64,000 nt of DNA, from the IMG/VR virus record IMGVR_UViG_3300030419_008158, positions 186,001-250,000 of that record; one strand, written 5' to 3'. Positions 1 to 64,000 of the stretch are shown here, piece by piece. Both the position numbers and the translations under genes were made by a program. Positions within the stretch are counted from its first letter, which is position 1. Each line of letters opens with the position of its first letter. The notes under the pieces were generated by a model, which was given only the letters and a program-made list of their open reading frames with translations, searched no databases and had not been told where the DNA came from.

Positions 1-140
1 TGCGCCTTGCCCAGCCAGTCGGTGGCCGCTTGTTTTGACCCCTTTGCCGGCCAGAATGGTGCGTGCTTATCTCGCCTCTCGAGAAGACGGGCCTTCTCTT
101 CTTTGATGATTCTTCTGAGTTGTCGCTTTGAGATTCTCAT
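1..140 (-). CDS. leader-family A protein, partial (runs off window)
   Basis: Translated by hand: MRISKRQLRRIIKEEKARLLERRDKH...; not in ORF track. Confidence 0.8.
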   Translation of the reverse strand, partial: MRISKRQLRRIIKEEKARLLERRDKHAPFWPAKGSKQAATDWLGKA

Positions 141-143
141 TAT

Positions 144-344
144 CTATGCTTCTGCCTCTATAGTACCTTGTTCATATCCAGCATCATACGCCTGTGGATA
201 TGTTGAGCGATCAGCATCGTTTGGATACCCCTGATAAGCATCATCATACCCGCGATCGTACTCTTGATCTTCATCCCTGTTGGGGCTCATCATTCTAATC
301 TCTTCCTTGATGATCCTTCGCAGTTGTCGCTTGGTGATTCTCAC
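144..344 (-). CDS. leader-family A small acidic protein
   Basis: MRITKRQLRRIIKEE leader; YDxGY repeats; AGAGGA RBS. Confidence 0.8.
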   Translation of the reverse strand: MRITKRQLRRIIKEEIRMMSPNRDEDQEYDRGYDDAYQGYPNDADRSTYPQAYDAGYEQGTIEAEA

Positions 345-357
345 GGTTTATCCTCTT

Positions 358-966
358 TTAAGCTCTAAAGGCATCTCGAACATAGTCGGTTGCGTAGTCA
401 ACGGCAGATTCCTTTTCGCCCTCAGACTCGGCGTACTCAATATTAGCAAGGGCATCGAGTGCCTCATCAACCTCAAACCCCGTACCCAAGTTTCGAACCA
501 TGTCTTCCAATTGAGCCAATGTTGCTGAATCGTTAGGGTTTCGTGATAGCTTGCTCAGCAGATCACTAGCTTGATCGTAAGTTGCTCGGCCACCAGATCG
601 ATTGTCGTCTACTACGTCCTGCACAAATGCGATCATTTGGTCAATAGGTTGTGATGGAGTATCAGAGTCTTCTTCGGAAACTGTGTGATAGCCTGCAGCT
701 TTAAGAGTGTTTAGCGACTGCAACTGTGCTTCAACACCGTCACGGGGCACCGGGCCGCCACCAAACTGCCTAGCAACATCATCATCGGTCATTGCGACGT
801 TATTTCCGTCTAGATACCAAAAACCCTGTGCTAAATCAGCATGACCCTTTTTGTCCATCTGCTCCATCAATCTTCTGCGCACAATTCTACGAATCTTCTG
901 CTCAGCCAGAACTTTGGCTTTCTCTTCTTTGATGATTTGTCTTAGTTGTCGCTTGGAGATTTTCAT
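358..966 (-). CDS. leader-family A protein (double leader)
   Basis: MKISKRQLRQIIKEEKAKVLAEQKIRRIVRRRLME; AAGGA RBS. Confidence 0.85.
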   Translation of the reverse strand: MKISKRQLRQIIKEEKAKVLAEQKIRRIVRRRLMEQMDKKGHADLAQGFWYLDGNNVAMTDDDVARQFGGGPVPRDGVEAQLQSLNTLKAAGYHTVSEEDSDTPSQPIDQMIAFVQDVVDDNRSGGRATYDQASDLLSKLSRNPNDSATLAQLEDMVRNLGTGFEVDEALDALANIEYAESEGEKESAVDYATDYVRDAFRA

Positions 967-981
967 GTTGTTTTTTCCTTC

Positions 982-1371
982 TTACGTCATCTCGACAAAT
1001 TCGTCAAAGTCACCAGCTGCGTAAGGATCACCCCCTGCATACCAGTTGACAAACCAGTCCTTGAGCATTCCAACATCACCCGCGACGTCGAGCATGCTGT
1101 ACCCGCTTGGGCCGGTCCCCCTGTCTGTAAATCTCAGACCACGATATCGGGGGTTTCTTGTCATCTGCTTGAATGGACCACTCTCATCACGTATTTCCCC
1201 GTGTTCGTCCATCATGTCTAGGCCTCGAATTATTCCCTGTTGACCGGTTGGCTCAGCTGGTCCTCGCATCTTGATAGCTTGTTCAGCGATACGACGGACC
1301 TTCTGTTCAGCCAGGACCTTGGCTTTCTCTTCTTTGATAATTCTTCGAAGCTGTTTCTTTGTGATTCTCAT
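982..1371 (-). CDS. leader-family A protein
   Basis: Start trimmed to MRITKKQLRRIIKEE; TAATG overlap with upstream gene. Confidence 0.8.
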   Translation of the reverse strand: MRITKKQLRRIIKEEKAKVLAEQKVRRIAEQAIKMRGPAEPTGQQGIIRGLDMMDEHGEIRDESGPFKQMTRNPRYRGLRFTDRGTGPSGYSMLDVAGDVGMLKDWFVNWYAGGDPYAAGDFDEFVEMT

Positions 1372-1784
1372 TAGAAAAAAGCTCCTATTATGTTTAGCCA
1401 TGTGTCAAGGGTAAATCTGTCGCCGGCATCTGGGTCCATTTCGTCCGCAAGCTCATCGTCCCTGACATGCGTTACACCGTATGTGGATCTAAGCCAGTTG
1501 GCCAGCGCGACATGATCAGCCTTTGAGTCCAGATCTCCTTCCCACCAGACTGTCTTAATGCCTGGCTTGAGCTCAGGATGTGAGTCTGGGTATTGAATTA
1601 CAATACCGGAATTTTCAAGAGTACCAAGGCCGCTGGGAGGCGATCTGTAGTCTATCACTAGTGTTTCACCACCAGCCTGCTCCAATAGTTTCCTGCGGAC
1701 AATTCGACGGACCTTCTGCTCAGCCAGAACTTTGGTCTTCTCTTCTTTGACTATTCTTCTAAGTTGTCTTTTTGTGATTTTCAT
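1371..1784 (-). CDS. leader-family A protein (double leader)
   Basis: Start trimmed to MKITKRQLRRIVKEEKTKVLAEQKVRRIVRRKLLE. Confidence 0.8.
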   Translation of the reverse strand: MKITKRQLRRIVKEEKTKVLAEQKVRRIVRRKLLEQAGGETLVIDYRSPPSGLGTLENSGIVIQYPDSHPELKPGIKTVWWEGDLDSKADHVALANWLRSTYGVTHVRDDELADEMDPDAGDRFTLDTWLNIIGAFF

Positions 1785-1795
1785 TCTGTATCCTT

Positions 1796-1912
1796 TTATG
1801 CTACGTTGCACTTGCCCAGGCAGCTCTCACACGAGCAACAACCGCAGCAGCAGCAGCAGTGTGAAGATTTAAATAAGTTGCGTAGACGATGAAAAAATAG
1901 ATTTGCTGACAT
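1796..1912 (-). CDS. 38-aa cysteine-rich peptide (10 Cys)
   Basis: MSANLFFHRLRNLFKSSHCCCCCGCCSCESCLGKCNVA; AGGAG RBS 8 nt upstream; fills the intergenic gap. Confidence 0.7.
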   Translation of the reverse strand: MSANLFFHRLRNLFKSSHCCCCCGCCSCESCLGKCNVA

Positions 1913-1945
1913 GGCGTCATCTCCTGTGGTTTGTATTACGAGATG

Positions 1946-1952
1946 TAAATAT
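1946..1952 (-). promoter_or_regulatory. ATAYTTA motif (putative late promoter)
   Basis: ATATTTA about 34 nt upstream of 1912 start. Confidence 0.5.
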
Positions 1953-1985
1953 CACAGTGCGGAGAAAATGCCGCTTGCGGCGAGA

Positions 1986-2396
1986 TCATTTTTCTCCGCG
2001 AGCCTCGTCGATGGCCTCAAGTGTCTTGGTCAGAATTTGCAGCGCGAGATTGTCTTTGTCCGCTGCTTTGCTCATTTTGTGAAGAGCTTCGACCAGATCA
2101 CCCATTTGATCGGCGTTCTCTTTAATTCGACCGATCGCATCATCGAGCGCCTGAAATTGATCGTCGTGTGCTTGCGCTTTTAGAACCATCATATCCTGTG
2201 TGCTCATGCTCGGCGCGGAATAGTGATTCTGAACGACGGAGCTTTCCTCACGATCAGATCTTTCGGCGACGGGCGCTGATGAAGGGGACGTCGACGTGTC
2301 CTGGACTCTCTCTGGATGTTGCTGCGTCTTCGACGACTCTTGCGCCGGCTGCACAACGTATGGATTTAGAAGCGGTGATACTGAACTGACTGTCAT
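1986..2396 (-). CDS. hypothetical protein, low-complexity N-terminus and helical C-terminus
   Basis: ORF track 1986..2450; start trimmed to MTVSSV. Confidence 0.65.
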   Translation of the reverse strand: MTVSSVSPLLNPYVVQPAQESSKTQQHPERVQDTSTSPSSAPVAERSDREESSVVQNHYSAPSMSTQDMMVLKAQAHDDQFQALDDAIGRIKENADQMGDLVEALHKMSKAADKDNLALQILTKTLEAIDEARGEK

Positions 2397-2453
2397 TTTT
2401 GGCCTGTGTCTTTCCCGGTCGGGATCATAACCTGTCAAGGGCAAATACAACGC

Positions 2454-2460
2454 TAAGTAT
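2454..2460 (-). promoter_or_regulatory. ATAYTTA motif (putative late promoter)
   Basis: ATACTTA upstream of 2396 start; a TTGTAC-N17-TATAAT variant also lies at 2494..2522. Confidence 0.45.
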
Positions 2461-2779
2461 CCTTTTTCATGCGCGCAAGCTTGCGCCTATAAAATTATAC
2501 TCGAAATCGACAACCTGTACAACAATATTCTTAAGAGCCGGCTGTGCCGGCTCGAGCGAGCTAGCGCAGAAGAAAAGAGGCCGCGGCCTCGTCATCCCGT
2601 GGCGCGAAACGCCACCAAATCCGAGGCCAAACAGATGTCAACCCGTTTTCGACACCGCGTAGAGGCTCCAGATTGAATCCAGAAAGCTCTAGGTGTGTCT
2701 CTAATGAATCGGGCATGGAAAAATGGGTTTACCTAAGGGGCGTTCGATAAGATTCCTTAGAAGATCACCCAGAGCGAGA

Positions 2780-3217
2780 TCAAGTCGACCGGTCCCAGGG
2801 ACGATTTCGAGTTCCGCCGCCGTAGGGTTTTTTCGGTCGAGGTTTGGGTGGGTTCGCCGCTCTTTTCTGCTTGAGCGCGTCCCGATAGGCCAGCACCAGA
2901 TCTTTTAGCTCGGCGCCGGTCGGATATTCTATCCCGGGGCGCATTTTTCTCGCGTGAAAGGACGCCGCGTTCGGACTAACGCCCAAAGCGCCAGCCAATT
3001 CGCGCGCCGCTTGCACGTCTCCGGGCGCCGCGACCATGCCGCTCCACAGCCTCGCCAAATCGTCCAACTCGCCGTCGGATCGTCTTGAGAGAAAACCCAA
3101 CCAACTTTTTAGCGCGAGGTCTCCCTCTCGGCGCAGCCGATCGAACTCCTCGATCGCGTCTTGAGTCTCCAGGGTTTCGGCAATGATCCGCCGCAGCTGT
3201 TTTCTTGTGATCTTCAT
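2780..3217 (-). CDS. leader-family A protein
   Basis: MKITRKQLRRIIAETLE leader. Confidence 0.8.
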   Translation of the reverse strand: MKITRKQLRRIIAETLETQDAIEEFDRLRREGDLALKSWLGFLSRRSDGELDDLARLWSGMVAAPGDVQAARELAGALGVSPNAASFHARKMRPGIEYPTGAELKDLVLAYRDALKQKRAANPPKPRPKKPYGGGTRNRPWDRST

Positions 3218-3423
3218 TCTATGCACCCCGTTTTTCGGCAGTCGCCCGCGTGTTTAGCGCAGGGATCTTTCTTCATGTCTCGATTTAGAATGGTTCGACC
3301 CTTGGGAGCCCGAAGGCCCGCAATGAGCTCCTCGAACAGCTTTGGGTCCAGACCGGGAGGTGTGCCCTCCAGCTTTTCGGCTAGCTCGCGTATTTCGGCG
3401 AGACGACTCTTTCTATCGCTCAT
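3214..3423 (-). CDS. hypothetical protein
   Basis: MSDRKSRL...; GGAGA RBS; ATGA overlap downstream. Confidence 0.6.
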   Translation of the reverse strand: MSDRKSRLAEIRELAEKLEGTPPGLDPKLFEELIAGLRAPKGRTILNRDMKKDPCAKHAGDCRKTGCIE

Positions 3424-3425
3424 AT

Positions 3426-3746
3426 TCAGTTCTCCAATTCTTGTCTGTGCAGCTTGTAGCCCAAGTGATCCTCGATCTCGTGCATGTCGTCCAACATGGC
3501 AGCTAGCTTCGACCGCACCCACTCGGGCAAATGGTCGTCGTCCTCCAATCGATCGTGCAGAGACTGCGCTCTGCTGGCGATATTGAAAAGAGCTCCCCGC
3601 GACATTCGCGCGACTCCGCTGTCGATGGGATGGCCGACAGGATCGACTTTGGGCGCAGCACTCGCCGGCGGCAACGCTAACGCGCCCGCCTCCGCGGCCA
3701 CGCACTCCCTAACAATATTTCTCAGTAGACCTCTCGTGGCGCTCAT
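3426..3746 (-). CDS. phage protein with LPEWVRSKL helical motif and degenerate leader
   Basis: GLLRNIVRE leader; RMSRGALFNIA...LPEWVRSKLA resembles a motif recurrent in large-phage hypothetical proteins. Confidence 0.7.
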   Translation of the reverse strand: MSATRGLLRNIVRECVAAEAGALALPPASAAPKVDPVGHPIDSGVARMSRGALFNIASRAQSLHDRLEDDDHLPEWVRSKLAAMLDDMHEIEDHLGYKLHRQELEN

Positions 3747-3748
3747 TT

Positions 3749-4453
3749 TCAGCTCTCCTCGGAGCGATCGACGACAGCGTTCGCGCTCTCCAGAGCATCC
3801 AAAACAATGGCGCCCTCCTCACCCAAAGAATCAGCCAATCGCGATAAGCGGCGGTGCGCGATGTCCAGCGCGTTCGGGTTCTGTCTGAGCACTAGGTCCG
3901 CGAACTCCTCGTCCGCCCCGAACTGCACGTACATGTTCACAACGGCTTCCACCTGCTCCTGCACGGCGCCGCCCAGCTTGGCGTACTCCCGAGCAAAGTC
4001 GATAAGCAGGGAGCCCGACTCCTCTTCGCCACCAAAACCGTACTGCTCCGAGACAAGGCTGAGGTTGGTGTTCTTGCGGAAATTTCGACCCTCGCGCACT
4101 ACTGCCAGATACCCACCCGGAAATCCTGTCTTGAATCCTAGTTGTTCCAAGTACGCCTGGAACTCGTACGTGCGATCGCTGCTTCCGAAGCCCTCCTCGC
4201 TGTCCGCCAAGCTGTATGCCAGGTCGTCCGCGAAGTCCACGGCCATGGTGTTGATTCTCTGTCTCCCCACCGACTCGATCTCTTCGGGTGTGAGCAGATC
4301 TTCGGCGGTTCGCACGTATTCGCCCGGGTACACGACGTACTGGGTGTACTCGTCGGGGCCGTTGGCACCGAGGCCTCCGCGCTCGTCGAGCCTCCGCGTG
4401 AAAGCGGACTGCGCGCGCACGATCTCTCTAATCATCTCTTTGGAAATTTTCAT
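3749..4453 (-). CDS. leader-family A-like acidic protein
   Basis: MKISKEMIREIVR leader; 234-aa ORF. Confidence 0.75.
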   Translation of the reverse strand: MKISKEMIREIVRAQSAFTRRLDERGGLGANGPDEYTQYVVYPGEYVRTAEDLLTPEEIESVGRQRINTMAVDFADDLAYSLADSEEGFGSSDRTYEFQAYLEQLGFKTGFPGGYLAVVREGRNFRKNTNLSLVSEQYGFGGEEESGSLLIDFAREYAKLGGAVQEQVEAVVNMYVQFGADEEFADLVLRQNPNALDIAHRRLSRLADSLGEEGAIVLDALESANAVVDRSEES

Positions 4454-4503
4454 GAACGGAGTGGCTCCTGTCTTTTAGCATCTTGCAAGTCGATGTCTGA
4501 GGG

Positions 4504-4510
4504 TAAGTAT
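4504..4510 (-). promoter_or_regulatory. ATAYTTA motif (putative late promoter)
   Basis: ATACTTA about 51 nt upstream of 4453 start. Confidence 0.5.
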
Positions 4511-4789
4511 GGCCTGAACGGGGAATTGTGTCTTTCGGAAAATTTTTTGAGAACTAGGGCCCTTTGCGACGGAAATCTTCCGGAAAAAAATTTTTCGAAG
4601 AGACCCCTTTTGAAACTGTCGGCGCTCCCAAAATTTTTTTTTGACTTGGGACCTAGCCCATTTTGGCCCTAATGTACACTGAGTTTGGGCCCCTTTTTTG
4701 GGCCCCCTGGGAGGGGCTCTAGAAGGCCCCCCGAAAGACCCCCCTTTGCCGGGCCCCCTGTATGCCTTTTGCCAGCTCGAGCCAGCCAT

Positions 4790-4822
4790 AAAAAAAGGGG
4801 CCCGATCCGAAGACGGGGCCCC
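4790..4822 (-). terminator. intrinsic terminator
   Basis: GGGGCCC-stem with cUUCGg loop followed by T7. Confidence 0.75.
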
Positions 4823-4863
4823 TAAAGAGCTAGCCGCGCCGGAGTCGGCGCCGCTCGGAGAGA

Positions 4864-5610
4864 TTAGGCAGAAATCTTGGCCACCACCTTGAAGCCGTTC
4901 TTCTTGAGGTCCAGGTAGAAGCGGTGACCCGCGCCACCGAACCGGTTCTTGGTCATCTCGAGGATTCGGCAGCCGAACAGCTCGGACCGCTGGTCCTCCT
5001 CGACCGTGAGCTCCATCATCGCGTCGACCATGTGCTTGAGCACGTTCCGACCCGCAAACTTTCCGTTTTTACCGACCTGGCCGATGACGATGGCGCAGGT
5101 GTTGTTCTCCTTGCACCAGTTCGTGATGAGCGACAGAGCGCGCTCCGGAGAGCGGCTGTTGGTCGAACCGTCGGCGTACTTGCCGTCGTCCATGGTCTGG
5201 AGGCTGTCCACCACGAGGACGAACTGCTTGTTGGGGTGCTTCGCTCGAAGCTTGTCACAGTTCTCGAGCAGCGTGGGGACGTGAATCTCCTCGCCCACCG
5301 CGAAACCGTTCTTGAGGCGGAGTCGCTCCGCTGTAAGCTTGACCTGGTAGAGACTCTCCTCACCGGTGTTGAAGACCCCGATGGCTCCGTTGCCCACCAG
5401 GCTGTCCACCAGCTTGAGCATCATTGTCGTCTTTCCCGCGCCCGGAGTTCCGGTGAACAAGGTCACCGACGAGGGCGTGATACCTTGACCGCCGAACGAG
5501 CCGTCGATGTAGTCCACGTGGGTCTTGATCCGAGTGCGAAGCGCCTTGGGCACCTCCACGTCCAGGATGTTAGTGCCAAAATCGAATCCGTTCTTAGTGT
5601 TGAGCTTCAT
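4864..5610 (-). CDS. RadA/Sms-like RecA-fold ATPase (ATPase domain only)
   Basis: GTPGAGKTT, GEES, VVDSLQT, HMVD, KNRFG signature; no Zn finger or Lon-like domain. Confidence 0.85.
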   Translation of the reverse strand: MKLNTKNGFDFGTNILDVEVPKALRTRIKTHVDYIDGSFGGQGITPSSVTLFTGTPGAGKTTMMLKLVDSLVGNGAIGVFNTGEESLYQVKLTAERLRLKNGFAVGEEIHVPTLLENCDKLRAKHPNKQFVLVVDSLQTMDDGKYADGSTNSRSPERALSLITNWCKENNTCAIVIGQVGKNGKFAGRNVLKHMVDAMMELTVEEDQRSELFGCRILEMTKNRFGGAGHRFYLDLKKNGFKVVAKISA

Positions 5611-5683
5611 TATCTCTCTCTCTCCAGTGTCGTGGTCTCTCGACCGGTTTAGCTCTCCGTCCCCTCTCCCCGGGAACATATCT

Positions 5684-5712
5684 ATTATACACCATGTGTT
5701 TGGCGCTTACAC
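5684..5712 (-). promoter_or_regulatory. GTGTAA-N17-TATAAT promoter
   Basis: Exact motif, repeated across window. Confidence 0.8.
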
Positions 5713-5716
5713 GTTT

Positions 5717-6235
5717 TTACTCACTTATTGGACTGACACTGAACTTTTTGTGCCATTCCTCGACACCGTTGACCAGCAGGCGCACGTAGGAGTCTTCCAT
5801 GCCGCGCTTGATCCAAGCAGGGCGGTTCTTCTTGCTGCGCCCGGGCCTAGAATCATCTTCTGCTACCACAATCCCGATATCGCCGTTCTTCGTCTCCATG
5901 AGATTCCCCGGGGAAAAGTCCGCGGACCACTCGACCTTGACCTCTTTGTGGGTTACTTCGGACAGCGCCTCTCGGTCGACAATCTGTATTCGATTGGTGA
6001 TGTTCTTCTTGGACTTACGCTTATGCTTTCTGCGCGCCTTAGCATTCTCGAACGCCACCTCTGAGGGTTGTGGGTTTTCTTCCAGCCACCGGTCATACTC
6101 GAGACCAGATATTTCGCCAGCGTTGAGCTTGTCTGTCATTTCTGCCAAACCCTGCTCCCACTCAGCGTCTCTGTTCTCTCTCGCTTGAGCTAGCACGTCC
6201 TGTTGGTGAAATCCTCTTATGTGTCTAGACATCAT
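5717..6235 (-). CDS. hypothetical protein with C-terminal SH3/KOW-like module
   Basis: FSPGNLMETKNGDIGIVV; AGGAG RBS. Confidence 0.7.
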   Translation of the reverse strand: MMSRHIRGFHQQDVLAQARENRDAEWEQGLAEMTDKLNAGEISGLEYDRWLEENPQPSEVAFENAKARRKHKRKSKKNITNRIQIVDREALSEVTHKEVKVEWSADFSPGNLMETKNGDIGIVVAEDDSRPGRSKKNRPAWIKRGMEDSYVRLLVNGVEEWHKKFSVSPISE

Positions 6236-6271
6236 ATTCTCCTGTTATCCCCTCTCCCTGGGTACATTTTT

Positions 6272-6300
6272 ATTATATCCTACCCCGGGCCGGATTACAC
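6272..6300 (-). promoter_or_regulatory. GTGTAA-N17-TATAAT promoter
   Basis: Exact motif. Confidence 0.8.
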
Positions 6301-6352
6301 AAAAAAAAAGACCGGCTGGAATCCCGGAGAGAGAGTGGGAAACCAGCCGGTC
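6301..6352 (-). terminator. intrinsic terminator abutting next promoter
   Basis: GACCGGCTGG...CCAGCCGGTC stem followed by T9. Confidence 0.75.
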
Positions 6353-6401
6353 GCGAAGGGCGATACGGTATATTGGGAGAGCCGAACCGCCCGGGAGAAC
6401 C

Positions 6402-7487
6402 TTAGCTATTGCTCAGCTCGCGAGCCTTTCGAATCAGCTCAACAATCTCGTTACCGACCCGAGCATGGAGTGCCTTGATGGGACCCATGTTCTTGGTAGC
6501 CATGATTGCGTTCCACATGTGAACCATCTGCTCGGAGGGAAGACACCGAGCGAAATCAACCACGTTGTCCGCCTGGTTGTCGTCCCAGTCGTTCTTCGAA
6601 GCGTGGTCCACGATCTTGTCCAGAACGGTGAGGCTCTCACTGGCCTTCATCTTCTTGGCAACCTTAGCTGACACGTTTCCGGACAGCACATCATCCGCAC
6701 TGATTTGCTTCTCGTACTTGGCAACGAACTCAGAAAAAGCGATCGCAGCCTCGGTACCGACGAACCCTTGTGCCAGGGCGTAGAATCCCTCGGGACGTGA
6801 GCCGGCAACAGAGCTGGGCGACCAGCCCATGTGCTGGAGGCTGGTGTCCAACCGGTGCCAAGAAGCAGGGTTGGGAGCGATCGTACCGGGCTCAACAGCT
6901 CCGACATCGACTCGGAGGTGCGCAGGGTTCTGCTTGACGAAGTCGATCGTCACAGGGTCGACTCCCGCATTGGAAGCCCAGCTAGTCCAGTCGCTCGTGG
7001 TGGGCTCGAGGTCCACCGTCCAGAAGCGACGAAGAAGTGCCGGGTCCATGTCGTTGACATCGTACTCGGCGCCGTGGTTGACCGCAGCGAAAATACGAGT
7101 CTCGGGATGGAGCTCCATGGGATTACCGTCGGCATCGTTACCGAGGGACCGGTCCAAGACGACCTGGAAAAAGGCCTGCTGAACCTGAGGCATCGAGCGA
7201 TTGAGCTCATCGAGCATCACGACCACAGGCTCCCGGCAGCCTCGAACGAACCAGGAGGGGAGCACGAAGGTAGCCACACCGGACTCCTTGCTCACCTCAA
7301 AATCGGGAATACCCGTCACCTTGGACTCGTCCATGGTCGACCCACGAACATCGATGAAGGGGAGGCCGAGCTCTTTGGCTGCGGCCGCGGCCAGATGGCT
7401 CTTACCGACACCGGTCGGTCCCCGCATAAGAACAGCGATCTCTGGGGGAAGCTTCGTGGCCAGGCTTTTGAAAGTTTTGATGTCCAA
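6402..7487 (-). CDS. MoxR/dynein-related AAA+ ATPase
   Basis: GPTGVGKS Walker A, MLDELNR Walker B, AAVN sensor 1, DPALLRRF Arg finger. Confidence 0.88.
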   Translation of the reverse strand: MDIKTFKSLATKLPPEIAVLMRGPTGVGKSHLAAAAAKELGLPFIDVRGSTMDESKVTGIPDFEVSKESGVATFVLPSWFVRGCREPVVVMLDELNRSMPQVQQAFFQVVLDRSLGNDADGNPMELHPETRIFAAVNHGAEYDVNDMDPALLRRFWTVDLEPTTSDWTSWASNAGVDPVTIDFVKQNPAHLRVDVGAVEPGTIAPNPASWHRLDTSLQHMGWSPSSVAGSRPEGFYALAQGFVGTEAAIAFSEFVAKYEKQISADDVLSGNVSAKVAKKMKASESLTVLDKIVDHASKNDWDDNQADNVVDFARCLPSEQMVHMWNAIMATKNMGPIKALHARVGNEIVELIRKARELSNS

Positions 7488-7549
7488 TTCTCTCTCCTAT
7501 CTTTTGATCTTGAACGTTTCTCTTCGTTCCCCTCCCTGGGAACATATCT

Positions 7550-7578
7550 ATTATACACCAGGTGCGGTGTCTTTACAC
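7550..7578 (-). promoter_or_regulatory. GTGTAA-N17-TATAAT promoter
   Basis: Exact motif. Confidence 0.8.
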
Positions 7579-7613
7579 AAAACTAAATAACTTTTTAGTA
7601 GCAGCGAGCAAAA

Positions 7614-7826
7614 TTACACCTTTCTTAGTTCATTTTCATGAACTGTTCGAACGCGACCGGTCGAGAAGCTCATGGATATCTCTACCCATTTGCCTTTAAC
7701 GTTTAGCACCTCACCAAGCTGATCAGCGGGAATACCGTTAATCTTTGGCTGTCTCTTGGACTTCCCACGTGGGGGTGGTTGTGGCTTTACAAAAGTCACG
7801 AGGTCGCCTTCACTAAAAGATTTCAC
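7614..7826 (-). CDS. GDLV-family small SH3/KOW-like protein
   Basis: FSEGDLV...GEVL pattern; AGGAG RBS. Confidence 0.65.
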   Translation of the reverse strand: MKSFSEGDLVTFVKPQPPPRGKSKRQPKINGIPADQLGEVLNVKGKWVEISMSFSTGRVRTVHENELRKV

Positions 7827-7906
7827 TTACTTTCTCCTATCAAGTACTTCCAAATGTAAATAGCTGCCGCAAAACCTACAATTAATTCAAACACTTATGT
7901 AACCTC

Positions 7907-8125
7907 TTATGTTATCTTTTTACACACACCCTGACGGGCCAACTCACTCAACATCGTGCACGAAACATCTGTTATCTGCCCACTTTTTCTGAGTATCGTA
8001 TAGTTGTACAGCGCGTAAAGTGTGTCTCCTTTTTGAACTCTTGTCACGTCAACTATTGTGACAATTTCTGCATCCTTCGCCGAGCCTAGGAGAAGCAAGT
8101 CCCCAGGATCGTATTCGGGATTCAC
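7907..8125 (-). CDS. GDLV-family small protein
   Basis: YDPGDLL; GTGA overlap with upstream gene. Confidence 0.6.
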   Translation of the reverse strand: MNPEYDPGDLLLLGSAKDAEIVTIVDVTRVQKGDTLYALYNYTILRKSGQITDVSCTMLSELARQGVCKKIT

Positions 8126-9360
8126 GTCTTTTTGTTAGCGCGACTCATTTTCGCAACTGAATCCAGCCGGTCCGGTGCAAACAAAAGCTTTGTGCCGGGA
8201 ACCAACAGCCAGCAGCGCTTGAGCTTCGAGGGCTTTGGTTTTGCTGCCTCACCGTCTGTGATGATGATGTAGCCATCAAACCGATGACGGTTCTTGTTTG
8301 CATGAGAAGTGACACAGTCAAAATCCGTTCCACCGCAGCGGGTTCGTCCCGCCTGAGGTGTGCGATTCTTCTTCCACAGTGTCTCAGACTTCTCATCGAC
8401 TTCAGTGTCGAAATGGAACGTGGTAAACTCGGTTCTCTTTGCGAGAGAACGAAGCTCTCCGAACGCCTGCTCGAGCTCAGCATTTCCAACTGAACCGCTC
8501 TGGTCGATGTAGACCGCAATAGATGATGTGTAACCACGCTTAGCGCCGGTCGCCATGGGTCCGTGCTTCGGGTGAAGATGAACGACATTGACGTTAGACC
8601 ACGTCGTGGACCGTGTCCCTCGCTTGGACATTCCACAGAACTGCTTGAGAATGGCGCGCCAATCGACTTCATTTGAGACCATTTCTCGAAGCTTGCTGCG
8701 CATGCTGCCGCCAACAGATCCCCACTTACCCGTGCGATCTGCCTCTTTGACAGCCTCCTTGAGGACTTCTTTCATCTTGCCTTTAACAAGAGCTTTTTCC
8801 TCATCGGTCATTTCTCCCCAGCCACCGTGGTCATCGAAGCCGTTGCCCTCGCCCTCAGCTTGTTCCTTGGCTTCCTCGTCCTGCATAATCTGGGTGAAGT
8901 ACCACTCCTGAGACTTGTGCTTCGGAAGCGTGGAAATAAGCTTTGCGAGAGGGGAGTCCGCACCCGGTGACTCGGGATCGATCTCTTTGCCCGGGACGAG
9001 GCCACCATCTGGAAGCTCAGACGCTGGAATATCGGAGTTGATAGCCAGGTCAGCCGCGATGTTGGCGACGTTGTGGGGCTCGAGCTTTCGCGACGTGCAG
9101 TGCTCGAACGCCAAGTGAAAGCACTCGTGTTTGAGCAACCCCTTGACATGATTATCATTTAAGTCCGAGATGAAGTCCGGGTTGACCAGCATGTGGACGT
9201 CCGCATCCTTCACCATCACACCCGCAGTGGGAATGTCGTCGCCGAACTCGATGTTCACGCCGCGCAAAATGCGAGCGAAGAACGGCTCGTCGAACATCAT
9301 ACGCAGCAAGTGCGGTGTGAGGTCTTTGTTGTTTTCGATTCTTCGAGCTGCTTGGGTCAT
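8122..9360 (-). CDS. HExxH metallopeptidase-like plus VWA domain protein (DUF2201-type partner of MoxR ATPase)
   Basis: HECFH, NIAADLAIN, DQSGS MIDAS, GGTDF, IITDG. Confidence 0.85.
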   Translation of the reverse strand: MTQAARRIENNKDLTPHLLRMMFDEPFFARILRGVNIEFGDDIPTAGVMVKDADVHMLVNPDFISDLNDNHVKGLLKHECFHLAFEHCTSRKLEPHNVANIAADLAINSDIPASELPDGGLVPGKEIDPESPGADSPLAKLISTLPKHKSQEWYFTQIMQDEEAKEQAEGEGNGFDDHGGWGEMTDEEKALVKGKMKEVLKEAVKEADRTGKWGSVGGSMRSKLREMVSNEVDWRAILKQFCGMSKRGTRSTTWSNVNVVHLHPKHGPMATGAKRGYTSSIAVYIDQSGSVGNAELEQAFGELRSLAKRTEFTTFHFDTEVDEKSETLWKKNRTPQAGRTRCGGTDFDCVTSHANKNRHRFDGYIIITDGEAAKPKPSKLKRCWLLVPGTKLLFAPDRLDSVAKMSRANKKT

Positions 9361-9397
9361 TTCGTCTCCTAAGTCCCCTCTCCCTGGGAACATTAAT

Positions 9398-9426
9398 ATT
9401 ATACCATGGGAGAGGTGATATTACAC
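9398..9426 (-). promoter_or_regulatory. GTGTAA-N17-TATAAT promoter
   Basis: Exact motif. Confidence 0.8.
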
Positions 9427-9439
9427 GAAATACTAGTAA

Positions 9440-9679
9440 TTATCGCGCGATCCAACGCTCTTTTTCCTCGCTGTAATCACGATAATCGTTTCCCGGGGCC
9501 GCTGTGCGTCCGGCCTGACCGTTGCGAATCGTGCACGAAGGGGGTGCAGTGCCCACAATTGCCATTCGAGTGAGGCGGCTCAGCACAAACTCGTACGAGT
9601 CTGGGTCAGTCTTGTCGCTGCAGATCATGCCGAGCAGACGAGCGACGTCGTCCCTGACTTGTTCTTCGATCTTTTTCAC
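9440..9679 (-). CDS. hypothetical protein, paralog of 17517..17714
   Basis: VRDDVARLL...KERWIAR. Confidence 0.65.
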   Translation of the reverse strand: MKKIEEQVRDDVARLLGMICSDKTDPDSYEFVLSRLTRMAIVGTAPPSCTIRNGQAGRTAAPGNDYRDYSEEKERWIAR

Positions 9680-9714
9680 GGAGTCTCCTGTGGAGTTTTG
9701 AGTGTTTTTATTTT

Positions 9715-9743
9715 ATTATACACTCTCCGCGGAAATCTTACAC
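9715..9743 (-). promoter_or_regulatory. GTGTAA-N17-TATAAT promoter
   Basis: Exact motif. Confidence 0.8.
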
Positions 9744-9784
9744 AAAAAAAAGGGCGCGCCGAGGATAAAATCTCCGACGCGCCC
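9744..9784 (-). terminator. intrinsic terminator abutting next promoter
   Basis: GGGCGCG...CGCGCCC stem followed by T8. Confidence 0.7.
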
Positions 9785-9799
9785 CACCCCCACCCGAGA

Positions 9800-10030
9800 C
9801 TACGAGTTGTTGGAGTCGCTCACATTTCCGAGAGACTCGTTCAAGAACGCCTGCAACGCAGTCGCCTCCTTGACAGTCATCTGCAGCTGGGTCGTACCGA
9901 CCGAGTACTGCTGCCCGCTTGCTGGAAGCGTCGCGATTGTGACGACATTGCTACCGGCCTTCTTGGCGGTGTCATTGCGGGAAATTCCAAATTGAAAACG
10001 ACTCGTAGTCTTAGTGCTGTTGTAACTCAT
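9800..10030 (-). CDS. hypothetical protein
   Basis: AGGAG RBS, own promoter and terminator. Confidence 0.7.
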   Translation of the reverse strand: MSYNSTKTTSRFQFGISRNDTAKKAGSNVVTIATLPASGQQYSVGTTQLQMTVKEATALQAFLNESLGNVSDSNNS

Positions 10031-10089
10031 GTGCTATATTCTCCTAGTTGTTTTTAGCATCGATCCACTCCACTAGTGGAACGTGATAT

Positions 10090-10118
10090 AGTATAGCGGT
10101 TTGACCCTCGCTTTACAA
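10090..10118 (-). promoter_or_regulatory. TTGTAA-N17-TATACT promoter variant
   Basis: Near-consensus motif, same spacing. Confidence 0.65.
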
Positions 10119-10169
10119 AAATAAAATGGGCGCTGCGGGCGATGAGACGCCATTTAGCGCGCCCTCGAG

Positions 10170-10445
10170 TCAAAACCCGGGAGCTGCCTTCGAAGTCACT
10201 GACAATTCAGTCTGCCGCCGATGGTGCTCGTGGAACACTGTCATGCTGTTGGCGATGGAAGGGACGAGATCCATGGGAATGTGCACGATCCACGTCGGCT
10301 CGTCCGGCTTGTCCTTGAGAGAGCACCCGAGAGAGAGAACCGTCGGGGATCCGGGCCCGTACGGCTCGTCAAGTCGCTTGAGCGTGATCGACGCTTTCTC
10401 GCGGTCGGTGTACGGGAATACTAGCTTGTCTAAGTGATCTGCCAT
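10170..10445 (-). CDS. hypothetical protein
   Basis: AGGAGGT RBS before MADHLD. Confidence 0.7.
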   Translation of the reverse strand: MADHLDKLVFPYTDREKASITLKRLDEPYGPGSPTVLSLGCSLKDKPDEPTWIVHIPMDLVPSIANSMTVFHEHHRRQTELSVTSKAAPGF

Positions 10446-10461
10446 GTTACCTCCTGTGTAC

Positions 10462-10490
10462 ATTATAACATGCGGGGGAGAGATTTACAC
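10462..10490 (-). promoter_or_regulatory. GTGTAA-N17-TATAAT promoter
   Basis: Exact motif. Confidence 0.8.
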
Positions 10491-10987
10491 GCGGGGGCGG
10501 GATACAAAAGAGTGAAAAAAAGTGATAAAAAAAGTGTACATTAGGGGGAAAGTGGGCCAAACCCCTAGGGCCACCGAGACCGGGCGAGACAGAGCGAGCT
10601 GAAGAGACAGCGGGCGTGCGGGAGCGTAAGCGCGTGGGCATTTTTCCGATTTTAGAGCCGTGTCGTCCCTCTGCGCAGTCGTCTGTCTCTTTAGAGTCTG
10701 AGGAGGAGTGGTGTTGAGTCTGCGTGGACTGCGAGCTGTTTCTCTCTTGATGCTTCCCTCTCTCTGTTCTAGTCTTTCTCTCCTACATTCTCTTTTTAGT
10801 GGGTGTTGCGCGCAAGATTTTTATGGATATTTTGACACAGACAGAGAAGGATCTACACTACATCAAGGGCTCTTGAAGACACTGCTGCGTTGTATTAGAG
10901 CTGTGTCCGTGTGACCCTTCTGTGGCATTTGATTGGCCCCTTGGAGAGAAAAAACAATGTCACAGAGAGCTTTCTGTTAGCTCGTAT

Positions 10988-11482
10988 CTAGACCAGCGAA
11001 AGTGCAATCTTGTAAAGGCTTGCATCGCCCTTGACCATCACTTGAAGAAGCTGACGTTTCTCGTTTAGAAAGACCAACGCGAACTTCTTGTCGTGTTTGA
11101 CAATGTCGCGTGCATTGCTTATCAAGTCTGCTAATTTAATCGTCTGCGCGCGGGGGCACGCTTGGGCAGAATGAGCTCGATCCATTGCTTTTCTATGTGC
11201 TCTATTTCCATCTTCGGGCTTGCTCACATCTGTCAATTCGTCGACGAGAAGTGCAACATCATCACCGAACTCTTTCTGTATTTCGTCTATCGTGACGGAC
11301 GTGTCCTCGACCACATCGTGTAGAAGAGCAGCGGCAAGCATTTCTTCATCATGATCGACAGTTGCAACGATTTCCATCACTTCGATTGGGTGGACAATGT
11401 ACGGCTGCTTTGTGTATTTTCTAATCTGGCCGTCGTGTGCCGTTGTAGCAAATGTAAGAGCTTTTTGAACTAGGTGTGTCAT
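10988..11482 (-). CDS. HD-domain RelA/SpoT-type hydrolase (small alarmone hydrolase/Mesh1-like)
   Basis: AHDGQIRK..PYIVHP, AALLHDVVEDT, KLADLISN. Confidence 0.88.
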   Translation of the reverse strand: MTHLVQKALTFATTAHDGQIRKYTKQPYIVHPIEVMEIVATVDHDEEMLAAALLHDVVEDTSVTIDEIQKEFGDDVALLVDELTDVSKPEDGNRAHRKAMDRAHSAQACPRAQTIKLADLISNARDIVKHDKKFALVFLNEKRQLLQVMVKGDASLYKIALSLV

Positions 11483-12033
11483 GAGCTTTTTCCTTTCTTG
11501 TGGTTAATCCACACCGCATCAGTAATACCTATTGATCTTCTTATTTGTGCTCTGAGCGAATCAGATTTGTCCGACGTACACCATACCCATCGAACTCTAT
11601 TTTTGAGCCGGCTTAGCCTCTGTTCTTTTTCTGTCAACTGATCGGCCATGGAGATCATCTCTTTTTCTGTCAATTTTACCTCAATCGACATATCATTTGC
11701 CATGGCAAAAAGTTTTCCGGCGTCGCCCAATTCGTACGCTGCTTGCATTTCCAAAAATGGCCCACTGTCTTTTGATACATCCGGATGTGTATTCATTGCC
11801 AGCTTTCTGTGCAATTTCTTCAAAACTCTCGTCGGGATTTTAAAGGCTCTGTCTTCTTCTTTTTCTGCCGGCGGTTCCTGTCCTGCTAACAGACTTCTCT
11901 CCTCATGAAAATCTCGTGCGAACTCCTCGAGATATTTTTGATCAAGCTCTCTAAACTCTTGCTCTTCAATTGAGAGAAGTTGCGACTTCAAAAGAAGTTT
12001 TTTGAACTTTCTATCCACACATCCCCCCATCAA
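11479..12033 (-). CDS. J-domain-like protein
   Basis: LKKLHRKLAMNTHPD...MQAAYE. Confidence 0.65.
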   Translation of the reverse strand: MMGGCVDRKFKKLLLKSQLLSIEEQEFRELDQKYLEEFARDFHEERSLLAGQEPPAEKEEDRAFKIPTRVLKKLHRKLAMNTHPDVSKDSGPFLEMQAAYELGDAGKLFAMANDMSIEVKLTEKEMISMADQLTEKEQRLSRLKNRVRWVWCTSDKSDSLRAQIRRSIGITDAVWINHKKGKSS

Positions 12034-12239
12034 CTAGTAGAAGTGGTTTTAGAAGTGGGTATCGAAAGCTCAACAGGCCCTAGATCGTTATCAGTTACCC
12101 AGTATGTAGCACCAGCTGCATGGACGCAGTAGAATGTTCGTTTTTCATCTTGACGAGTGCTCACAATAAGACCGGGAATCAGAAGACGGGTGTTTCCTGT
12201 TTCATTTAGTCTTATCGTAACTAGTTCGCCTGTTTCCAC
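12030..12239 (-). CDS. GDLV-family small protein
   Basis: METGELV...GLIV. Confidence 0.6.
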   Translation of the reverse strand: METGELVTIRLNETGNTRLLIPGLIVSTRQDEKRTFYCVHAAGATYWVTDNDLGPVELSIPTSKTTSTS

Positions 12240-12269
12240 ATATCTAATTAACGCTTACTCATAAGATTG

Positions 12270-12746
12270 TTATCTTTTAGGGATTCTCCACAAGTTCAGC
12301 CACTCTTGTGACCATTGTGGTATTCCCATCGACGTGTAGGATCCGTGGATCCCCCAGCACCATTCGCTAGTAACCCACTTTTCTTTCTCTTCACAAAATT
12401 CAACAAACTCATCGTGTGGGTAAATGAACCAATCAGTGTCATCATTGCCAGCTTTTTCCGGAAATGCAATGTAAAGATCTTTTCCGGAATAACGTTTATC
12501 AATAGTAAGGCGACTTTTGAGCTGAATCCACAGTGCTGTTTTCGAAGGATTTTCAGGCTTGAAGGCAACTAGATCCGCAGCATGTTTATCAGTCGGGGTA
12601 TCAACACCCACATATCCTCGCACTGCGAGCTCTGACTTTAGCAAAGCTGAATGATACGCTTCCTGTTCTTTATTTGACATTTTGAGATAATTTTCTCTTT
12701 TGACTCTGTCGCCTAGCCAACATTGATCTGGTTTAGAATTTTTCAT
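12270..12746 (-). CDS. putative PD-(D/E)xK nuclease-fold protein
   Basis: ADLVA...IQLKSR motif. Confidence 0.55.
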   Translation of the reverse strand: MKNSKPDQCWLGDRVKRENYLKMSNKEQEAYHSALLKSELAVRGYVGVDTPTDKHAADLVAFKPENPSKTALWIQLKSRLTIDKRYSGKDLYIAFPEKAGNDDTDWFIYPHDEFVEFCEEKEKWVTSEWCWGIHGSYTSMGIPQWSQEWLNLWRIPKR

Positions 12747-12939
12747 CTTTCTCCTCTTCAGGTACAACTTCAGTTGCTGCCAAGTATCTTTTTCCTCTTA
12801 CAATTTTTGTACCCTGCGGGACTATACGCCACGCAAATACATCTTTATCCCACACGAGCAGACGATCAAAAGTTGGTGCCCCGCCTGTCACAAGACGACA
12901 AATCACCCACCCAAACGCAATTCCAAAAATAAATTCCAT
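12733..12939 (-). CDS. small membrane-anchored protein
   Basis: Hydrophobic N-terminus. Confidence 0.55.
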   Translation of the reverse strand: MEFIFGIAFGWVICRLVTGGAPTFDRLLVWDKDVFAWRIVPQGTKIVRGKRYLAATEVVPEEEKDEKF

Positions 12940-12940
12940 C

Positions 12941-13102
12941 TTATTTGAATACCTTCTTTAGAGCCCATGGAATATGATATCGACATTCGTTTATATTGTT
13001 CCACTTTACAAGAACAGTTCCGTGAAATGCCTTGAATGAAACAATTCTTCCCCTTCCCAAATATTTGTCTTCTTTGTGCTCTACAAAATCACCGACTTTC
13101 AT
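12941..13102 (-). CDS. GDLV-family small protein
   Basis: Hand-translated MKVGDFVEHK...GRIV...VKW; GAGGT RBS. Confidence 0.7.
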   Translation of the reverse strand: MKVGDFVEHKEDKYLGRGRIVSFKAFHGTVLVKWNNINECRYHIPWALKKVFK

Positions 13103-13182
13103 CACCTCAAACCTCTTTCTTCGTTCCAGATAAACAAAACAATTCCAATGACAGGAATTATCAAACCAAGCAGCTCCATTTT

Positions 13183-13416
13183 CTACTCTTTCTCTTCGTC
13201 AAAGAGTTTCCAAAACTTCGGCCAAAAAGTTTTTTCAAAGAAATAGTGAATAAATGTGTATAAAACATTTAGAAATACCATCAAACTCAAACTTTTCCAT
13301 GGATTACCCATCCATAACCAGGTAATTAGAGCACCAGGGGGAATTGAAAATACAAGCCTCCACACCAGTGCCTTAGTCATGGCTTCTCTGTGAGATATTT
13401 TATTCTCTACTGCCAT
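13183..13416 (-). CDS. DUF2061-like small membrane protein
   Basis: SHREAMTKALVWR plus two TM segments, YFFEKTFW. Confidence 0.55.
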   Translation of the reverse strand: MAVENKISHREAMTKALVWRLVFSIPPGALITWLWMGNPWKSLSLMVFLNVLYTFIHYFFEKTFWPKFWKLFDEEKE

Positions 13417-13603
13417 TTATAACCTCCAGTTCACACTCATGAAACCACTCTGGGTCATTATTCAATTCTGGCAAAGCTGCTAAAACTGCGATGCCGTATG
13501 GATTTATTTCGCCGCCACACTCTTTAGACGGTTTGATTTCTAGTACAATTCCGGGAATGTCGCAGTACCCTTGTGACCAGTTTACTAGATCACCTATTTT
13601 CAC
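13400..13603 (-). CDS. GDLV-family small protein
   Basis: MKIGDLV...GIVL...ELEVI. Confidence 0.75.
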   Translation of the reverse strand: MKIGDLVNWSQGYCDIPGIVLEIKPSKECGGEINPYGIAVLAALPELNNDPEWFHECELEVINGSRE

Positions 13604-13772
13604 TTATCACCTCTAGATCTTCTCCATGATACCACAAGCTTTCATTTTGCCACTGTACGTGTATGCTCAATTGATTCGGATCATATTTTTCTACTTGAAT
13701 TACAATTCCAACTCCGCCGTCAACTGACGTGCATGCACCTTCGACACACCTTACAAGATCACCAACTTTCAC
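13590..13772 (-). CDS. GDLV-family small protein
   Basis: MKVGDLV...DLEVISENR. Confidence 0.75.
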   Translation of the reverse strand: MKVGDLVRCVEGACTSVDGGVGIVIQVEKYDPNQLSIHVQWQNESLWYHGEDLEVISENR

Positions 13773-13958
13773 CGTTCAGCTTTCTTCTGCTATTGAAGCC
13801 AAGAATCCGATCTTTCGCTTTGGTTTGTCTTCAACTTCTTGTACTTCAAAACCCATTTTTTCTAGTTGCGATTCAAAATCTGCTGCTTCTTTTGATGCTC
13901 GAAGATATGGTTTGAGCGATACATTTGCATCAACTACGATAATATTTGGTTTCATTAT

Positions 13959-14144
13959 TTATACCTCGTCTAATGTAATAACTTTCGCACTTCTGCTTAA
14001 AGATTCTAGGTTCATATGTGTAGGGTTTCTAAACGTTACTTCTCCAAAGACCCACACCAAAGCATAACCCCCAAAATCTGGCTGCACATCGATAATAGCA
14101 CCCATTTTTCCTGTTCTAAATGTCAACAAATCACCGACCTTCAT
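13959..14144 (-). CDS. GDLV-family small protein
   Basis: Start trimmed to MKVGDLL. Confidence 0.75.
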   Translation of the reverse strand: MKVGDLLTFRTGKMGAIIDVQPDFGGYALVWVFGEVTFRNPTHMNLESLSRSAKVITLDEV

Positions 14145-14346
14145 TGACAACCTCCACTCTAGACGCAGCAATCCATCCTATGTGAGACGTGCTCCAGAGC
14201 ACCTCGACTATCTGCTGTCCCTGGTCGGGGAACGGAAGTATTCGTTGATTGCCTCTGTACCTGTCAAGTCGTAAAATGGTGCCCATGTAACGTTCATCGT
14301 CGGCCGACGCTGGCCCCGCATGCATGATCAAGTCACCGACTTTCAT
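14131..14346 (-). CDS. GDLV-family small protein
   Basis: MKVGDLI...VEVVNEGR. Confidence 0.75.
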   Translation of the reverse strand: MKVGDLIMHAGPASADDERYMGTILRLDRYRGNQRILPFPDQGQQIVEVLWSTSHIGWIAASRVEVVNEGR

Positions 14347-14518
14347 TGACTAGCTCCAATGCACTCTTTCCCAGTGTTCGTGTCGTCATCATCTTGGGCC
14401 AAAACACTTCGTATGTGTTGTCATCATACTTTTCTTTAACCAGACCAAGCCCCCAATCTTTGACTAGGCCGGACCAGCGATCATCATAGACAAACTCGAC
14501 CAAGTCACCGACTTTCAC
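14333..14518 (-). CDS. GDLV-family small protein
   Basis: MKVGDLV...LELVNESR. Confidence 0.75.
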   Translation of the reverse strand: MKVGDLVEFVYDDRWSGLVKDWGLGLVKEKYDDNTYEVFWPKMMTTRTLGKSALELVNESR

Positions 14519-14729
14519 TGATTGCCTCCATCAAGCTTTCAGCAATATCATAGATCTTGCCGACCTTTGGATACATCACCGTAATACATGGATGAGCCGG
14601 ATTGCTTCCGCCCATTTGCTTTGAGAGAATGATGCCATGGCCAAGCAATTCTCGCTGATCAGATGCAGCCTTTAGTTTCCAGCTTGGTAGATTTCTAGTT
14701 TTTCTAATCACTAAATCACCAACTTTCAT
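14505..14729 (-). CDS. GDLV-family small protein
   Basis: MKVGDLV...MEAISESR. Confidence 0.75.
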   Translation of the reverse strand: MKVGDLVIRKTRNLPSWKLKAASDQRELLGHGIILSKQMGGSNPAHPCITVMYPKVGKIYDIAESLMEAISESR

Positions 14730-14929
14730 TGAACAATCTCCAAATTATGATCAGACCAGCTCAACTCTTCACCCGTGTCTGGGTAAAGCACAGTTACCAA
14801 AAGTTCTTCTTCGTAAGGATCGATCCATCGTGGTCTTGTTGACACGACAATGCCTAGTGCACCGTGATGTTTAGTGCCAGAGTTAGTCCGAACTAGAGAT
14901 CCAATAGATAGAATGGGGTCAAAATTCAT
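14726..14929 (-). CDS. GDLV-family small protein
   Basis: LSIGSLV...LGIVV...NLEIV. Confidence 0.7.
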   Translation of the reverse strand: MNFDPILSIGSLVRTNSGTKHHGALGIVVSTRPRWIDPYEEELLVTVLYPDTGEELSWSDHNLEIVQ

Positions 14930-15138
14930 TAGCTTGTCACCTTCGTCAAATCGCGTGACATAATCCAGACAACATTGTAAGTCGGAGCACTCCAGCAAAC
15001 TTGATGAACGTAGGTGTCACGTCCTCGATCTGCTCTTCGTGTTGCAGCAACCTTTTTAGAATCAACAATGATCCCGAGTGCTTTGTCGTTGCAGTAATCT
15101 TTATCAGAGACAACCTTGACAATATCACCGACTTTCAA
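14929..15138 (-). CDS. GDLV-family small protein
   Basis: MKVGDIV, TTG start. Confidence 0.75.
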   Translation of the reverse strand: MKVGDIVKVVSDKDYCNDKALGIIVDSKKVAATRRADRGRDTYVHQVCWSAPTYNVVWIMSRDLTKVTS

Positions 15139-15349
15139 TGATGACCTCTAGTTCCGAAAATGCCATGGCATGAAGGCCATTCTTCGTTTGGCCCAAACCA
15201 TTCTGGTCACGGCCCTGACCCTCTGCACCGGGAAAATAAACGTATGCTGATTGGCTGGCTGCGTCACCCCAAGTCTTCACAATGGTGCCGATGCGGCCCT
15301 TGTAAAACCTCGCGTCGCCCACGAAATTGACCAAATCACCGACTTTCAT
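15125..15349 (-). CDS. GDLV-family small protein
   Basis: MKVGDLV...ELEVIIESR. Confidence 0.75.
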   Translation of the reverse strand: MKVGDLVNFVGDARFYKGRIGTIVKTWGDAASQSAYVYFPGAEGQGRDQNGLGQTKNGLHAMAFSELEVIIESR

Positions 15350-15522
15350 TAGACATCCGCCCTAAGTCCGGAGTCAACAGGGAACTGGTGCTGACCTAGC
15401 TCATCGAATTCGACCACATATTGACACACATCCCAGTACCATTCGGGACATACATTGACAACCACACCGGCATAATAGCCGTCGGGGGTAAGTGCCTTGA
15501 CTCGATCTCCAACCCTAAACAA
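15349..15522 (-). CDS. GDLV-family small protein
   Basis: Hand-translated (TTG)FRVGDRV...GVVV; AGGAG RBS. Confidence 0.65.
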   Translation of the reverse strand: MFRVGDRVKALTPDGYYAGVVVNVCPEWYWDVCQYVVEFDELGQHQFPVDSGLRADV

Positions 15523-15564
15523 TGTCAGCTCCTATTTCGGGGACCATCCCCAACCAACATTTAT

Positions 15565-15593
15565 ATTATACCATGCACTCTGCTACCTTACAC
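15565..15593 (-). promoter_or_regulatory. GTGTAA-N17-TATAAT promoter
   Basis: Exact motif; -35 box overlaps upstream TAA stop. Confidence 0.8.
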
Positions 15594-15788
15594 AGACTCG
15601 TTACAAAAACTTTCAACAACTTCAATGTTACGAACCGGCGACCAAATTACATCGCCCTCATAAAAAAGCATACAAGAAGCAGGTTCGTACACATTGCTAT
15701 TGTAATATTCAAGTACTAATGCAGAACGATACACACTTTCAGTACCTCCTTCTCTGTAGTAGACATCAACCAAATCACCGGCTTTCAA
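15588..15788 (-). CDS. GDLV-family small protein
   Basis: MKAGDLV. Confidence 0.72.
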   Translation of the reverse strand: MKAGDLVDVYYREGGTESVYRSALVLEYYNSNVYEPASCMLFYEGDVIWSPVRNIEVVESFCNESV

Positions 15789-16149
15789 TTATCACCTTTA
15801 CGTCTGTTTGCCAAACGGATGAAACTGTTCCATCTTCCCACGCCACTGTGCAAGTGTCAGGTACACCATAACTTCTCTGAACTTCTATAACTGTCCCTTT
15901 CTTTTCAGTAAAGGGGTGTCTAAGACTTATTACGATATCATTTGTATTCACATCGGAGTACATTTTTCCCTCTATTTCGATTTCTAATAATCCCTCTTCA
16001 GTCCACCTAGGGCCAACAGTCGGCCAGTGAACATTGTGCTGTGTCAGCTTTGGGTGCATAGGATCATCTTTAGTCTCAATAATAATCCCACCGCTCCAAG
16101 GATTGTCGAAGCACAGCGGACTATGCTTTACTAAATCACCGACTTTCAC
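15775..16149 (-). CDS. GDLV-family protein, two fused modules
   Basis: MKVGDLV...LEI then second module NTNDIV...GTVI...VKVIIESR. Confidence 0.72.
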   Translation of the reverse strand: MKVGDLVKHSPLCFDNPWSGGIIIETKDDPMHPKLTQHNVHWPTVGPRWTEEGLLEIEIEGKMYSDVNTNDIVISLRHPFTEKKGTVIEVQRSYGVPDTCTVAWEDGTVSSVWQTDVKVIIESR

Positions 16150-16336
16150 TAATGACCTCTAGCTCATCTGAGTAAAATTTTTCAAAGTCATCATCTCCTG
16201 ATGACCAGTGAACTTCGACTAGTTGGGGATTTGTTTTTGGGGGTGCTGCCTCTATAATAATTCCGGGCACTTTGCCGTGAACATCAACAAACTCATCGAT
16301 GTCCTGCCTTACCCATACTAAATCCCCGACTTTCAT
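16136..16336 (-). CDS. GDLV-family small protein
   Basis: MKVGDLV...ELEVISESR. Confidence 0.75.
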   Translation of the reverse strand: MKVGDLVWVRQDIDEFVDVHGKVPGIIIEAAPPKTNPQLVEVHWSSGDDDFEKFYSDELEVISESR

Positions 16337-16575
16337 AAAGCCTCCACAAACAATTTGATATCTTTTTCAAAGTCAGCATCGTCATACCAACCCGCATGAT
16401 TCATGATAGTTTCGTTCCAACCGTACTCTTCAACAACATCAAACCATGCTATTTGAAATGCCAAGATAGTCTCGCCGGAACGCAGAAACGCCTCTTTTTG
16501 ATCTGTGATTATGCCTAGACCGGAGTGCTCCCATGAAGAATGGTGCACGTATTGTACCATGTCGCCAATTTTCAC
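16333..16575 (-). CDS. GDLV-family small protein
   Basis: MKIGDMV...LGII. Confidence 0.72.
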   Translation of the reverse strand: MKIGDMVQYVHHSSWEHSGLGIITDQKEAFLRSGETILAFQIAWFDVVEEYGWNETIMNHAGWYDDADFEKDIKLFVEAL

Positions 16576-16898
16576 TAGATGTCTGCCAATCCTTTTCCAA
16601 ACTCGTCAAGGTCCGGATCAGATTCATGATTTTTTTGTCTACACTCACTAATCACTTTAAGCTCAGTAGACTCAAGATATTCCGGGTGACTATCACTCCA
16701 GCACACCAAAACTCTGTCCCTCTTTCCATCTTTTGTTGGGCCCATTCCATCAACTAGATCACCTCTCACAACTTTACCTCTGCCTATTTCTTGATAAATC
16801 TTAAAAGCCTGTGTCGCGCCGTAATAATCAATGTCAATTTTCTCAACAATCCCGTATCGCCCTGTTCTTTTTTCACAAACTAGGTCACCGACTTTCAC
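16575..16898 (-). CDS. GDLV-family protein
   Basis: MKVGDLV...ELKVISE. Confidence 0.72.
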   Translation of the reverse strand: MKVGDLVCEKRTGRYGIVEKIDIDYYGATQAFKIYQEIGRGKVVRGDLVDGMGPTKDGKRDRVLVCWSDSHPEYLESTELKVISECRQKNHESDPDLDEFGKGLADI

Positions 16899-17046
16899 TT
16901 ATAAGCTCCAGTTCATGATAAAATGCAAACTCACAAACACCGTTTTCATAGAGGACAGACCACCCGTCGTTCATTGCTGAACATTCACTTACTATGATGC
17001 CGCACATTTTATTTGCTAGGTCAAACACCAGGTCACCAGTTCTCAT
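16885..17046 (-). CDS. GDLV-family small protein
   Basis: Hand-translated MRTGDLV...ELELISESR. Confidence 0.7.
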   Translation of the reverse strand: MRTGDLVFDLANKMCGIIVSECSAMNDGWSVLYENGVCEFAFYHELELISESR

Positions 17047-17444
17047 GAAACTACCTCTAGTAAGTGACGCTTAATGTAGGTTTCTTCACCGGTTTCGGTG
17101 CATAGAATCTTAGCCAAGCCAGGTGTTGGATTACCGTATCCCAGACGAACTCGACAGCGTGCCCGAAGAACAGTGTAAATGCGATCTTTGTGAAGTGTGA
17201 CTCGCCTTGATTGAGGCGGGAGTTTTGTCTCGCCGGCTGAGTTCATTCCCTTTGACGCGTCACTGTCATACCAAGCAGCTGTCTCAGCGGCTGTAACAGG
17301 ACGTGAGGACTCGACAATCCCTGCTTTATCATTAGAATAGTTCGTAAGTGGAAAACGAAGGCCGCCGCCTTCTTTGGTGGTAAAGCAGACGTTCTTGTTG
17401 AGTCGAACGAGTGCTCCCTTTCTAATCTTTTTTTCAGCATTCAT
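17043..17444 (-). CDS. GDLV-like protein with large insertion
   Basis: IRKGALV...LLEVV; AGGAG RBS. Confidence 0.7.
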   Translation of the reverse strand: MNAEKKIRKGALVRLNKNVCFTTKEGGGLRFPLTNYSNDKAGIVESSRPVTAAETAAWYDSDASKGMNSAGETKLPPQSRRVTLHKDRIYTVLRARCRVRLGYGNPTPGLAKILCTETGEETYIKRHLLEVVS

Positions 17445-17481
17445 GATCTGCTAGACTCCTGCTGCGGTTTTATATGTGACT

Positions 17482-17511
17482 ATTGTAACACTTTTGAACC
17501 CTTTCTTACAC
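17482..17511 (-). promoter_or_regulatory. GTGTAA-N18-TACAAT promoter variant
   Basis: Near-consensus motif. Confidence 0.6.
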
Positions 17512-17516
17512 AAACC

Positions 17517-17714
17517 CTAGGGTGCTATCCAGCGCTCTTTTCTTGCACTAAAGTCATCATCAAATGCTGTAGTTCGAACAGGTCTGTCCAAAATCATACT
17601 AACTAGTTTGTCTCGAACCTCAGAGTAAACTCCTCCGTCTTCTGCAGCATTATTTAGCAAATAGTCCAACAATTTTGTTACATCATCTTTTACTAAACTT
17701 CTCATTTTTTCCAT
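17517..17714 (-). CDS. hypothetical protein, paralog of 9440..9679
   Basis: VKDDVTKLL...KERWIAP; AAGGAG RBS. Confidence 0.65.
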   Translation of the reverse strand: MEKMRSLVKDDVTKLLDYLLNNAAEDGGVYSEVRDKLVSMILDRPVRTTAFDDDFSARKERWIAP

Positions 17715-17825
17715 GTGTTTCTCCTTATCCTTACAGGCCAATAATCCTTAGCGGAAGTGTAATAATAGTAAATAGTGTCTTAGCACAAGCAGCTATCAAT
17801 GTAGTTACTATAGATATAAAGATTT

Positions 17826-18017
17826 TCATTTTTTCTCCGAAAGAACCTGTAAGTCACCTTTTCGAAACCACCCGCGATCAAACGGATCTGTGCAAATTAC
17901 CTCATACATTCTGTCAATTTCACAACCATCAGACAAATCAAAAGTATCTGTAATAAGCCCAGCTTTACAGCCCCCCGTCATTGGGCAAACATATTGAACT
18001 AGATCACCCGGTTTCAA
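17826..18017 (-). CDS. GDLV-family small protein
   Basis: MKPGDLV. Confidence 0.7.
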   Translation of the reverse strand: MKPGDLVQYVCPMTGGCKAGLITDTFDLSDGCEIDRMYEVICTDPFDRGWFRKGDLQVLSEKK

Positions 18018-18137
18018 AGTCTATCCTCGTAAATTTTATGCTGCTGCGAGCACCTGTATAATTTTTTGTGATCAAAAAAAGAAGCAACCTGATCTTTAGA
18101 AGACGGCGATTCAAGGGCTATAAGATAACCCAAAGCC

Positions 18138-18144
18138 ATATTTA
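18138..18144 (+). promoter_or_regulatory. ATAYTTA motif (putative late promoter)
   Basis: ATATTTA upstream of isolated + strand gene. Confidence 0.55.
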
Positions 18145-18197
18145 GATGTGCCTCGCTCGTGCGAACGAGGCTTAACCCATTAAAAGGAGAAAGCACA

Positions 18198-18437
18198 ATG
18201 AGAGAGAAGTTAGAAGCCGCTTTAGGGTGGCTAAGACTGAGTGTTGACCTTGGACTTGCACTTCTATGTTTGGCGATTATCGTCGGGCTGATGTTTGGTC
18301 CTAGTGCACCATTCTTCCCAGTAGACGTCATTGGGAATGTGGTCGCTGTGACTAAAGGTCTTGGAAGTGAGGGTCTTGTGGGTCTCGTTGCTGTCTGGGT
18401 GCTAGCTAGCATCTTTAACAGGCAGTTAGGGGAGTGA
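18198..18437 (+). CDS. small two-TM membrane protein
   Basis: AAGGAG RBS; hydrophobic; GLGSEGLVGLV; own terminator. Confidence 0.75.
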   Translation: MREKLEAALGWLRLSVDLGLALLCLAIIVGLMFGPSAPFFPVDVIGNVVAVTKGLGSEGLVGLVAVWVLASIFNRQLGE

Positions 18438-18469
18438 GGCGCCTCTGATGCCTTTCGGGGTATCGCCCG

Positions 18470-18508
18470 GGGTGGGGATGATTTATCATCCCCACCCTTT
18501 TTATTTTT
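18470..18508 (+). terminator. intrinsic terminator
   Basis: GGGTGGGGATGAT/ATCATCCCCACCC stem followed by T tract. Confidence 0.8.
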
Positions 18509-18522
18509 CGTTATCTGCTTTG

Positions 18523-18711
18523 TCATTGCTCTTGCTTTGTGACCAGCTTCAAATATGTGTTGTATTCTGTTGTGATTTTTCCATCTGACCAATATACTGT
18601 TGCAGAGCTCTTATTTTTCTTGATAATCAAACCAGGGTTGGAATATCTTTCTTCAGCATGCTTAAATACCCATGCTCTGGAATGAAAATCGACTAGATCA
18701 CCCAGTTTCAT
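18523..18711 (-). CDS. GDLV-family small protein
   Basis: MKLGDLV. Confidence 0.72.
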   Translation of the reverse strand: MKLGDLVDFHSRAWVFKHAEERYSNPGLIIKKNKSSATVYWSDGKITTEYNTYLKLVTKQEQ

Positions 18712-18917
18712 TCACTCTCCACACATGTTACGATTTTATAATCTTCATAGAAGTAGACTTGTTGTCCCTCTTTAGGCATGCAAGGAGATAAGTCCAAAGA
18801 GACGTAAGAGTGCATAATCCTGCCATTTTTTTCGTATTCAATGAGTGCATTATTGTTTTCAATTTGATCAACAATGCCCAGCATCAAGAGTGCTGCTATG
18901 ACAATGTCAGTCCTCAT
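18708..18917 (-). CDS. hypothetical protein (OB-fold-like pattern)
   Basis: GIVDQIE..ALIE...KEGQ; overlaps neighbours in operon fashion. Confidence 0.55.
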   Translation of the reverse strand: MRTDIVIAALLMLGIVDQIENNNALIEYEKNGRIMHSYVSLDLSPCMPKEGQQVYFYEDYKIVTCVESE

Positions 18918-19185
18918 CAGGAACCTCTACTTTAGTTGTACATTCTTCAAGTGCGTGAAAGTCAACATCAAGCCAAATTTCTTGAGGCTCGTCGGTGTCT
19001 TTCATCTTGCAAAGCCAGAGAGTTCTCATTTCAATATCATTGTGTGGAAAGCACATTGCAAGCAAATGTGTTCCTGATGGGTCAAGTGTAGTTGCAAACT
19101 CAACCAGATGAACAGACCGATTTCTGCCCTCTGAATTTTTTGCAAGATAAAGAATACCCTGTGTATTTGTTAGCGTCATTTTCAT
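18907..19185 (-). CDS. hypothetical protein
   Basis: ORF in operon. Confidence 0.6.
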   Translation of the reverse strand: MKMTLTNTQGILYLAKNSEGRNRSVHLVEFATTLDPSGTHLLAMCFPHNDIEMRTLWLCKMKDTDEPQEIWLDVDFHALEECTTKVEVPDED

Positions 19186-19351
19186 GATGTTGTCTTATCT
19201 GTCCTTGTTTTTTCTATTTTCAAAAAAAGAGGGTGCAAGAATAATTGTTGCAGTCACAACCCCCATTATAAAGAAAATTAGACCATCGCTTATGACATGA
19301 GATGCTGCAACTCCGGAAGCTTTCGTCACTTCATGATAAAAAACCCACATA

Positions 19352-19636
19352 TTACCACATCCATCCCATAAGAGCACAGACTTCTTGAAAGAATGCATCG
19401 GGATAACTAGGGTAGTTATATTCTCGACAGCTGGGTCCATATTCACTATATCTATTTGGGCCTGTGTAGTCAACAGGTGTAAACCCTAGCTCGCCTCCGT
19501 TACCACCGTTCGCCATATCAATATACTGCAGTCTGACTTCGCGATACATGCTGCTTTGTGGCGTGATTTTTTCCATCTCCTTGTAAAACATTGCTGTTTC
19601 GAGTGCGCTCTTTGTTTTAGTCATTATTTTCTCCAA
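19352..19636 (-). CDS. hypothetical protein
   Basis: ORF in operon; GGAG RBS favours MTKTK start. Confidence 0.6.
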   Translation of the reverse strand: MEKIMTKTKSALETAMFYKEMEKITPQSSMYREVRLQYIDMANGGNGGELGFTPVDYTGPNRYSEYGPSCREYNYPSYPDAFFQEVCALMGWMW

Positions 19637-19651
19637 ATAAAGAAAGTGATT

Positions 19652-19849
19652 TTATCTAACAACATGCAGGTGATCAGACTTGCAGAGCCTAGTTTCGCCA
19701 TCTTGCCAGAGTACACGAGAAAAGTTGGCGTCTGGATAGCCGCTACGATTTGTCATCATGTTAGTTTCTAGCAACAAGCCCAGCTCTCCTTCACGATCGT
19801 AAGAAGACCATATACTACCCTGCAACAATACTAAATCACCTTTTTTCAC
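19652..19849 (-). CDS. GDLV-family small protein
   Basis: MKKGDLV. Confidence 0.72.
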   Translation of the reverse strand: MKKGDLVLLQGSIWSSYDREGELGLLLETNMMTNRSGYPDANFSRVLWQDGETRLCKSDHLHVVR

Positions 19850-20009
19850 TTATCACCTTTAGTCGACTCATAGAAACATTATCAAAATCTCGGTAGTGTA
19901 TCCTAGGAGGTGTCCATACAACATCAGCAGACTTGTTCTTGTTCCTGATTTCAAGAACCACTCCCAGGCACCCTCTTCTCTTGTGTTGAACCAAATCACC
20001 GACTTTCAT
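19836..20009 (-). CDS. GDLV-family small protein
   Basis: MKVGDLV...LKVISEKR. Confidence 0.72.
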   Translation of the reverse strand: MKVGDLVQHKRRGCLGVVLEIRNKNKSADVVWTPPRIHYRDFDNVSMSRLKVISEKR

Positions 20010-20206
20010 TTGACAACCTTGCAATCTTTATAGAAATGCCTGTGGACAGCTCCATCAAGACGGCTCCAGCTTACGTGGATCCACTGCCCAGCGTGGTCAC
20101 TTGGGCTGGTGTACCCATCATCGATCACGACTCCATACCCGTTATGGCCACCACCGGGCGTGTTTGGCCCAGGGCGATCCAATACAACCAAATCACCGAC
20201 TTTCAT
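20006..20206 (-). CDS. GDLV-family small protein
   Basis: Start trimmed to MKVGDLV. Confidence 0.72.
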   Translation of the reverse strand: MKVGDLVVLDRPGPNTPGGGHNGYGVVIDDGYTSPSDHAGQWIHVSWSRLDGAVHRHFYKDCKVVK

Positions 20207-20408
20207 TGATAGCCTCCAATGCACTATGCGCCAGAGGGTGCTCGTACCCGAATCGCGGAAACAAAACCAGCGGGGTACCAAAACTGCTGACTCCTACGAT
20301 AATGCCCAACTCATTTTTGATCGCATGTTTCATCGGGACACACACTCCGCCCTGAACCTTGCTGGTTGTAGGCTGAAATAAACACCTAACTAGGTCACCT
20401 ACTTTCAT
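20193..20408 (-). CDS. GDLV-family small protein
   Basis: MKVGDLV...LEAINESR. Confidence 0.75.
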   Translation of the reverse strand: MKVGDLVRCLFQPTTSKVQGGVCVPMKHAIKNELGIIVGVSSFGTPLVLFPRFGYEHPLAHSALEAINESR

Positions 20409-20621
20409 TTATGCACCTTGAATTTGAATCATATGTAGGATGTGCGGGTGTTTAGTAGCCTTCCAGCCCTTGAGCATACTGATTAACTTGATGACGCTTT
20501 CGGTGTCTTCTCGATTCTGAAAGGTGACAAGCCAACCGTCGGAACCCCCGATCTCATCCAGGCCGTCAAATGCCTTGACGATATGTTCAACTGCGGAAAG
20601 TGGTGCGTTAGGAATAGTCAT
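20409..20621 (-). CDS. hypothetical protein
   Basis: AAGGAG RBS, downstream of promoter. Confidence 0.6.
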   Translation of the reverse strand: MTIPNAPLSAVEHIVKAFDGLDEIGGSDGWLVTFQNREDTESVIKLISMLKGWKATKHPHILHMIQIQGA

Positions 20622-20666
20622 TTTTTATTCTCCTTGCAAGTAGAGTCTGCCTCCACCGTCATTTAC

Positions 20667-20695
20667 ATTATACAATACGGTGACAATTCTTACAC
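20667..20695 (-). promoter_or_regulatory. GTGTAA-N17-TATAAT promoter
   Basis: Exact motif. Confidence 0.78.
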
Positions 20696-20892
20696 GTGCT
20701 ATCGGGCAAAGATGAGACAATTTCCCACTGATCGACCAGACCCACTTTGATTTTTCCGTCTGGCATTAATACTTTTATTCCTCTTGCATGTATGCTATAC
20801 ACGAGACCCATTTGATTTGTATAATCCTCTGATCGATTTCGAACTTTCCACCAGGAATCATATTTCATCTTTACAAGATCACCGGGTTTCAT
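20668..20892 (-). CDS. GDLV-family small protein
   Basis: MKPGDLV. Confidence 0.7.
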   Translation of the reverse strand: MKPGDLVKMKYDSWWKVRNRSEDYTNQMGLVYSIHARGIKVLMPDGKIKVGLVDQWEIVSSLPDSTCKNCHRIV

Positions 20893-21563
20893 TGCACACT
20901 CACAGATTCCATATCTTCCAGAGTATTGACTATGTTGATCAACGAATCCATTCCGACGTCATTTGGCACTCTGACTATCATATCGAGATTTAGTGTTTCG
21001 TTAGCGCCTATTTTTGCAGAAAGTGATATTATAGAAATGTTTTGCTTTGTTAAGTTTTCCCTAAGATCATTGACAAGACCTTTTCTATCTCGAACTGTTA
21101 GACTTATTTCTCTTGTGCTATGGCCTGGAATAAAAAATTTCTGGAACTTATCAATGACAGTCAGCGCTGAGAGAACCAAAATTGTGGTGATCAAAGCCAA
21201 GTAATAGTACCCAGCTCCGCAAGCAATACCAATAATCGCGCAGGTCCATAGCGAACTAGCAGTTGTAAGACCCTTGACTGTCACACCAAATCTCAAAATG
21301 GCACCAGCTCCGAGAAATCCCACGCCTGATACTACTTGTGCCACTATTCTTGCGGGGTCGCTTGGAATATTTGGCGGCGAAAATTCTTTTGAAAATGCTA
21401 TACTTAAAATTGCTGCTAGGGCTGCCCCGAGACCTAAAATCATGTGTGTTCTTGTGCCTGCTGGTTGGCCATGGAATTCACGCTCGAGACCAATCAGAGC
21501 ACATAACCCGGCTGCGGCGCCTAAGTTTATCATGGATTCGATGTCGAAATTAAAAAGTTCCAT
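20889..21563 (-). CDS. mgtC: MgtC/SapB family membrane protein with C-terminal ACT-like domain
   Basis: IGLERE..PAGTRTH, DPARIVAQVVSGVGFLGAG, GLTTASSLW. Confidence 0.9.
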   Translation of the reverse strand: MELFNFDIESMINLGAAAGLCALIGLEREFHGQPAGTRTHMILGLGAALAAILSIAFSKEFSPPNIPSDPARIVAQVVSGVGFLGAGAILRFGVTVKGLTTASSLWTCAIIGIACGAGYYYLALITTILVLSALTVIDKFQKFFIPGHSTREISLTVRDRKGLVNDLRENLTKQNISIISLSAKIGANETLNLDMIVRVPNDVGMDSLINIVNTLEDMESVSVQ

Positions 21564-21604
21564 CTAGATATTATATCAACAAGAACAAAGTTATACAAGG
21601 CAGA

Positions 21605-21784
21605 CTATAGGACTCTTATCCATTTTTCGTGCATTTTTGACACACCCATATCCTCGTTGTAGAGTTGCCAAAGGGAACCTAAATATTGCTGCGCTTCATC
21701 AGTGTCAGCTTCACGAAGAAAATCAACTATGAGATAGACATCTTTTCCGTATGGGAGAACTGTGACTAAATCACCAATCTTCAT
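21605..21784 (-). CDS. GDLV-family small protein
   Basis: MKIGDLV. Confidence 0.7.
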   Translation of the reverse strand: MKIGDLVTVLPYGKDVYLIVDFLREADTDEAQQYLGSLWQLYNEDMGVSKMHEKWIRVL

Positions 21785-21789
21785 GAAAA

Positions 21790-21993
21790 TTAATTGTCGA
21801 TACTTCCTTCTCGAATACATCCGAGAGGAAGCTCATTCCAGCAGTATACCAAATCTTTTTCAAGAATAGTAACGCTCTCCTTTAAAGTATCAATTTTAGC
21901 TTTCCCGGGCGCTGAGTGTCTCCCTAGGGAAAACCCTACCATGAAAAATAAAATTGCGATTAAAAATAGGAGATTTCTTACTTTTGTGAACAT
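21790..21993 (-). CDS. small membrane-anchored coiled-coil protein
   Basis: N-terminal TM segment. Confidence 0.55.
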   Translation of the reverse strand: MFTKVRNLLFLIAILFFMVGFSLGRHSAPGKAKIDTLKESVTILEKDLVYCWNELPLGCIREGSIDN

Positions 21994-22208
21994 GTTTTGG
22001 CAACGCTATTTAGACGAGAATTTTCTGCCTCTAGTGAAGCTGCGTATTCAAAGAGGCCTTTGCAGCTGGTAGAAACTTCTTCAATGCAAGAATCTAGGGC
22101 TTCTCTGATTTCATTATTTCTAGGGAGTGATAGTAAAATCACAGTCAGCATTATACAGACAAATGATAGAATGACTACCAACATAGAAAGTTTCTTGTTT
22201 GTGTTCAT
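21978..22208 (-). CDS. small membrane-anchored coiled-coil protein
   Basis: N-terminal TM segment. Confidence 0.55.
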   Translation of the reverse strand: MNTNKKLSMLVVILSFVCIMLTVILLSLPRNNEIREALDSCIEEVSTSCKGLFEYAASLEAENSRLNSVAKTCSQK

Positions 22209-22459
22209 GATACAGATTTTCCTTCACGTATGATATCAAATTCACGCCTGCAGTTGTGAATATTGATACCTGCGTATCCGTGTTTTTTATTATACTCCGG
22301 AGGTGTATCATCGTTTACCCATTCAATAAACACATTTCTTTGGTGTCCGTAATTGCATCTTACGATCTTTGTAACCAATCCAAAATAACGTTCGTCCTTG
22401 TTCTTTTGAATGATAAGGTCTCCAATCGCAGGCATTCTATGATGTAGCGACCTAGACAT
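22205..22459 (-). CDS. GDLV-family small protein
   Basis: IGDLI...FGLV...IEW. Confidence 0.68.
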   Translation of the reverse strand: MSRSLHHRMPAIGDLIIQKNKDERYFGLVTKIVRCNYGHQRNVFIEWVNDDTPPEYNKKHGYAGINIHNCRREFDIIREGKSVS

Positions 22460-22643
22460 CTAGCTTCTCCAGCTGCCAGGGATACCATTCTAAAATCTTA
22501 CCACTATCGTGCATCACTTCGACGACACCAACCTCTGAAGAGTTGGGCCCAAACACACATGTGTTTACGATAATACCCCTTTTCGACTCGGGTCCGGTCC
22601 CAAAGCCTGGTGTCTTTGTTTTTACCAAATCACCGATTTTCAA
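22452..22643 (-). CDS. GDLV-family small protein
   Basis: MKIGDLV. Confidence 0.72.
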   Translation of the reverse strand: MKIGDLVKTKTPGFGTGPESKRGIIVNTCVFGPNSSEVGVVEVMHDSGKILEWYPWQLEKLDV

Positions 22644-22854
22644 CTGTATACCATCCCGGCGCGTCAGAAGAAGTCTTGCTCAAATGAACAATTTTACTTC
22701 CCATGGGCCCTAAAAAATTCTGGTGAGATTCATCATACCCAGACGACTTTTTTGATCGTAAGATCACATCGGCAGGCAAAGAAATCTTACCGTCTTCGTA
22801 GTAAGAAATACCAAAATCGTAGCATTGTTCTCTATCTAGATAAATTTGTTTCAC
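22630..22854 (-). CDS. hypothetical protein ending in the array junction (VENR*)
   Basis: 14-nt overlap with downstream GDLV gene. Confidence 0.55.
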   Translation of the reverse strand: MKQIYLDREQCYDFGISYYEDGKISLPADVILRSKKSSGYDESHQNFLGPMGSKIVHLSKTSSDAPGWYTVENR

Positions 22855-23066
22855 TTGACGACCTCAATATCATTGTCATTCATTATTTTTGAAATATTTT
22901 TGGCGGGCCACCAGATCTCAACTCCTGCTGTAACTTTAGAGAAATCATCTTCCAAGAAACCTACAATCACTCCTACACCCCATGGTTTAGAAACGAACTC
23001 TTCAAAATGATCAGGAGGAGATGTTCTACAATCCCTCTTTAGCTTTACTAAGTCTCCAACTTCCAC
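22851..23066 (-). CDS. GDLV-family small protein
   Basis: MEVGDLV...DIEVV. Confidence 0.72.
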   Translation of the reverse strand: MEVGDLVKLKRDCRTSPPDHFEEFVSKPWGVGVIVGFLEDDFSKVTAGVEIWWPAKNISKIMNDNDIEVVK

Positions 23067-23380
23067 TAGTGATAATCAGCTTCATCGAAGCTAGGTGAAA
23101 GAACCATAAGGTGGACGATAGGAGCGTCTACATCCTCAGTAGACTCCGACTCCCAATAAGACCAGCCGATAAACTGGCGAGTACCAGCCTCAGAGTCTGC
23201 GTAAAAGGAGGGTCCGCTATGTTCATATACAACTGAACGTCCGGATAAATCACGTACCAGCAACTCGTCAGGAGGAACAGCACGATGCCGACCTGGCAAT
23301 GAAGCTAGCGGGACGAGAACCGTACCTCCCCCTGTAGGGGAGTCAGCTGATCGAAATGTAAAGTCTGAAAAATTAAGCAC
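23066..23380 (-). CDS. hypothetical protein
   Basis: AAGGAG RBS. Confidence 0.6.
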   Translation of the reverse strand: MLNFSDFTFRSADSPTGGGTVLVPLASLPGRHRAVPPDELLVRDLSGRSVVYEHSGPSFYADSEAGTRQFIGWSYWESESTEDVDAPIVHLMVLSPSFDEADYH

Positions 23381-23395
23381 TAGGAATCTCCTTGT

Positions 23396-23533
23396 TTAGA
23401 AACTGCACTCTACACATTCTCCGGTACACACATCATGCTCGGTGCGCTGATCGCATGCTGGGCAGTGCTGCGCAGTATACTCATCGTTACCGCCGCGGTC
23501 ATCGTTCTCATCATCATCATACCAGTGCTTCAC
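23396..23533 (-). CDS. 45-aa acidic zinc-ribbon-like protein
   Basis: Hand-translated MKHWYDDDEND...CPAC..TEH..C..ECVEC; AGGAG RBS. Confidence 0.6.
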   Translation of the reverse strand: MKHWYDDDENDDRGGNDEYTAQHCPACDQRTEHDVCTGECVECSF

Positions 23534-23542
23534 TTCTTTCTC

Positions 23543-23809
23543 CTATATCAGCTCGACGTTATCGCAAATGCCACCAAAGAGCTTCGGGGTACCATTCACT
23601 GGCGGATAAACCTTAGCGGGCCAAGCATCCTTCTCCACACCACCGAAAATACATCGTTCGACTTGGATAACGTAACGTTCACACCCTTGGTAATGTTCAA
23701 ACCCGACGACTTCCCCCTCGACATAACAGGCTCGTTTACCCGAAAGGGACCGGCCGTCGGGGCCATCAGAAAAATCAAACGAGCGAACTCGATCACCAAC
23801 TTTAATCAT
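23543..23809 (-). CDS. GDLV-family protein
   Basis: MIKVGDRV. Confidence 0.7.
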   Translation of the reverse strand: MIKVGDRVRSFDFSDGPDGRSLSGKRACYVEGEVVGFEHYQGCERYVIQVERCIFGGVEKDAWPAKVYPPVNGTPKLFGGICDNVELI

Positions 23810-24153
23810 TACGCATTCCTCACATCATCAAACATTGGCATGTACGTCTCTTTGAACCAGGCATCGTAACCGGCCTTGGTGGTGGGATACCCATCCCTCT
23901 TGAGCCACTTCTTGATGTGGGGGAGGAGGTATCCAGTCGACTTAGCAATATCGAGAGGAGCCTTGCCGGCATCCCTCTCAGCGAAGTAATCCTCGACAGT
24001 CCAGTTCTTCCGGAGGTGAGTCATGAAGCTACCAACCCCAGCAACCTTGAATCGAGCAACGAACTTGGCATCGGCAGCGTAGGGGTTACCGGTAGCACTG
24101 TAGTAGACGTACGGTCCGTCTTTGACGAGGTTTTCTTTAGTGAAAGCAGTCAT
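23809..24153 (-). CDS. hypothetical protein
   Basis: AAGGAG RBS, first gene after promoter. Confidence 0.7.
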   Translation of the reverse strand: MTAFTKENLVKDGPYVYYSATGNPYAADAKFVARFKVAGVGSFMTHLRKNWTVEDYFAERDAGKAPLDIAKSTGYLLPHIKKWLKRDGYPTTKAGYDAWFKETYMPMFDDVRNA

Positions 24154-24199
24154 GATTTTCTCCTTTGTCTTCTAGGGACCATCCCCTCTAGACATTTAT

Positions 24200-24228
24200 A
24201 TTATACCATGACTCAGGCCAGCTTACAC
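24200..24228 (-). promoter_or_regulatory. GTGTAA-N17-TATAAT promoter
   Basis: Exact motif. Confidence 0.8.
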
Positions 24229-24238
24229 AAAACGATAT

Positions 24239-24270
24239 AAAAAAAAGGCCTGGCGTGTGCCAGGCCTTTT
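24239..24270 (-). terminator. intrinsic terminator (bidirectional-type)
   Basis: AAAAGGCCTGGC/GCCAGGCCTTTT palindrome plus T8 on minus strand. Confidence 0.75.
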
Positions 24271-24288
24271 GTTAAAGGGCCGCGGCCT

Positions 24289-24672
24289 TTAAGCAGCCAT
24301 ATCGTAGATTGCACCGCGAATATTGGCATCTGGAACATACTTACGAAGCTTAGCTTGAACCTTGTTCCGTTCATAGTTTTGCTTTTTAGCAGCTTTGGTG
24401 TGGCCGTGACTATAAGGAACAGCCCGAAGAGCTTCTAGGATTTCACTGACCTCTGGATCTTGTAGGGTTTCCATTGCCAAGCTGTGAAAATGTTCCTTAG
24501 TACGCGCCCTGTTTTCTGCAACCTGCTTCGACCACTCCCTCGTAGCCTTTTTCTCTCTGTTGAGCGACCAAATAGCGATTGCCACCTTAGTAACGTTGTA
24601 CGCTACTTGTACAAGAACGATGGCGCAGAAGGCACCGAGTGTAATGAGAAGAGCATTCGTGAATAGTTCCAT
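24289..24672 (-). CDS. membrane-anchored hypothetical protein
   Basis: AAGGAG RBS before MELFTN; N-terminal TM. Confidence 0.65.
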   Translation of the reverse strand: MELFTNALLITLGAFCAIVLVQVAYNVTKVAIAIWSLNREKKATREWSKQVAENRARTKEHFHSLAMETLQDPEVSEILEALRAVPYSHGHTKAAKKQNYERNKVQAKLRKYVPDANIRGAIYDMAA

Positions 24673-24718
24673 GAGATTCTCCTTTTTAAAATCGTTGGCC
24701 AGTTGTGCCAACATCGTT

Positions 24719-24747
24719 ATTATAACACAGTCAGATCTAGCTTACAC
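24719..24747 (-). promoter_or_regulatory. GTGTAA-N17-TATAAT promoter
   Basis: Exact motif. Confidence 0.8.
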
Positions 24748-24957
24748 AAACGAAGCCTAAGAATTAACTGTCAGCGCATATTTGCTAAATGCACCGGGAA
24801 TCAAAGCGAGAACAATACATTTCTTGTTTGCAGCTTTTGCTTGAGAAATTGCATCTTTGGAATTGTAAGATAAGTTCAATTCTTTTGTAGCGATCTTGCC
24901 GTCAACACTGTAGATACATGTATATACTCTTGTCATTTTTTCCTGCCATTTGAAAAT

Positions 24958-25161
24958 TTAAGCACAATTGCGCTTTGCTAATAAGCGCAAGCAATGTGAA
25001 CTGTACCAGTTGCCTGGGCCGACTGGAATTATTTTACCTTTTTCGTTGTAAAGCCTGACTAGCTGTTCGTAATCTTTGTTTCTGACAACAGACGCTACTA
25101 TGCATATTCCTTCTCTGTCGTTGCTAGTCATGACTAAGTCACCCACTGAATACTCATCCAT
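24958..25161 (-). CDS. GDLV-family small protein
   Basis: YSVGDLV. Confidence 0.65.
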   Translation of the reverse strand: MDEYSVGDLVMTSNDREGICIVASVVRNKDYEQLVRLYNEKGKIIPVGPGNWYSSHCLRLLAKRNCA

Positions 25162-25182
25162 AAAAGAATTGTATAGGTTTTC

Positions 25183-25644
25183 TTAGAGATGTTCAGATTT
25201 TACTCTCGTTCCGAAAAGATAATCAAAGATGGAGTTTGTGACACCCCAGTTTGAATTTTGATCCTTTCCCATGTGATGATCGTAGTGCCATGGAATCCAC
25301 TTTTTTCCCCACTCCACATCAATATGACTTTTTCTATGAACAAAGTAATAAACATGTGCGTGAAAGACAAGGCCGAACCAAAGCCAAATAGAGAACAAAG
25401 CGAGAGGAGAAGATAGTGCGACGGCTGACAATAACAGAACTATCTCGGTCAAGCCAGAGTTCATCGAGTCCGGAGGAAACTTTTCATAGTCAGCATCATA
25501 AAAATCGTTCTGTCTACAGTTTTTATGATGTGTTGAGAAGTGAGAATGAGAAAAGAGACGATATGAAAAATTATGAAGCAAGTACTTGTGAGCCACCCAT
25601 TCGAGCAGCCCGCCAGCAAAGATGCCAAGAAGAAAATAAAGCAA
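25183..25644 (-). CDS. sterol desaturase / fatty acid hydroxylase family protein
   Basis: His boxes HKYLLH, HFSTHH, HRKSH, WHYDHH; NWGVT..FDYLFGT. Confidence 0.82.
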   Translation of the reverse strand: MLYFLLGIFAGGLLEWVAHKYLLHNFSYRLFSHSHFSTHHKNCRQNDFYDADYEKFPPDSMNSGLTEIVLLLSAVALSSPLALFSIWLWFGLVFHAHVYYFVHRKSHIDVEWGKKWIPWHYDHHMGKDQNSNWGVTNSIFDYLFGTRVKSEHL

Positions 25645-25888
25645 CTGGAGGCCCTCCCATTAAATAAGGTATGGAAAACCTTCAAGACATGATCATACTT
25701 TTTGAAAATTTTTCAATTTTGTCACATTGCAAGACTCATTTAAAGACGGTTTCTATATAGTCGCCTGTGTGTCTTAGAAAGAACTTGTGAGGCTTAGGGC
25801 TTACATTTGAGTCAATAAAGTAATACGGTGTGTTTTTTGACAAAAGTTCAAAAAATTGTGTTCATTGATAAAATGTATCATGATAAAC

Positions 25889-26245
25889 TCATCCGCTCAG
25901 ATTTTTTGTAAGCCAATCTGACGCCGACACTGCTAATCCTGGAGTCCCTATTTCGGGAACCTTTCTATCATCAAACAGACCGGCATGTCTGGATTTTTCT
26001 AAGATGTCTGCAATCTCTTGAGCTTTATTCGCAACAGTTTTTAGAATGAGTTCCGCTTCTGGATTAATGCCGGTACAGGACATTACAGCTGCCCAATTAG
26101 CAACATCGTATGCTTCTTCTTTGATTTCCTCCACCAGTGCATCAGAACCTTTATAAAAAGATCGATCGCCATACTCTCGAGCACCTGCTTCAAGCCTTTT
26201 GTAACATTTGTCTAAAAAATTTTCCATTTTTTGTATCCCTTTCAC
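25889..26245 (-). CDS. hypothetical protein, possible all-alpha NTP pyrophosphohydrolase-like
   Basis: RLEAGAREYG...EIKEEAYD acidic helix; weak. Confidence 0.45.
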   Translation of the reverse strand: MKGIQKMENFLDKCYKRLEAGAREYGDRSFYKGSDALVEEIKEEAYDVANWAAVMSCTGINPEAELILKTVANKAQEIADILEKSRHAGLFDDRKVPEIGTPGLAVSASDWLTKNLSG

Positions 26246-26340
26246 TATCTGTAAGTCATTTAAATTGTAGTAAAGACCAGCAAACAGTGCAAACTTTGAG
26301 TTGGCAAAATATGAAATATTTTGCCAGATACCATTGAAGC

Positions 26341-26347
26341 ATACTTA
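26341..26347 (+). promoter_or_regulatory. ATAYTTA motif (putative late promoter)
   Basis: ATACTTA immediately before AGGAG RBS of + strand gene. Confidence 0.55.
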
Positions 26348-26366
26348 TAGACAGGAGACTGTAACA

Positions 26367-26729
26367 ATGCTATTTGATAGCCTCATATTTTTAATGATAG
26401 GTGCTTCAATTTTTGGGCTAGGTGTGGGTTTAGGAGCGATTATAGAATTCAGAAGGTCAAAAGAGTGTTTTAGTGAAATTCTTATAGAAAGAGACGAAAC
26501 ATACATTCAAAACACAGAAGCTTTTTTGGAGTCAGCTAACAGAATAGAGGGAAAAATAAGAATTCTTCATCAAAGAATATCATATACAACTGAAGAACTT
26601 CGGCAGCTAAATCATTTTGTTACTACAAATATACCCGAAGAAACTCAGATTATTCCGATCCCGACAAAAATCGAAGATGAAAATCACACTCCTCCCATGC
26701 CTTACAAAGTCGATTCATGGTGGAGATAG
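26367..26729 (+). CDS. membrane-anchored coiled-coil protein
   Basis: AGGAG RBS before MLFDSL; TM then heptads. Confidence 0.65.
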   Translation: MLFDSLIFLMIGASIFGLGVGLGAIIEFRRSKECFSEILIERDETYIQNTEAFLESANRIEGKIRILHQRISYTTEELRQLNHFVTTNIPEETQIIPIPTKIEDENHTPPMPYKVDSWWR

Positions 26730-26730
26730 G

Positions 26731-27771
26731 CTAAATAGTTTCGGGCGACTCTGACCAAGAAATTGTCCAAATGTGTGGGCATGACTTTTTGAGAAAGTTT
26801 TCTATGAAGTCTTTGAATTCATTTTCGCTCTTAAAATCAATGATTTTGTCATCAACTATCAGCTTGTACACACCGACTTCACGGATGACATCCATCTTGT
26901 TAAAGATAAGCCTAGTCACACCATTTACATTTGCTGCCCTCACCAAGCTATCTAAATCCATCCAGTTACATTGACGAGGTCTTCCAGTAGTTGCACCGAA
27001 CTCCATCCCTACCTTTTGAATCTGGAGCAGCGCTGGGTGTTCACCACCAAACTTTTTTGACCCAACATATGTTTCATAAGGTTTGGCGACTCCGATAATC
27101 TGGTGAATACTTTGAGGAGGTATACCTACATTGACAGCAGCAGATACTGTACAAGTGCTCGAACTGACGTATGGGTAATCTCCCCAGTCGATGTCTAAAC
27201 CAAAGCCCTGGGCGCCTTCCATCAGAACAGCTTTTCGACGCCCACGCTGGCTCCATATCGCATCGTAGGGATCAATTAGAAACTTTGAAATTCTCTTTTC
27301 ATCGATTGCGCGCTTTCCAATTCTTGCGTGCTTGTCCCTGTAAGCAGGACCATTACCTGTCCTGGTGGTGCCGATTCTCTCTTCTTGAAGCTCTTCTTCT
27401 ACGTGTGCACTCTGCACAATATGAGCATTGCTGGCAATCTTAACAAGCCTTCTTGCTTCAATGCCTGATTCTTCGAGTTCATCTATTTCTGATAAAAATT
27501 TATCAACATCAACAACACACCCACCTCCGATGAGTGATGGTATTTCATGAAAGACACCTGCAGGGACCAAGTGTGTTACAAACTTTTTACCATTGTGAAA
27601 AATTGTATGGCCTGCATTTGACCCGCCGTTATACCTTGCTACAAGATCATAATTTCCTGTCTTTGCAAGTGTGTGTACAACTTTTCCCTTTCCACAGTCT
27701 CCGTACTGTAAATCAACAACAACATCAGCAATCGGCGGCATTATCTTCTCCAGTTTTTTATTGATTGCCAT
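26731..27771 (-). CDS. purA: adenylosuccinate synthetase (short form)
   Basis: QYGDCGKGK, GGSNAGHT, EGAQG.LDIDWGDYPYVSSS, EFGATTGRPR, NKMD. Confidence 0.93.
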   Translation of the reverse strand: MAINKKLEKIMPPIADVVVDLQYGDCGKGKVVHTLAKTGNYDLVARYNGGSNAGHTIFHNGKKFVTHLVPAGVFHEIPSLIGGGCVVDVDKFLSEIDELEESGIEARRLVKIASNAHIVQSAHVEEELQEERIGTTRTGNGPAYRDKHARIGKRAIDEKRISKFLIDPYDAIWSQRGRRKAVLMEGAQGFGLDIDWGDYPYVSSSTCTVSAAVNVGIPPQSIHQIIGVAKPYETYVGSKKFGGEHPALLQIQKVGMEFGATTGRPRQCNWMDLDSLVRAANVNGVTRLIFNKMDVIREVGVYKLIVDDKIIDFKSENEFKDFIENFLKKSCPHIWTISWSESPETI

Positions 27772-27809
27772 CTAAAGATATGAAACCGGGTTTAGATTTT
27801 CAACTAAAG

Positions 27810-28709
27810 TTAATAAATGTTTTCGTATTTACCTGAAGAGAATCTTCCGTAAAAGAAGGGAATAGCATTGTTTCCAATTCTACCATGTGTCCAGGGAAAG
27901 GGAAGCCTATAAGCTTCCACAAATCTGGAACCCTGTTTGTGCCTTTTCTTCCACCGAATATAGTTTTTCCACGGTTTACCGAATGATTGACCAAGCACCA
28001 ATATTCTAAACTTTCGATCCCGAATGCTCTTTCCTAGGCATCCGCTCCAAGATCGATCAAACCACCTGCCATAAGTTGAGTCTGAGAACACCACCGCGAC
28101 AGGCTTAGTTTCGCAGAGTCCACCATATTTTGCAGCAGATGCGATTGCGGATCCGCCTGCAGAGTGTCCTACAATAATCCTTTTGAATACAAAATTCTTA
28201 TTTTTTCTCAAAATTTGGACGACTTTTTCTTCAACTTCACTTGTATAGCTCAAGAACTCGTTCTTTTTTCTAAACACGCGTCCTTGTCTTTTCCACTGTG
28301 TAGATGTGAATTTACTCCATGGCATTTCGGCAACAACAAGAATAGCGGGCCAGCTTTGTTTTCTTACCAGCCACGAATATTGCGGTGCAAGTCGCTTCTC
28401 AAAAGTTTTCTTACTAAAGCCTGTAAGACCGTGAAACCAATAAATGATCTCAGCAGATGATGCACTTTCTAAACCATCTGGGATTATTACAATGGTGTCC
28501 CTATGACCCCTCTTGTGGCGGCGATCATTTTGCCCAGATGACTTTGTAGGCATCGATATTAAAGTAAAACAGACACGATGTTTTACTAACGCGTCTTTCA
28601 TCCATTTGATAGGTTTTGGGTTTGAATCTGGGTGAGCTATCAAATCCACTTCACACGCCACAGCCGGAGGTGTTAGAAGGATCAACAGCACTGTCAGAAT
28701 GAACCTCAT
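27810..28709 (-). CDS. secreted alpha/beta-hydrolase-fold protein
   Basis: Signal peptide; WFHG; GHSAGG nucleophile elbow. Confidence 0.65.
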   Translation of the reverse strand: MRFILTVLLILLTPPAVACEVDLIAHPDSNPKPIKWMKDALVKHRVCFTLISMPTKSSGQNDRRHKRGHRDTIVIIPDGLESASSAEIIYWFHGLTGFSKKTFEKRLAPQYSWLVRKQSWPAILVVAEMPWSKFTSTQWKRQGRVFRKKNEFLSYTSEVEEKVVQILRKNKNFVFKRIIVGHSAGGSAIASAAKYGGLCETKPVAVVFSDSTYGRWFDRSWSGCLGKSIRDRKFRILVLGQSFGKPWKNYIRWKKRHKQGSRFVEAYRLPFPWTHGRIGNNAIPFFYGRFSSGKYENIY

Positions 28710-28969
28710 GACTTCTTTTTCTTTTTCTCTCTTTTCTGTTTCTTGCTCTGACGTTCTTTCTTCTCCTTCTTCGGAGAGTCTTTCTTCTCTAGAACTTCTC
28801 GATAGTGAACAGTAAAGTTATTGGCTGCATGTCGACGGCGAACTTTCGTCTGCGTGTTTTCATTTGATGCGATCTTGTTTCGCTTAGCATCAGCTTCAGC
28901 AAAAGTATCAAATGTGCCTGCTTTTGTCCATGGCCCCATGATTTTTTGATTCTTAGGATTTTTTGTCAT
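28706..28969 (-). CDS. small basic protein
   Basis: Lys-rich C-terminus; ATGA overlap. Confidence 0.6.
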   Translation of the reverse strand: MTKNPKNQKIMGPWTKAGTFDTFAEADAKRNKIASNENTQTKVRRRHAANNFTVHYREVLEKKDSPKKEKKERQSKKQKREKKKKKS

Positions 28970-28974
28970 ATGTT

Positions 28975-29175
28975 TTACTCCAAACTTCCGGTCAACTCTT
29001 TTAGATTGTTTGTCAAATGATCTATCTTGTCAAGCAATTCTTTTATTGCAAACTGTTGATTTACTTCTGATCGTACGGATTCTGCTAGCTCGCGCTGGGC
29101 ATGTTCAAGCTTTTCTCTCAGAAGCTTATTTTCGCTTCGCAGCTCTTCGATCGTTTTCTCTCTCTCATGAGACAT
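28975..29175 (-). CDS. coiled-coil protein
   Basis: Heptad pattern. Confidence 0.6.
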   Translation of the reverse strand: MSHEREKTIEELRSENKLLREKLEHAQRELAESVRSEVNQQFAIKELLDKIDHLTNNLKELTGSLE

Positions 29176-29426
29176 TTTTTCTTTACCTCTTTTCTATCCG
29201 TATTATTAGTATCGTATCTTTTAGAACAACAGTTTACAATCTCAAATTTCCAAAATTTGTTATCGAACTCTCTTAGTACACCGTCAACAAGAAGGCTCAG
29301 AGCATACTCATTTTCTGTAGCACTCATGAACTTATCAATGTAGATACCTAAGATTTCTTTTTCGCCCGTATAGGGAAAAAATGACGTCATATTTGATTTT
29401 GCAAATATTAGGTCACCCGGTTTCAT
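29118..29426 (-). CDS. GDLV-family protein
   Basis: MKPGDLI. Confidence 0.6.
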   Translation of the reverse strand: MKPGDLIFAKSNMTSFFPYTGEKEILGIYIDKFMSATENEYALSLLVDGVLREFDNKFWKFEIVNCCSKRYDTNNTDRKEVKKKCLMRERKRSKSCEAKISF

Positions 29427-29439
29427 TTTGTTTGAGATG

Positions 29440-29649
29440 TCATTTTTTCTCAAAGTCTTTTTTACCAGCCTTTTCTACAAGTTGAACTCTTGCTTCGTGC
29501 ATCTCACCTTGACATAAAATGTGATAAGTCATCATCAGCCTATCAAATTCAATAACCATGCCGATGTAGGGCTTTTTTACTGTCGACCAGTCTTTCATGT
29601 GATCAAACTCTCCCCACTTGGCAAATCTGACTAAATCACCCGGTTTCAT
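29440..29649 (-). CDS. GDLV-family small protein
   Basis: MKPGDLV...IGMVI. Confidence 0.72.
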   Translation of the reverse strand: MKPGDLVRFAKWGEFDHMKDWSTVKKPYIGMVIEFDRLMMTYHILCQGEMHEARVQLVEKAGKKDFEKK

Positions 29650-29831
29650 TTCTTGTGCTTGAGAAGATTAATTGAACGCATCTCTGCAATTACCTGACGG
29701 CCTTCGTCAGTATCTTTTACAGGGCACAGAAGTCCATTTCCAACCACATACCACCCATCATTTCGGCGAGTTAGATGATAATCACATGCTGTATCAAACT
29801 CAATACCATCGTCAAACTTTATTTTTGACAT
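29646..29831 (-). CDS. hypothetical protein
   Basis: Overlaps both neighbours in operon fashion. Confidence 0.6.
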   Translation of the reverse strand: MSKIKFDDGIEFDTACDYHLTRRNDGWYVVGNGLLCPVKDTDEGRQVIAEMRSINLLKHKK

Positions 29832-30610
29832 TACTTGCCCCTCTTTTTTCTTCGATCTTTCTTGAGATCATCAATCATTACATTTACCTGTGAACCTTCA
29901 AGAAGAAGAGAAAAACAAGGCTTTCCTTTAGGGCTTACGAAGACCTCACTAGTCACCAAACCCAATTGACCTTTCTTGGTCTGAGCAAGAGACCCTACAG
30001 GCCAACGAGATGCAGCGTCTGCCATCTTTTCACGATCAGTTTTGCACAGACTCATCATTTTTTGTGCTGACCACTCGTCCAAAAAGTCAATATTACCTGC
30101 GAGCCATTCTGTGCACTCTCTGAGTGCTTTTGCCTTGCCCGGCTGGCCCGAAAGATAATATTGATCATACCTTCGACAAAAAGCTACACCGATTTCAATG
30201 TCTCTCTTTTCAGATTCGCTGGGAACCCATTGGCCGTAGTTGCGAATGTCATCTGCTTTCGCTTGAAGCTTTTTCCTAAAGCTTTCTTGTTTTTCGCTTA
30301 GACTCCAGCCACGAGAAAGCTTGTAAGCAAAGTCACGAAGTACCTGTGCTGATTTCTCCATTCCGGGAAGCTCAGAATCTGATAACAACTTATCGACTGC
30401 TTCTTTGTTTTGTGGTTCTGGAGGGCTAGAGACAACAGCAGAATCGTACCAGGCACGTTGTTTTGTGGTGAGAGATCGACCACCGTCAAGTCGAACAAGC
30501 ATATCTCTTACAAATCGAACATTTTTCGAATTGCCGCAATTTGCTGCTTCCCATCGACTGACCATTTCGTTGCCAAGTTCAATTCTCTTCGCTACACTCA
30601 TTCTTGCCAT
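29831..30610 (-). CDS. hypothetical protein with two L(T/S)xKQ repeats and C-terminal SH3/KOW-like module
   Basis: GRSLTTKQ, GWSLSEKQ; WPVGSLAQTKKGQLGLV; AGGAGG RBS. Confidence 0.75.
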   Translation of the reverse strand: MARMSVAKRIELGNEMVSRWEAANCGNSKNVRFVRDMLVRLDGGRSLTTKQRAWYDSAVVSSPPEPQNKEAVDKLLSDSELPGMEKSAQVLRDFAYKLSRGWSLSEKQESFRKKLQAKADDIRNYGQWVPSESEKRDIEIGVAFCRRYDQYYLSGQPGKAKALRECTEWLAGNIDFLDEWSAQKMMSLCKTDREKMADAASRWPVGSLAQTKKGQLGLVTSEVFVSPKGKPCFSLLLEGSQVNVMIDDLKKDRRKKRGK

Positions 30611-30643
30611 TCTTGCCTCCTAGCCGATTGGCCTTACATGTAT

Positions 30644-30672
30644 ATTATACCATGGGCAAGAACTACTTACAC
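30644..30672 (-). promoter_or_regulatory. GTGTAA-N17-TATAAT promoter
   Basis: Exact motif. Confidence 0.8.
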
Positions 30673-30677
30673 ATTTT

Positions 30678-30995
30678 CTATAAGCTCTTTTTCATGGGTA
30701 GAACATGAGATGGTCTGGGAGGCCTACGATCGCACTGTCTGCACTGCGTATCAGTGCACTTCTTTGAAACCCACTCGTCACACGGATCACAAAAATAAGC
30801 ATCAAAATTCGTATCGTAATGAAACCAATTTCCACAGATGTTACACGATGCTGTATAGTCAATCAATCCATTTTCCCCACGTATGTTGGGCGCTGTCTTG
30901 TGCTTCATACCACTCATCTTCATCGTGCCAAAAATCTCTCCATGAAAAATCATGGAATTCTCTAGAGTATTCATTCTCTTGACAATAAAACTCAT
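30678..30995 (-). CDS. Cys-rich zinc-binding hypothetical protein
   Basis: CxxC...CxxC..W..C....CxxC; start uncertain. Confidence 0.55.
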   Translation of the reverse strand: MSFIVKRMNTLENSMIFHGEIFGTMKMSGMKHKTAPNIRGENGLIDYTASCNICGNWFHYDTNFDAYFCDPCDEWVSKKCTDTQCRQCDRRPPRPSHVLPMKKSL

Positions 30996-31381
30996 CTTCG
31001 TCTGTGTATAACATTTTTATCGGCGCCGTGCTCGACTAAGTGTCTTAGAGTGCCTATCATAGCTACTGCAAACTGACATCTTCTTATCATCTTCTTCTGC
31101 AGTCTTTTTAATGAGATAAAAAGTATAGGCAGCTGTTGTGGCGAAAAATAACCAGATCATAATAATTCCTCTCAGGGTTAAAAGCGTATTGCCCTTTATA
31201 ATAAAAAAGAGAGCGTATGTTTACAATTCGCTATCAACATCATCCAAAGGTTCAGAACAAACTACACCCGGTGTTGGTGAAGAAAGCGACTCCAGAACCC
31301 AATATCCAAACTTCCTAAGATTTTCTTTGATGCTTTCTATCAAAAGTATCATTTCCTCGACATCTTCCCTGGTCTTGTACA

Positions 31382-31732
31382 TTAAAGCTCTTCAATTCTC
31401 TTTGCTTTATCATCAATCAATAAATCAAAGTGAGGCTTTGGATTTGGGCTGGTTCCAGTTACAAGTTCGTGGTATTTGCAACCCCATTCTGCAAGCTGCT
31501 TGGATGTGTGATGGGCATAATCTTTGCCTGACACAGAACCTCTCGCAGTCCAATATACTATTTTCCAACCCTCGTCATAAAGATTGTTGATTTTTTCAAT
31601 ATTCTTTTGGTTGGGTTCAGAAAGATCGTACCTTCTCTCACCGGAATAAAAGCAAATTGTCTCATCAATGTCGACCAGGGCTACCTTTTGTTTTCCTTCG
31701 TCGGAAAACCTTTTTGACTCATGAAACTTCAT
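31382..31732 (-). CDS. short HAD-superfamily phosphatase
   Basis: VDIDETI, YWTARG, KP..D..IDDK. Confidence 0.8.
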   Translation of the reverse strand: MKFHESKRFSDEGKQKVALVDIDETICFYSGERRYDLSEPNQKNIEKINNLYDEGWKIVYWTARGSVSGKDYAHHTSKQLAEWGCKYHELVTGTSPNPKPHFDLLIDDKAKRIEEL

Positions 31733-31805
31733 AAAACACCTCTGTATGTTTTTCCTCTGTATGATTGCATTTTATGACACAGAAGTAAAAAATTCACCCA
31801 ATTGT

Positions 31806-32105
31806 CTAGTCATCCATCATTTTTTCCAGCCCTAAAACTGATCTTGCCATGCTAAAAGAGTAGTATAACTGTGTAAACATATCCCAAGCATACTCAACTT
31901 TCACTGGTCGTATAGATTTTGTGCGCCAATATTCAGGATCGACTTCAGAAATTGCATCCTCAGCTTCACACAAGTTATTTGCCTTGATGAACTGTACATG
32001 GCTTTTGAACTCCCTATTTGAAGTTTTCTCATAAAGTTCGAAAATTTTTCCTTCAAGCTCTTCATCCTTTTCAAAAAGATCAATTTGAATTCCCAAACTA
32101 TTCAT
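31806..32105 (-). CDS. hypothetical protein
   Basis: AGGAGGT RBS. Confidence 0.65.
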   Translation of the reverse strand: MNSLGIQIDLFEKDEELEGKIFELYEKTSNREFKSHVQFIKANNLCEAEDAISEVDPEYWRTKSIRPVKVEYAWDMFTQLYYSFSMARSVLGLEKMMDD

Positions 32106-32108
32106 ATC

Positions 32109-32345
32109 TTACCTCCTGTCGCTCAGATTTTTCTTTTTTCGGCTTGCAAACTTTTTTCCATCTGCTGACATGCACACGTCTGCATGATTTTTACGCTTGA
32201 CGCAGACGTTATAGATATCATCATCATCTTTAATCTTCTGGCACAGTATTTTTGGGTACCACGTTGCCCAAAATGCTATCCCTAAAACAGAAAAACCCAT
32301 AAGTAAAAATGTTACTATTATTATTTCTATAATACTCATTCCCAA
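32109..32345 (-). CDS. small membrane protein
   Basis: N-terminal TM. Confidence 0.55.
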   Translation of the reverse strand: MGMSIIEIIIVTFLLMGFSVLGIAFWATWYPKILCQKIKDDDDIYNVCVKRKNHADVCMSADGKKFASRKKKNLSDRR

Positions 32346-32386
32346 CCTCTCAAGGTGAATTATTTGTGTGTCGTAAGCAGAGGAAC

Positions 32387-32653
32387 CTAAACATAATATG
32401 GATTAACTCCGGCACTGTGTTGGGTTGCGTCTTGAATCTCTTTAATTTCTGAGAACTCTTCTTTTAACATACTGTCGACTGCGTACATCATAGTTTGCTT
32501 TGCGCCGGCGCATCCTTGGCATCCTCCGCCTAATATCACATAAAGAATGCCTGTCTCAGCGTCAAACTCTCGGGCAGTCAAAGATCCTCCATGCATTGCT
32601 AAGCCTGGATTTACATTTTCATTTATGAATTCTTGTATCGTCTCTTTATTCAT
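32387..32653 (-). CDS. NifU C-terminal (NfuA-type) Fe-S carrier domain protein
   Basis: VNPGLAMHGG, LGGGCQGC. Confidence 0.88.
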   Translation of the reverse strand: MNKETIQEFINENVNPGLAMHGGSLTAREFDAETGILYVILGGGCQGCAGAKQTMMYAVDSMLKEEFSEIKEIQDATQHSAGVNPYYV

Positions 32654-32654
32654 A

Positions 32655-32990
32655 CTAAAACCCTACTGACTCTCCGCAACCACATGATCTTGTTGCCTTA
32701 GGAGAGTTGAAGGTAAACCCAGAAGACATTATCGTCTCTTCGTAGTCAACCTCTGTACCCATTAAGAATAGATATGATTTTTTGTCACACAAGACACGAA
32801 GACCAGGTTTTTCAATTATGTGATATAGACTTTCGTCTTCAGGGGGTTCAATGAAATCTATTTGATACTTGAAGCCGGAACAACCTCCTCCTTGAAGGCC
32901 TATGTGCAACGGCCAATCGTTAGGTTTATCCATTCGTGATCTTATTTCTTTCGCCTTCTGGATTGCTTTATCTGTTATCGTCAATTTCAT
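32655..32990 (-). CDS. iscA: A-type Fe-S carrier (IscA/HesB family)
   Basis: GGGCSGFKY, SCGCGES. Confidence 0.9.
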   Translation of the reverse strand: MKLTITDKAIQKAKEIRSRMDKPNDWPLHIGLQGGGCSGFKYQIDFIEPPEDESLYHIIEKPGLRVLCDKKSYLFLMGTEVDYEETIMSSGFTFNSPKATRSCGCGESVGF

Positions 32991-35023
32991 TTAGGGCTCC
33001 ATAGTTTGTTACGGTCAGTGTCGTAGATCGGAACACCAAGGTCTAGTGAAGCCAACATAATCTTCTTCACTACACCTGCCGAGAAATAATCAATGTCTTT
33101 AGCTGTGTTGCCACTAGGCGGGCTCTGACCGCCAGAAATTAGTTTTTCTGCTGTTTTGAGAATAGCGTCTGTAACATCATCCTTTGCAACGATAACCCCT
33201 CTAGGTCTCCAGTTATCCACCAGGGCCTCATTATTCGACCACTCTGCACCTACCGGGTTCCACGTTGACTGGTCTAAAACGTATGGGATACCATCTCTTG
33301 CCATCTTCTCCATATATTCGTTTCCGCGCTGGAGCTGGCCGTATCGGCTGTAATCTTTTGACACAGAGGGTCGTTTGTTTCTGCCAGAAGACCGATCTCT
33401 CTGTGCAATAGCCTCCTCGTCACCTTCTGGCCCTACACCATAATCCCCGTAAAACCCTGAATACATTTTGTCTTGATCGTTTGTTGCCAGCGTTATTCGA
33501 CCTTTGATCCACAGCCCGTATGGGAGACCGGCTGCTGGCTCAAAGCTATCACCAGGGAGAGTCATTGTGGTAGAAAGCTCGTCCTTGCCTCTTCCTTTCA
33601 TGTTCTCAATGCCATAGAAATCATCAGTCCAGTGGACAGTGTCTAGGGTGCTAAGAAATTGGTGGTCTGCATTCTTGTTGAATGCGCGCTTGATATCTCT
33701 GCCAGCCTCTTTGCCGATTTGCCCACCGAAGAACTGATCGCCGAACTTATCCGATGCGGCAAGGTCATGCACGAAGCCCATGGGGTCTTCCTTGAGAAGC
33801 TGTCTCACGTATTTTCTTAAAACGTTTTCTTTCATAGCATCCTTCTTTAGCCTAATCTCTACGTCGCTCCTCCCGAAGATCCCGTCTCCGCCAAGCGCGC
33901 TTGTTATTTTGTAACCTAGAGACTCAATGCTGGCGACATCTTCTGGAAATTGTTGGGCGAACTCTTCGACTCCCATGACCGTCTTTTCAGGCATGAGACC
34001 GGTGCCGAATATTAGTTCCTCAACGCCCTCTTCCCTGTAGCTTTCGTCGAAGTTCCTAAACTCTCCACCCATAGCCTTGATGAGATCGATGAGAGGCCCA
34101 TGATCAGCATACATTTCCTTTTCGGCTTGTTTTCTTGCGCGGTCGAGGCCTCGGTGTTCGACCTCGAAGATATTGAACATTGCCACCTTTCCCTTGAGTG
34201 GGTCAAGCACTGTGTCAAACATGTCTTTGAACTTCTTTTCGTATTGCTGTGCCCTTTGGTCGTGCTTAGACCCGGGATTTAATTCGATGATATCACCGTT
34301 TTTCATGTTAAGTTGTTCTGGAACGCCGAGAACCAAGCTTCCATCGTTCTTTAGGTAGTCAGCAAAGATGTCGCCAAATAGATCAAAGTCACCACTGGGT
34401 AGTTCGATACCCGGAAACAGCTCACTCAGCAAGACGTCTGGGTTTGAGACACCAAGTCTGCGACCAGTTTTCTTCATTGAATCTCTAACATGTTCGGCTT
34501 CCATGGTTCCACCACCATGAGACAGCCAGACCAGTTCCATCATATACTCTTTTATAAGAGTTGTGAATGGGTCTTTAGCGCTGAATGATTTCGCATCACT
34601 ATTCTCAAGCATGTGGTGTAGATCATGCGCCAGATAGTGAGGGTTAACGTCAGCTATGAATGTATCTCCACCGGCAGGAACTTCAAAAGACTTAGGGTAG
34701 ACGTAAAGAAGATTGATTCCGTCTGGATCCATCTCCTTCTGTATTTTCGGGTATAGCTTTCCGATGTTTGAAATGTCAGTAAGGGCAACTTGTCCTCTAC
34801 TCTTGAACCCTGATACTTTACCCTGTATTTCATTTGGCAGTCTATGCGCCCAGCTGAGGTCGTCTGTGTGTGCGACATAGATGTTGACGCTCTGTGGGAT
34901 TGCTTTGAAGTAGTCAGCAACCTCTTCGCGGACCATTACATCGTCGTCATCCTGCTTGAGATATTCAAAGTCGTCTAGAGGGACTTCCATGAGAAGGTCT
35001 CTTATGTATTCGTGTAGTAACAT
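32987..35023 (-). CDS. leader-family B multidomain protein; C-terminal domain paralogous to 40915..41730
   Basis: MLLHEYIRDLLME leader; internal MKENVLRKYVRQLLKE; HDLHH. Confidence 0.8.
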   Translation of the reverse strand: MLLHEYIRDLLMEVPLDDFEYLKQDDDDVMVREEVADYFKAIPQSVNIYVAHTDDLSWAHRLPNEIQGKVSGFKSRGQVALTDISNIGKLYPKIQKEMDPDGINLLYVYPKSFEVPAGGDTFIADVNPHYLAHDLHHMLENSDAKSFSAKDPFTTLIKEYMMELVWLSHGGGTMEAEHVRDSMKKTGRRLGVSNPDVLLSELFPGIELPSGDFDLFGDIFADYLKNDGSLVLGVPEQLNMKNGDIIELNPGSKHDQRAQQYEKKFKDMFDTVLDPLKGKVAMFNIFEVEHRGLDRARKQAEKEMYADHGPLIDLIKAMGGEFRNFDESYREEGVEELIFGTGLMPEKTVMGVEEFAQQFPEDVASIESLGYKITSALGGDGIFGRSDVEIRLKKDAMKENVLRKYVRQLLKEDPMGFVHDLAASDKFGDQFFGGQIGKEAGRDIKRAFNKNADHQFLSTLDTVHWTDDFYGIENMKGRGKDELSTTMTLPGDSFEPAAGLPYGLWIKGRITLATNDQDKMYSGFYGDYGVGPEGDEEAIAQRDRSSGRNKRPSVSKDYSRYGQLQRGNEYMEKMARDGIPYVLDQSTWNPVGAEWSNNEALVDNWRPRGVIVAKDDVTDAILKTAEKLISGGQSPPSGNTAKDIDYFSAGVVKKIMLASLDLGVPIYDTDRNKLWSPK

Positions 35024-35024
35024 C

Positions 35025-36182
35025 TTATAATCCTATAAAGATAACGTCGCCTGACGAGTTGTACTCTCTTGCCAAGGACGCCCAGACTCGCTTAGCTTCT
35101 GGTGAAGTTCCTGACCCTATTGTGCAGTGATGTGCTCCAATAAACACACCACCCGATGATCTAGAGTATTCTACTGCCTTGTCAATAAAGGCTTTGTAGA
35201 TTTGCTTACCGTATCCCTTGCCTCTGTTTTCAGGGTTGTTGATCCAGGCATTGTCAACATCATAGAATTTTGGTCGGAATACCGCTTGTCCTATCTCTAC
35301 TTCTTCGTACTGACCAGTTTCTTCGTTTTTAACAATGTCGGTTCTTGGTTTTGCGTTCGCTACATACTTCTTTTCTGCATCGAGATATTCAGGTGTCTTC
35401 ATTAGAGCGTCAACATCTGATTGGCACTCTTTGAATCCAAGGTTTGACCCTCCTTGAGCATATCCGATGTTAGGTAGATCAACACGAAAGTAGTAGCTGT
35501 CACCTCTGTGCTTGAACGTAGCAGCCTCTGTCAAGGTTGCTGTGTATCTACTGTCACCTTCATATATGAACTGATCTACGTGATTAAAGCTTAAACCTTG
35601 AGCTGCGCCAAGAATTTCAACTTCAGCCATGCATTCGTTTCTGGCACCACCTGCAAGATCTGAACCACTCCAGCTGGGTAATTCATCTTCTAAATCAGGA
35701 ATCCAAAACCCGTAATCCTCAAGATCGTCAATCAAAAGCTCACTTACACCAATTGATTCAATGTCTTCTTCTTCTAGATCTCGAATGTCTCTAATGTCGT
35801 TGTCGATCATGTGCTTGACAATCTTTACGATTGACGCGCGGTCAAAACAAACACTCGAGTCCATAACGTCTCTGAAAAATCCGTATCCTTTGTCGAAGAA
35901 GGTCGACTTGGAAAGCAAATCATCGAACAGCTCTTCATCGTAGTCCAGCTTTTCGAAGTAGAAGTTCTTCAGTGCAGATTCTGAAACCATGCCGAGAGTA
36001 TCTTCACCGTTGAACAAGAATAGTACCCTGGAATAATCTTCTGCTGCAGTTCTTAACATATCACCGATATCGAACGATGTGCCGCTTTCGTATTCTGGCT
36101 GGATGTCAACTACGACAAGACTACCCTTTGATCCTTGCTCTTGCTCGAGTAAAACCCTTATATATTCACGCAGCAGCTTCAT
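35025..36182 (-). CDS. leader-family B protein: isochorismatase-like N-domain plus GNAT-like C-domain
   Basis: MKLLREYIRVLLE; LVVVDIQ...GGARNEC; ENRGKGYGKQIY...SPEAKRVW. Confidence 0.65.
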   Translation of the reverse strand: MKLLREYIRVLLEQEQGSKGSLVVVDIQPEYESGTSFDIGDMLRTAAEDYSRVLFLFNGEDTLGMVSESALKNFYFEKLDYDEELFDDLLSKSTFFDKGYGFFRDVMDSSVCFDRASIVKIVKHMIDNDIRDIRDLEEEDIESIGVSELLIDDLEDYGFWIPDLEDELPSWSGSDLAGGARNECMAEVEILGAAQGLSFNHVDQFIYEGDSRYTATLTEAATFKHRGDSYYFRVDLPNIGYAQGGSNLGFKECQSDVDALMKTPEYLDAEKKYVANAKPRTDIVKNEETGQYEEVEIGQAVFRPKFYDVDNAWINNPENRGKGYGKQIYKAFIDKAVEYSRSSGGVFIGAHHCTIGSGTSPEAKRVWASLAREYNSSGDVIFIGL

Positions 36183-36775
36183 GATATCACCAGCTTTCCT
36201 GCAGCCTCAAGCGCACTCATTGTTGTGGGTGGCTTTGTGTATCTCTTGCTAAGGGGTGATCCCTGAAAGTCAACGACCTTTGGCATACCTGCGCTGCTTC
36301 GTCCGACTGTGGATGCATGTTGCTCGCAGTTATCTTCTTCTTCCGGTGTAATGGTGTTTTGCAAGTCATCAAGCTGGACGCTTTGTACGTCACTACGGTT
36401 TGACAGATAATAATCCCAGACTTCTCTTGCGGACGGTGAGACGTGATCACGATCGGAGACTAAGCCCCCACCGTTTTGAGTCGCCCATTCCATCATTACA
36501 TCATATAGCATAGGGCCCCAGCCCTGGGAGGCATGTGATATTACAACTTCCCAGGCACCGCCGCACGGATGAGCAGGCTTCCTGACAGCTATTTTTCCAC
36601 CGATTGGAGCTGTCGAATGAATATAGGTTCCGTAGTCAGGGTTTTTCACAACATAGCGAACTACAGCATGATCACCCTTGTTTAGGACCTCTACAAACAC
36701 GTCTTCTGGTAAATCAGCAGGCCCTTTAGCAGCCTCGGTCAGCAGTTCTCTTATGTACTCGCGGAGTAGGTTCAT
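36179..36775 (-). CDS. leader-family B protein, GNAT-like
   Basis: MNLLREYIRELLTE; QGWGPMLYD...SD..VSPSAREVW. Confidence 0.62.
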   Translation of the reverse strand: MNLLREYIRELLTEAAKGPADLPEDVFVEVLNKGDHAVVRYVVKNPDYGTYIHSTAPIGGKIAVRKPAHPCGGAWEVVISHASQGWGPMLYDVMMEWATQNGGGLVSDRDHVSPSAREVWDYYLSNRSDVQSVQLDDLQNTITPEEEDNCEQHASTVGRSSAGMPKVVDFQGSPLSKRYTKPPTTMSALEAAGKLVIS

Positions 36776-37557
36776 CGCCCTGTTATCTCCTTCGCCTGCT
36801 CAAGCGTTTTAATGTTCCAGCCTTCGGGATTTAGATCATACTTTGGGTGCAGACCTTGCATCACTAAGTCCAGCCAATACTCCCACAGCTCACCAGATTT
36901 TTCCTGAAGCTGGTTGCGTGATATACGGATTGGTATCATCTCATCCAGCAAAGTGGCAGCTTTAGCTCTGTGGTGACCGTCTGAAAACATGAGAGATCCA
37001 TCAGCATAAACTCGGACATCCAGGGGTTCCCTTATCCCACCAGCAAAATGTTTTTCAGCCCAGGCGAGTTGCTCTTCCTTGGGCAGCTTGCGAAAGTTTT
37101 GCCAATACCACTCGGTCCGGTACTCACCTGTATCTGTGTCTAAAATCTTGGCGGGTACCATCAACTGTTGGCCGGCTGTTTCAAGAAGCACAGACTCTTG
37201 CATCGTCCATGGGCCAGCCTGACCGCTTTTCAAACAGTTGACCATTGTCTCTTCGGCTGTGTATTCGTTATGAATTTCTGGTTGGAATATGTCGTAATAC
37301 GTTTCTCTGTCAATCCCACCTGGTTTTGTGTCGTGGGTCTGCCAGTCAAATATCATATCACCTTTTTCAACCCAGGCATGAAGATAACTCTCGCCGCTAA
37401 ACTTATCAGTCACCCTACCATGAACAACCTTGAACCTGGTTAGGTCTGAGAATTCTTCTTGAGAAGAACCCTGAGCCATCTTGACAGCATGCGGATAGCA
37501 CTGGCCTATCGCAGTCTCAATCAGCAGACCTCTTATGTACTCGCGGAGCAGGTTCAT
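36772..37557 (-). CDS. leader-family B protein: transglutaminase-like Cys-His-Asp domain plus ParB/Srx-like domain
   Basis: MNLLREYIRGLLIE; GQCY...HAWVE...FD; PLDV...SDGHHRAKAA. Confidence 0.62.
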   Translation of the reverse strand: MNLLREYIRGLLIETAIGQCYPHAVKMAQGSSQEEFSDLTRFKVVHGRVTDKFSGESYLHAWVEKGDMIFDWQTHDTKPGGIDRETYYDIFQPEIHNEYTAEETMVNCLKSGQAGPWTMQESVLLETAGQQLMVPAKILDTDTGEYRTEWYWQNFRKLPKEEQLAWAEKHFAGGIREPLDVRVYADGSLMFSDGHHRAKAATLLDEMIPIRISRNQLQEKSGELWEYWLDLVMQGLHPKYDLNPEGWNIKTLEQAKEITGR

Positions 37558-38774
37558 TAGTCTTCGCCCTTTGATACTGTCGTGTCATTATATTTCTTTT
37601 TCATCCAATTTGACAACGCTTTTGTCACGTCTATCTGAGACAGTCTTGTGTCGTCCGGAAACGATTTTAGGTTGTTGAGATAATCTTTAAAAAATAAATT
37701 CTCAACAGCATCATCGAGAACTCTAGACACATCATCATCAACGTCTAATGCTGCAAGAGCTCCTGTCTCAGCCTCGTCCGGAAGCTTGTACGCATTTTTC
37801 GCAGCCATGGCAAGATTTTTTGCTGTTGCGAAACCTGGAATCATACCCTGGATTTCATCAACGACGATATCGGTTACTGTAGCAGCCAGTCCCTTGGCAC
37901 CCTCCTTACCCTGCTTCTTAAGCTGAGCGTATTTGATCACCGCTCTTAGGTCGCCAACTGTCTTAACATCGTTAATTGACGTCATCTTTTTCTTTTGTTT
38001 TTTCTCTACAAGAATTTTCTGTAACAGCGCTTCCCTTATGTAACTTCTTATGATTGATTCATTCATGTACTTCTTGAGAAGGTCAATAAGCTCCTTGTCT
38101 TTACCCCTTGGTTGTTTACCAAGGTAGGGGACGACTAGTCCTTTTCTATCCCGCGGACCCTTGACCACCTCTGCAGGGCCCTCCTGTGCGTACTCATCTT
38201 CAAATTTTGTTAGGGCTTTCTTGATCTCTTCTTGGGACATCATCTTGATCGCAGCTTCGGGATGATTGGTCGATCTAAGTCCTGAAATGCTAGATGCGCC
38301 GTCCTCATGTTTGTGCGCGCCACGAATACCTTTTTTTTGTTTCGCGCTGTAATAAGAAGAGTCAACCGAGTCCCACAGCTCGTCTTTATCCATGGTCTTG
38401 CCCAAGAATTCTATCTCATCCCCAGCCTCTTCCCACACCTCTTGTGATATGAGAACTTCTGACCCTGTATCAAACCGGTTCACTCCTCCCGATTTTTCGA
38501 TGACCCAGTGCGGAACTTTGTAGGCATACACGTTACCGCTAACACCATGATTCCAGGCGATATCTGTTGGGTTGGGTGTTAGAAACACACCGGATTTAAC
38601 GGGACCCTCTATCCAGTCTCTGGACCAGCCTTCCTCTCCTTTTGCACCCCAGCGCTCGGCCGGTTTTGGTGAAGCGGGGCGTTTGCCGATATGATAAAGT
38701 GTACGCTTGTCCTTCTGGCCTCGAATCGATTTTTCAGATAGAATATCTCTTATATGTTTTCGAATCAAATCCAC
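37557..38774 (-). CDS. leader-family B multidomain protein, possible ART-like N-domain
   Basis: (GTG)DLIRKHIRDILSE; TLYHIG...GVFLT...SEVLI; internal MNESIIRSYIREAL. Confidence 0.6.
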   Translation of the reverse strand: MDLIRKHIRDILSEKSIRGQKDKRTLYHIGKRPASPKPAERWGAKGEEGWSRDWIEGPVKSGVFLTPNPTDIAWNHGVSGNVYAYKVPHWVIEKSGGVNRFDTGSEVLISQEVWEEAGDEIEFLGKTMDKDELWDSVDSSYYSAKQKKGIRGAHKHEDGASSISGLRSTNHPEAAIKMMSQEEIKKALTKFEDEYAQEGPAEVVKGPRDRKGLVVPYLGKQPRGKDKELIDLLKKYMNESIIRSYIREALLQKILVEKKQKKKMTSINDVKTVGDLRAVIKYAQLKKQGKEGAKGLAATVTDIVVDEIQGMIPGFATAKNLAMAAKNAYKLPDEAETGALAALDVDDDVSRVLDDAVENLFFKDYLNNLKSFPDDTRLSQIDVTKALSNWMKKKYNDTTVSKGED

Positions 38775-38784
38775 TTTAAAGTTC

Positions 38785-40041
38785 CTAAAAGCATATTTCA
38801 CTACTCATAACATCTTCTAAATAACCAAATGTATTTTCTGGTTTACCGTTCAAATCAAAAGTCATTCCGGAGGTCGCATCAGCAAGAGGCTCCCATCCGC
38901 CGGTTATGTCTTTGCTCATGTTGTCTATGAAAGCGTACAGCTTTATATCATCAATTGATTCGAGCATCATCAATAGCTTTTCCTGTGTTATCGTACTGTT
39001 AGTATTGTATGACTTACCGACTTTTGATGCAGGAATTAGAAAACTTTGTCCAGGCTCATCAGTAAAAACTATGACAATTTTTTTGCTATTCGCTCGCCAG
39101 TCCACATAAAACTCATCAAGAGGCGGATCGGACTCATCTATTACATTGCCCACCCATACAGGCCATAAAAGCTCTTCCCACTGGTATGGCAAAAAAGCAG
39201 ATATATTTCTTAGAGATAAATAAAGTGCGTCATATAACATCTCATACTGCCCTATCATGTCATATGTTGTTACGTCACCTAGCACATCCTGAAATTCCCC
39301 TATTGCTTGCAGGTTACTAGCCAAGTACAGAAAATTATGTTTTCCTGGCGTGTCGCCGGCGTTTTTAGGGCCCACAATAAGTGCCCACTTTACATGACTT
39401 GATTCTTTATACTTTTCAGAGAAAGCACTTGCAAGTGCATAGACAGATTCAATTTCTGGTAACATAGATGCAGACAAATCAAGTATGATCAGTACGTCGA
39501 CGTCTTCTTTTTCACACTCATCGTAAACGCTAATACTTGAGTCTTCTTCAGGGTCAGAAAGTGCGTCTTCAGGTTGCTCTGCTGCGATGTCTTTGACGTC
39601 TTTTTCTTCTCTTTCACCTTGTGTAAAGCTTCCCTTGCAGAGACCCTCTTCTAAGTACCCTTTAACGCAGTATGTTGTATAAAAACCTTCGTTTCCGTCT
39701 TCTGTGACGCAAGGCTTTTCGCCCAAATTATAGTGGTGAGGATCACACTCTAGAAACTCTTTGCACTCACTCATACTCAACACTATCGGCGGGTCCACAC
39801 AGACATCTTTTGTAATCTCAATTCTCATTAGAGGTCCACTAACACCAGGGCAAAAATAATATTCTGTTCTTATACATAGTTTCTCGTATTCTTCTTGAGA
39901 ATCAACTATTATAATTTCGCTGGTGTCGTTGTCATAATTCACATGTGTATGGTAGACAGGGTTTTCCATAAACCATTCCGAACAACTTACGTTGGTAAAA
40001 GACAGCAATATCATCGCAAGAAGTATTAGTGTGTGTTTCAT
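38785..40041 (-). CDS. putative lipoprotein with Cys-rich N-domain and VWA domain
   Basis: Signal/lipobox NVSC; ILDLSAS MIDAS; VFTDE. Confidence 0.72.
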   Translation of the reverse strand: MKHTLILLAMILLSFTNVSCSEWFMENPVYHTHVNYDNDTSEIIIVDSQEEYEKLCIRTEYYFCPGVSGPLMRIEITKDVCVDPPIVLSMSECKEFLECDPHHYNLGEKPCVTEDGNEGFYTTYCVKGYLEEGLCKGSFTQGEREEKDVKDIAAEQPEDALSDPEEDSSISVYDECEKEDVDVLIILDLSASMLPEIESVYALASAFSEKYKESSHVKWALIVGPKNAGDTPGKHNFLYLASNLQAIGEFQDVLGDVTTYDMIGQYEMLYDALYLSLRNISAFLPYQWEELLWPVWVGNVIDESDPPLDEFYVDWRANSKKIVIVFTDEPGQSFLIPASKVGKSYNTNSTITQEKLLMMLESIDDIKLYAFIDNMSKDITGGWEPLADATSGMTFDLNGKPENTFGYLEDVMSSEICF

Positions 40042-40571
40042 GCTTTCACCATCATGGGGCTTTCTTCGTCTTTCAAGAGGATGAGATCGAATTGTGATTC
40101 CTGAGATGCGAATTTATCTTTTCTCTTAATGAAGAGGTATATCGCCGTGATTGGCATAGCGGCACCAGGTTCCATTCTTATTTCGTTTTCGTCCCAGAAC
40201 AGCCGCGGTTCTTGGCCCGCAGTAATTGGATCGTAGCCTTGTCCATCGTCGATAGTAGCCTGAAGGATTACATGAATTGTCTTGCCTCTATTCGAAGCAT
40301 CCCACACATCAGCAAATCTAACAGCAGTATGAAAAGTCTCAGACCACGAAACACCGGTGGATTCATTTTGTAGCTGACCGAGGATTAATCTTGCTCGCTC
40401 GTCGCCGCTGATTTTACCCCTACGGATTGCTGACGCTAATGATGCACTGGGCATTGTAAGCTTCATCCCTCTGTATACGTTTTTCTTGCCCTTTGTGAAG
40501 GATGGTTGTCCGTAAGCTGATGCAATCCTTTCGTTCAATAGAGACCTTATGTATTCGCGGAGAAGTTTCAT
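40038..40571 (-). CDS. leader-family B protein, R-S-E-type ADP-ribosyltransferase-like
   Basis: MKLLREYIRSLLNE; VYRGM, GVSWS....AVRFA, ENEI. Confidence 0.62.
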   Translation of the reverse strand: MKLLREYIRSLLNERIASAYGQPSFTKGKKNVYRGMKLTMPSASLASAIRRGKISGDERARLILGQLQNESTGVSWSETFHTAVRFADVWDASNRGKTIHVILQATIDDGQGYDPITAGQEPRLFWDENEIRMEPGAAMPITAIYLFIKRKDKFASQESQFDLILLKDEESPMMVKA

Positions 40572-40918
40572 TATATCTTACTCAAACTATCCGGCCATTT
40601 TTTCCATGTTCGACTGTCACCGTCAGGCTGAACCATGACGAATTTTCCGCCGCGGCGCACAACAGTCCCCACCTTTAGAGAACCGTTCTTGAGCGTCCAT
40701 TGGACCCGGTCGCCTTTTTTGAATCCGGCCTTTAATTCATTTCGCTTTCGCTTGACTGTGTCAGCCACAGCTGTCCATATGACTCGAAGATCAGCTATTG
40801 GCATCTCTTCCATTTGATCCAAGATAACTTGAACGTTTGGGTTCTGGGCAGGTGGTTCTACGGGAGCATCTGCCGTTTCCTGAATCAATTTTCTTAGTTG
40901 TCTCTTAGTAATTTTCAT
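40571..40918 (-). CDS. leader-family A protein with C-terminal SH3/KOW-like module
   Basis: Start trimmed to MKITKRQLRKLIQE; FKKGDRVQW...GTVV. Confidence 0.75.
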   Translation of the reverse strand: MKITKRQLRKLIQETADAPVEPPAQNPNVQVILDQMEEMPIADLRVIWTAVADTVKRKRNELKAGFKKGDRVQWTLKNGSLKVGTVVRRGGKFVMVQPDGDSRTWKKWPDSLSKI

Positions 40919-41730
40919 ACCCAACCCCTCGATGTGAACTCTTTGTGAGTCATGACTTGAATGTCCAGGCCGGCTTCTTCCGCCAGATCCTCCCATTCTT
41001 CTGCTTCTGTTGTATCGGGAACTTTCGGTTCGGTTCGTTCGGAACCCGGGTGCCACTCCGGAGGCAATCTGGTAAGTGGACCATCAGGTACGATCAACGC
41101 CATAGGTGTCCAGTTATCAACCAGCGCCTCATTGTTCTGTGTGCTTCGAAATCCGCCAAAGCTTGGATCCCAGTCTTCTTCATCCAGGACTAGAATCTTG
41201 TACTCTTCATAAGCTTCTGGGTCGTATGTCGATTGAACGCCCTTGTTGATACCAGACTGCTTCTTCATATCCGGGAATACTTCTTCGTATGCCAGTGTTC
41301 CCCCTGTGTAAAGCTGGTCCATATCATTTGCCAAAAGCGTGATATGGCCTTTGATAAGAATGCCATAGTCTCCGAATTTACCTGCACCCTTGATCTCACC
41401 TGGTAGATAAGCTGAAGCTGATAATTCATCCTTGGAGCTAAATGATCCGTCAAGAAAAGCTTTCATCGTCTGAGGGCTTCGAAACCAGTGAACAGTTACC
41501 AAGCTGTCAAGAAACCCGCGATCAGCACTTTTGGCAAACGCCTTCTTGAGATCTCGCCCCTGTGAACGTGCTTGCTTAACTAGTTCAACATGTTCTTCAT
41601 CGGTAGCGTATACACTGGGGGTTGGATTGTTCTCTTTAGTACCTGCTGCGGCGAGATCTTTAGCTAACTGTTTGCGTTTAGCTGCGTCTTCAATCAGCAG
41701 ACCTCTTATGTATTCTCGGAGGATGTTCAT
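40915..41730 (-). CDS. leader-family B protein, paralog of 32987 C-domain
   Basis: MNILREYIRGLLIE; TVHW, KDELS, IKGHITL, NNEALVDNW. Confidence 0.78.
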   Translation of the reverse strand: MNILREYIRGLLIEDAAKRKQLAKDLAAAGTKENNPTPSVYATDEEHVELVKQARSQGRDLKKAFAKSADRGFLDSLVTVHWFRSPQTMKAFLDGSFSSKDELSASAYLPGEIKGAGKFGDYGILIKGHITLLANDMDQLYTGGTLAYEEVFPDMKKQSGINKGVQSTYDPEAYEEYKILVLDEEDWDPSFGGFRSTQNNEALVDNWTPMALIVPDGPLTRLPPEWHPGSERTEPKVPDTTEAEEWEDLAEEAGLDIQVMTHKEFTSRGWV

Positions 41731-41731
41731 T

Positions 41732-43045
41732 TTATGTCTTATCTCCGACTATAGTATCTATCAGCGCTTTTCTTCTGTCCTTATCAGCCCACGCTTTTTG
41801 CGCGTACGGGTCTAGCGAGTGAAGAGGGTCGAAATACAAAAACTTTTTTCCTGGCTTTACGCTGGGTGCTGTGTATACGCTTATCCCAAAATTCCTGTCG
41901 TATCTCTCAAAAGAATGTACGCAACGCTTTCCACCGCCGCCGGGAGCATCGACAACAAACGTGGGTGTGTTAAATCCAGCAGTAACTCCTCGCACACTCT
42001 TCTCAACATCTATCGCAGTCTGAACTGACGTTCTCATATCCTCAGTACCAGCTGTTAGGTCATGAATGTAGACATAGTAAGGCTGGATGTTAATGTAGCT
42101 TAGCTTTTTCACCAATGATATCATGCTGTCGGCAGAGTCGTTCACGTGATTCTGAAATACAGACTGATTTCTGACTTTTACTCCCCTCGAAAATAAAACG
42201 TTCATGGCGTCTTGTGTGATACCCGTAATTTCATTTGAGTGATTGAAATGCGTATGAATACATACCTCTTTGTACTGTTTTCTTGCCTTGCTAGTTATCC
42301 TACACACAGCATCTGTCCACGCTGCGTCTGTCAAGATCTTCATCGGCATAATCGCAAGACCCTTCGTAGCAAATCGGAACCGCCTAATGTGATCAATCTT
42401 TAGAAGCTCTTCACCTAAGTCTTTTACCTGAGAGGCTTTTAAGCGATAAGAATCTCCTCCGGATATCACTACATCCTGAATTTGCTTGTTTTCGCGGAGG
42501 TACTTGAACATATCATTCCACCGATCTCGAGAGGCTTTAATAGATACTTTCTCCGCTGTGTCTGTGTCTCCCCCGACGGCGTATGCCCGAGTGCAGTATC
42601 GACAGTATACAGGGCACGTGTCTAGCGCAAGAAATAGCACCTTATCTTCGTATCGATGAGTCAGACCTTTTACAGGAGAGTCTGCCTGTTCACCCAAGCT
42701 ATCGAAACGTAACATAGGATGATCAGGTTGAAGATGTGAAGCAAGCGTCAGGAATTGTCTTCTGATGGGACAATTGTCAGGATTGTTCCAATTCATCAAC
42801 GAAAGAAGATAAGGCGTAATACGTGTCGTCATCGGTGCTCTTCTAAAACCTTCTTTAGCGTCTTCTAGAAACTTTTTATCCACAAGATCCTGAATTGTAT
42901 TTAGAAGCTTCCTGTGATTTGTAATTGCATTCTTTTCTTGCCACTTATGATCAACAAAAGTGTCATAGTCGATATCCCGCCATGCAGGAATAGCTCTCCA
43001 AAACTCATCGCCTCTGAATTCTGTGCTGTCTGAAAAGACGTTCAT
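41732..43045 (-). CDS. kamA: KamA-family radical SAM / PLP aminomutase (lysine 2,3-aminomutase-like)
   Basis: GLTHRY, CPVYCRYCTR, ISGGD, NQSV, QPYY, DAPGGGGK. Confidence 0.88.
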   Translation of the reverse strand: MNVFSDSTEFRGDEFWRAIPAWRDIDYDTFVDHKWQEKNAITNHRKLLNTIQDLVDKKFLEDAKEGFRRAPMTTRITPYLLSLMNWNNPDNCPIRRQFLTLASHLQPDHPMLRFDSLGEQADSPVKGLTHRYEDKVLFLALDTCPVYCRYCTRAYAVGGDTDTAEKVSIKASRDRWNDMFKYLRENKQIQDVVISGGDSYRLKASQVKDLGEELLKIDHIRRFRFATKGLAIMPMKILTDAAWTDAVCRITSKARKQYKEVCIHTHFNHSNEITGITQDAMNVLFSRGVKVRNQSVFQNHVNDSADSMISLVKKLSYINIQPYYVYIHDLTAGTEDMRTSVQTAIDVEKSVRGVTAGFNTPTFVVDAPGGGGKRCVHSFERYDRNFGISVYTAPSVKPGKKFLYFDPLHSLDPYAQKAWADKDRRKALIDTIVGDKT

Positions 43046-43770
43046 GCAAAACCTCCAGCGTTAGGATATCTTATCTTTGCATATTTTCTATACTCACTTC
43101 TTATTTTAAGCATAAAGGGATGTAGACTCTCTTCAGAATAACCGTTCGCTTTTCCCGTTTCAAAAATTCTGTACAGCTCATAATCTATCACATCACTCAA
43201 AGGCACCTTGTTGGATTTTGCTCTCTTCATAAACCCAGCAATGTGTGCCTTTACTTCGGCGGGACAAAGATAGTATTCAGCAGCATTTGAAAGTGACTTC
43301 CAAATCACATCAGCTGTGGGTGTCTTTTCTTGACAATCCATAAGTTCCCACGTCTCTTGCCCTGAGTGCTCTAGTTCATGTCTAATAACATCAACTAGCT
43401 CGTCATTAATGTTACTAAGAACTTGATCCGGATAATCTCGAGGCAAAACAAGATTCACACGTAAATCTGACGTCGATCTTTGGGACTGTGATGCTCCTAA
43501 ATCATACTCATAAGCAGCATCTGCGTTGACAGATTGTCCCTCTGTTACATGGATAATCACATCCCTAAGATAATCTATTTCTGTAATTTCCGGTACATTC
43601 TGCAGCCTAAAATAGGCTTCTCCAGTTTGTCTAAAATGCTCTCGAACATCTTCATCTTTTAGAGCACTTAGAACATGGCGCTTTATTATTGTCGTATATC
43701 TATCAAGCTTGCGACCGGTAATCACAGCCTCAAACAGCAAAGAGCTTATATAGTCACGGAGAAGCTTCAT
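43042..43770 (-). CDS. leader-family B protein with zincin-like HExxH motif
   Basis: MKLLRDYISSLLFE; RHELEH; YY..PAEVKA. Confidence 0.65.
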   Translation of the reverse strand: MKLLRDYISSLLFEAVITGRKLDRYTTIIKRHVLSALKDEDVREHFRQTGEAYFRLQNVPEITEIDYLRDVIIHVTEGQSVNADAAYEYDLGASQSQRSTSDLRVNLVLPRDYPDQVLSNINDELVDVIRHELEHSGQETWELMDCQEKTPTADVIWKSLSNAAEYYLCPAEVKAHIAGFMKRAKSNKVPLSDVIDYELYRIFETGKANGYSEESLHPFMLKIRSEYRKYAKIRYPNAGGFA

Positions 43771-44105
43771 GCACTGCCCCACTTTTTTGCAAGTCCTTCT
43801 GATATCAGGAATGCTCTTATATCAACATCGTCCATAACATATACAGTCGCCAACCAACGTCCGTACTTGCCCTTTCCGTGTGTCTCAATTGTTACTTCTT
43901 TACCTAGGCAGAGCTCTCTAACTCTGTCACGGGCTTTTATCGCCAAAGCTTTTTCTTCGAGGTCTTTCGTTCGAATCTCAGGTGTATCAATTCCTATGAG
44001 CCTAAGTTTTATTTTTTTGGCCCACATCTTAAAGCCCAAGTCAACTTCAGCTGTAAGCGTATCACCATCATAAACCTTTGTTATGATTGCTCTATATACA
44101 TACAT
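43767..44105 (-). CDS. thermonuclease (SNase-like) family protein
   Basis: VYDGDT, RLIGIDTPE, GKYGRWLA. Confidence 0.9.
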   Translation of the reverse strand: MYVYRAIITKVYDGDTLTAEVDLGFKMWAKKIKLRLIGIDTPEIRTKDLEEKALAIKARDRVRELCLGKEVTIETHGKGKYGRWLATVYVMDDVDIRAFLISEGLAKKWGSA

Positions 44106-44141
44106 CAGACTTCTCGCATAATGAAATTGATTTCATAGTGC

Positions 44142-44148
44142 TAAATAT
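44142..44148 (-). promoter_or_regulatory. ATAYTTA motif (putative late promoter)
   Basis: ATATTTA at head of the leader-family B operon. Confidence 0.55.
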
Positions 44149-44160
44149 CTTGCAAAAGAC

Positions 44161-44196
44161 AAAAAAAAGGGCAGGTTGAAAGTTTTCAACCTGCCC
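44161..44196 (-). terminator. intrinsic terminator
   Basis: GGGCAGGTTGAAA/TTTCAACCTGCCC stem followed by T8. Confidence 0.8.
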
Positions 44197-44216
44197 AAAA
44201 CAAGAAATTTGTCTTG

Positions 44217-44462
44217 CTACTGCTCAGTTGCTTCTTCTGCTGTTTCAACAGCATCGCCAGCTTGAGCACCCCCGTCAGAAGAAGGGGAGGCATCGTCTTC
44301 TACAGTCTGTGTTGTATCTTCTGTAGATTGTGTATCCACAACATCTTCTACAACTTCAACAGCTGTGCTTGAAGACGCATCAGCATCAACCTTATCATCA
44401 CAACCTGTGTTTACAAACAGAAATAAAAGCGCTACCAAGGAAACGGTAAGAATGTTCTTCAT
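44217..44462 (-). CDS. small acidic lipoprotein
   Basis: Signal peptide with NTGC lipobox; D/E/T-rich. Confidence 0.7.
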   Translation of the reverse strand: MKNILTVSLVALLFLFVNTGCDDKVDADASSSTAVEVVEDVVDTQSTEDTTQTVEDDASPSSDGGAQAGDAVETAEEATEQ

Positions 44463-44525
44463 GATTTCTCCTTTTTTTACCGAGGCTATAGTTTAGGAAA
44501 ATCATGAAGAATGTTCACTACTTTT

Positions 44526-45614
44526 TTATTTTTTTAATCCACCTAAAACTGTAACTGCAATTAGGCCTGGCAGATTCTTTTGAACGTAGACACCTGAAAA
44601 CAGTGTGTCTGCACGGCCACCCACGTAAGAGAAGGCTGACTCAAGTCTATTGCTTACACCGGGATCTTCTGCCATTTCGCTGGTTACGACGAGTAAAAGA
44701 ACACCTGACTTGGCATTTCCTGACGGTCCTGGACACGGAGAAGATCGCAAACACCCTTGATATACTGTTGAACCCAAGTCTGCTCTAGTAACGTCTCTCA
44801 CAACAGTACTTCCAAGCAAGATTCTCCCGTCTTGGTGAAGACATTTTTCCAAATCTTTTGAGTCAAAACTCTGGATTGGGGAGCTGTCATTTGCCATTTT
44901 TAGTACAACACCTAAAAGCTTGGCAAAATTCTTGTTGGCAGCCGGATACATGTTGAGCATCCCAACTTTTCCTCGAAGAAGTTGCAACTGCTTCTCATTG
45001 TCAATTACAACATGTGGGTGATCAGAAACATCAGACAAAAGAAGCTTGTAGTTGTTACTAATTGTTGGGTTGAGCATTTCTTGAGCTGTCGGTTTGCTTA
45101 TTACATAAATGACCTTTCCGACTGCTTCTATGGAGCTTAGATAACGAGTTGCAGAATTATGAAGAACGTGACACGCTGAGCCGGTTCCACCACCGCCGCC
45201 TGCCAAGACGAAAATCCAGTCAACCTTTCCAATTCTCGTTCTAAGCGCGTCTTCGTAAAGGGCGCTATTTTCACCAAGCACCTTCTTGCCGACAACAACG
45301 TCTTTTCCGACACCATCGGCGCCTGGTATTAAAAGAAAATGTGCAGGATCAACGCCGTCCGGCTGGTCTTTTACCGTGGTGTTGACAAGAAGTGTTTTGC
45401 TGAACCCTACATCTAAAAATGCTTTTGCCAGTTTTCCTCCACCCCCACCAACTCCAATAAATGCGCAGTTAATTGCACTGGGCGCTGTATTGTCAGGTAA
45501 AAGTCTTTCATCACCTTGGGCAGGTGCATCATCATATGCTTCAACAAAACCAAAGTCAAAGTCTGTATTGTTGATGTAGTTTTCGTTAATTTCGTTCTCG
45601 TTTTCTGTACTCAT
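44526..45614 (-). CDS. tubulin/FtsZ-superfamily GTPase
   Basis: IGVGGGGGK, VNT, GADGVGKD, GGGGGTGS signature, IDNE, D..DL. Confidence 0.88.
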   Translation of the reverse strand: MSTENENEINENYINNTDFDFGFVEAYDDAPAQGDERLLPDNTAPSAINCAFIGVGGGGGKLAKAFLDVGFSKTLLVNTTVKDQPDGVDPAHFLLIPGADGVGKDVVVGKKVLGENSALYEDALRTRIGKVDWIFVLAGGGGGTGSACHVLHNSATRYLSSIEAVGKVIYVISKPTAQEMLNPTISNNYKLLLSDVSDHPHVVIDNEKQLQLLRGKVGMLNMYPAANKNFAKLLGVVLKMANDSSPIQSFDSKDLEKCLHQDGRILLGSTVVRDVTRADLGSTVYQGCLRSSPCPGPSGNAKSGVLLLVVTSEMAEDPGVSNRLESAFSYVGGRADTLFSGVYVQKNLPGLIAVTVLGGLKK

Positions 45615-45645
45615 GTCAACCTCTCTTTGTAGGACAAGTTAATTG

Positions 45646-45652
45646 TAAATAT
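45646..45652 (-). promoter_or_regulatory. ATAYTTA motif (putative late promoter)
   Basis: ATATTTA upstream of tubulin-like gene. Confidence 0.5.
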
Positions 45653-45678
45653 CTAAGAGTTGAAGTTTTGCTTCGATA

Positions 45679-45882
45679 TCACTCTGTGCTTCTAACTCTG
45701 CTTGGGAAAAGTGTCACATTAATGGACACATCCAGCATATGTTTGTCTGCCTTCACACGAACTATTTTATGAGTGTGTGTCCCAATTGTACTGGTCATAA
45801 TTTCAAGAACAGTGCCTGTATGCTCTCTTCCCATATAGTCAAAATTCACTCTATCACCGACTTTTACTGTTTTTTCAATCAT
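45679..45882 (-). CDS. GDLV-family small protein
   Basis: MIEKTVKVGDRV...GTVL. Confidence 0.65.
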   Translation of the reverse strand: MIEKTVKVGDRVNFDYMGREHTGTVLEIMTSTIGTHTHKIVRVKADKHMLDVSINVTLFPSRVRSTE

Positions 45883-45894
45883 GCTCAAAAAATA

Positions 45895-46258
45895 TGGTGG
45901 AGGTGCCGGGAGTCGAACCCGGGTCCAGCATGTCTCCTTCAGCAGGTCATTCACAAGTTTGTCTGATTTATTTCCAAACCAGCAAGGTATCTCGAAAACA
46001 CCGCGTCCCTATCGAGAATCAGGATCTCACCTGCTTGCGCCGGGAACCATTGTGGATCTTTTTTTACTCCGTGAGATCAACCACTTATCCGATCTTTGTT
46101 AACAAGGTTACCGGAAACCCCGCGACTAAGCAGCTAGTGCGTAATCGTACTCAACATTATCGTTGGCAATTAAAGTTCGTAACACTGTCACGCCATGTGT
46201 TACAGTTGGCTACTTGCACCTGAAAAATTCAACACCCTGTCGAAACCATTTCACCCCC
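45895..46258 (-). ncRNA. ssrA: tmRNA, tag (A)ANDNVEYDYALAA
   Basis: 5' GGGGGTG..GGTTTCGAC; 3' T-arm and CACCTCC-ACCA with G3.U pair; tag ORF 46126..46167. Confidence 0.93.
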
Positions 46259-46271
46259 ATAACTTTTTTCT

Positions 46272-46739
46272 CTACTCAATTGTTAGTGTCCCTACACCCG
46301 TATAGACAACGACTCCTAGACCGGCGACTGTATGGGGCTCAGCTTCAACTGCCTTTTTTAGGAGCCCAAGCGTTGTAGGAAATCCAAACTTTACGCGATA
46401 AAATCCACGCTTGTAATCATACTGTTCAAGTGTTCCATCCACAAAATCAAAGTCCCACATATTGTCGCGAACTACTCCGGCGACATAATTCTCAAAATCA
46501 TAATCTCCTCGATTATAATCATCAAGTAAGCCAGATTCTCGCAAAACCTGAATTATCAAATTATCCTTGAACACAGGGGACGTGACGAGCTGTGCAAAGC
46601 TTTGAAATATTCCTGTGTCTTCAAATACACTCTCGTGATAGTTATCGTGACAGTGTATTACGTCACACCCACCATCAAATTTTAGTTCGACGGGTGTCAC
46701 ATCATCAAACTCAAGTGTTAAAACTCTATAATCAGCCAT
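46272..46739 (-). CDS. hypothetical acidic protein
   Basis: AGGAG RBS. Confidence 0.7.
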   Translation of the reverse strand: MADYRVLTLEFDDVTPVELKFDGGCDVIHCHDNYHESVFEDTGIFQSFAQLVTSPVFKDNLIIQVLRESGLLDDYNRGDYDFENYVAGVVRDNMWDFDFVDGTLEQYDYKRGFYRVKFGFPTTLGLLKKAVEAEPHTVAGLGVVVYTGVGTLTIE

Positions 46740-46761
46740 CTTATTCTCCTAGTGTAATTAT

Positions 46762-46849
46762 TGGCGGAAGGAGAGGGATTCGAACCCCCGGTAGCTCTCA
46801 CTACGGCGGTTTTCAAGACCGCTGCCTTCAACCACTCGGCCATCCTTCC
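46762..46849 (-). tRNA. tRNA-Ser(TGA)
   Basis: Cloverleaf with long variable arm, CCA encoded. Confidence 0.93.
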
Positions 46850-46850
46850 T

Positions 46851-47222
46851 CTATTCTTCTTTTCCACCCTTTATAAGGGTGAATTTAGATCTCTTTTCAT
46901 TGACTTTTCTTTCATTGTATTTTGATTTTTGTGTCTCTAGAGATAGACAAAATTCTTTCATCCAGTCCTCTCTTTCAAATGCGTAATGAACAAATTCCAT
47001 CGCAATCATTGATGATATTGTATCATCCATGTGTTCATTTTTCAATGGGGGAATCATAGAAGATAAAGTGCCATCTTTTTCAAAGAAAAGTATAGCTACA
47101 GGCAAATTTTCATGATCGCTGGGATCAATTTCTAAAATTGCACTATGAAGAGCCTTATATAACGGACGGTCTGCTTCTCCATTACTTCCTGTGATGTTAG
47201 ATTTCATTTTTCTTTTCTTCAA
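46851..47222 (-). CDS. hypothetical protein
   Basis: ORF between pckA and tRNA; ends FTLIKGG. Confidence 0.6.
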
Positions 47223-48651
47223 AAAGTGTCATTAAGCGGGTACATGCATCTTCATACTGATCAAAAGTCTTCCATCGACGCTCAGGACACAAATACTGAT
47301 CTACCTCGGAGTCAAAGCTGTTCGGTATGGAAAGCCCTGTCAACAAGTGTGTTATAAACCATTTTTTTGTAAGGCGTCCGGACACTATCTCTCTGATTAT
47401 CTTTCGAGAGACGCTTATTGGCATTCTTGTACCCACTCCGTACCCACCTCCTGACCACCCTGTATTGACAAGCCAACAGTCTACGTTGTGATCAAGTATT
47501 TTCTTCTCTAAAAGGTTTGCATATGCATCTACATGCATAGGCATAAAAGGTGCACCAAAGCAGTGCGAAAATGTTGCCTGGGGTTCAACAATTCCGGATT
47601 CAGTTCCTGCAACTTTAGCTGTGTATCCCATCTTAAAGTGCTGAACTGCTTGTTCTCTTGTTAACCTAGAAACCGGAGGAAGCACACCAAATGCATCACA
47701 CGTTAGGAATATCACATTTTCAGGATGAGCACAGACACCTGTTTTAGATGCACCAGTAATTAGAGAAATATCGTATGAAGACCTTGTGTTTTCTGTAATT
47801 TGAGAATCTGAAAAATCTGGAACGCCATCTTTGACAATAACATTTTCTAAAATCGATCCTTCTTGCTGGCACGCATTCCAAATTTGTGGCTCAGCTTCTT
47901 TAGAAAGATTAATCACCTTAGCATAACAACCGCCCTCAAAATTAAAAAGACCATCAGGAGACCAGCCATGCTCGTCGTCGCCGATTAGAAGTCTCTCCTC
48001 ATCAGACGAAAGTGTCGTTTTTCCTGTGCCAGACAAGCCAAAAAATACTGCGGGTCGACTTCCATCTTTTGCTGTGTTGACAGAGCAGTGCATTGGAAGA
48101 ACATTTTTTTGCGGCAACAAATAGTTCAAGACAGTAAACACAGACTTCTTAATTTCACCTGCGTAGTATGTTCCTGTGATGAGTATTTCTTGGCTATCCA
48201 AGTTGATAAGAACCCTAGGATCTTCCTGTGCACCGGGAGCACAGTAAAGAGTCCAGTCACAAGATTCATCTTTGTTTTCTTTGCATACAAACATGTTATT
48301 CGCAAAAAGTGCCTGCCATGAAAGCTCTGTGGTCACCTCTAGTGAAAGAGCATAGTTCGAATCCCACCCAGCTTGCAAAAATTGTGTGGTGACATTTTTA
48401 TCGCTCAAATAACGAAGAATTCTTTCCTTAGTGTCAAGAAAATAAGCCTGTGTCACTCTTTGATTGTTTTCCCAATCAATTAGGGACGCCTTCTCATCGA
48501 GTGGATCGCATACAAAGAACTTAGCAGTTGGGCATCTGCCTGTATACTTTCCCGTAGTTACTACAAGCGCTCCAGTTTTTAATTGAGATGCGCCTTCGTG
48601 GGAAAGTGCCCTCTCAAGAAAAGATTTTTTAGCTCGGATCGAACTTTTCAT
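47197..48651 (-). CDS. pckA: phosphoenolpyruvate carboxykinase (ATP)
   Basis: YAGEIKK, MHCS, GLSGTGKTTLS, LIGDDEHGW, NFEGGCYAK. Confidence 0.95.
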   Translation of the reverse strand: MKSSIRAKKSFLERALSHEGASQLKTGALVVTTGKYTGRCPTAKFFVCDPLDEKASLIDWENNQRVTQAYFLDTKERILRYLSDKNVTTQFLQAGWDSNYALSLEVTTELSWQALFANNMFVCKENKDESCDWTLYCAPGAQEDPRVLINLDSQEILITGTYYAGEIKKSVFTVLNYLLPQKNVLPMHCSVNTAKDGSRPAVFFGLSGTGKTTLSSDEERLLIGDDEHGWSPDGLFNFEGGCYAKVINLSKEAEPQIWNACQQEGSILENVIVKDGVPDFSDSQITENTRSSYDISLITGASKTGVCAHPENVIFLTCDAFGVLPPVSRLTREQAVQHFKMGYTAKVAGTESGIVEPQATFSHCFGAPFMPMHVDAYANLLEKKILDHNVDCWLVNTGWSGGGYGVGTRMPISVSRKIIREIVSGRLTKKWFITHLLTGLSIPNSFDSEVDQYLCPERRWKTFDQYEDACTRLMTLFEEKKNEI

Positions 48652-48737
48652 AAAGAATCATGTCTCCTCTTACATTTCCTACATTGTAATACTCAAAAAT
48701 TTTTCGTAATAAAGGAAATCTTAAGAGGCACACACTT

Positions 48738-49577
48738 TTAGATGCGCAAAGAATCCAGTGTACCGCCTGCCATCCAATTTTTATCGCAGCGACCTTTAAT
48801 GCCAGGGACTTCGCCGTGACTCGTCCACTGCCAGACATCCCAGGAGTTCCATATTTTTGTAGGCTTTCTTTTTGGGTCAACACCCTCGTTGTAACTAGCC
48901 CACCATACAGGATACTCAGCCAGCTCTTTTAGAGATGACTTTGATGCTTTCGCCAAATAAAGATTGACCGCCCATCTTGCTGTATAGATCATGGGCTTTG
49001 ATCCAATTTCAGACTCAACATATTCAAGCCACGCTAAACTCCAGTCAACGTTATGCTGATCGTCTGTTTTCATTCCTGCTTCGACATCTAAGACAGGAAT
49101 TAGATCTCCTGGCTGCAAAAGAGGTTCAAGCTTAGATAAAAAATGTTGTGCTTCTGCAATTGCATCTTTTCGAATACCGCTATCAATGCCCGTGTCAGGC
49201 CGTCCAAAATGATAGCCACCGACTGCGATATCATTGCTATGACACCCATCAATATTTCTTTTATGTGGCTTGTTTGTGTGGGTTCTTCCTTCAGTCACTT
49301 TAACCCATGCATACTCAACGCCTGCAGCCTTTACTCCTGCCCAGTCAATTTTTCCATTCCACGCTGATACATCAATTCCCATCAGAACAGGAATTCCCAT
49401 TTTTCCTAATGTTTTTGGGCCTGCTATACCATCGACGGCCAAAGAATTGTATGTTTGATACAGCTTTACAGCTGCTTCTGTTTTAGGGCCAAAATCACCA
49501 TCAGGTGTGATTGATAATGAACGCTGAAGACGTTGGATCTCTTGACCTTTGTCTCCCTTACGCATTACATAAGACAT
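48738..49577 (-). CDS. endolysin: peptidoglycan-binding domain plus GH25 muramidase
   Basis: DGDFGPKT/DGIAGPKT; GIDVS, KVTEG, LDVE, WQWT; GGAGG RBS at MSYVMR. Confidence 0.88.
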   Translation of the reverse strand: MSYVMRKGDKGQEIQRLQRSLSITPDGDFGPKTEAAVKLYQTYNSLAVDGIAGPKTLGKMGIPVLMGIDVSAWNGKIDWAGVKAAGVEYAWVKVTEGRTHTNKPHKRNIDGCHSNDIAVGGYHFGRPDTGIDSGIRKDAIAEAQHFLSKLEPLLQPGDLIPVLDVEAGMKTDDQHNVDWSLAWLEYVESEIGSKPMIYTARWAVNLYLAKASKSSLKELAEYPVWWASYNEGVDPKRKPTKIWNSWDVWQWTSHGEVPGIKGRCDKNWMAGGTLDSLRI

Positions 49578-49684
49578 TATTACCTCCGTGTCTAATCTGC
49601 ACGGAACAGAGCATCCAAAGCATCCCGGGCAAAATCCCCGCTTTTCTCTCTGTTCACTTACAACAGAAATATCATGCACAAAAA

Positions 49685-49691
49685 TAAGTAT
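49685..49691 (-). promoter_or_regulatory. ATAYTTA motif (putative late promoter)
   Basis: ATACTTA upstream of endolysin. Confidence 0.5.
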
Positions 49692-49699
49692 CTTATGCC

Positions 49700-50431
49700 C
49701 TAGGTCAGCTTCTTTATCCTGTCTAGAGATTTTCTATGATAATTCTTGTCAAATTCACACCCTACAAATTTCCTTCCATTTCTAAGAGCAGCAACTGCTG
49801 TGCTACCTGATCCTGAAAAGAAATCTAGAACTGTGTCACCGGGTGAAGTATTGGCTAAAACAATTCTCTCGAGAAGCTCAATAGGCTTTTGTGTGGAGTG
49901 CCAACCAGCATACTCCTTTGATGTGGTGTGATTATTTTTATACCAAACATCAGTAGGAATTTTTCCTAAAGGATTGTTTTGTGCGCCCTTTCGAACATTT
50001 GATTTCATCTTGTAGGGTATGCGCACTTCGTCTGCATTGAAGGGAAATTCCTTACCCTTAGAGTACATCAATAAATCTTCATGCTTTCTTGGAAATGTCT
50101 TTTTTGTTCGACCACCCCAGTCATAAGACCATATAATCCAATTCTGGTAAAAGAGATCATCTTGATTGTTAAGGACGTCTAGTTTGAGACGTAAAAATGT
50201 ATCAGATTTAGTTGTGCCCCACACGTAAAGACATCGCCCTGGTGCGAGAACACGAGCCGCTTCTTTGACCCATTTCTCGCACCAAGACAAATAATGCTTT
50301 TCAGACATCCACTGGTTGTCCCAGTAGTCTTTTATCGTACGATAATACGGTGGATCTGCGATAATAAGATCGACAGAATCATCTGGTAACGATGATAAAA
50401 AATTAAGACAGTCAGTGCAGTCTAATCGCAT
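49700..50431 (-). CDS. orphan beta-class N6A/N4C DNA methyltransferase
   Basis: DPPY precedes HSTQKP and DFFSGSGST. Confidence 0.9.
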   Translation of the reverse strand: MRLDCTDCLNFLSSLPDDSVDLIIADPPYYRTIKDYWDNQWMSEKHYLSWCEKWVKEAARVLAPGRCLYVWGTTKSDTFLRLKLDVLNNQDDLFYQNWIIWSYDWGGRTKKTFPRKHEDLLMYSKGKEFPFNADEVRIPYKMKSNVRKGAQNNPLGKIPTDVWYKNNHTTSKEYAGWHSTQKPIELLERIVLANTSPGDTVLDFFSGSGSTAVAALRNGRKFVGCEFDKNYHRKSLDRIKKLT

Positions 50432-50434
50432 ATG

Positions 50435-50641
50435 CTACGCCCTTTTTTGAACAAAATCGTAGAGCTTTTCCGCAACAATCAAAACGTCTTCAGTTGCGTA
50501 TGGATTGACAGGCATTCGCTGTCCTTCTGGCTTTAGACATTCATTGTCAAATTGGCGCGCGTTTCGAGATTCAAGAATCCCAATTGCCATTCCTAGCAAG
50601 TCACTTCTAAGCTCATATCCGCTCTTATTTGAATCACCCAT
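50435..50641 (-). CDS. small hypothetical phage protein
   Basis: SGYELRSDLL...AEKLYDFV; AAGGAGG RBS. Confidence 0.7.
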   Translation of the reverse strand: MGDSNKSGYELRSDLLGMAIGILESRNARQFDNECLKPEGQRMPVNPYATEDVLIVAEKLYDFVQKRA

Positions 50642-50736
50642 TTTTTCCTCCTTGTGTGTGTGTGTTGTAATGGGTTTCACAAAGCACTTTGCTTTGTAAT
50701 TTTACTATAGTAAATCATGCATCGATGTTCACTAAG

Positions 50737-50743
50737 ATATTTA
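50737..50743 (+). promoter_or_regulatory. ATAYTTA motif (putative late promoter)
   Basis: ATATTTA upstream of + strand gene. Confidence 0.55.
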
Positions 50744-50759
50744 TGAACAAGGCTTGCTA

Positions 50760-51332
50760 ATGAAGACACTTGTAATATTTGATTTCGATGACACGCTATT
50801 TCGAAGCGGAGCGATGATAGGGGTTCATCGCCCAGGTAAACCAAAGCGTTATTTGAGCTCTCATGAATACGCGACATATGTGCCTAAAGAGGATGAAGAA
50901 TTTGACTATGAGCAGTTTCATGTATATCCACCAGATCCAGTACCTATTGAAAAATCCACTGAAAAGCTTCAAAGATCTGTGGGTAGTCAGGGCATTAGAA
51001 ACGTAGTGATACTCACAGCTCGAACACACCCAGAACCTGTCGAAGAAGTATTACAAAACTTTGGAATGCCGCCTGTCGAAGTCCTCGCCATAGGATCAGC
51101 TGACCCTGAAAGAAAAGCAGATGAAGTTGAAAGGCTGATCAGTGAAAGAGGATATGAAAGAGTCATTGTGTATGAAGATAGTAGTCCCAATATTGCAGCA
51201 ATAAAAGCTCGTGTAAAGCCCATCCTAGGTGGAAATTTTACTGGTTTTAAAGTAAAAGCAACACCTCGAGGAGATGTCCTGCAAAAAGAATCAAAGGGTT
51301 ACCGTTTCAGGCACATCCGAAACTTCACCTAG
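50760..51332 (+). CDS. HAD-superfamily phosphatase
   Basis: FDFDDTL, ILTAR, K, YEDS. Confidence 0.78.
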   Translation: MKTLVIFDFDDTLFRSGAMIGVHRPGKPKRYLSSHEYATYVPKEDEEFDYEQFHVYPPDPVPIEKSTEKLQRSVGSQGIRNVVILTARTHPEPVEEVLQNFGMPPVEVLAIGSADPERKADEVERLISERGYERVIVYEDSSPNIAAIKARVKPILGGNFTGFKVKATPRGDVLQKESKGYRFRHIRNFT

Positions 51333-51502
51333 GTCTCATTGACCTTTACCTAATACACTCATGTGCTAGCGGGCTGACAAAATCCAAGTTGTCTTCGCCA
51401 TTACCGTCGTGCTCGGACACGTCTTTAGTGCGTTGCGGCACACTAAAGATTCACATAATACTCCGCAAAGCAAACACTGAAAATGATAGACTTTCAGTGA
51501 AT

Positions 51503-51919
51503 TTAATTATCATCCTTGACTCCTGAGCCGTACCATCTTGCATTCCACCCTCGTGTGTCATAGTGTGTAAAAGTTCTATAAAGCCCTATGCCACCCTTGG
51601 CCATTTTGCCCTCCTTTATTAGGCTGACAATGACTTCCTTGACTTCTTTAGGTGTCATTCCCTTTATCTTAATGTCGGCAGCTTTTGCACGCATGTGCTG
51701 ACTTTTTCTTGCGCCGCCTATTCTTCTGTTGTATTTTGGAGAGCGATACCCAGAAATAATTCGAATTGGCTTGCCAATATAATCTCTAAGAACCTGTAGA
51801 TTTTTTGCCAAAAAACATACATTGTCCATTAGCTCTTCTGGTACATTAGTCCCGTCTTTACACTTAAACTCAGATAATAAAAAATTTTTTTCTAATTTCA
51901 TGTGATTAATCATATACAA
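51503..51919 (-). CDS. peptidase M15A family Zn peptidase
   Basis: SGYRS..N..IGGA..SQH...AAD; FTHYD. Confidence 0.88.
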   Translation of the reverse strand: MYMINHMKLEKNFLLSEFKCKDGTNVPEELMDNVCFLAKNLQVLRDYIGKPIRIISGYRSPKYNRRIGGARKSQHMRAKAADIKIKGMTPKEVKEVIVSLIKEGKMAKGGIGLYRTFTHYDTRGWNARWYGSGVKDDN

Positions 51920-51938
51920 AAAACAAGAACTTTACAAT

Positions 51939-52709
51939 TTAGACGCCAGAAACTCTTTTACGTAGCACAGCAATGTGTGTGCCGTTCCACCACTGGAGTG
52001 AAGGAGTTTCGAACGGAGTGGGCCGCTTTCCTGGAATAATTGCTCGTGATGAAACAATGTCAAACCCAAGATCTTCCCATGCACTTCGTGTCCCTCTTCG
52101 AACAGGCTCTTGCTCCCAATCATCAATAACAGCAATAAATGTATCTGCAAACGCAGGATAAAAATGTACGAAAGCATTTCTTTGAGATTCTTCTGAGTGT
52201 TCTCCGTCATAAAAAAATACATCTATTTTTGGAAGCTTTCTGACATCAAACTGAAAACAGTCTTCTTCGTAAAATTGAATATCTGCATTTGGTAAAAATC
52301 TTTCTATGTTCTGCAAAAAACTGGCCCTAGGGTTGGTCGACTCCGAAAACTCGCTAAAATTATCAATTGCGTGAACAGAAGAAAGTGTGCCTTCGTTTCC
52401 TAAGACAGCTGACACCAAAGTAGACCCCATATAAGTACCCACTTCCAAGTAATTTGCACTTGGAAGACTGCAAATATTATTCATCATATGACGAAATTGG
52501 TAGCCTGAAAATCCTATCAGCTTATTGGGTGTGTCGATATGTGCCTCCACTACTGAATCGTATGCAAGACTCTTGGGCAACTTAGAGTCATTGGCACACG
52601 CTTGCTGAATACTCTTATCAACATGAGCTGTTAAAGTAACGTCTCTATTGTTATAATCTGCCATCGAGGCGAATTCATTTTCAAAAAGATTTGGGCTGTC
52701 TAGTATCAT
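51939..52709 (-). CDS. class I SAM-dependent methyltransferase (Methyltransf_24-like)
   Basis: YLEVGTYMGS, FYDGEH, IDD. Confidence 0.78.
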   Translation of the reverse strand: MILDSPNLFENEFASMADYNNRDVTLTAHVDKSIQQACANDSKLPKSLAYDSVVEAHIDTPNKLIGFSGYQFRHMMNNICSLPSANYLEVGTYMGSTLVSAVLGNEGTLSSVHAIDNFSEFSESTNPRASFLQNIERFLPNADIQFYEEDCFQFDVRKLPKIDVFFYDGEHSEESQRNAFVHFYPAFADTFIAVIDDWEQEPVRRGTRSAWEDLGFDIVSSRAIIPGKRPTPFETPSLQWWNGTHIAVLRKRVSGV

Positions 52710-52741
52710 TTTGTCTATTTTCCTGTCATTAAAACTTAGTT

Positions 52742-52817
52742 TGGAGCCACTGAGAGGACTCGAACCTCCGACCTGCTGATTACAAATCAGCTGCTCTACC
52801 AGCTGAGCTACAGTGGC
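52742..52817 (-). tRNA. tRNA-Thr(TGT)
   Basis: 76-nt cloverleaf, CCA encoded. Confidence 0.95.
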
Positions 52818-52916
52818 ACTTTCACATTACATCGTCTCCCAAAAAATGTGTCATAGTAAAATATGAGGTCACTACACACACGGCAAAAAATGCTGCTGTA
52901 AACTTTAAAGTTGTCT

Positions 52917-53735
52917 TTAGCATATGTCCCTTTTTATTTTTGGAATTATTTCGTGATGAATTATGTCAATTGTCGCTTCAGGGCATGAAGTTTGATATGC
53001 TCTGTCAAATTTTTTCAAAGCATCATAAATTTTTTTGTCATTTCCGGAACCTGTACACTTATCCCCTACAAACCAACACTTTTTCCCTTCAAAGTATTTT
53101 AAAGCATAGGTTTTATCCCAGCCGCTAGGGTAGATATCAATTGATGTTTGCCCGCCCAGAGCACATGTTACATCTATTTTTTCTTTCTCACAAAATTCTC
53201 TAACCAGTTCTATGAATTGGTCTCTTATGTTTGCTGACTTGTCCAGATCTAAAAAAATACTTCGCTCTTTGTCGCCTGAATTTCTTCCGATGGGACACCA
53301 GTTTAGCAAAGATTTTCTATAGCTTATAAACTCCCCCGTTAGAGGAACATCATGCTTTGCTAAAAGAGCGAGCTGAAGGTATAGCAGCTGTCTAATAAGA
53401 AGACGATACTTTTTCTTTCCAACTTTTTGAATCATAGACGCTGTCTGTACCTCTATGAAGTCACGCTCGTCGTCACACCACTTGTAAATTTGTGTACCGT
53501 TACAGGGCATTAGAACGATATCATCTAGGCTGTGAATGATCCCTGATTGCCACAAGAAGCTGCATTGCTTGGTTACGTAATCGATACCTGAGCCTGTAAC
53601 TATCGCCACGCTAACATTGCGCAGATCAGTTAAATCTTTTAGCGCGTGTATCATCTCATCTGTGATGGCTTTTCTCACTGGCGTGAGAGTTCCGTCCATA
53701 TCAAACAAAACTGTCTGGCAGCTTTTCATTACCAC
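52917..53735 (-). CDS. HAD-IIB phosphomannomutase, eukaryotic-PMM type
   Basis: FDMDGTL, CPIGR, GGQTSIDIYPSGWDKTYAL, GDK..GSGND. Confidence 0.85.
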   Translation of the reverse strand: MVMKSCQTVLFDMDGTLTPVRKAITDEMIHALKDLTDLRNVSVAIVTGSGIDYVTKQCSFLWQSGIIHSLDDIVLMPCNGTQIYKWCDDERDFIEVQTASMIQKVGKKKYRLLIRQLLYLQLALLAKHDVPLTGEFISYRKSLLNWCPIGRNSGDKERSIFLDLDKSANIRDQFIELVREFCEKEKIDVTCALGGQTSIDIYPSGWDKTYALKYFEGKKCWFVGDKCTGSGNDKKIYDALKKFDRAYQTSCPEATIDIIHHEIIPKIKRDIC

Positions 53736-53950
53736 TCTTCTTCAGACTTGATGGGTGCATTACACATATCAAAAGGATCTATTCGAACAGTTCCAGTGCT
53801 TTGATTGCGCGACAATAATTTTGAAGCACGTTTGACAATATCTTCAAAGACACAAATTCCGGGATCTTTTTCGGTTCCCATAGTATTATAATAATCAATC
53901 AAATCCAAAAGTATGGACCTTGTTTCATCGTTCATTTTTATCCGCCTCAA
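53729..53950 (-). CDS. hypothetical protein
   Basis: ORF in operon. Confidence 0.55.
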   Translation of the reverse strand: MRRIKMNDETRSILLDLIDYYNTMGTEKDPGICVFEDIVKRASKLLSRNQSTGTVRIDPFDMCNAPIKSEEEW

Positions 53951-54118
53951 GGATGAATTGGTGGGGATAATGATAGGTCAGCTATCGCCGAAAATGTCCA
54001 CCATACCGCTAGACCAATTGCAACTCCTAATACTGCGCGAAGAAATAGTCGCACTGCAATCATATGTTTCTCCATCGTATTTGTTAGTATAGCACTTTAA
54101 ACACAAAAATTCATTTGT

Positions 54119-54194
54119 TGGTGAGCCACCTGGGACTTGAACCCAGAACCCACGGATTAAAAGACCGATACTCTTCCTGTTGAGCTAGAGGCCC
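54119..54194 (-). tRNA. tRNA-Lys(TTT), degenerate
   Basis: 76 nt with CCA; U.U mismatches in acceptor and anticodon stems. Confidence 0.7.
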
Positions 54195-54210
54195 CAACAA
54201 ACTTTATCTA

Positions 54211-54217
54211 ATACTTA
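54211..54217 (+). promoter_or_regulatory. ATAYTTA motif (putative late promoter)
   Basis: ATACTTA 5 nt before GTG of + strand gene. Confidence 0.55.
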
Positions 54218-54222
54218 GACAT

Positions 54223-54846
54223 GTGAAAGCATATGTTAAATCACGCTTCTTCATTGTATTCTCTATCTTTATTTTTACAATTGCGGTATCATGTATTGGC
54301 AGTACTTGGTCGCCCAAAAAATCTTCTGTAAGACAAAATTCACAGCTAGGCGAATGTGATCCATGGAAATCAGGTCCACAAATGATAAAGCTTCCTGTGT
54401 TTTCAAATGCATGGCAAATAGTCAGTGAATGTGATCGACACGAAAGAGAAGCAGTCACTATTGCAATGATTTTTTTCTACAAAGAATGGCAACACACATT
54501 TGGCGACTCTTCAAATAGCGTGTGGATGGCACTCAACACGCTTCTAATAGAGTGGTCTCAGCTGGACAAAAGAGCAACAGCACACGACATGTCAGGAAAA
54601 CTTAGATATGAGGCAGCACTTGCAGGAGCTGCTCTCACTTCTGGTATGATTTGGGTTAGGCCTGGTCATAATGTTCCTGTATGTGAAACTGCATTTGTCC
54701 ACGAACTAGTGCATATAGCAATTTGGAGTCAAAAAGGAACAGATGGTGACCCAGATCACTTGGGAGACAAGTATACTGGGTGGTCCGTTGATCACGCTGC
54801 GCTCATACAAAGAGTCAACGACCAGCTTTGCTCTTTGAGCATATAG
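54223..54846 (+). CDS. exported/lipoprotein with zincin-like HExxH motif
   Basis: Hydrophobic signal ending AVSC; HELVH. Confidence 0.65.
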   Translation: MKAYVKSRFFIVFSIFIFTIAVSCIGSTWSPKKSSVRQNSQLGECDPWKSGPQMIKLPVFSNAWQIVSECDRHEREAVTIAMIFFYKEWQHTFGDSSNSVWMALNTLLIEWSQLDKRATAHDMSGKLRYEAALAGAALTSGMIWVRPGHNVPVCETAFVHELVHIAIWSQKGTDGDPDHLGDKYTGWSVDHAALIQRVNDQLCSLSI

Positions 54847-54850
54847 AAGT

Positions 54851-55591
54851 CTATTTTTTGCTTTTGAAGACCTGATCGCAAAGCTGTGTCGTACTGGGTG
54901 TCCCTACATCAAATTCGCAGTACTTCATTCCATATGGCCTACCAACATTTTCGACCAGTCTGTGTACGTGAATTATCCCATGCATAAAATGTTTTTCTAC
55001 ATTGGCAAGGTCATCATAAAATTGTAGCTGACTTGTTGGTGTTATAAAGAACCAATCAGAACAGTGCCTATCTGCACCCGCAACATAACCATTTTGATTC
55101 AAAACTACAGATGTTTGGAGATTATTGAGATCAAGCTTTGACTTAAAAACTAAGTCTGTTCGCATACGAACAAAATACTCATAGTCGCTAGGATTTTCAA
55201 CCATTCTAGCACAATCTGCAATGCCCTGGTATTGTGACTTGACTCGGTAATAGATATCTCTCGACTTCTCTAGAGTTATAGGCATATCTCGCTCTATAGA
55301 AAGCTTGTTATAGTTTGAAACATCAAACACAAGCGGATCATTTACTTCTAGTTTGACCAAGTTACAGGGCTTGTAAAGCTCAACAAAATCTTCTAGCTCA
55401 TTTGTTTCAAATGTATCATTGTACTCATGGTGAACTTGTGTGTTTTTCCAGTCTTTGTCCCACTGTAAGTTAGCATAAATGTCATAACTTCCTAAACCAT
55501 CTAAGAAGTTTTCTTTTATATTGTCAAACACTCTTCTGACAAATCTGGGATAACCCGAAAAACAAACGGCAAATTTTTTCTTCATTCCCAC
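54851..55591 (-). CDS. putative glycosyltransferase-like protein
   Basis: AVCFSGYPR, Y..VRMRTDL, SDWF pattern; sugar-cluster context. Confidence 0.5.
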   Translation of the reverse strand: MGMKKKFAVCFSGYPRFVRRVFDNIKENFLDGLGSYDIYANLQWDKDWKNTQVHHEYNDTFETNELEDFVELYKPCNLVKLEVNDPLVFDVSNYNKLSIERDMPITLEKSRDIYYRVKSQYQGIADCARMVENPSDYEYFVRMRTDLVFKSKLDLNNLQTSVVLNQNGYVAGADRHCSDWFFITPTSQLQFYDDLANVEKHFMHGIIHVHRLVENVGRPYGMKYCEFDVGTPSTTQLCDQVFKSKK

Positions 55592-56544
55592 GCTCCCCTT
55601 ATCTCGTCAAATCTACTGAAGAGTTTTTTTGCAAGTGCTTCTCTAACAGACCCCAGCAGAGATCTAAAGGGCTCTTCGGTGAAGCAATAATGACCTGATA
55701 CTTCTACAATCATTCTTTCAGGTGGCGAACTTTTGTGCTCTTCAGGAATCCACTTGGAAAATTTATTGACTTTTTTGCATGTTCGAAGAGCATCATCAAA
55801 TCTAATCCCATGCTCCAGAAGAAGTCGGGTTTGTGTGACACCAAACTCAGGCGCTATGTTAATAGAGTCTAAGCCTAGCGAGGCTCTTTTTTGTATTTGT
55901 GCCCTTGACAAGTAATCCCCGTTGTGCTCTTTGGAAAGAATGCCGTGCTTTTTTGTAATCTCCACCATGTCTTCAAGCCTGGCCGGATCAAAATTTCCAA
56001 CGTTGGACGTGCCACTTATTTTTACGCCTGACTGTATTACGCCGAACTTTACACGGTCAAATTCTCTACCCATGCTTTTTTGAAGAGATGACAAAATAAA
56101 ATCTAAGTCTTCAGCTGTATACGGAAAAATTGACTCTTCGGTACCTACTTCAAATAGAATATTATCGTCTAGATTCATGCAGTAAGAAATTAACTCTTCA
56201 GTTTTTCGAACGCCCTCTTCAACAGTGCTGCACGTCTTCCATGGATCGATGTGAAGCATGTCAAATTTGCTTTCAATATCGTTTTTTAGGCTGTCTAGAC
56301 CGTCATCATGCTCTGACCCTTGACCGGGCCCACCATGATCTCTAACTAAGCAAACAGCATCACTTTTCTCTTTAACATATTGAGAAAAATCACCTGTCGT
56401 CCAACTATTGACGTACCCACCGGTATTTTCAATTTGCCGCCTAGACGGAATCAAACCTAGCGAGCTTTTTTCTTTGGAGTATTCTATTACTATGTCAACT
56501 ATCTCTTGAGACATGGGGCCCACAAACAATCTTGGTATTTTCAT
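55582..56544 (-). CDS. GatZ/KbaZ-like TIM-barrel sugar-phosphate epimerase/aldolase-like protein
   Basis: SRRQI..GGY, RDHGGP, HIDP, EVGTE, KEHNGDY, NIAPEFG. Confidence 0.72.
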   Translation of the reverse strand: MKIPRLFVGPMSQEIVDIVIEYSKEKSSLGLIPSRRQIENTGGYVNSWTTGDFSQYVKEKSDAVCLVRDHGGPGQGSEHDDGLDSLKNDIESKFDMLHIDPWKTCSTVEEGVRKTEELISYCMNLDDNILFEVGTEESIFPYTAEDLDFILSSLQKSMGREFDRVKFGVIQSGVKISGTSNVGNFDPARLEDMVEITKKHGILSKEHNGDYLSRAQIQKRASLGLDSINIAPEFGVTQTRLLLEHGIRFDDALRTCKKVNKFSKWIPEEHKSSPPERMIVEVSGHYCFTEEPFRSLLGSVREALAKKLFSRFDEIRGAWE

Positions 56545-58121
56545 AGATCACCTCTTTTCTCCAGGCTTCGAAACAGATTGTACTTGCCGAAATTAAACAA
56601 AAACTTATCAAGTGGGTGCTCATGAAGTGGAGACATATTAATCCATATCAAAGATGTAAGCATCTTAACCTTGTCTAAATCATACCCGTGTGACGTTACG
56701 AAACTGTGTAAAACTTCTTGACAATCAATTAGATTTTTTCTGCATAAAATGTCACACTCATAACCTACTTTTCGAGGTTGCAGTATGTAGTGACTTTGAT
56801 TGACTAGCTCATGATTGAAGACAAGATTGTGATTTAGTTTTGCAAGATCATAGTACACATCACCCACATCTAATCTTCCTGCAAAATCTTGACGCCAGTC
56901 TATTAGAACAAAATCTGTTTCTGTTTCGATGACGTTGTCAAGAATCAGATCGCCATGTATTGTAGTAGCTATGCCATTACAAAGCCATTCCCAATCTATT
57001 GAAGACAACATCTCTTGTACAGGCGGGATTTTCTTTCCGTTGATAATTGATGCTTTATCAGACAGATCCCCTAAATGAAGCTGTATCCTCTTTTTAGTTT
57101 TTTCAAAATAAAACTTATGACAGTCTGCAGATATGTCTTCGTTACTCTTACCCGGGTTCCACATGTTTTGTGAAACCCAGTCTAAAAATAGTGACATTTT
57201 ATCAGGTGTGACAGAATCAGCAAAGAGGTCTCCTGGGACGTATCTATATTTGAAAAAATGTCTAGAAGATGCAGCTATTCTAGGTACCAACCCAGACAAA
57301 GAAGTTGCCCTTTCTACACGTTTACTAATAAGCGTCTCATCATGAAAAAACTTGACGACGTGATTATTTACAATATAAATGTTTTCCTGAATTTTGTCCA
57401 AGACTTCTATCGAAGAGGACATTTTCTCTCTGGTTTTTGACAAAGCGAAAGGCTCGCCGATATCATACCATTCGTCTACTAATACTGTGTCAAATTGAAT
57501 ATTTTCCTGGTCTGACATCATCTGCAAAACATGGCAATCCGAAAGACTTTTAGCACTTGCCTTGTCCGACGTAGCTACTATTCTATCTAGACATCTCCAG
57601 AATATTTCGAAGTCTTTAATTCCAGCCAAGCCCGGATAGGCGTAATCGTAATTAATTTCTCCCTTTTCATTGATCTTGATAAGGTGTTGATCAGGTGAAA
57701 CATTGATAGTTCTATACTGCTCAGAAGTTTCTGATTTTGCAGTACCGATCCAGTTATATGAAGGGTCAGGTATCTTGTCGAGTATGACTGAGTCGCAAAC
57801 ATGAAAAATAAAAGGGCACTGCAATTTCGGCCTGGCGACGTTCATTGAATGAAGAAGGCTAGAGTTTTCACCCTTATAATTTTCGACTTCTACAAATTCA
57901 AAACTAGCACCAGGATAAGTCAACTCCAAAAACTCTTTCACGTGATAACCATAATGTCCTATGGTTATCACAAATTTTGTACCAGAAGGATAATTCTCAA
58001 TTATGTGTGATAGTGCAGGTTTGTCTCCCACTCTTACAAGTGACTTGTTAGTAAAGTCTGTCAAGCTACCTAAGCGACTCCCTAAGCCGCTGGTCGTTAT
58101 TAGTACTTTATGCTCTGCCAT
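56541..58121 (-). CDS. nucleotidyltransferase fused to choline/APH-kinase-like domain
   Basis: SGLGSRL...K..V; WYDIG; HGDL..DN, IDWR, YYDLAKL. Confidence 0.8.
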   Translation of the reverse strand: MAEHKVLITTSGLGSRLGSLTDFTNKSLVRVGDKPALSHIIENYPSGTKFVITIGHYGYHVKEFLELTYPGASFEFVEVENYKGENSSLLHSMNVARPKLQCPFIFHVCDSVILDKIPDPSYNWIGTAKSETSEQYRTINVSPDQHLIKINEKGEINYDYAYPGLAGIKDFEIFWRCLDRIVATSDKASAKSLSDCHVLQMMSDQENIQFDTVLVDEWYDIGEPFALSKTREKMSSSIEVLDKIQENIYIVNNHVVKFFHDETLISKRVERATSLSGLVPRIAASSRHFFKYRYVPGDLFADSVTPDKMSLFLDWVSQNMWNPGKSNEDISADCHKFYFEKTKKRIQLHLGDLSDKASIINGKKIPPVQEMLSSIDWEWLCNGIATTIHGDLILDNVIETETDFVLIDWRQDFAGRLDVGDVYYDLAKLNHNLVFNHELVNQSHYILQPRKVGYECDILCRKNLIDCQEVLHSFVTSHGYDLDKVKMLTSLIWINMSPLHEHPLDKFLFNFGKYNLFRSLEKRGDL

Positions 58122-58449
58122 ATTTGTCTTTTAGGCGGACGATATCGTCCTCGCCAAAGTAAGATCCCGTTTGAACTTCAATGAACACCAAATCTTCACT
58201 ACCACAATTTTTGATTGTGTGTTTAGACATAACGGGAACGTGAACTCGATCACCTCCGGAAACTGTCAAAGGCTTGCCGTCTAAAAACACTTCGCCGGCG
58301 CCCGAAACTATTATCCAGTCCTCAGCTCGCTTGTGATGAAATTGATAGCTTGGGCTTTGCCCGGGCTTCACAGTAATTTTTTTTACTTTACAATTTTCAT
58401 CGTCCAAAAGAACTTCATAGATACCCCATGGCCTCTCTGTCTTTTCCAT
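58108..58449 (-). CDS. cupin, type II mannose-6-phosphate isomerase C-terminal domain
   Basis: ERPWG, SYQFHHKRAE.W, EVQTGSYFGEDDIVRL.D.YGR. Confidence 0.88.
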   Translation of the reverse strand: MEKTERPWGIYEVLLDDENCKVKKITVKPGQSPSYQFHHKRAEDWIIVSGAGEVFLDGKPLTVSGGDRVHVPVMSKHTIKNCGSEDLVFIEVQTGSYFGEDDIVRLKDKYGRA

Positions 58450-58791
58450 CTAGTTTCCCCTATATGCCACAATTGATGCTATCTTTAGATCTTCTTTTTC
58501 TCCAGAGAATGTAATAATGTCAACAACAGGCAAGACCGGGTCGTCATTTGCAAAAATAGAAAGTTCTGCTATTACTGTCATATCATTGACATGTAGATTG
58601 TCTACGTTGACCCGCAGAGAATTGACTGACTTGAAGATTTCGTCGTTTGCTCCCAAAACATCCTGCTTTCCAGACACAGAAATGTTCCAATCTTTGAGAG
58701 AGACATTTTCATGAAACATATCCCCCAGCGTTTCTAGTTGCTTTTGTTCAAATGCAGTAAAATAAGATCTCGCAATATCTTCTAAATTCAT
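58450..58791 (-). CDS. SnoaL/NTF2-like protein
   Basis: YFTAF..L..MF..V.L.DW...G pattern. Confidence 0.72.
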   Translation of the reverse strand: MNLEDIARSYFTAFEQKQLETLGDMFHENVSLKDWNISVSGKQDVLGANDEIFKSVNSLRVNVDNLHVNDMTVIAELSIFANDDPVLPVVDIITFSGEKEDLKIASIVAYRGN

Positions 58792-58817
58792 AGTTTTCCT
58801 TTTTATGAACCGAGATG

Positions 58818-60464
58818 CTATCCTGCGTAGGTTAGCATTCTTTCGGCTTCGCTTGTACCGTACTTGTCAATATAGTATTTTTCTGACAATTCTTCAAATA
58901 TCTTATTTCCCACGTCGTCGAACTTTTCTGCTCTTTTAATGTCCTTATGGTATGACTTGGGCAGTGTGACGTAAAGAGGAAAGACCCGTTGAATTCCCAA
59001 CATTTCATCAGGCTGAAGGTATGGTTTTGGCATTCTCAAAATAGACTTTTCTATGAAAGAAGTCGCTTGAAGATTCGGGTCTAACCATCCTTCTTCTATC
59101 GCTTTCTGTCGTAACACTGTTCCTCTATAGGGTGCAAATATATTGACTGCGATAGAATCAAAAGTTTCGATGTCCCTTACAAGATTGATGGTATCAAGAA
59201 CCAACTCTCTTGTCTCGTAGGGCATTCCGATAATTGTGTTAACTGAGTAGGGCAATTTGAAATTTCCTAAAATCTTAGCCTTTTCAATCATAGTTTCGTT
59301 TTTGATTCTACGATAAAGTCTTTTTCTTCGAAACTCTTCATTACCATGCTCCAGCCCAAAAGACATTCGATACAAACCTACTTCACGAAGCCATCCTATC
59401 TTATCTTCATCAATATCTTCAAACCGAGTCTGGCACCAGAAAGGAAGCCGAAAGTCTTTGTACATCTCAGCAAATTCTTTTAGTTCGCTTTTTGGGCGGG
59501 CCATAAAAGCATCATCATTAATATACAGAAAATTAGGATTGTACTTCTCAACCATCGATTCTAGCTCTCGTCGAACTGTATCGATACTTTTTCGTCTTGT
59601 GTATACGCCCTGCTTTTTTTCTTTTGCAAGGACACTCTGGATGGGAGAATTACAAAACGTGCACTGGTATGGGCAGCCTCTGTAAGTTTCAATTGGAATT
59701 GCCTTCCAAATCTTAGCACCGAGAGGCCTAAGAAAACGTCTTTCATCGAACAAAGAAAAATCTGGAATTATGTCATTGACATTTACCAGAGGTCTGGGTC
59801 CGTTGATTATGATTTTTCCATCTTTATCTTTTGCCCGGGTTCCTTTGATATCGAGCAGAGATGTAGAGTTTCGCACAGACTCACAAAATTCAGGTATAAT
59901 GTGCTCTCCTTCACCCGATGCTATGCATTGCACGTTAGGATCAGAAATTACATCATTCGGTGCCATTGTTGGAAAAACCCCACCTATGATCGATTTAATG
60001 TTTGGATATTTTGAAACAACAGACATCAAGTCTTGCACTTGAGGCCATGTATCCTCGACCAGCGTAGAAACAATAACTACATGTGGGTCAAACTCTTCAA
60101 GCTTCTGGGTAAAATCTCCTAACAAGTCTGTCTTTGGATTGCCAAATAGCTTTATTGGATCAAACTTTCTGCTGGCCATGAGCTTGTTTGCACGCGTAGC
60201 ACTAGCTGATTCGTCCATTGCTTCTTTTACATTTTCATCGTCTGCTTTTCCGACAAACTCATAAGTTGGCATATAAGGTGTGCAGTCAAAAAGATCCACA
60301 TTATATTTTTGTTCTTTGAGAATTGCTGTCCACAAGCCTATAGCATAAGAAGGTGTCAACATCATGCTCAAGTTGGGATAGACAATTAAAGTTCGAAAGT
60401 CTTCTCTATCAATGCTTTTTGCTGTTGATGAAACTTCTTTCTTGATTTTTACTTCTCTAGACAT
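58818..60464 (-). CDS. B12-binding-domain radical SAM enzyme
   Basis: GGVFPT, GEGE, RGCPYQCTFC, NDDAF, GLEHG, IIGMPYET. Confidence 0.88.
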   Translation of the reverse strand: MSREVKIKKEVSSTAKSIDREDFRTLIVYPNLSMMLTPSYAIGLWTAILKEQKYNVDLFDCTPYMPTYEFVGKADDENVKEAMDESASATRANKLMASRKFDPIKLFGNPKTDLLGDFTQKLEEFDPHVVIVSTLVEDTWPQVQDLMSVVSKYPNIKSIIGGVFPTMAPNDVISDPNVQCIASGEGEHIIPEFCESVRNSTSLLDIKGTRAKDKDGKIIINGPRPLVNVNDIIPDFSLFDERRFLRPLGAKIWKAIPIETYRGCPYQCTFCNSPIQSVLAKEKKQGVYTRRKSIDTVRRELESMVEKYNPNFLYINDDAFMARPKSELKEFAEMYKDFRLPFWCQTRFEDIDEDKIGWLREVGLYRMSFGLEHGNEEFRRKRLYRRIKNETMIEKAKILGNFKLPYSVNTIIGMPYETRELVLDTINLVRDIETFDSIAVNIFAPYRGTVLRQKAIEEGWLDPNLQATSFIEKSILRMPKPYLQPDEMLGIQRVFPLYVTLPKSYHKDIKRAEKFDDVGNKIFEELSEKYYIDKYGTSEAERMLTYAG

Positions 60465-60816
60465 CTATTTCTTCTATTCCTTTATTTCTAGTAACACAGT
60501 AGGCATACGCCGTAGGAATATCAGAATCTTTTTTGAAATCATTGATGAGAATTCTGGATCCGCCGCCGATGCCCATGACAAGCTGATCGTATATTATGCC
60601 CGCATCAGACAATTGTTCAACTGTCTGCTTTCGCATACACTCCTTTCGGCCTGTCACCAGGATTATATTATACCCTTTGCGATCCCACTCATTCAGCTTT
60701 TCAATAGTTCCTTTTAGGAGCGTCATTTTGCTATGAGAAGATGCAGCTGTACTTGGTTTCATATGTGTTACAAGCGTGCCATCAATATCACAAAAAATAG
60801 TTTTAGGACGACTCAT
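60457..60816 (-). CDS. short HAD-superfamily phosphatase
   Basis: CDIDGTL, VTGR, LIND; GGAG RBS at MSRPKT. Confidence 0.8.
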   Translation of the reverse strand: MSRPKTIFCDIDGTLVTHMKPSTAASSHSKMTLLKGTIEKLNEWDRKGYNIILVTGRKECMRKQTVEQLSDAGIIYDQLVMGIGGGSRILINDFKKDSDIPTAYAYCVTRNKGIEEIDV

Positions 60817-60831
60817 CTCGCTGTCTCCGTG

Positions 60832-60907
60832 TGGAGCGGGTGATGGGTCTCGAACCCACAACATTCAGCTTGGAAGGCTGACACTCTACCAATTGAGTTA
60901 CACCCGC
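60832..60907 (-). tRNA. tRNA-Gly(TCC)
   Basis: 76-nt cloverleaf, GCG start, U73, CCA. Confidence 0.95.
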
Positions 60908-61014
60908 AAAAAAATGGTTACTAGATAATACTAAGATCATTTTTCACCTAGTCCGGTTATGGACTTATTATTGTTCATCATATAGACACCACTGTCTTAT
61001 TCTACTGTCATAGT

Positions 61015-61632
61015 TTAATCCTTTTTGCCGCCATTGTTAACCCAGCTAAGTTTTTTCCTAAGCATTTTATGAATTCCTGGATTCACGATCAAAGATTTTG
61101 GTAGCAATTCGTGTCTAATAAAATTTCTCATAAATCGAGTATCAGAGTTACTGGGATCTTCAACATAAGATACGTTCTTTCTTGCACACCAATCTTCAAA
61201 AATTGCTTTTCTGGTTTGCAAAAAAGGTCGAATATAACAATCTCTAGTCTCTGGGATCAAATACGAAGTACCGTGCAGTGAAGTAAAAATCCAAGTCTCA
61301 GCAACGTCATCCAAGTGATGACATGTAATTACTGGCAGATTTTCTCGAGAATCTTCAAAAAAATCATATCTCTTCACTCTCCAAAAGTCTTCTAAAGAAA
61401 CACCCTTTGGAGGTTCATCCCAGTTTTTTCCCACAGTAATTGGGATATCTTTTTCTATACAGTACTTTCGAACTAGAACCTCTGCCTTGTCAGAATAATC
61501 TGTCCCGTGATTATAGTGCAGAACACGCACATCGTGTGACTTGCGTAAAAAATCTAAAGCTGCCATTGAATCACAACCACCGGACACAGCAATAGCAATT
61601 TGTCTCGGCAGCTTTCTTGAAAGTCGAATCAC
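61015..61632 (-). CDS. tilS: tRNA(Ile)-lysidine synthetase, catalytic domain only
   Basis: AVSGGCDS PP-loop, HHLDDVAET, IRPF, EDPSN...RNFIRH. Confidence 0.88.
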   Translation of the reverse strand: MIRLSRKLPRQIAIAVSGGCDSMAALDFLRKSHDVRVLHYNHGTDYSDKAEVLVRKYCIEKDIPITVGKNWDEPPKGVSLEDFWRVKRYDFFEDSRENLPVITCHHLDDVAETWIFTSLHGTSYLIPETRDCYIRPFLQTRKAIFEDWCARKNVSYVEDPSNSDTRFMRNFIRHELLPKSLIVNPGIHKMLRKKLSWVNNGGKKD

Positions 61633-61650
61633 GACAATCTCCTTTTTGAA

Positions 61651-61727
61651 TGGTGGGCCTCCGGGGACTTGAACCCCGAACCTGCCGGTTATGAGCCGGA
61701 TGCTCTAACCTATTGAGCTAGAGGCCC
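61651..61727 (-). tRNA. tRNA-Ile2(CAT) (lysidine substrate; Met less likely)
   Basis: CAT anticodon, G1-C72 paired, adjacent to tilS, CCA. Confidence 0.85.
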
Positions 61728-61737
61728 TCAAATAACT

Positions 61738-61810
61738 TACCCCCTGTCCGGTTCGAACGGACGACCTAGCGGTTAAAAGCCGCGTGCTCTACCAACTGAG
61801 CTAAGGAGGT
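61738..61810 (-). tRNA. tRNA-Lys(TTT), CCA not encoded
   Basis: 73-nt cloverleaf. Confidence 0.85.
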
Positions 61811-61844
61811 ATAAATGAAGCGGGTCACCCAACATCCCGCTTCT

Positions 61845-62029
61845 GACACGGCCTATCCCCCTCGGCCTAACTGCGGGTTATCGCAGGTCTGCATTCTGGG
61901 TTACGCTTACGCAATCACGAGCCTGGCTTCAACCGGCATGCCACTCGCTCCATCTCGTTTATAAGATGTTAACGCTCCAAACGCTAAGCTAAGTGCCCGG
62001 TGATCTATCCAGGTCCCTTGACCCGTGTC
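61845..62029 (-). ncRNA. candidate ~185-nt structured RNA
   Basis: Closed by GACACGG/CCGTGTC; several internal helices; lies in tRNA operon with no credible ORF. Confidence 0.45.
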
Positions 62030-62047
62030 TCCCACATAACTTTATCA

Positions 62048-62226
62048 AACCCGGGGCCGGATTTGAACCGGCTACCCCACCTCGTAACGTAGATCCACTT
62101 TGCATAAGTGTTTCCAACGCAGACCCCATCGCCACTAGTTCCGGCAGGGGCGATCTTCCCTGTTTGCTCCGGTGTGTGGATCTTTGGTTTCCTACTGGGT
62201 GCGCTCTCCCAATGAGCTACCCGGGT
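62048..62226 (-). ncRNA. tRNA-like RNA with ~106-nt insertion in anticodon arm
   Basis: Acceptor ACCCGGG/CCCGGGT, D-arm GCTC/GAGC, T-arm GCCGG-TTCAAAT-CCGGC intact; structured insert between CACC and GGTG. Confidence 0.75.
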
Positions 62227-62232
62227 ACATAA

Positions 62233-62309
62233 TGGCACCCCGAACAGGATTCGAACCTGTGACCCTCGGCTTAGAAGGCCGATGCTCTATCCAGCTGAGC
62301 TATCGGGGC
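62233..62309 (-). tRNA. tRNA-Arg(TCT)
   Basis: 77-nt cloverleaf, CCA. Confidence 0.95.
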
Positions 62310-62347
62310 ATTTTTTATTTAGATTTCAATGAGCAATCTTACAAGAT

Positions 62348-62376
62348 ATTATAACATCTTCATTGATCATTTACAT
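62348..62376 (-). promoter_or_regulatory. ATGTAA-N17-TATAAT promoter (tRNA operon)
   Basis: Near-consensus motif. Confidence 0.7.
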
Positions 62377-62388
62377 CTATTATATGAT

Positions 62389-62474
62389 TGGTGCGGCTGG
62401 CGGGATTCGAACCCGCATAGCTCAAAGCCGACAGATTTTAAGTCTGTTGTGTATACCAGTTCCACCACAGCCGC
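62389..62474 (-). tRNA. tRNA-Leu(TAA)
   Basis: 86-nt cloverleaf with variable arm, CCA. Confidence 0.95.
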
Positions 62475-62522
62475 GAAATCTCTTTATATTTCAATGAGCG
62501 TGTCAACCTCTTGACAGAAAAT

Positions 62523-62551
62523 ATTATAACACGCTGTGACTGTCTTTACAC
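62523..62551 (-). promoter_or_regulatory. GTGTAA-N17-TATAAT promoter (tRNA operon)
   Basis: Exact motif. Confidence 0.8.
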
Positions 62552-62561
62552 GAAATAAGCC

Positions 62562-62960
62562 CTACAGAACAGTAGAGGCTACTATTTTTTTTGCCCACTT
62601 AATACATGGTTTTAGAAAAGCATATGTGTTTTCTTCCAGAACGTCCCAATCAACCCACTGTGAGTCAATGTGCTCAACGACGAGAGTGTGTGGGTGAGGA
62701 GTTATGACTGGATCTTGGGTTGTCTGTGCCACGTAGCATGTCATATCTCCACTGATTACACTCTTGTTGCCCCAGACAAAATTGAGATTTGTAATGCCAG
62801 CTTCTTCTTTGGTTTCACGTAAAGCTGCTTCTAAAGAAGACTCTCCGGGATCAATGATACCCTTGGGAATATCCATCACGCCGTCTCTTGCGATAAGTGC
62901 AAGAACTTTTGTCTTTTCGTGAATCTGTCTGACGATTATAATTCCAGCGCCGGGTTTCAT
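62562..62960 (-). CDS. NUDIX hydrolase (Ap4A hydrolase-like)
   Basis: PKG..DPGE....AALRETKEEAG Nudix box; AGIII, EH..SQW. Confidence 0.88.
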   Translation of the reverse strand: MKPGAGIIIVRQIHEKTKVLALIARDGVMDIPKGIIDPGESSLEAALRETKEEAGITNLNFVWGNKSVISGDMTCYVAQTTQDPVITPHPHTLVVEHIDSQWVDWDVLEENTYAFLKPCIKWAKKIVASTVL

Positions 62961-63145
62961 TTCTTTTTCTTTCTACGTGCTGAACGTCTGATGAACTTTT
63001 CCAACAAAAAAAGTCGCCGCTTTAGAAACTTGTTCTCTAGTTCGAGGCGTTTGCGTGCTTCTTCGTCTTCTGGGCTCATGAATAGAAAGGAGACGAAAAT
63101 TCCTGCTAAAAAGCAAAGAAAATGGGTTACAAATGTATAGACCAT
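62957..63145 (-). CDS. small membrane-anchored protein
   Basis: AGGAG RBS; TM then coiled coil. Confidence 0.6.
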   Translation of the reverse strand: MVYTFVTHFLCFLAGIFVSFLFMSPEDEEARKRLELENKFLKRRLFLLEKFIRRSARRKKKK

Positions 63146-63169
63146 GAATTTCTCTCCTGTTGTATATTA

Positions 63170-64000
63170 TCATATGCTTATTTCGACAATCCTCATTGGC
63201 GTCGCAATATATTCATTCCATAGACTGGTTCGAACTTCCCCGTCGCATGTATCAAGCTCATAGCAAATATTGTTCTTGTCTCGTCCCGGGTATTCTAGTC
63301 GAAGCAAATTACATGCTCGGCGCCCATTATCAACTGCATACGACTTAATGTCAGATCTAAATCCAGCTCTAACATTACCGACTAGAGTTAGGATTATGTT
63401 TGACTCTTTTCTAAAGAAAGGCCTTTCAGCAGTCGTAAAGCAAGAAATGTCAAAAGTTTGCCCGGATGCTATTGACTTTTGAATTCTTTCCACACCCGAA
63501 AGTGTTGTATAGTGAAAAAGTTTTTTTGGATTGTGTGTGCTTCCGTATAGCTGTGTTGTAAACTCATCATCAAGAAGGACATAAGGCTCCATGTCCCCCC
63601 TGGAATAAAAGTAAGCAAACTTTAAATTCTCGATATCTGGAAAATAGCTTCCAAAATCTCTCTCAAATGACCAGAACCTGTGATTGACAAAGTCTTCAAT
63701 GAAGTCGTAAACATTCTTGACTGTAAGAAGATCGTATCTAGGCACTTCGACATTGAGCTGAAATGAAAAGTATTTTTCAATCAACGCTCTTGCTTCATGA
63801 ATCTCTTGAGTTTCACACGAGTCAGGATGCTTGCAGCTAATCTCTCCACCCCTTGAATCTATTCCTACTTCTTGAAGCTTCAACATTTGCACAACAAAGT
63901 CTTCCCACTGAGCAAGCGTAAAAAAAGATGAAGCTGGCTTAAAATAGCCTAACACTCTTTTTTCTTCTTTTATAGCTTCTTTGATAAATTCATGTAGCAT
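63170..64000 (-). CDS. leader-bearing protein with possible ART-like C-domain (start at window edge)
   Basis: MLHEFIKEAIKEE; LFHYTT...ISCFT...G.V....D...WNEYI. Confidence 0.65.
   Translation of the reverse strand: MLHEFIKEAIKEEKRVLGYFKPASSFFTLAQWEDFVVQMLKLQEVGIDSRGGEISCKHPDSCETQEIHEARALIEKYFSFQLNVEVPRYDLLTVKNVYDFIEDFVNHRFWSFERDFGSYFPDIENLKFAYFYSRGDMEPYVLLDDEFTTQLYGSTHNPKKLFHYTTLSGVERIQKSIASGQTFDISCFTTAERPFFRKESNIILTLVGNVRAGFRSDIKSYAVDNGRRACNLLRLEYPGRDKNNICYELDTCDGEVRTSLWNEYIATPMRIVEISI

What the first reader, a model, noticed from the sequence alone, without database searches (positions are those of the whole stretch)
33788..38066. Leaders recur internally at domain boundaries: apparent polyproteins
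Seen: MKENVLRKYVRQLLKE (~33788-33835) sits just before the domain that exists as a standalone leader-bearing gene at 40915..41730. MNESIIRSYIREALLQKILVE (~38004-38066), MQESVLLE (~37180-37203) and ATLTE (~35527-35541) separate distinct domains in three other ORFs. Three of the four begin with Met. Inference: tagged genes fused by stop-codon loss and are re-separated by the maturation protease, which would make fusion nearly cost-free and let cargo modules be shuffled.
Basis: partly seen in the sequence, partly recalled or inferred. Interest (0 to 1): 0.72.

Follow-up and report, generated by a model that had tools for sequence, protein, structure and literature searches.

The report
Phage head cargo strung as polyproteins
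A 284-kb marine T4-like phage carries a set of genes whose products all start with the same short tag, resembling the T4 signal that loads proteins into the phage head; the tag also recurs between protein modules that related phages encode separately or in other combinations, so the phage probably makes strings of cargo that its head protease cuts apart.

Summary
All four internal motifs are at the stated coordinates (ATLTE is 1 nt off). Each aligns with the end of the N-terminal leader of a standalone orthologue in a related phage.

The window lies in a 284,429-bp marine virus record. It has a T4-type prohead protease (Peptidase_S77) and a gp23-type capsid protein whose predicted maturation site, VLKE|A, aligns with the T4-type FLTE65|A.

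Homology breakpoints in related viral contigs and metagenomic proteins fall exactly on the motifs. The same modules occur standalone with a leader, fused to other partners, or in swapped order. One related contig encodes a 1,114-aa string of four or five modules.

In the p678 C-domain family, P1 is Glu in 64 of 66 leaders and P3 is L/I/V in all 66. Internal leaders add a second motif, h-x-E|S, just upstream. The "Met" is therefore better read as the P3 residue of a cleavage site (M/I/V/L in homologues) than as a relic start codon.

Shuffling looks recombinational, at the leader, rather than caused by simple stop-codon loss. Packaging and cleavage remain untested.

This is a new variant of two known kinds: T4 capsid-targeting sequences and phage polyvalent proteins.

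The parts
32987..35023 (-). p678, a two-module cargo ORF. Leader MLLHEYIRDLLME (aa 1-13); N-module (aa 14-396); internal leader (aa 397-412); C-module (aa 413-678), possibly an ADP-ribosyltransferase-like fold.
   Evidence: Modules occur separately, swapped or with other partners in L004-L008. AF2 puts the internal leader in helix 399-411, between strand 388-394 and the confident C-domain. The C-module resembles CteC/DarT at VIA Z 5-7.3, which is weak.
33788..33835 (-). Internal leader/linker M-K-E|N-V-L-R-K-Y-V-R-Q-L-L-K-E|D, with two protease-type motifs (MKE and LKE).
   Evidence: Aligns with the N-terminal leaders of p271, of L040's 269-aa standalone orthologue and of 42 metagenomic standalone homologues.
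35025..36182 (-). p385. Leader MKLLREYIRVLLE; N-module (aa ~15-206, isochorismatase-like fold as a lead only); tail EGDSRYTATLTE; C-module (aa 220-385, with a GNAT-like RGKGYG motif).
   Evidence: The N-module is standalone and ends at q206 in more than 25 distant phage contigs. The C-module is standalone with a leader in L040, L044 and L006, and is fused to the p261 N-module in L004. AF2: the N-domain ends at strand 200-207, and residues 213-252 have pLDDT below 50.
35526..35540 (-). ATLTE. L217-T-E219 is the retained last three residues of a leader, i.e. the cleavage motif.
   Evidence: It aligns with ..LLAE|APTLNHKG of L040's standalone gene. Five different downstream partners all keep h-x-E at this spot: LTE, LTE, LSE, MTE, LTE. 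One end of a natural recombinant joint lies at 35535.
36179..36775 (-). p198, a single-module cargo gene with leader MNLLREYIRELLTE.
   Evidence: Contig breakpoints in other samples fall at its leader DNA, 36741/36775.
36772..37557 (-). p261. Leader MNLLREYIRGLLIE; N-module (aa 15-117); mini-linker; C-module (aa 127-261), ParB-like with a DGHHR motif.
   Evidence: The N-module is standalone, ending GPW(R)-stop, in L010, L040 and L041-44. The C-module is standalone with a leader in L039. It matches phrog_1033, ParB-like, at E=0.0019.
37180..37203 (-). MQESVLLE, a collapsed linker M-Q-E|S-V-L-L-E|T.
   Evidence: SVLLE|TAGQQ aligns with SLLLE|TADQQ of the leader MNILREYIRSLLLE in L039. The Met position is L in homologues (LRE|S, LKE|S, LSE|G). 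A joint lies at 37205.
37557..38801 (-). p414. Leader-like N-terminus ..DLIRKHIRDILSE; N-module (aa 24-245); internal leader (aa 246-266); C-module (aa 267-414).
   Evidence: The N-module plus leader (q10-260) is fused to the p678 N-module in L004 and to other partners in L005 and L040. The C-module sits at the N-terminus of another gene in L004.
38004..38066 (-). Internal leader M-N-E|S-I-I-R-S-Y-I-R-E-A-L-L-Q-K-I-L-V-E|K.
   Evidence: Homologues read MKESVVRQYIKDLLVE| (L004) and MNEAVVRRYIHELIVE| (L005). Loose ends at 38079 and 38102 in other samples.
40038..40571 (-). p177, a single-module cargo gene with leader MKLLREYIRSLLNE.
   Evidence: An orthologue is present in L004.
40571..40915 (-). 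Small gene with the second leader type (B), MKITKRQLRKLIQE, starting at the internal Met of ORF 40571-41056.
   Evidence: An orthologue in L004 starts MKITKRQLRSLIQE.
40915..41730 (-). p271, a standalone paralogue of the p678 C-module, with leader MNILREYIRGLLIE.
   Evidence: BLASTP E=2e-26, with leader aligned to leader.
43042..43770 (-). p246. Leader MKLLRDYISSLLFE plus a module with an HELEH motif. In L005 its homologue is fused behind the p678 N-module.
358..4453 (-). Cluster of genes with leader B (MKI[ST]KRQLRRIIKEE) in a higher-GC stretch. Elsewhere in the genome the same leader also recurs internally.

Best explanation
The cluster at window 32987-43782 (minus strand) most likely encodes cargo for the phage head. 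[quoted passage not shown]

Each module carries a 13-14-residue amphipathic leader, M-[KN]-L-L-R-E-Y-I-R-x-L-L-x-E. It resembles the T4 capsid-targeting sequence MKTYQEFIAE and ends in the (L/I)-x-E motif that T4-type prohead proteases cut after. The inferred sequence of events is:
1. The leader docks the protein on the scaffolding core of the prohead.
2. The gp21-like protease removes the leader.
3. The mature module stays in the head and enters the host with the DNA.

In four ORFs of the window, two modules are joined through a complete or truncated leader. A complete internal leader has the form h-x-E|S-h-h-R-x-Y-I-R-x-L-L-x-E|, with a protease-type motif on each side. Cutting at both would excise it as a small peptide and release both modules. 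The truncated linkers keep only the cut sites (M-Q-E|S-V-L-L-E|T and L-T-E|A).

Because every module begins with the same coding sequence, recombination at the leader swaps, fuses, splits or reorders modules without harming either one. Related phages therefore show the same modules in many arrangements.

Shown: the leaders, their positions at module boundaries, the split, fused and permuted forms, the protease and capsid genes, and conservation of P1 Glu and P3 L/I/V.

Inferred: head targeting, cleavage at these sites, and delivery into the host.
For: 1. Genome context. Peptidase_S77 scores 91.8 bits. The protease is 31% identical to the gp21 of a T4-like phage, sharing the LGExxHP and SSRGxGS blocks and an N-terminal LLTE-9 (LLIE-9 in the T4-like phage; T4 LIE-9). 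Gp23 scores 215 bits. Its VLKE60|A61 aligns with FLTE65|A66 of the T4-like gp23. T4 removes 65 residues from gp23 and 10 from gp24 (MAKINELLRE|S).

2. The leader is shared by eight otherwise unrelated ORFs in the window. There are 41 unique N-terminal and 10 unique internal copies in related contigs. The T4 CTS is MKTYQEFIAE, with targeting residues 4 and 7 and processing residues 8 and 10. Leader A shares M1, K2, E6, an aromatic at 7 and I8.

3. Module boundaries coincide with the motifs.
- tblastn and blastp hits to p385 end at q206-231 or start at q216.
- Hits to p261 end at q116-122 or start at q121.
- Hits to p414 end at q260.
- Hits to p678 end at q409-415 or start at q388-402.

4. Alternative architectures.
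- L005 has the p678 C-module as a separate 292-aa leader-bearing gene. Its p678 N-module is fused, through SIRETILRQYIRNLLLE, to a p246 homologue.
- L006 has the order C-module, leader, N-module, leader, stop.
- L004 has a 1,114-aa ORF of four or five modules, and a p261 N-module fused to the p385 C-module.

5. In 66 members of the C-module family, drawn from 1.8 billion representative proteins, P1 is Glu in 64 of 66 and P3 is L/I/V in all 66. Internal copies have Glu (15 of 24) where N-terminal copies have Met (29 of 42), and mostly a hydrophobic residue two positions upstream (13 of 24 I/M/L/V).

6. [LIM]xE is depleted inside cargo modules. In the window, 20 are observed against 28.9 +/- 4.7 in shuffles (p=0.036); in related loci, 91 against 106.8 +/- 9. 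It is enriched in non-leader ORFs: 878 against 741 +/- 23, and 187 against 163 +/- 10.

7. AF2 places the p678 linker helix between domains, and ATLTE at the start of a low-confidence stretch just after the last strand of the N-domain.

8. The fused junctions of p385 and p261 occur without any difference in contigs of an independent marine sample. No indels were seen. A natural in-frame joint 37205->35535 lies motif to motif.

9. Two small proteins encoded next to the protease in the head module carry leader-B-like N-termini.
Against: - There is no proteomic or experimental evidence that any of these proteins is in the virion or is cut. No cultured relative exists: the cargo queries found nothing in 50,697 phage records.
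- The complex prediction of protease plus linker peptide gave no answer.
- [LIM]xE is a common tripeptide. The specificity of this protease is inferred from T4 and from a single aligned capsid-protein site.
- Met at P3 is not part of the (L/I)-x-E rule assumed here for T4.
- The conserved Glu-Ser before internal leaders could instead be a helix N-cap.
- Two related ORFs end with a leader followed directly by a stop codon (L006 ...MKESVLRTYIRGLLAEDVR-stop; L040 ...MKESLLREYIRGLLEV-stop). The simple model does not predict this.
- The cargo cluster lies about 135 kb from the head genes.
- The T4 late-promoter motif is not enriched in the window.
Confidence: 0.62

Rival explanations
1. These are genuine multidomain (polyvalent) proteins that stay intact. 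The repeated leader-like helices are scaffold-binding or spacer elements; several copies might raise avidity for the prohead core. They would not be cleavage cassettes.
For: Phage polyvalent proteins with 2-15 domains are known, and some are packaged unprocessed, such as the N4 virion RNA polymerase. The whole leader is conserved internally, not only L-x-E, so it does more than mark a cut. Two ORFs end in a leader.
Against: The truncated linkers in p261 and p385 retain only the h-x-E parts. Five different partners behind the p385 N-module all keep h-x-E at the same offset. P1 Glu is almost invariant. The motif is depleted inside modules. In T4, every CTS is removed.
Confidence: 0.17
2. The internal Met codons are functional start sites. 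The downstream module would be translated on its own from within the longer ORF (nested genes), so each module gets its own N-terminal leader without proteolysis between modules.
For: Three of the four window motifs begin with ATG. The p678 one is preceded by GAAGGA six nt upstream, which resembles a Shine-Dalgarno site. T4 gene 21 itself has an internal start.
Against: The position is Ile, Val or Leu in homologous junctions: GIKES, SIRET, NIKEM, DVKES, LRES, LKES. A protein started there would carry M-x-E-S plus the leader, two residues longer than the very uniform 14-aa N-terminal leaders. ATLTE has no start codon at all. No Shine-Dalgarno-like sequence lies before the p414 and p261 Mets.
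Confidence: 0.08
3. The leader has nothing to do with the capsid. It could be a different sorting, oligomerisation or regulatory helix, for example for membrane association or degradation, shared by a paralogous gene family. The L-x-E ending would then be incidental.
For: No direct link to the virion was shown. The cluster is far from the head module. Pfam and PHROGs recognise none of the modules as structural.
Against: The leader resembles the T4 CTS in length, position, the M-K-x-x-x-E-aromatic-I pattern and its ending. The same ending occurs at the aligned capsid-protein maturation site and at the protease N-terminus. Leader-B-like N-termini occur on small proteins beside the protease gene. 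Leaders A and B interchange on the same module family.
Confidence: 0.1
4. The fused ORFs are assembly chimeras or sequencing errors: lost stops or frameshifts in a metagenome-assembled genome.
For: The genome is an uncultivated metagenomic assembly with many near-identical leader repeats, which could mislead an assembler.
Against: Contigs of the probable source run cover all four junctions with no differences. An independent sample (X2) covers the p385 and p261 junctions with no differences, and no indels were reported. A 670-aa metagenomic cluster representative (P0001, 75% identical) shares the p678 architecture, and the alternative fusions are themselves long open frames.
Confidence: 0.03

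Closest known systems
T4 capsid-targeting sequence (CTS) of internal proteins IPI-III, Alt and gp24, removed by prohead protease gp21
   Same: A short N-terminal propeptide is shared by otherwise unrelated, fast-evolving proteins and ends in (L/I)-x-E. The phage has a gp21-type protease and a gp23-type capsid protein with the aligned site. Engineered CTS fusions show that any protein can be loaded and then cut.
   Different: The leader here is 13-14 residues and of its own sequence type (two types, A and B). It recurs inside ORFs between modules, with a second upstream h-x-E|S motif, which makes natural multi-cargo strings. In the literature read here, T4 IPs are described as cut once, next to the N-terminal CTS. 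Function here is untested.
Polyvalent proteins of phages and conjugative elements (Iyer, Burroughs, Anand, de Souza, Aravind 2017; PMC5512222)
   Same: [quoted passage not shown] Those authors drew an analogy to viral polyproteins. The repertoire overlaps as leads only: ParB-like, ART-like, GNAT-like, HExxH.
   Different: That class is tied to MuF/portal or T4SS contexts, and release is proposed to come from embedded peptidase domains. The paper states that Alt-type ARTs of T4-like phages are not in genuine polyvalent proteins. Here a repeated targeting leader with prohead-protease sites is the joint, and the protease is the separate head-maturation enzyme.
Multiply cleaved head/ejection proteins of giant phages phiKZ, 201phi2-1 and SPN3US
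   Same: A gp21-related protease cuts many internal head proteins after Glu, often at several sites within one protein. Paralogues share conserved N-termini.
   Different: In those phages the motif is S/A/G-x-E, and the extra cuts chop long propeptides that are discarded. Here each side of the cut is a separate module that also exists as a gene of its own.
Modular shuffling in T4-type hyperplastic regions via conserved promoter/terminator cassettes (PeSLs; PMC2839356, PMC4122927)
   Same: Short conserved sequences flanking variable genes act as recombination joints in T4-like genomes. I saw only the titles and abstracts.
   Different: Those joints are non-coding regulatory cassettes between genes. 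Here the joint is a coding leader, so recombination can also create in-frame fusions.

Membership tests
T4-type CTS / internal-protein cargo system | A short (10-20 aa) N-terminal propeptide shared by otherwise unrelated proteins | tested here: met
   Eight ORFs in the window, and 41 unique N-terminal copies in related contigs, carry M[KN]LLREYIRxLLxE on unrelated modules.
T4-type CTS / internal-protein cargo system | The propeptide ends in the prohead-protease motif (L/I)-x-E | tested here: met
   P1 is Glu in 64 of 66 and P3 is L/I/V in 66 of 66 in the p678 C-module family. All window leaders end L-x-E.
T4-type CTS / internal-protein cargo system | The genome encodes a gp21-type protease and a gp23-type capsid protein cut at such a site | tested here: met
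   PF03420 at 91.8 bits and PF07068 at 215 bits. The capsid protein's VLKE|A aligns with FLTE65|A. The protease is 31% identical to gp21. Actual cleavage is inferred.
T4-type CTS / internal-protein cargo system | Sequence homology of the leader to the T4 CTS MKTYQEFIAE | tested here: inconclusive
   M1, K2, E6, an aromatic at 7 and I8 are shared. This is too short to tell homology from convergence.
T4-type CTS / internal-protein cargo system | The leader is necessary and sufficient for encapsidation and is removed in the prohead | not testable with these tools
   There is no cultured phage and no proteome. The complex prediction gave no answer.
Polyvalent proteins (Iyer et al. 2017) | Two or more unrelated effector-type domains in one polypeptide, with variable architectures among relatives | tested here: met
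   the same modules appear in at least three different contexts each.
Polyvalent proteins (Iyer et al. 2017) | Characteristic domain repertoire (MPTase, ART, DdrB-like ParB, GNAT and others) | tested here: inconclusive
   ParB-like at phrog E=0.0019 with a DGHHR motif. CteC/DarT-like at Z 5-7.3. GNAT at E=0.1. HELEH is a motif only. Pfam finds nothing above its cut-offs.
Polyvalent proteins (Iyer et al. 2017) | Fusion or linkage to MuF/portal or T4SS genes, with an embedded peptidase for release | tested here: not met
   No such domain was detected in the cargo ORFs or their neighbours in the window. The cluster is about 135 kb from the portal gene.
phiKZ-like inner-body / ejection proteins | Cleavage motif S/A/G-x-E, with long discarded propeptides | tested here: not met
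   P3 here is L/I/V or M, and the upstream parts are independent modules (motif).
Viral polyprotein (operational sense) | One ORF yields several mature proteins through a viral protease at conserved junction sites | not testable with these tools
   Junction sites are conserved. Cleavage is unproven.

The most novel reading that the evidence does not exclude
A natural 'beads on a string' cargo system. A capsid-targeting leader would serve three roles at once: loading signal, self-excising linker flanked by two prohead-protease sites, and in-frame recombination joint. Marine T4-like jumbo phages could then combine, split and reorder injected effector modules at almost no cost. This would be a combinatorial effector-shuffling mechanism not described for any phage.
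Probability: 0.45. Interest if true: 0.85.

Novelty: new variant of a known kind. Interest (0 to 1): 0.72.

Why it matters
If these strings are loaded and cut as proposed, three things follow.

1. Large marine phages would have a simple genetic grammar for building and reshuffling sets of proteins injected with their DNA. Such proteins are likely the first weapons used against host defences. That would help explain how cargo repertoires diversify so fast.

2. The leader gives a sequence handle for finding head cargo in uncultivated T4-like phages. About 35 leader-bearing ORFs occur in this genome alone.

3. It is a natural precedent for multi-protein loading of T4-type capsids, which so far has been done only by engineering with the T4 CTS.

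The prediction is directly testable. Mature N-termini at D413, A220, T127 or S122, and K267 can be looked for in marine virome proteomes or in a protease assay.

Tried and rejected
- Motif statistics alone. An HMM of the seven N-terminal leaders scores the p678 internal copy at only 5.8 bits, and the p414 copy is not among the 30 best hits. A regex census showed [LIM]xE is common. I therefore dropped motif significance and used homology.
- Complex prediction of protease plus the 39-aa linker peptide gave a score of 0.00, "no answer". It is not evidence either way.
- The T4 late promoter TATAAATA occurs once in the window against 1.7 expected, so it gives no information on expression timing.
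- GenBank phage searches found nothing with the cluster DNA, p271 or the p385 N-module. The capsid protein is at most 33% identical to that of any named phage listed; its best hit is an unannotated 484-kb uncultured phage at 48%.
- Pfam and PHROGs on whole cargo ORFs and on separated modules found nothing above cut-off. A PDB sequence search with a C-module homologue found nothing.
- Foldseek on both AF2 models gave E of 0.01 or worse. Only the VIA second look gave a modest ART-like match. The N-module of p678 was modelled poorly, with pLDDT mostly below 60.
- Literature search for the leader strings found no relevant paper.
- I looked for a strict "stop-codon loss" pair, meaning the same two modules adjacent in one phage and fused in another. 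None was found. The nearest case is L005, where N- and C-modules of p678 are separated by an inserted module, a stop codon and a new leader.
- An X3 joint 36076->37516 had only a 34-nt side and may reflect divergence, not a deletion. I did not use it.

Full report
**What the window is.** The window is bases 186001-250000 of a single 284,429-bp virus record from IMG/VR, rated complete by CheckV. The genome encodes:
- a T4-type prohead protease (Pfam Peptidase_S77, 91.8 bits; genome 82430-83035, minus strand);
- a gp23-type major capsid protein (215 bits; genome 76443-78323).

Both lie in a head module with portal, scaffold-like and small core-like genes. The capsid protein is at most 33% identical to that of any named phage listed. 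Its best hit, at 48%, is an unannotated 484-kb uncultured phage. Read-index searches place the sequence in marine metagenomes from several studies. This is therefore an uncultivated marine jumbo phage from the distant T4 superfamily.

| ORF (window coordinates) | Motif | Residues | Nucleotides |
|---|---|---|---|
| p678 (32987-35023) | MKENVLRKYVRQLLKE | 397-412 | 33788-33835 |
| p414 (37557-38801) | MNESIIRSYIREALLQKILVE | 246-266 | 38004-38066 |
| p261 (36772-37557) | MQESVLLE | 119-126 | 37180-37203 |
| p385 (35025-36182) | ATLTE | 215-219 | 35526-35540 (1 nt off) |

Eight ORFs between 32987 and 43782 begin with M[KN]LLREYIRxLLxE, which I call leader A. A second leader, MKITKRQLRRIIKEE (leader B), heads about 25 further ORFs genome-wide, including window 358-4453 and 40571-40915.

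As isolated motifs the internal copies are weak. A profile of the seven N-terminal leaders gives the p678 copy 5.8 bits, E about 4.5 over the six-frame genome. [LIM]xE occurs about once per 60 residues. Their reality rests on homology:
- The p678 segment 400-618 aligns with the standalone gene 40915-41730 at E=2e-26, leader on leader.
- SVLLE|TAGQQ of p261 aligns with SLLLE|TADQQ, the end of the leader MNILREYIRSLLLE of a standalone orthologue (L039).
- LTE|AATFKHRG of p385 aligns with LAE|APTLNHKG, the end of the leader of another standalone orthologue (L040).

**Do the motifs mark module boundaries?** Yes.
- Scans of IMG/VR with p385 returned 30 loci, and every one matches only the part of the protein up to residue 190-249, ending at 207 in most. 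Scans with p261 returned loci that match either residues 1-117/118 or 122-261.
- BLASTP of the window proteins against all open frames of 42 related loci gave the same picture. The p385 N-module ends with a stop codon at q206 in more than 25 distant phage contigs. The p261 N-module ends GPW(R)-stop in six loci. The p414 N-module plus its internal leader (q10-260) is joined to other partners. The p678 N- and C-modules occur apart.
- A full HMMER scan of 1.8 billion representative proteins with p678 found 240 relatives (E up to 0.001), of which the best 150 are listed. Only one of those (P0001) has the same two-module architecture. The others match either residues ~2-415 or ~390-678. Many begin at their own residue 2-4, so their N-terminal leader aligns with the internal leader of p678.
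- AlphaFold2 puts the p678 linker in a helix (399-411, pLDDT 64-69). It lies between the last strand of the upstream part (388-394) and the confident C-domain.
- For p385, AlphaFold2 places ATLTE at the start of a stretch with pLDDT below 50 (213-252), right after the last strand of the N-domain (200-207).

**Split, fused and permuted forms.**
- L005 encodes the p678 C-module as a separate 292-aa gene with its own leader. It lies directly after a 714-aa ORF in which the p678 N-module is joined, through SIRETILRQYIRNLLLE, to a homologue of window gene 43042-43782.
- L006 has the reverse order in one ORF: leader, C-module, QNNIKEMRTYVRQLLME, N-module, MKESVLRTYIRGLLAE-DVR-stop.
- L004 has a 1,114-aa ORF. 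It reads: unknown part; MENIIALYLRGILSE; p414 N-module; MKESVVRQYIKDLLVE; p678 N-module; IKESVLRKYIRQLLKE; p678 C-module; TQKELRQYVRGQLILE; a further part. It also has a 272-aa ORF joining the p261 N-module to the p385 C-module.
- The p385 C-module thus occurs in three contexts: standalone with a leader (L006, L040, L044), behind the p261 N-module (L004), and behind the p385 N-module (window).
- Laying contigs of four marine runs on the region showed the p385 and p261 junctions without any difference in an independent sample (X2), and no indels anywhere.
- A contig from a related phage in a third study (X10) joins 37205 to 35535. That is GPWT of p261 joined in frame to LTE|AATF of p385, exactly from one short motif to the other.
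- Loose ends also cluster on leader DNA: 36741/36775, 37517/37558, 37206 and 38079/38102. The tool warns that metagenomic joints below 95% likeness come from other organisms. Here that is the point: a relative with a different arrangement.

**Anatomy of the linker.** I aligned 66 members of the C-module family on the Glu that precedes the domain. Positions count back from that Glu as P1.
- The 42 standalone proteins mostly have a leader of exactly 14 residues, with Met at P14 in 29.
- The 24 internal copies keep the same core, with Arg at P10 and P6, Tyr at P8, Ile/Val at P7, and Leu at P4 and P3.
- P1 is Glu in 64 of 66, and P3 is L/I/V in all 66.
- Where N-terminal leaders have Met, internal ones have Glu (15 of 24). 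This Glu is followed by Ser or Asn, and preceded two residues earlier mostly by I/M/L/V (13 of 24).
- The internal element therefore reads h-x-E|S-h-h-R-x-Y-I-R-x-L-L-x-E|.
- The window's MKE|NVLRKYVRQLLKE|D and MNE|SIIRSYIRE..ILVE|K fit this form.
- MQE|SVLLE|T is the same element with its middle deleted.
- Junctions behind the p261 N-module in other phages read LRE|S, LKE|S, LSE|G and MKE|S. Junctions behind the p385 N-module read LTE, LTE, LSE, MTE and LTE, despite five different downstream partners.

**Link to the protease.**
- In T4, gp21 removes 65 residues from gp23, 10 from gp24, and short N-terminal peptides from IPI-III and Alt.
- The CTS of the internal proteins is MKTYQEFIAE. Residues 4 and 7 matter for targeting, and residues 8 and 10 for processing.
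- In a T4-like phage (Sf21), the gp23 propeptide ends FLTE65|A and the gp24 propeptide is MAKINELLRE|S.
- The capsid protein of this genome aligns VLKE60|A61 with that site, with Leu, Glu and Ala invariant.
- The protease shares the LGExxHP and SSRGxGS blocks with gp21. It also shares an N-terminal LLTE-9, against LLIE-9 in the T4-like phage; T4's LIE-9 has been noted as a possible autocleavage site.
- Leader A shares M1, K2, E6, an aromatic at 7 and I8 with the T4 CTS.
- Two small proteins encoded beside the protease have leader-B-like N-termini.
- Leaders of type A, type B and hybrids head different members of the same C-module family.
- [LIM]xE is under-represented inside cargo modules: 20 against 28.9 +/- 4.7 in the window, and 91 against 106.8 +/- 9 in related loci. 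It is over-represented in other ORFs of the same genomes: 878 against 741 +/- 23, and 187 against 163 +/- 10. This is modest but consistent support for selection against stray cut sites.

**Most likely mechanism.** I put confidence at about 0.6.
1. Leader-bearing proteins are recruited to the scaffolding core of the prohead.
2. The gp21-like protease cuts after the leader's terminal Glu. In strings it also cuts after the upstream h-x-E, which excises the linker peptide and frees each module.
3. The modules remain in the head and enter the host with the DNA, as T4 IPs and Alt do.
4. Shuffling arises by recombination in the shared leader-coding DNA.

The steps shown are the sequence anatomy, the comparative architectures and the presence of the T4-type machinery. 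Targeting, cleavage and injection are inferred.

**What the cargo does** is largely unknown. Pfam and PHROGs find nothing above threshold. The leads are:
- p678 C-module: resembles the CteC and DarT ADP-ribosyltransferases (VIA Z 5-7.3, residues 458-676). ESM Atlas neighbours include OspC and DarT/PARP clusters.
- p385 N-module: isochorismatase/cysteine-hydrolase fold (Foldseek probability 0.8-0.98, but E 0.04-0.14).
- p261 C-module: ParB-like with DGHHR (phrog_1033, E=0.0019).
- p385 C-module: GNAT, sub-threshold (E=0.1).

**Rivals.**
- Intact polyvalent proteins with non-cleaved linkers remain possible (0.17). Two related ORFs that end in a leader are not explained by the simple model.
- Conserved internal initiation is unlikely, because the Met is not conserved. 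It cannot be excluded for p678, whose M397 has a Shine-Dalgarno-like GAAGGA upstream.
- A non-capsid role for the leader is possible but fits the T4 parallels poorly.
- Assembly artefact is excluded by independent samples.

**Comparison with what is known.**
- The T4 CTS and the diversity of CTS-bearing internal proteins are textbook.
- Engineered IPIII or CTS fusions are loaded, cut and delivered.
- Polyvalent proteins of phages and plasmids, with an explicit polyprotein analogy, were described by Iyer et al. 2017. Those are in MuF/portal or T4SS contexts, with embedded peptidases, and Alt-type ARTs of T4-like phages are stated not to occur in genuine polyvalent proteins.
- Giant phiKZ-like phages cut head proteins at several S/A/G-x-E sites, but in order to destroy long propeptides.
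- I found no paper containing these leader sequences. None of the papers I read describes a CTS-like leader reused as an inter-module linker. The searched library lacks most subscription journals, so earlier descriptions cannot be ruled out.
- I rate this a new variant of known kinds.

**Verdict.** The specific claims of stop-codon loss and relic start codons are replaced by recombination at the leader and a second cleavage-type motif. Interest is 0.72.

Noticed in passing
window 34985-35023, 36138-36182, 36734-36775, 37516-37557, 40530-40571, 41689-41730 and related loci: Codon-level conservation inside leader A. In 40 unique leader DNAs, the Ile of EYIR is ATA in 37 of 39 (genome usage 30%). 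The next Arg is AGA/AGG in 36 of 36 (genome 60%). The first Arg is CGC/CGT in 36 of 40 (genome 20%). Leu codons vary freely. This points to a nucleotide-level constraint (CGY GAR TAY ATA AGR), perhaps a recombination or gene-conversion core or a Shine-Dalgarno-like pause site. It is unexplained.
   Followed up: partly
genome 185415-186140 (ends at window 140), 271033-271650, 274326-275036, 283162-283902 (outside the window): Leader B (MKITKRQLRRIIKEE) also recurs inside ORFs, sometimes with Ile in place of Met (KIKITKKQL). One ORF combines an N-terminal B leader with an internal A-like leader, MTEADLREVIRNLLSE. The polyprotein pattern is therefore genome-wide and spans both leader types.
   Followed up: partly
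L006 5998-8094 and L040 3275-3811: Two related ORFs end with a complete leader followed almost directly by a stop codon (..MKESVLRTYIRGLLAEDVR-stop..MKESLLREYIRGLLEV-stop). In L040 the next gene starts with its own leader. This could be a C-terminal tag, like Alt's C-terminal propeptide in T4, or the scar of a recent split.
   Followed up: no
window 1-10000: GC content is 48-57% here, against about 40-45% in the rest of the window. This stretch holds leader-B genes, an AAA_5/MoxR-like ATPase (6402-7487) and a DUF2201 metallopeptidase/VWA-like protein (8122-9393).
   Followed up: partly
window 32387-32990 and 41732-43045: Metabolic genes are embedded in or next to the cargo cluster without leaders: an Fe-S biosynthesis (HesB/IscA-like) protein, a NifU-like protein, and a lysine-2,3-aminomutase-like radical-SAM protein. 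A 418-aa protein with an N-terminal hydrophobic signal-like segment (38785-40041) also sits inside the cluster.
   Followed up: partly
window 26731-27771, 47197-48651; L006/L007 8-1939: Auxiliary metabolic genes: adenylosuccinate synthetase and ATP-dependent PEP carboxykinase in the window. By my reading of the translations only, related contigs encode isocitrate lyase and malate synthase-like ORFs.
   Followed up: partly
window 44526-45614 and 43767-44105: A divergent tubulin/FtsZ-family GTPase (PF00091, E=8e-5, below the curated cut-off) is conserved next to the cargo cluster in L005 as well. A staphylococcal-nuclease homologue lies nearby.
   Followed up: no
window 36772-36775, 36179-36182, 37557: Cargo genes are packed with overlapping stop and start codons (ATGA, TAATG) and mostly weak Shine-Dalgarno sequences. 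This suggests translational coupling along the cluster. With such overlaps, a single-base indel near a junction would fuse neighbouring genes.
   Followed up: no
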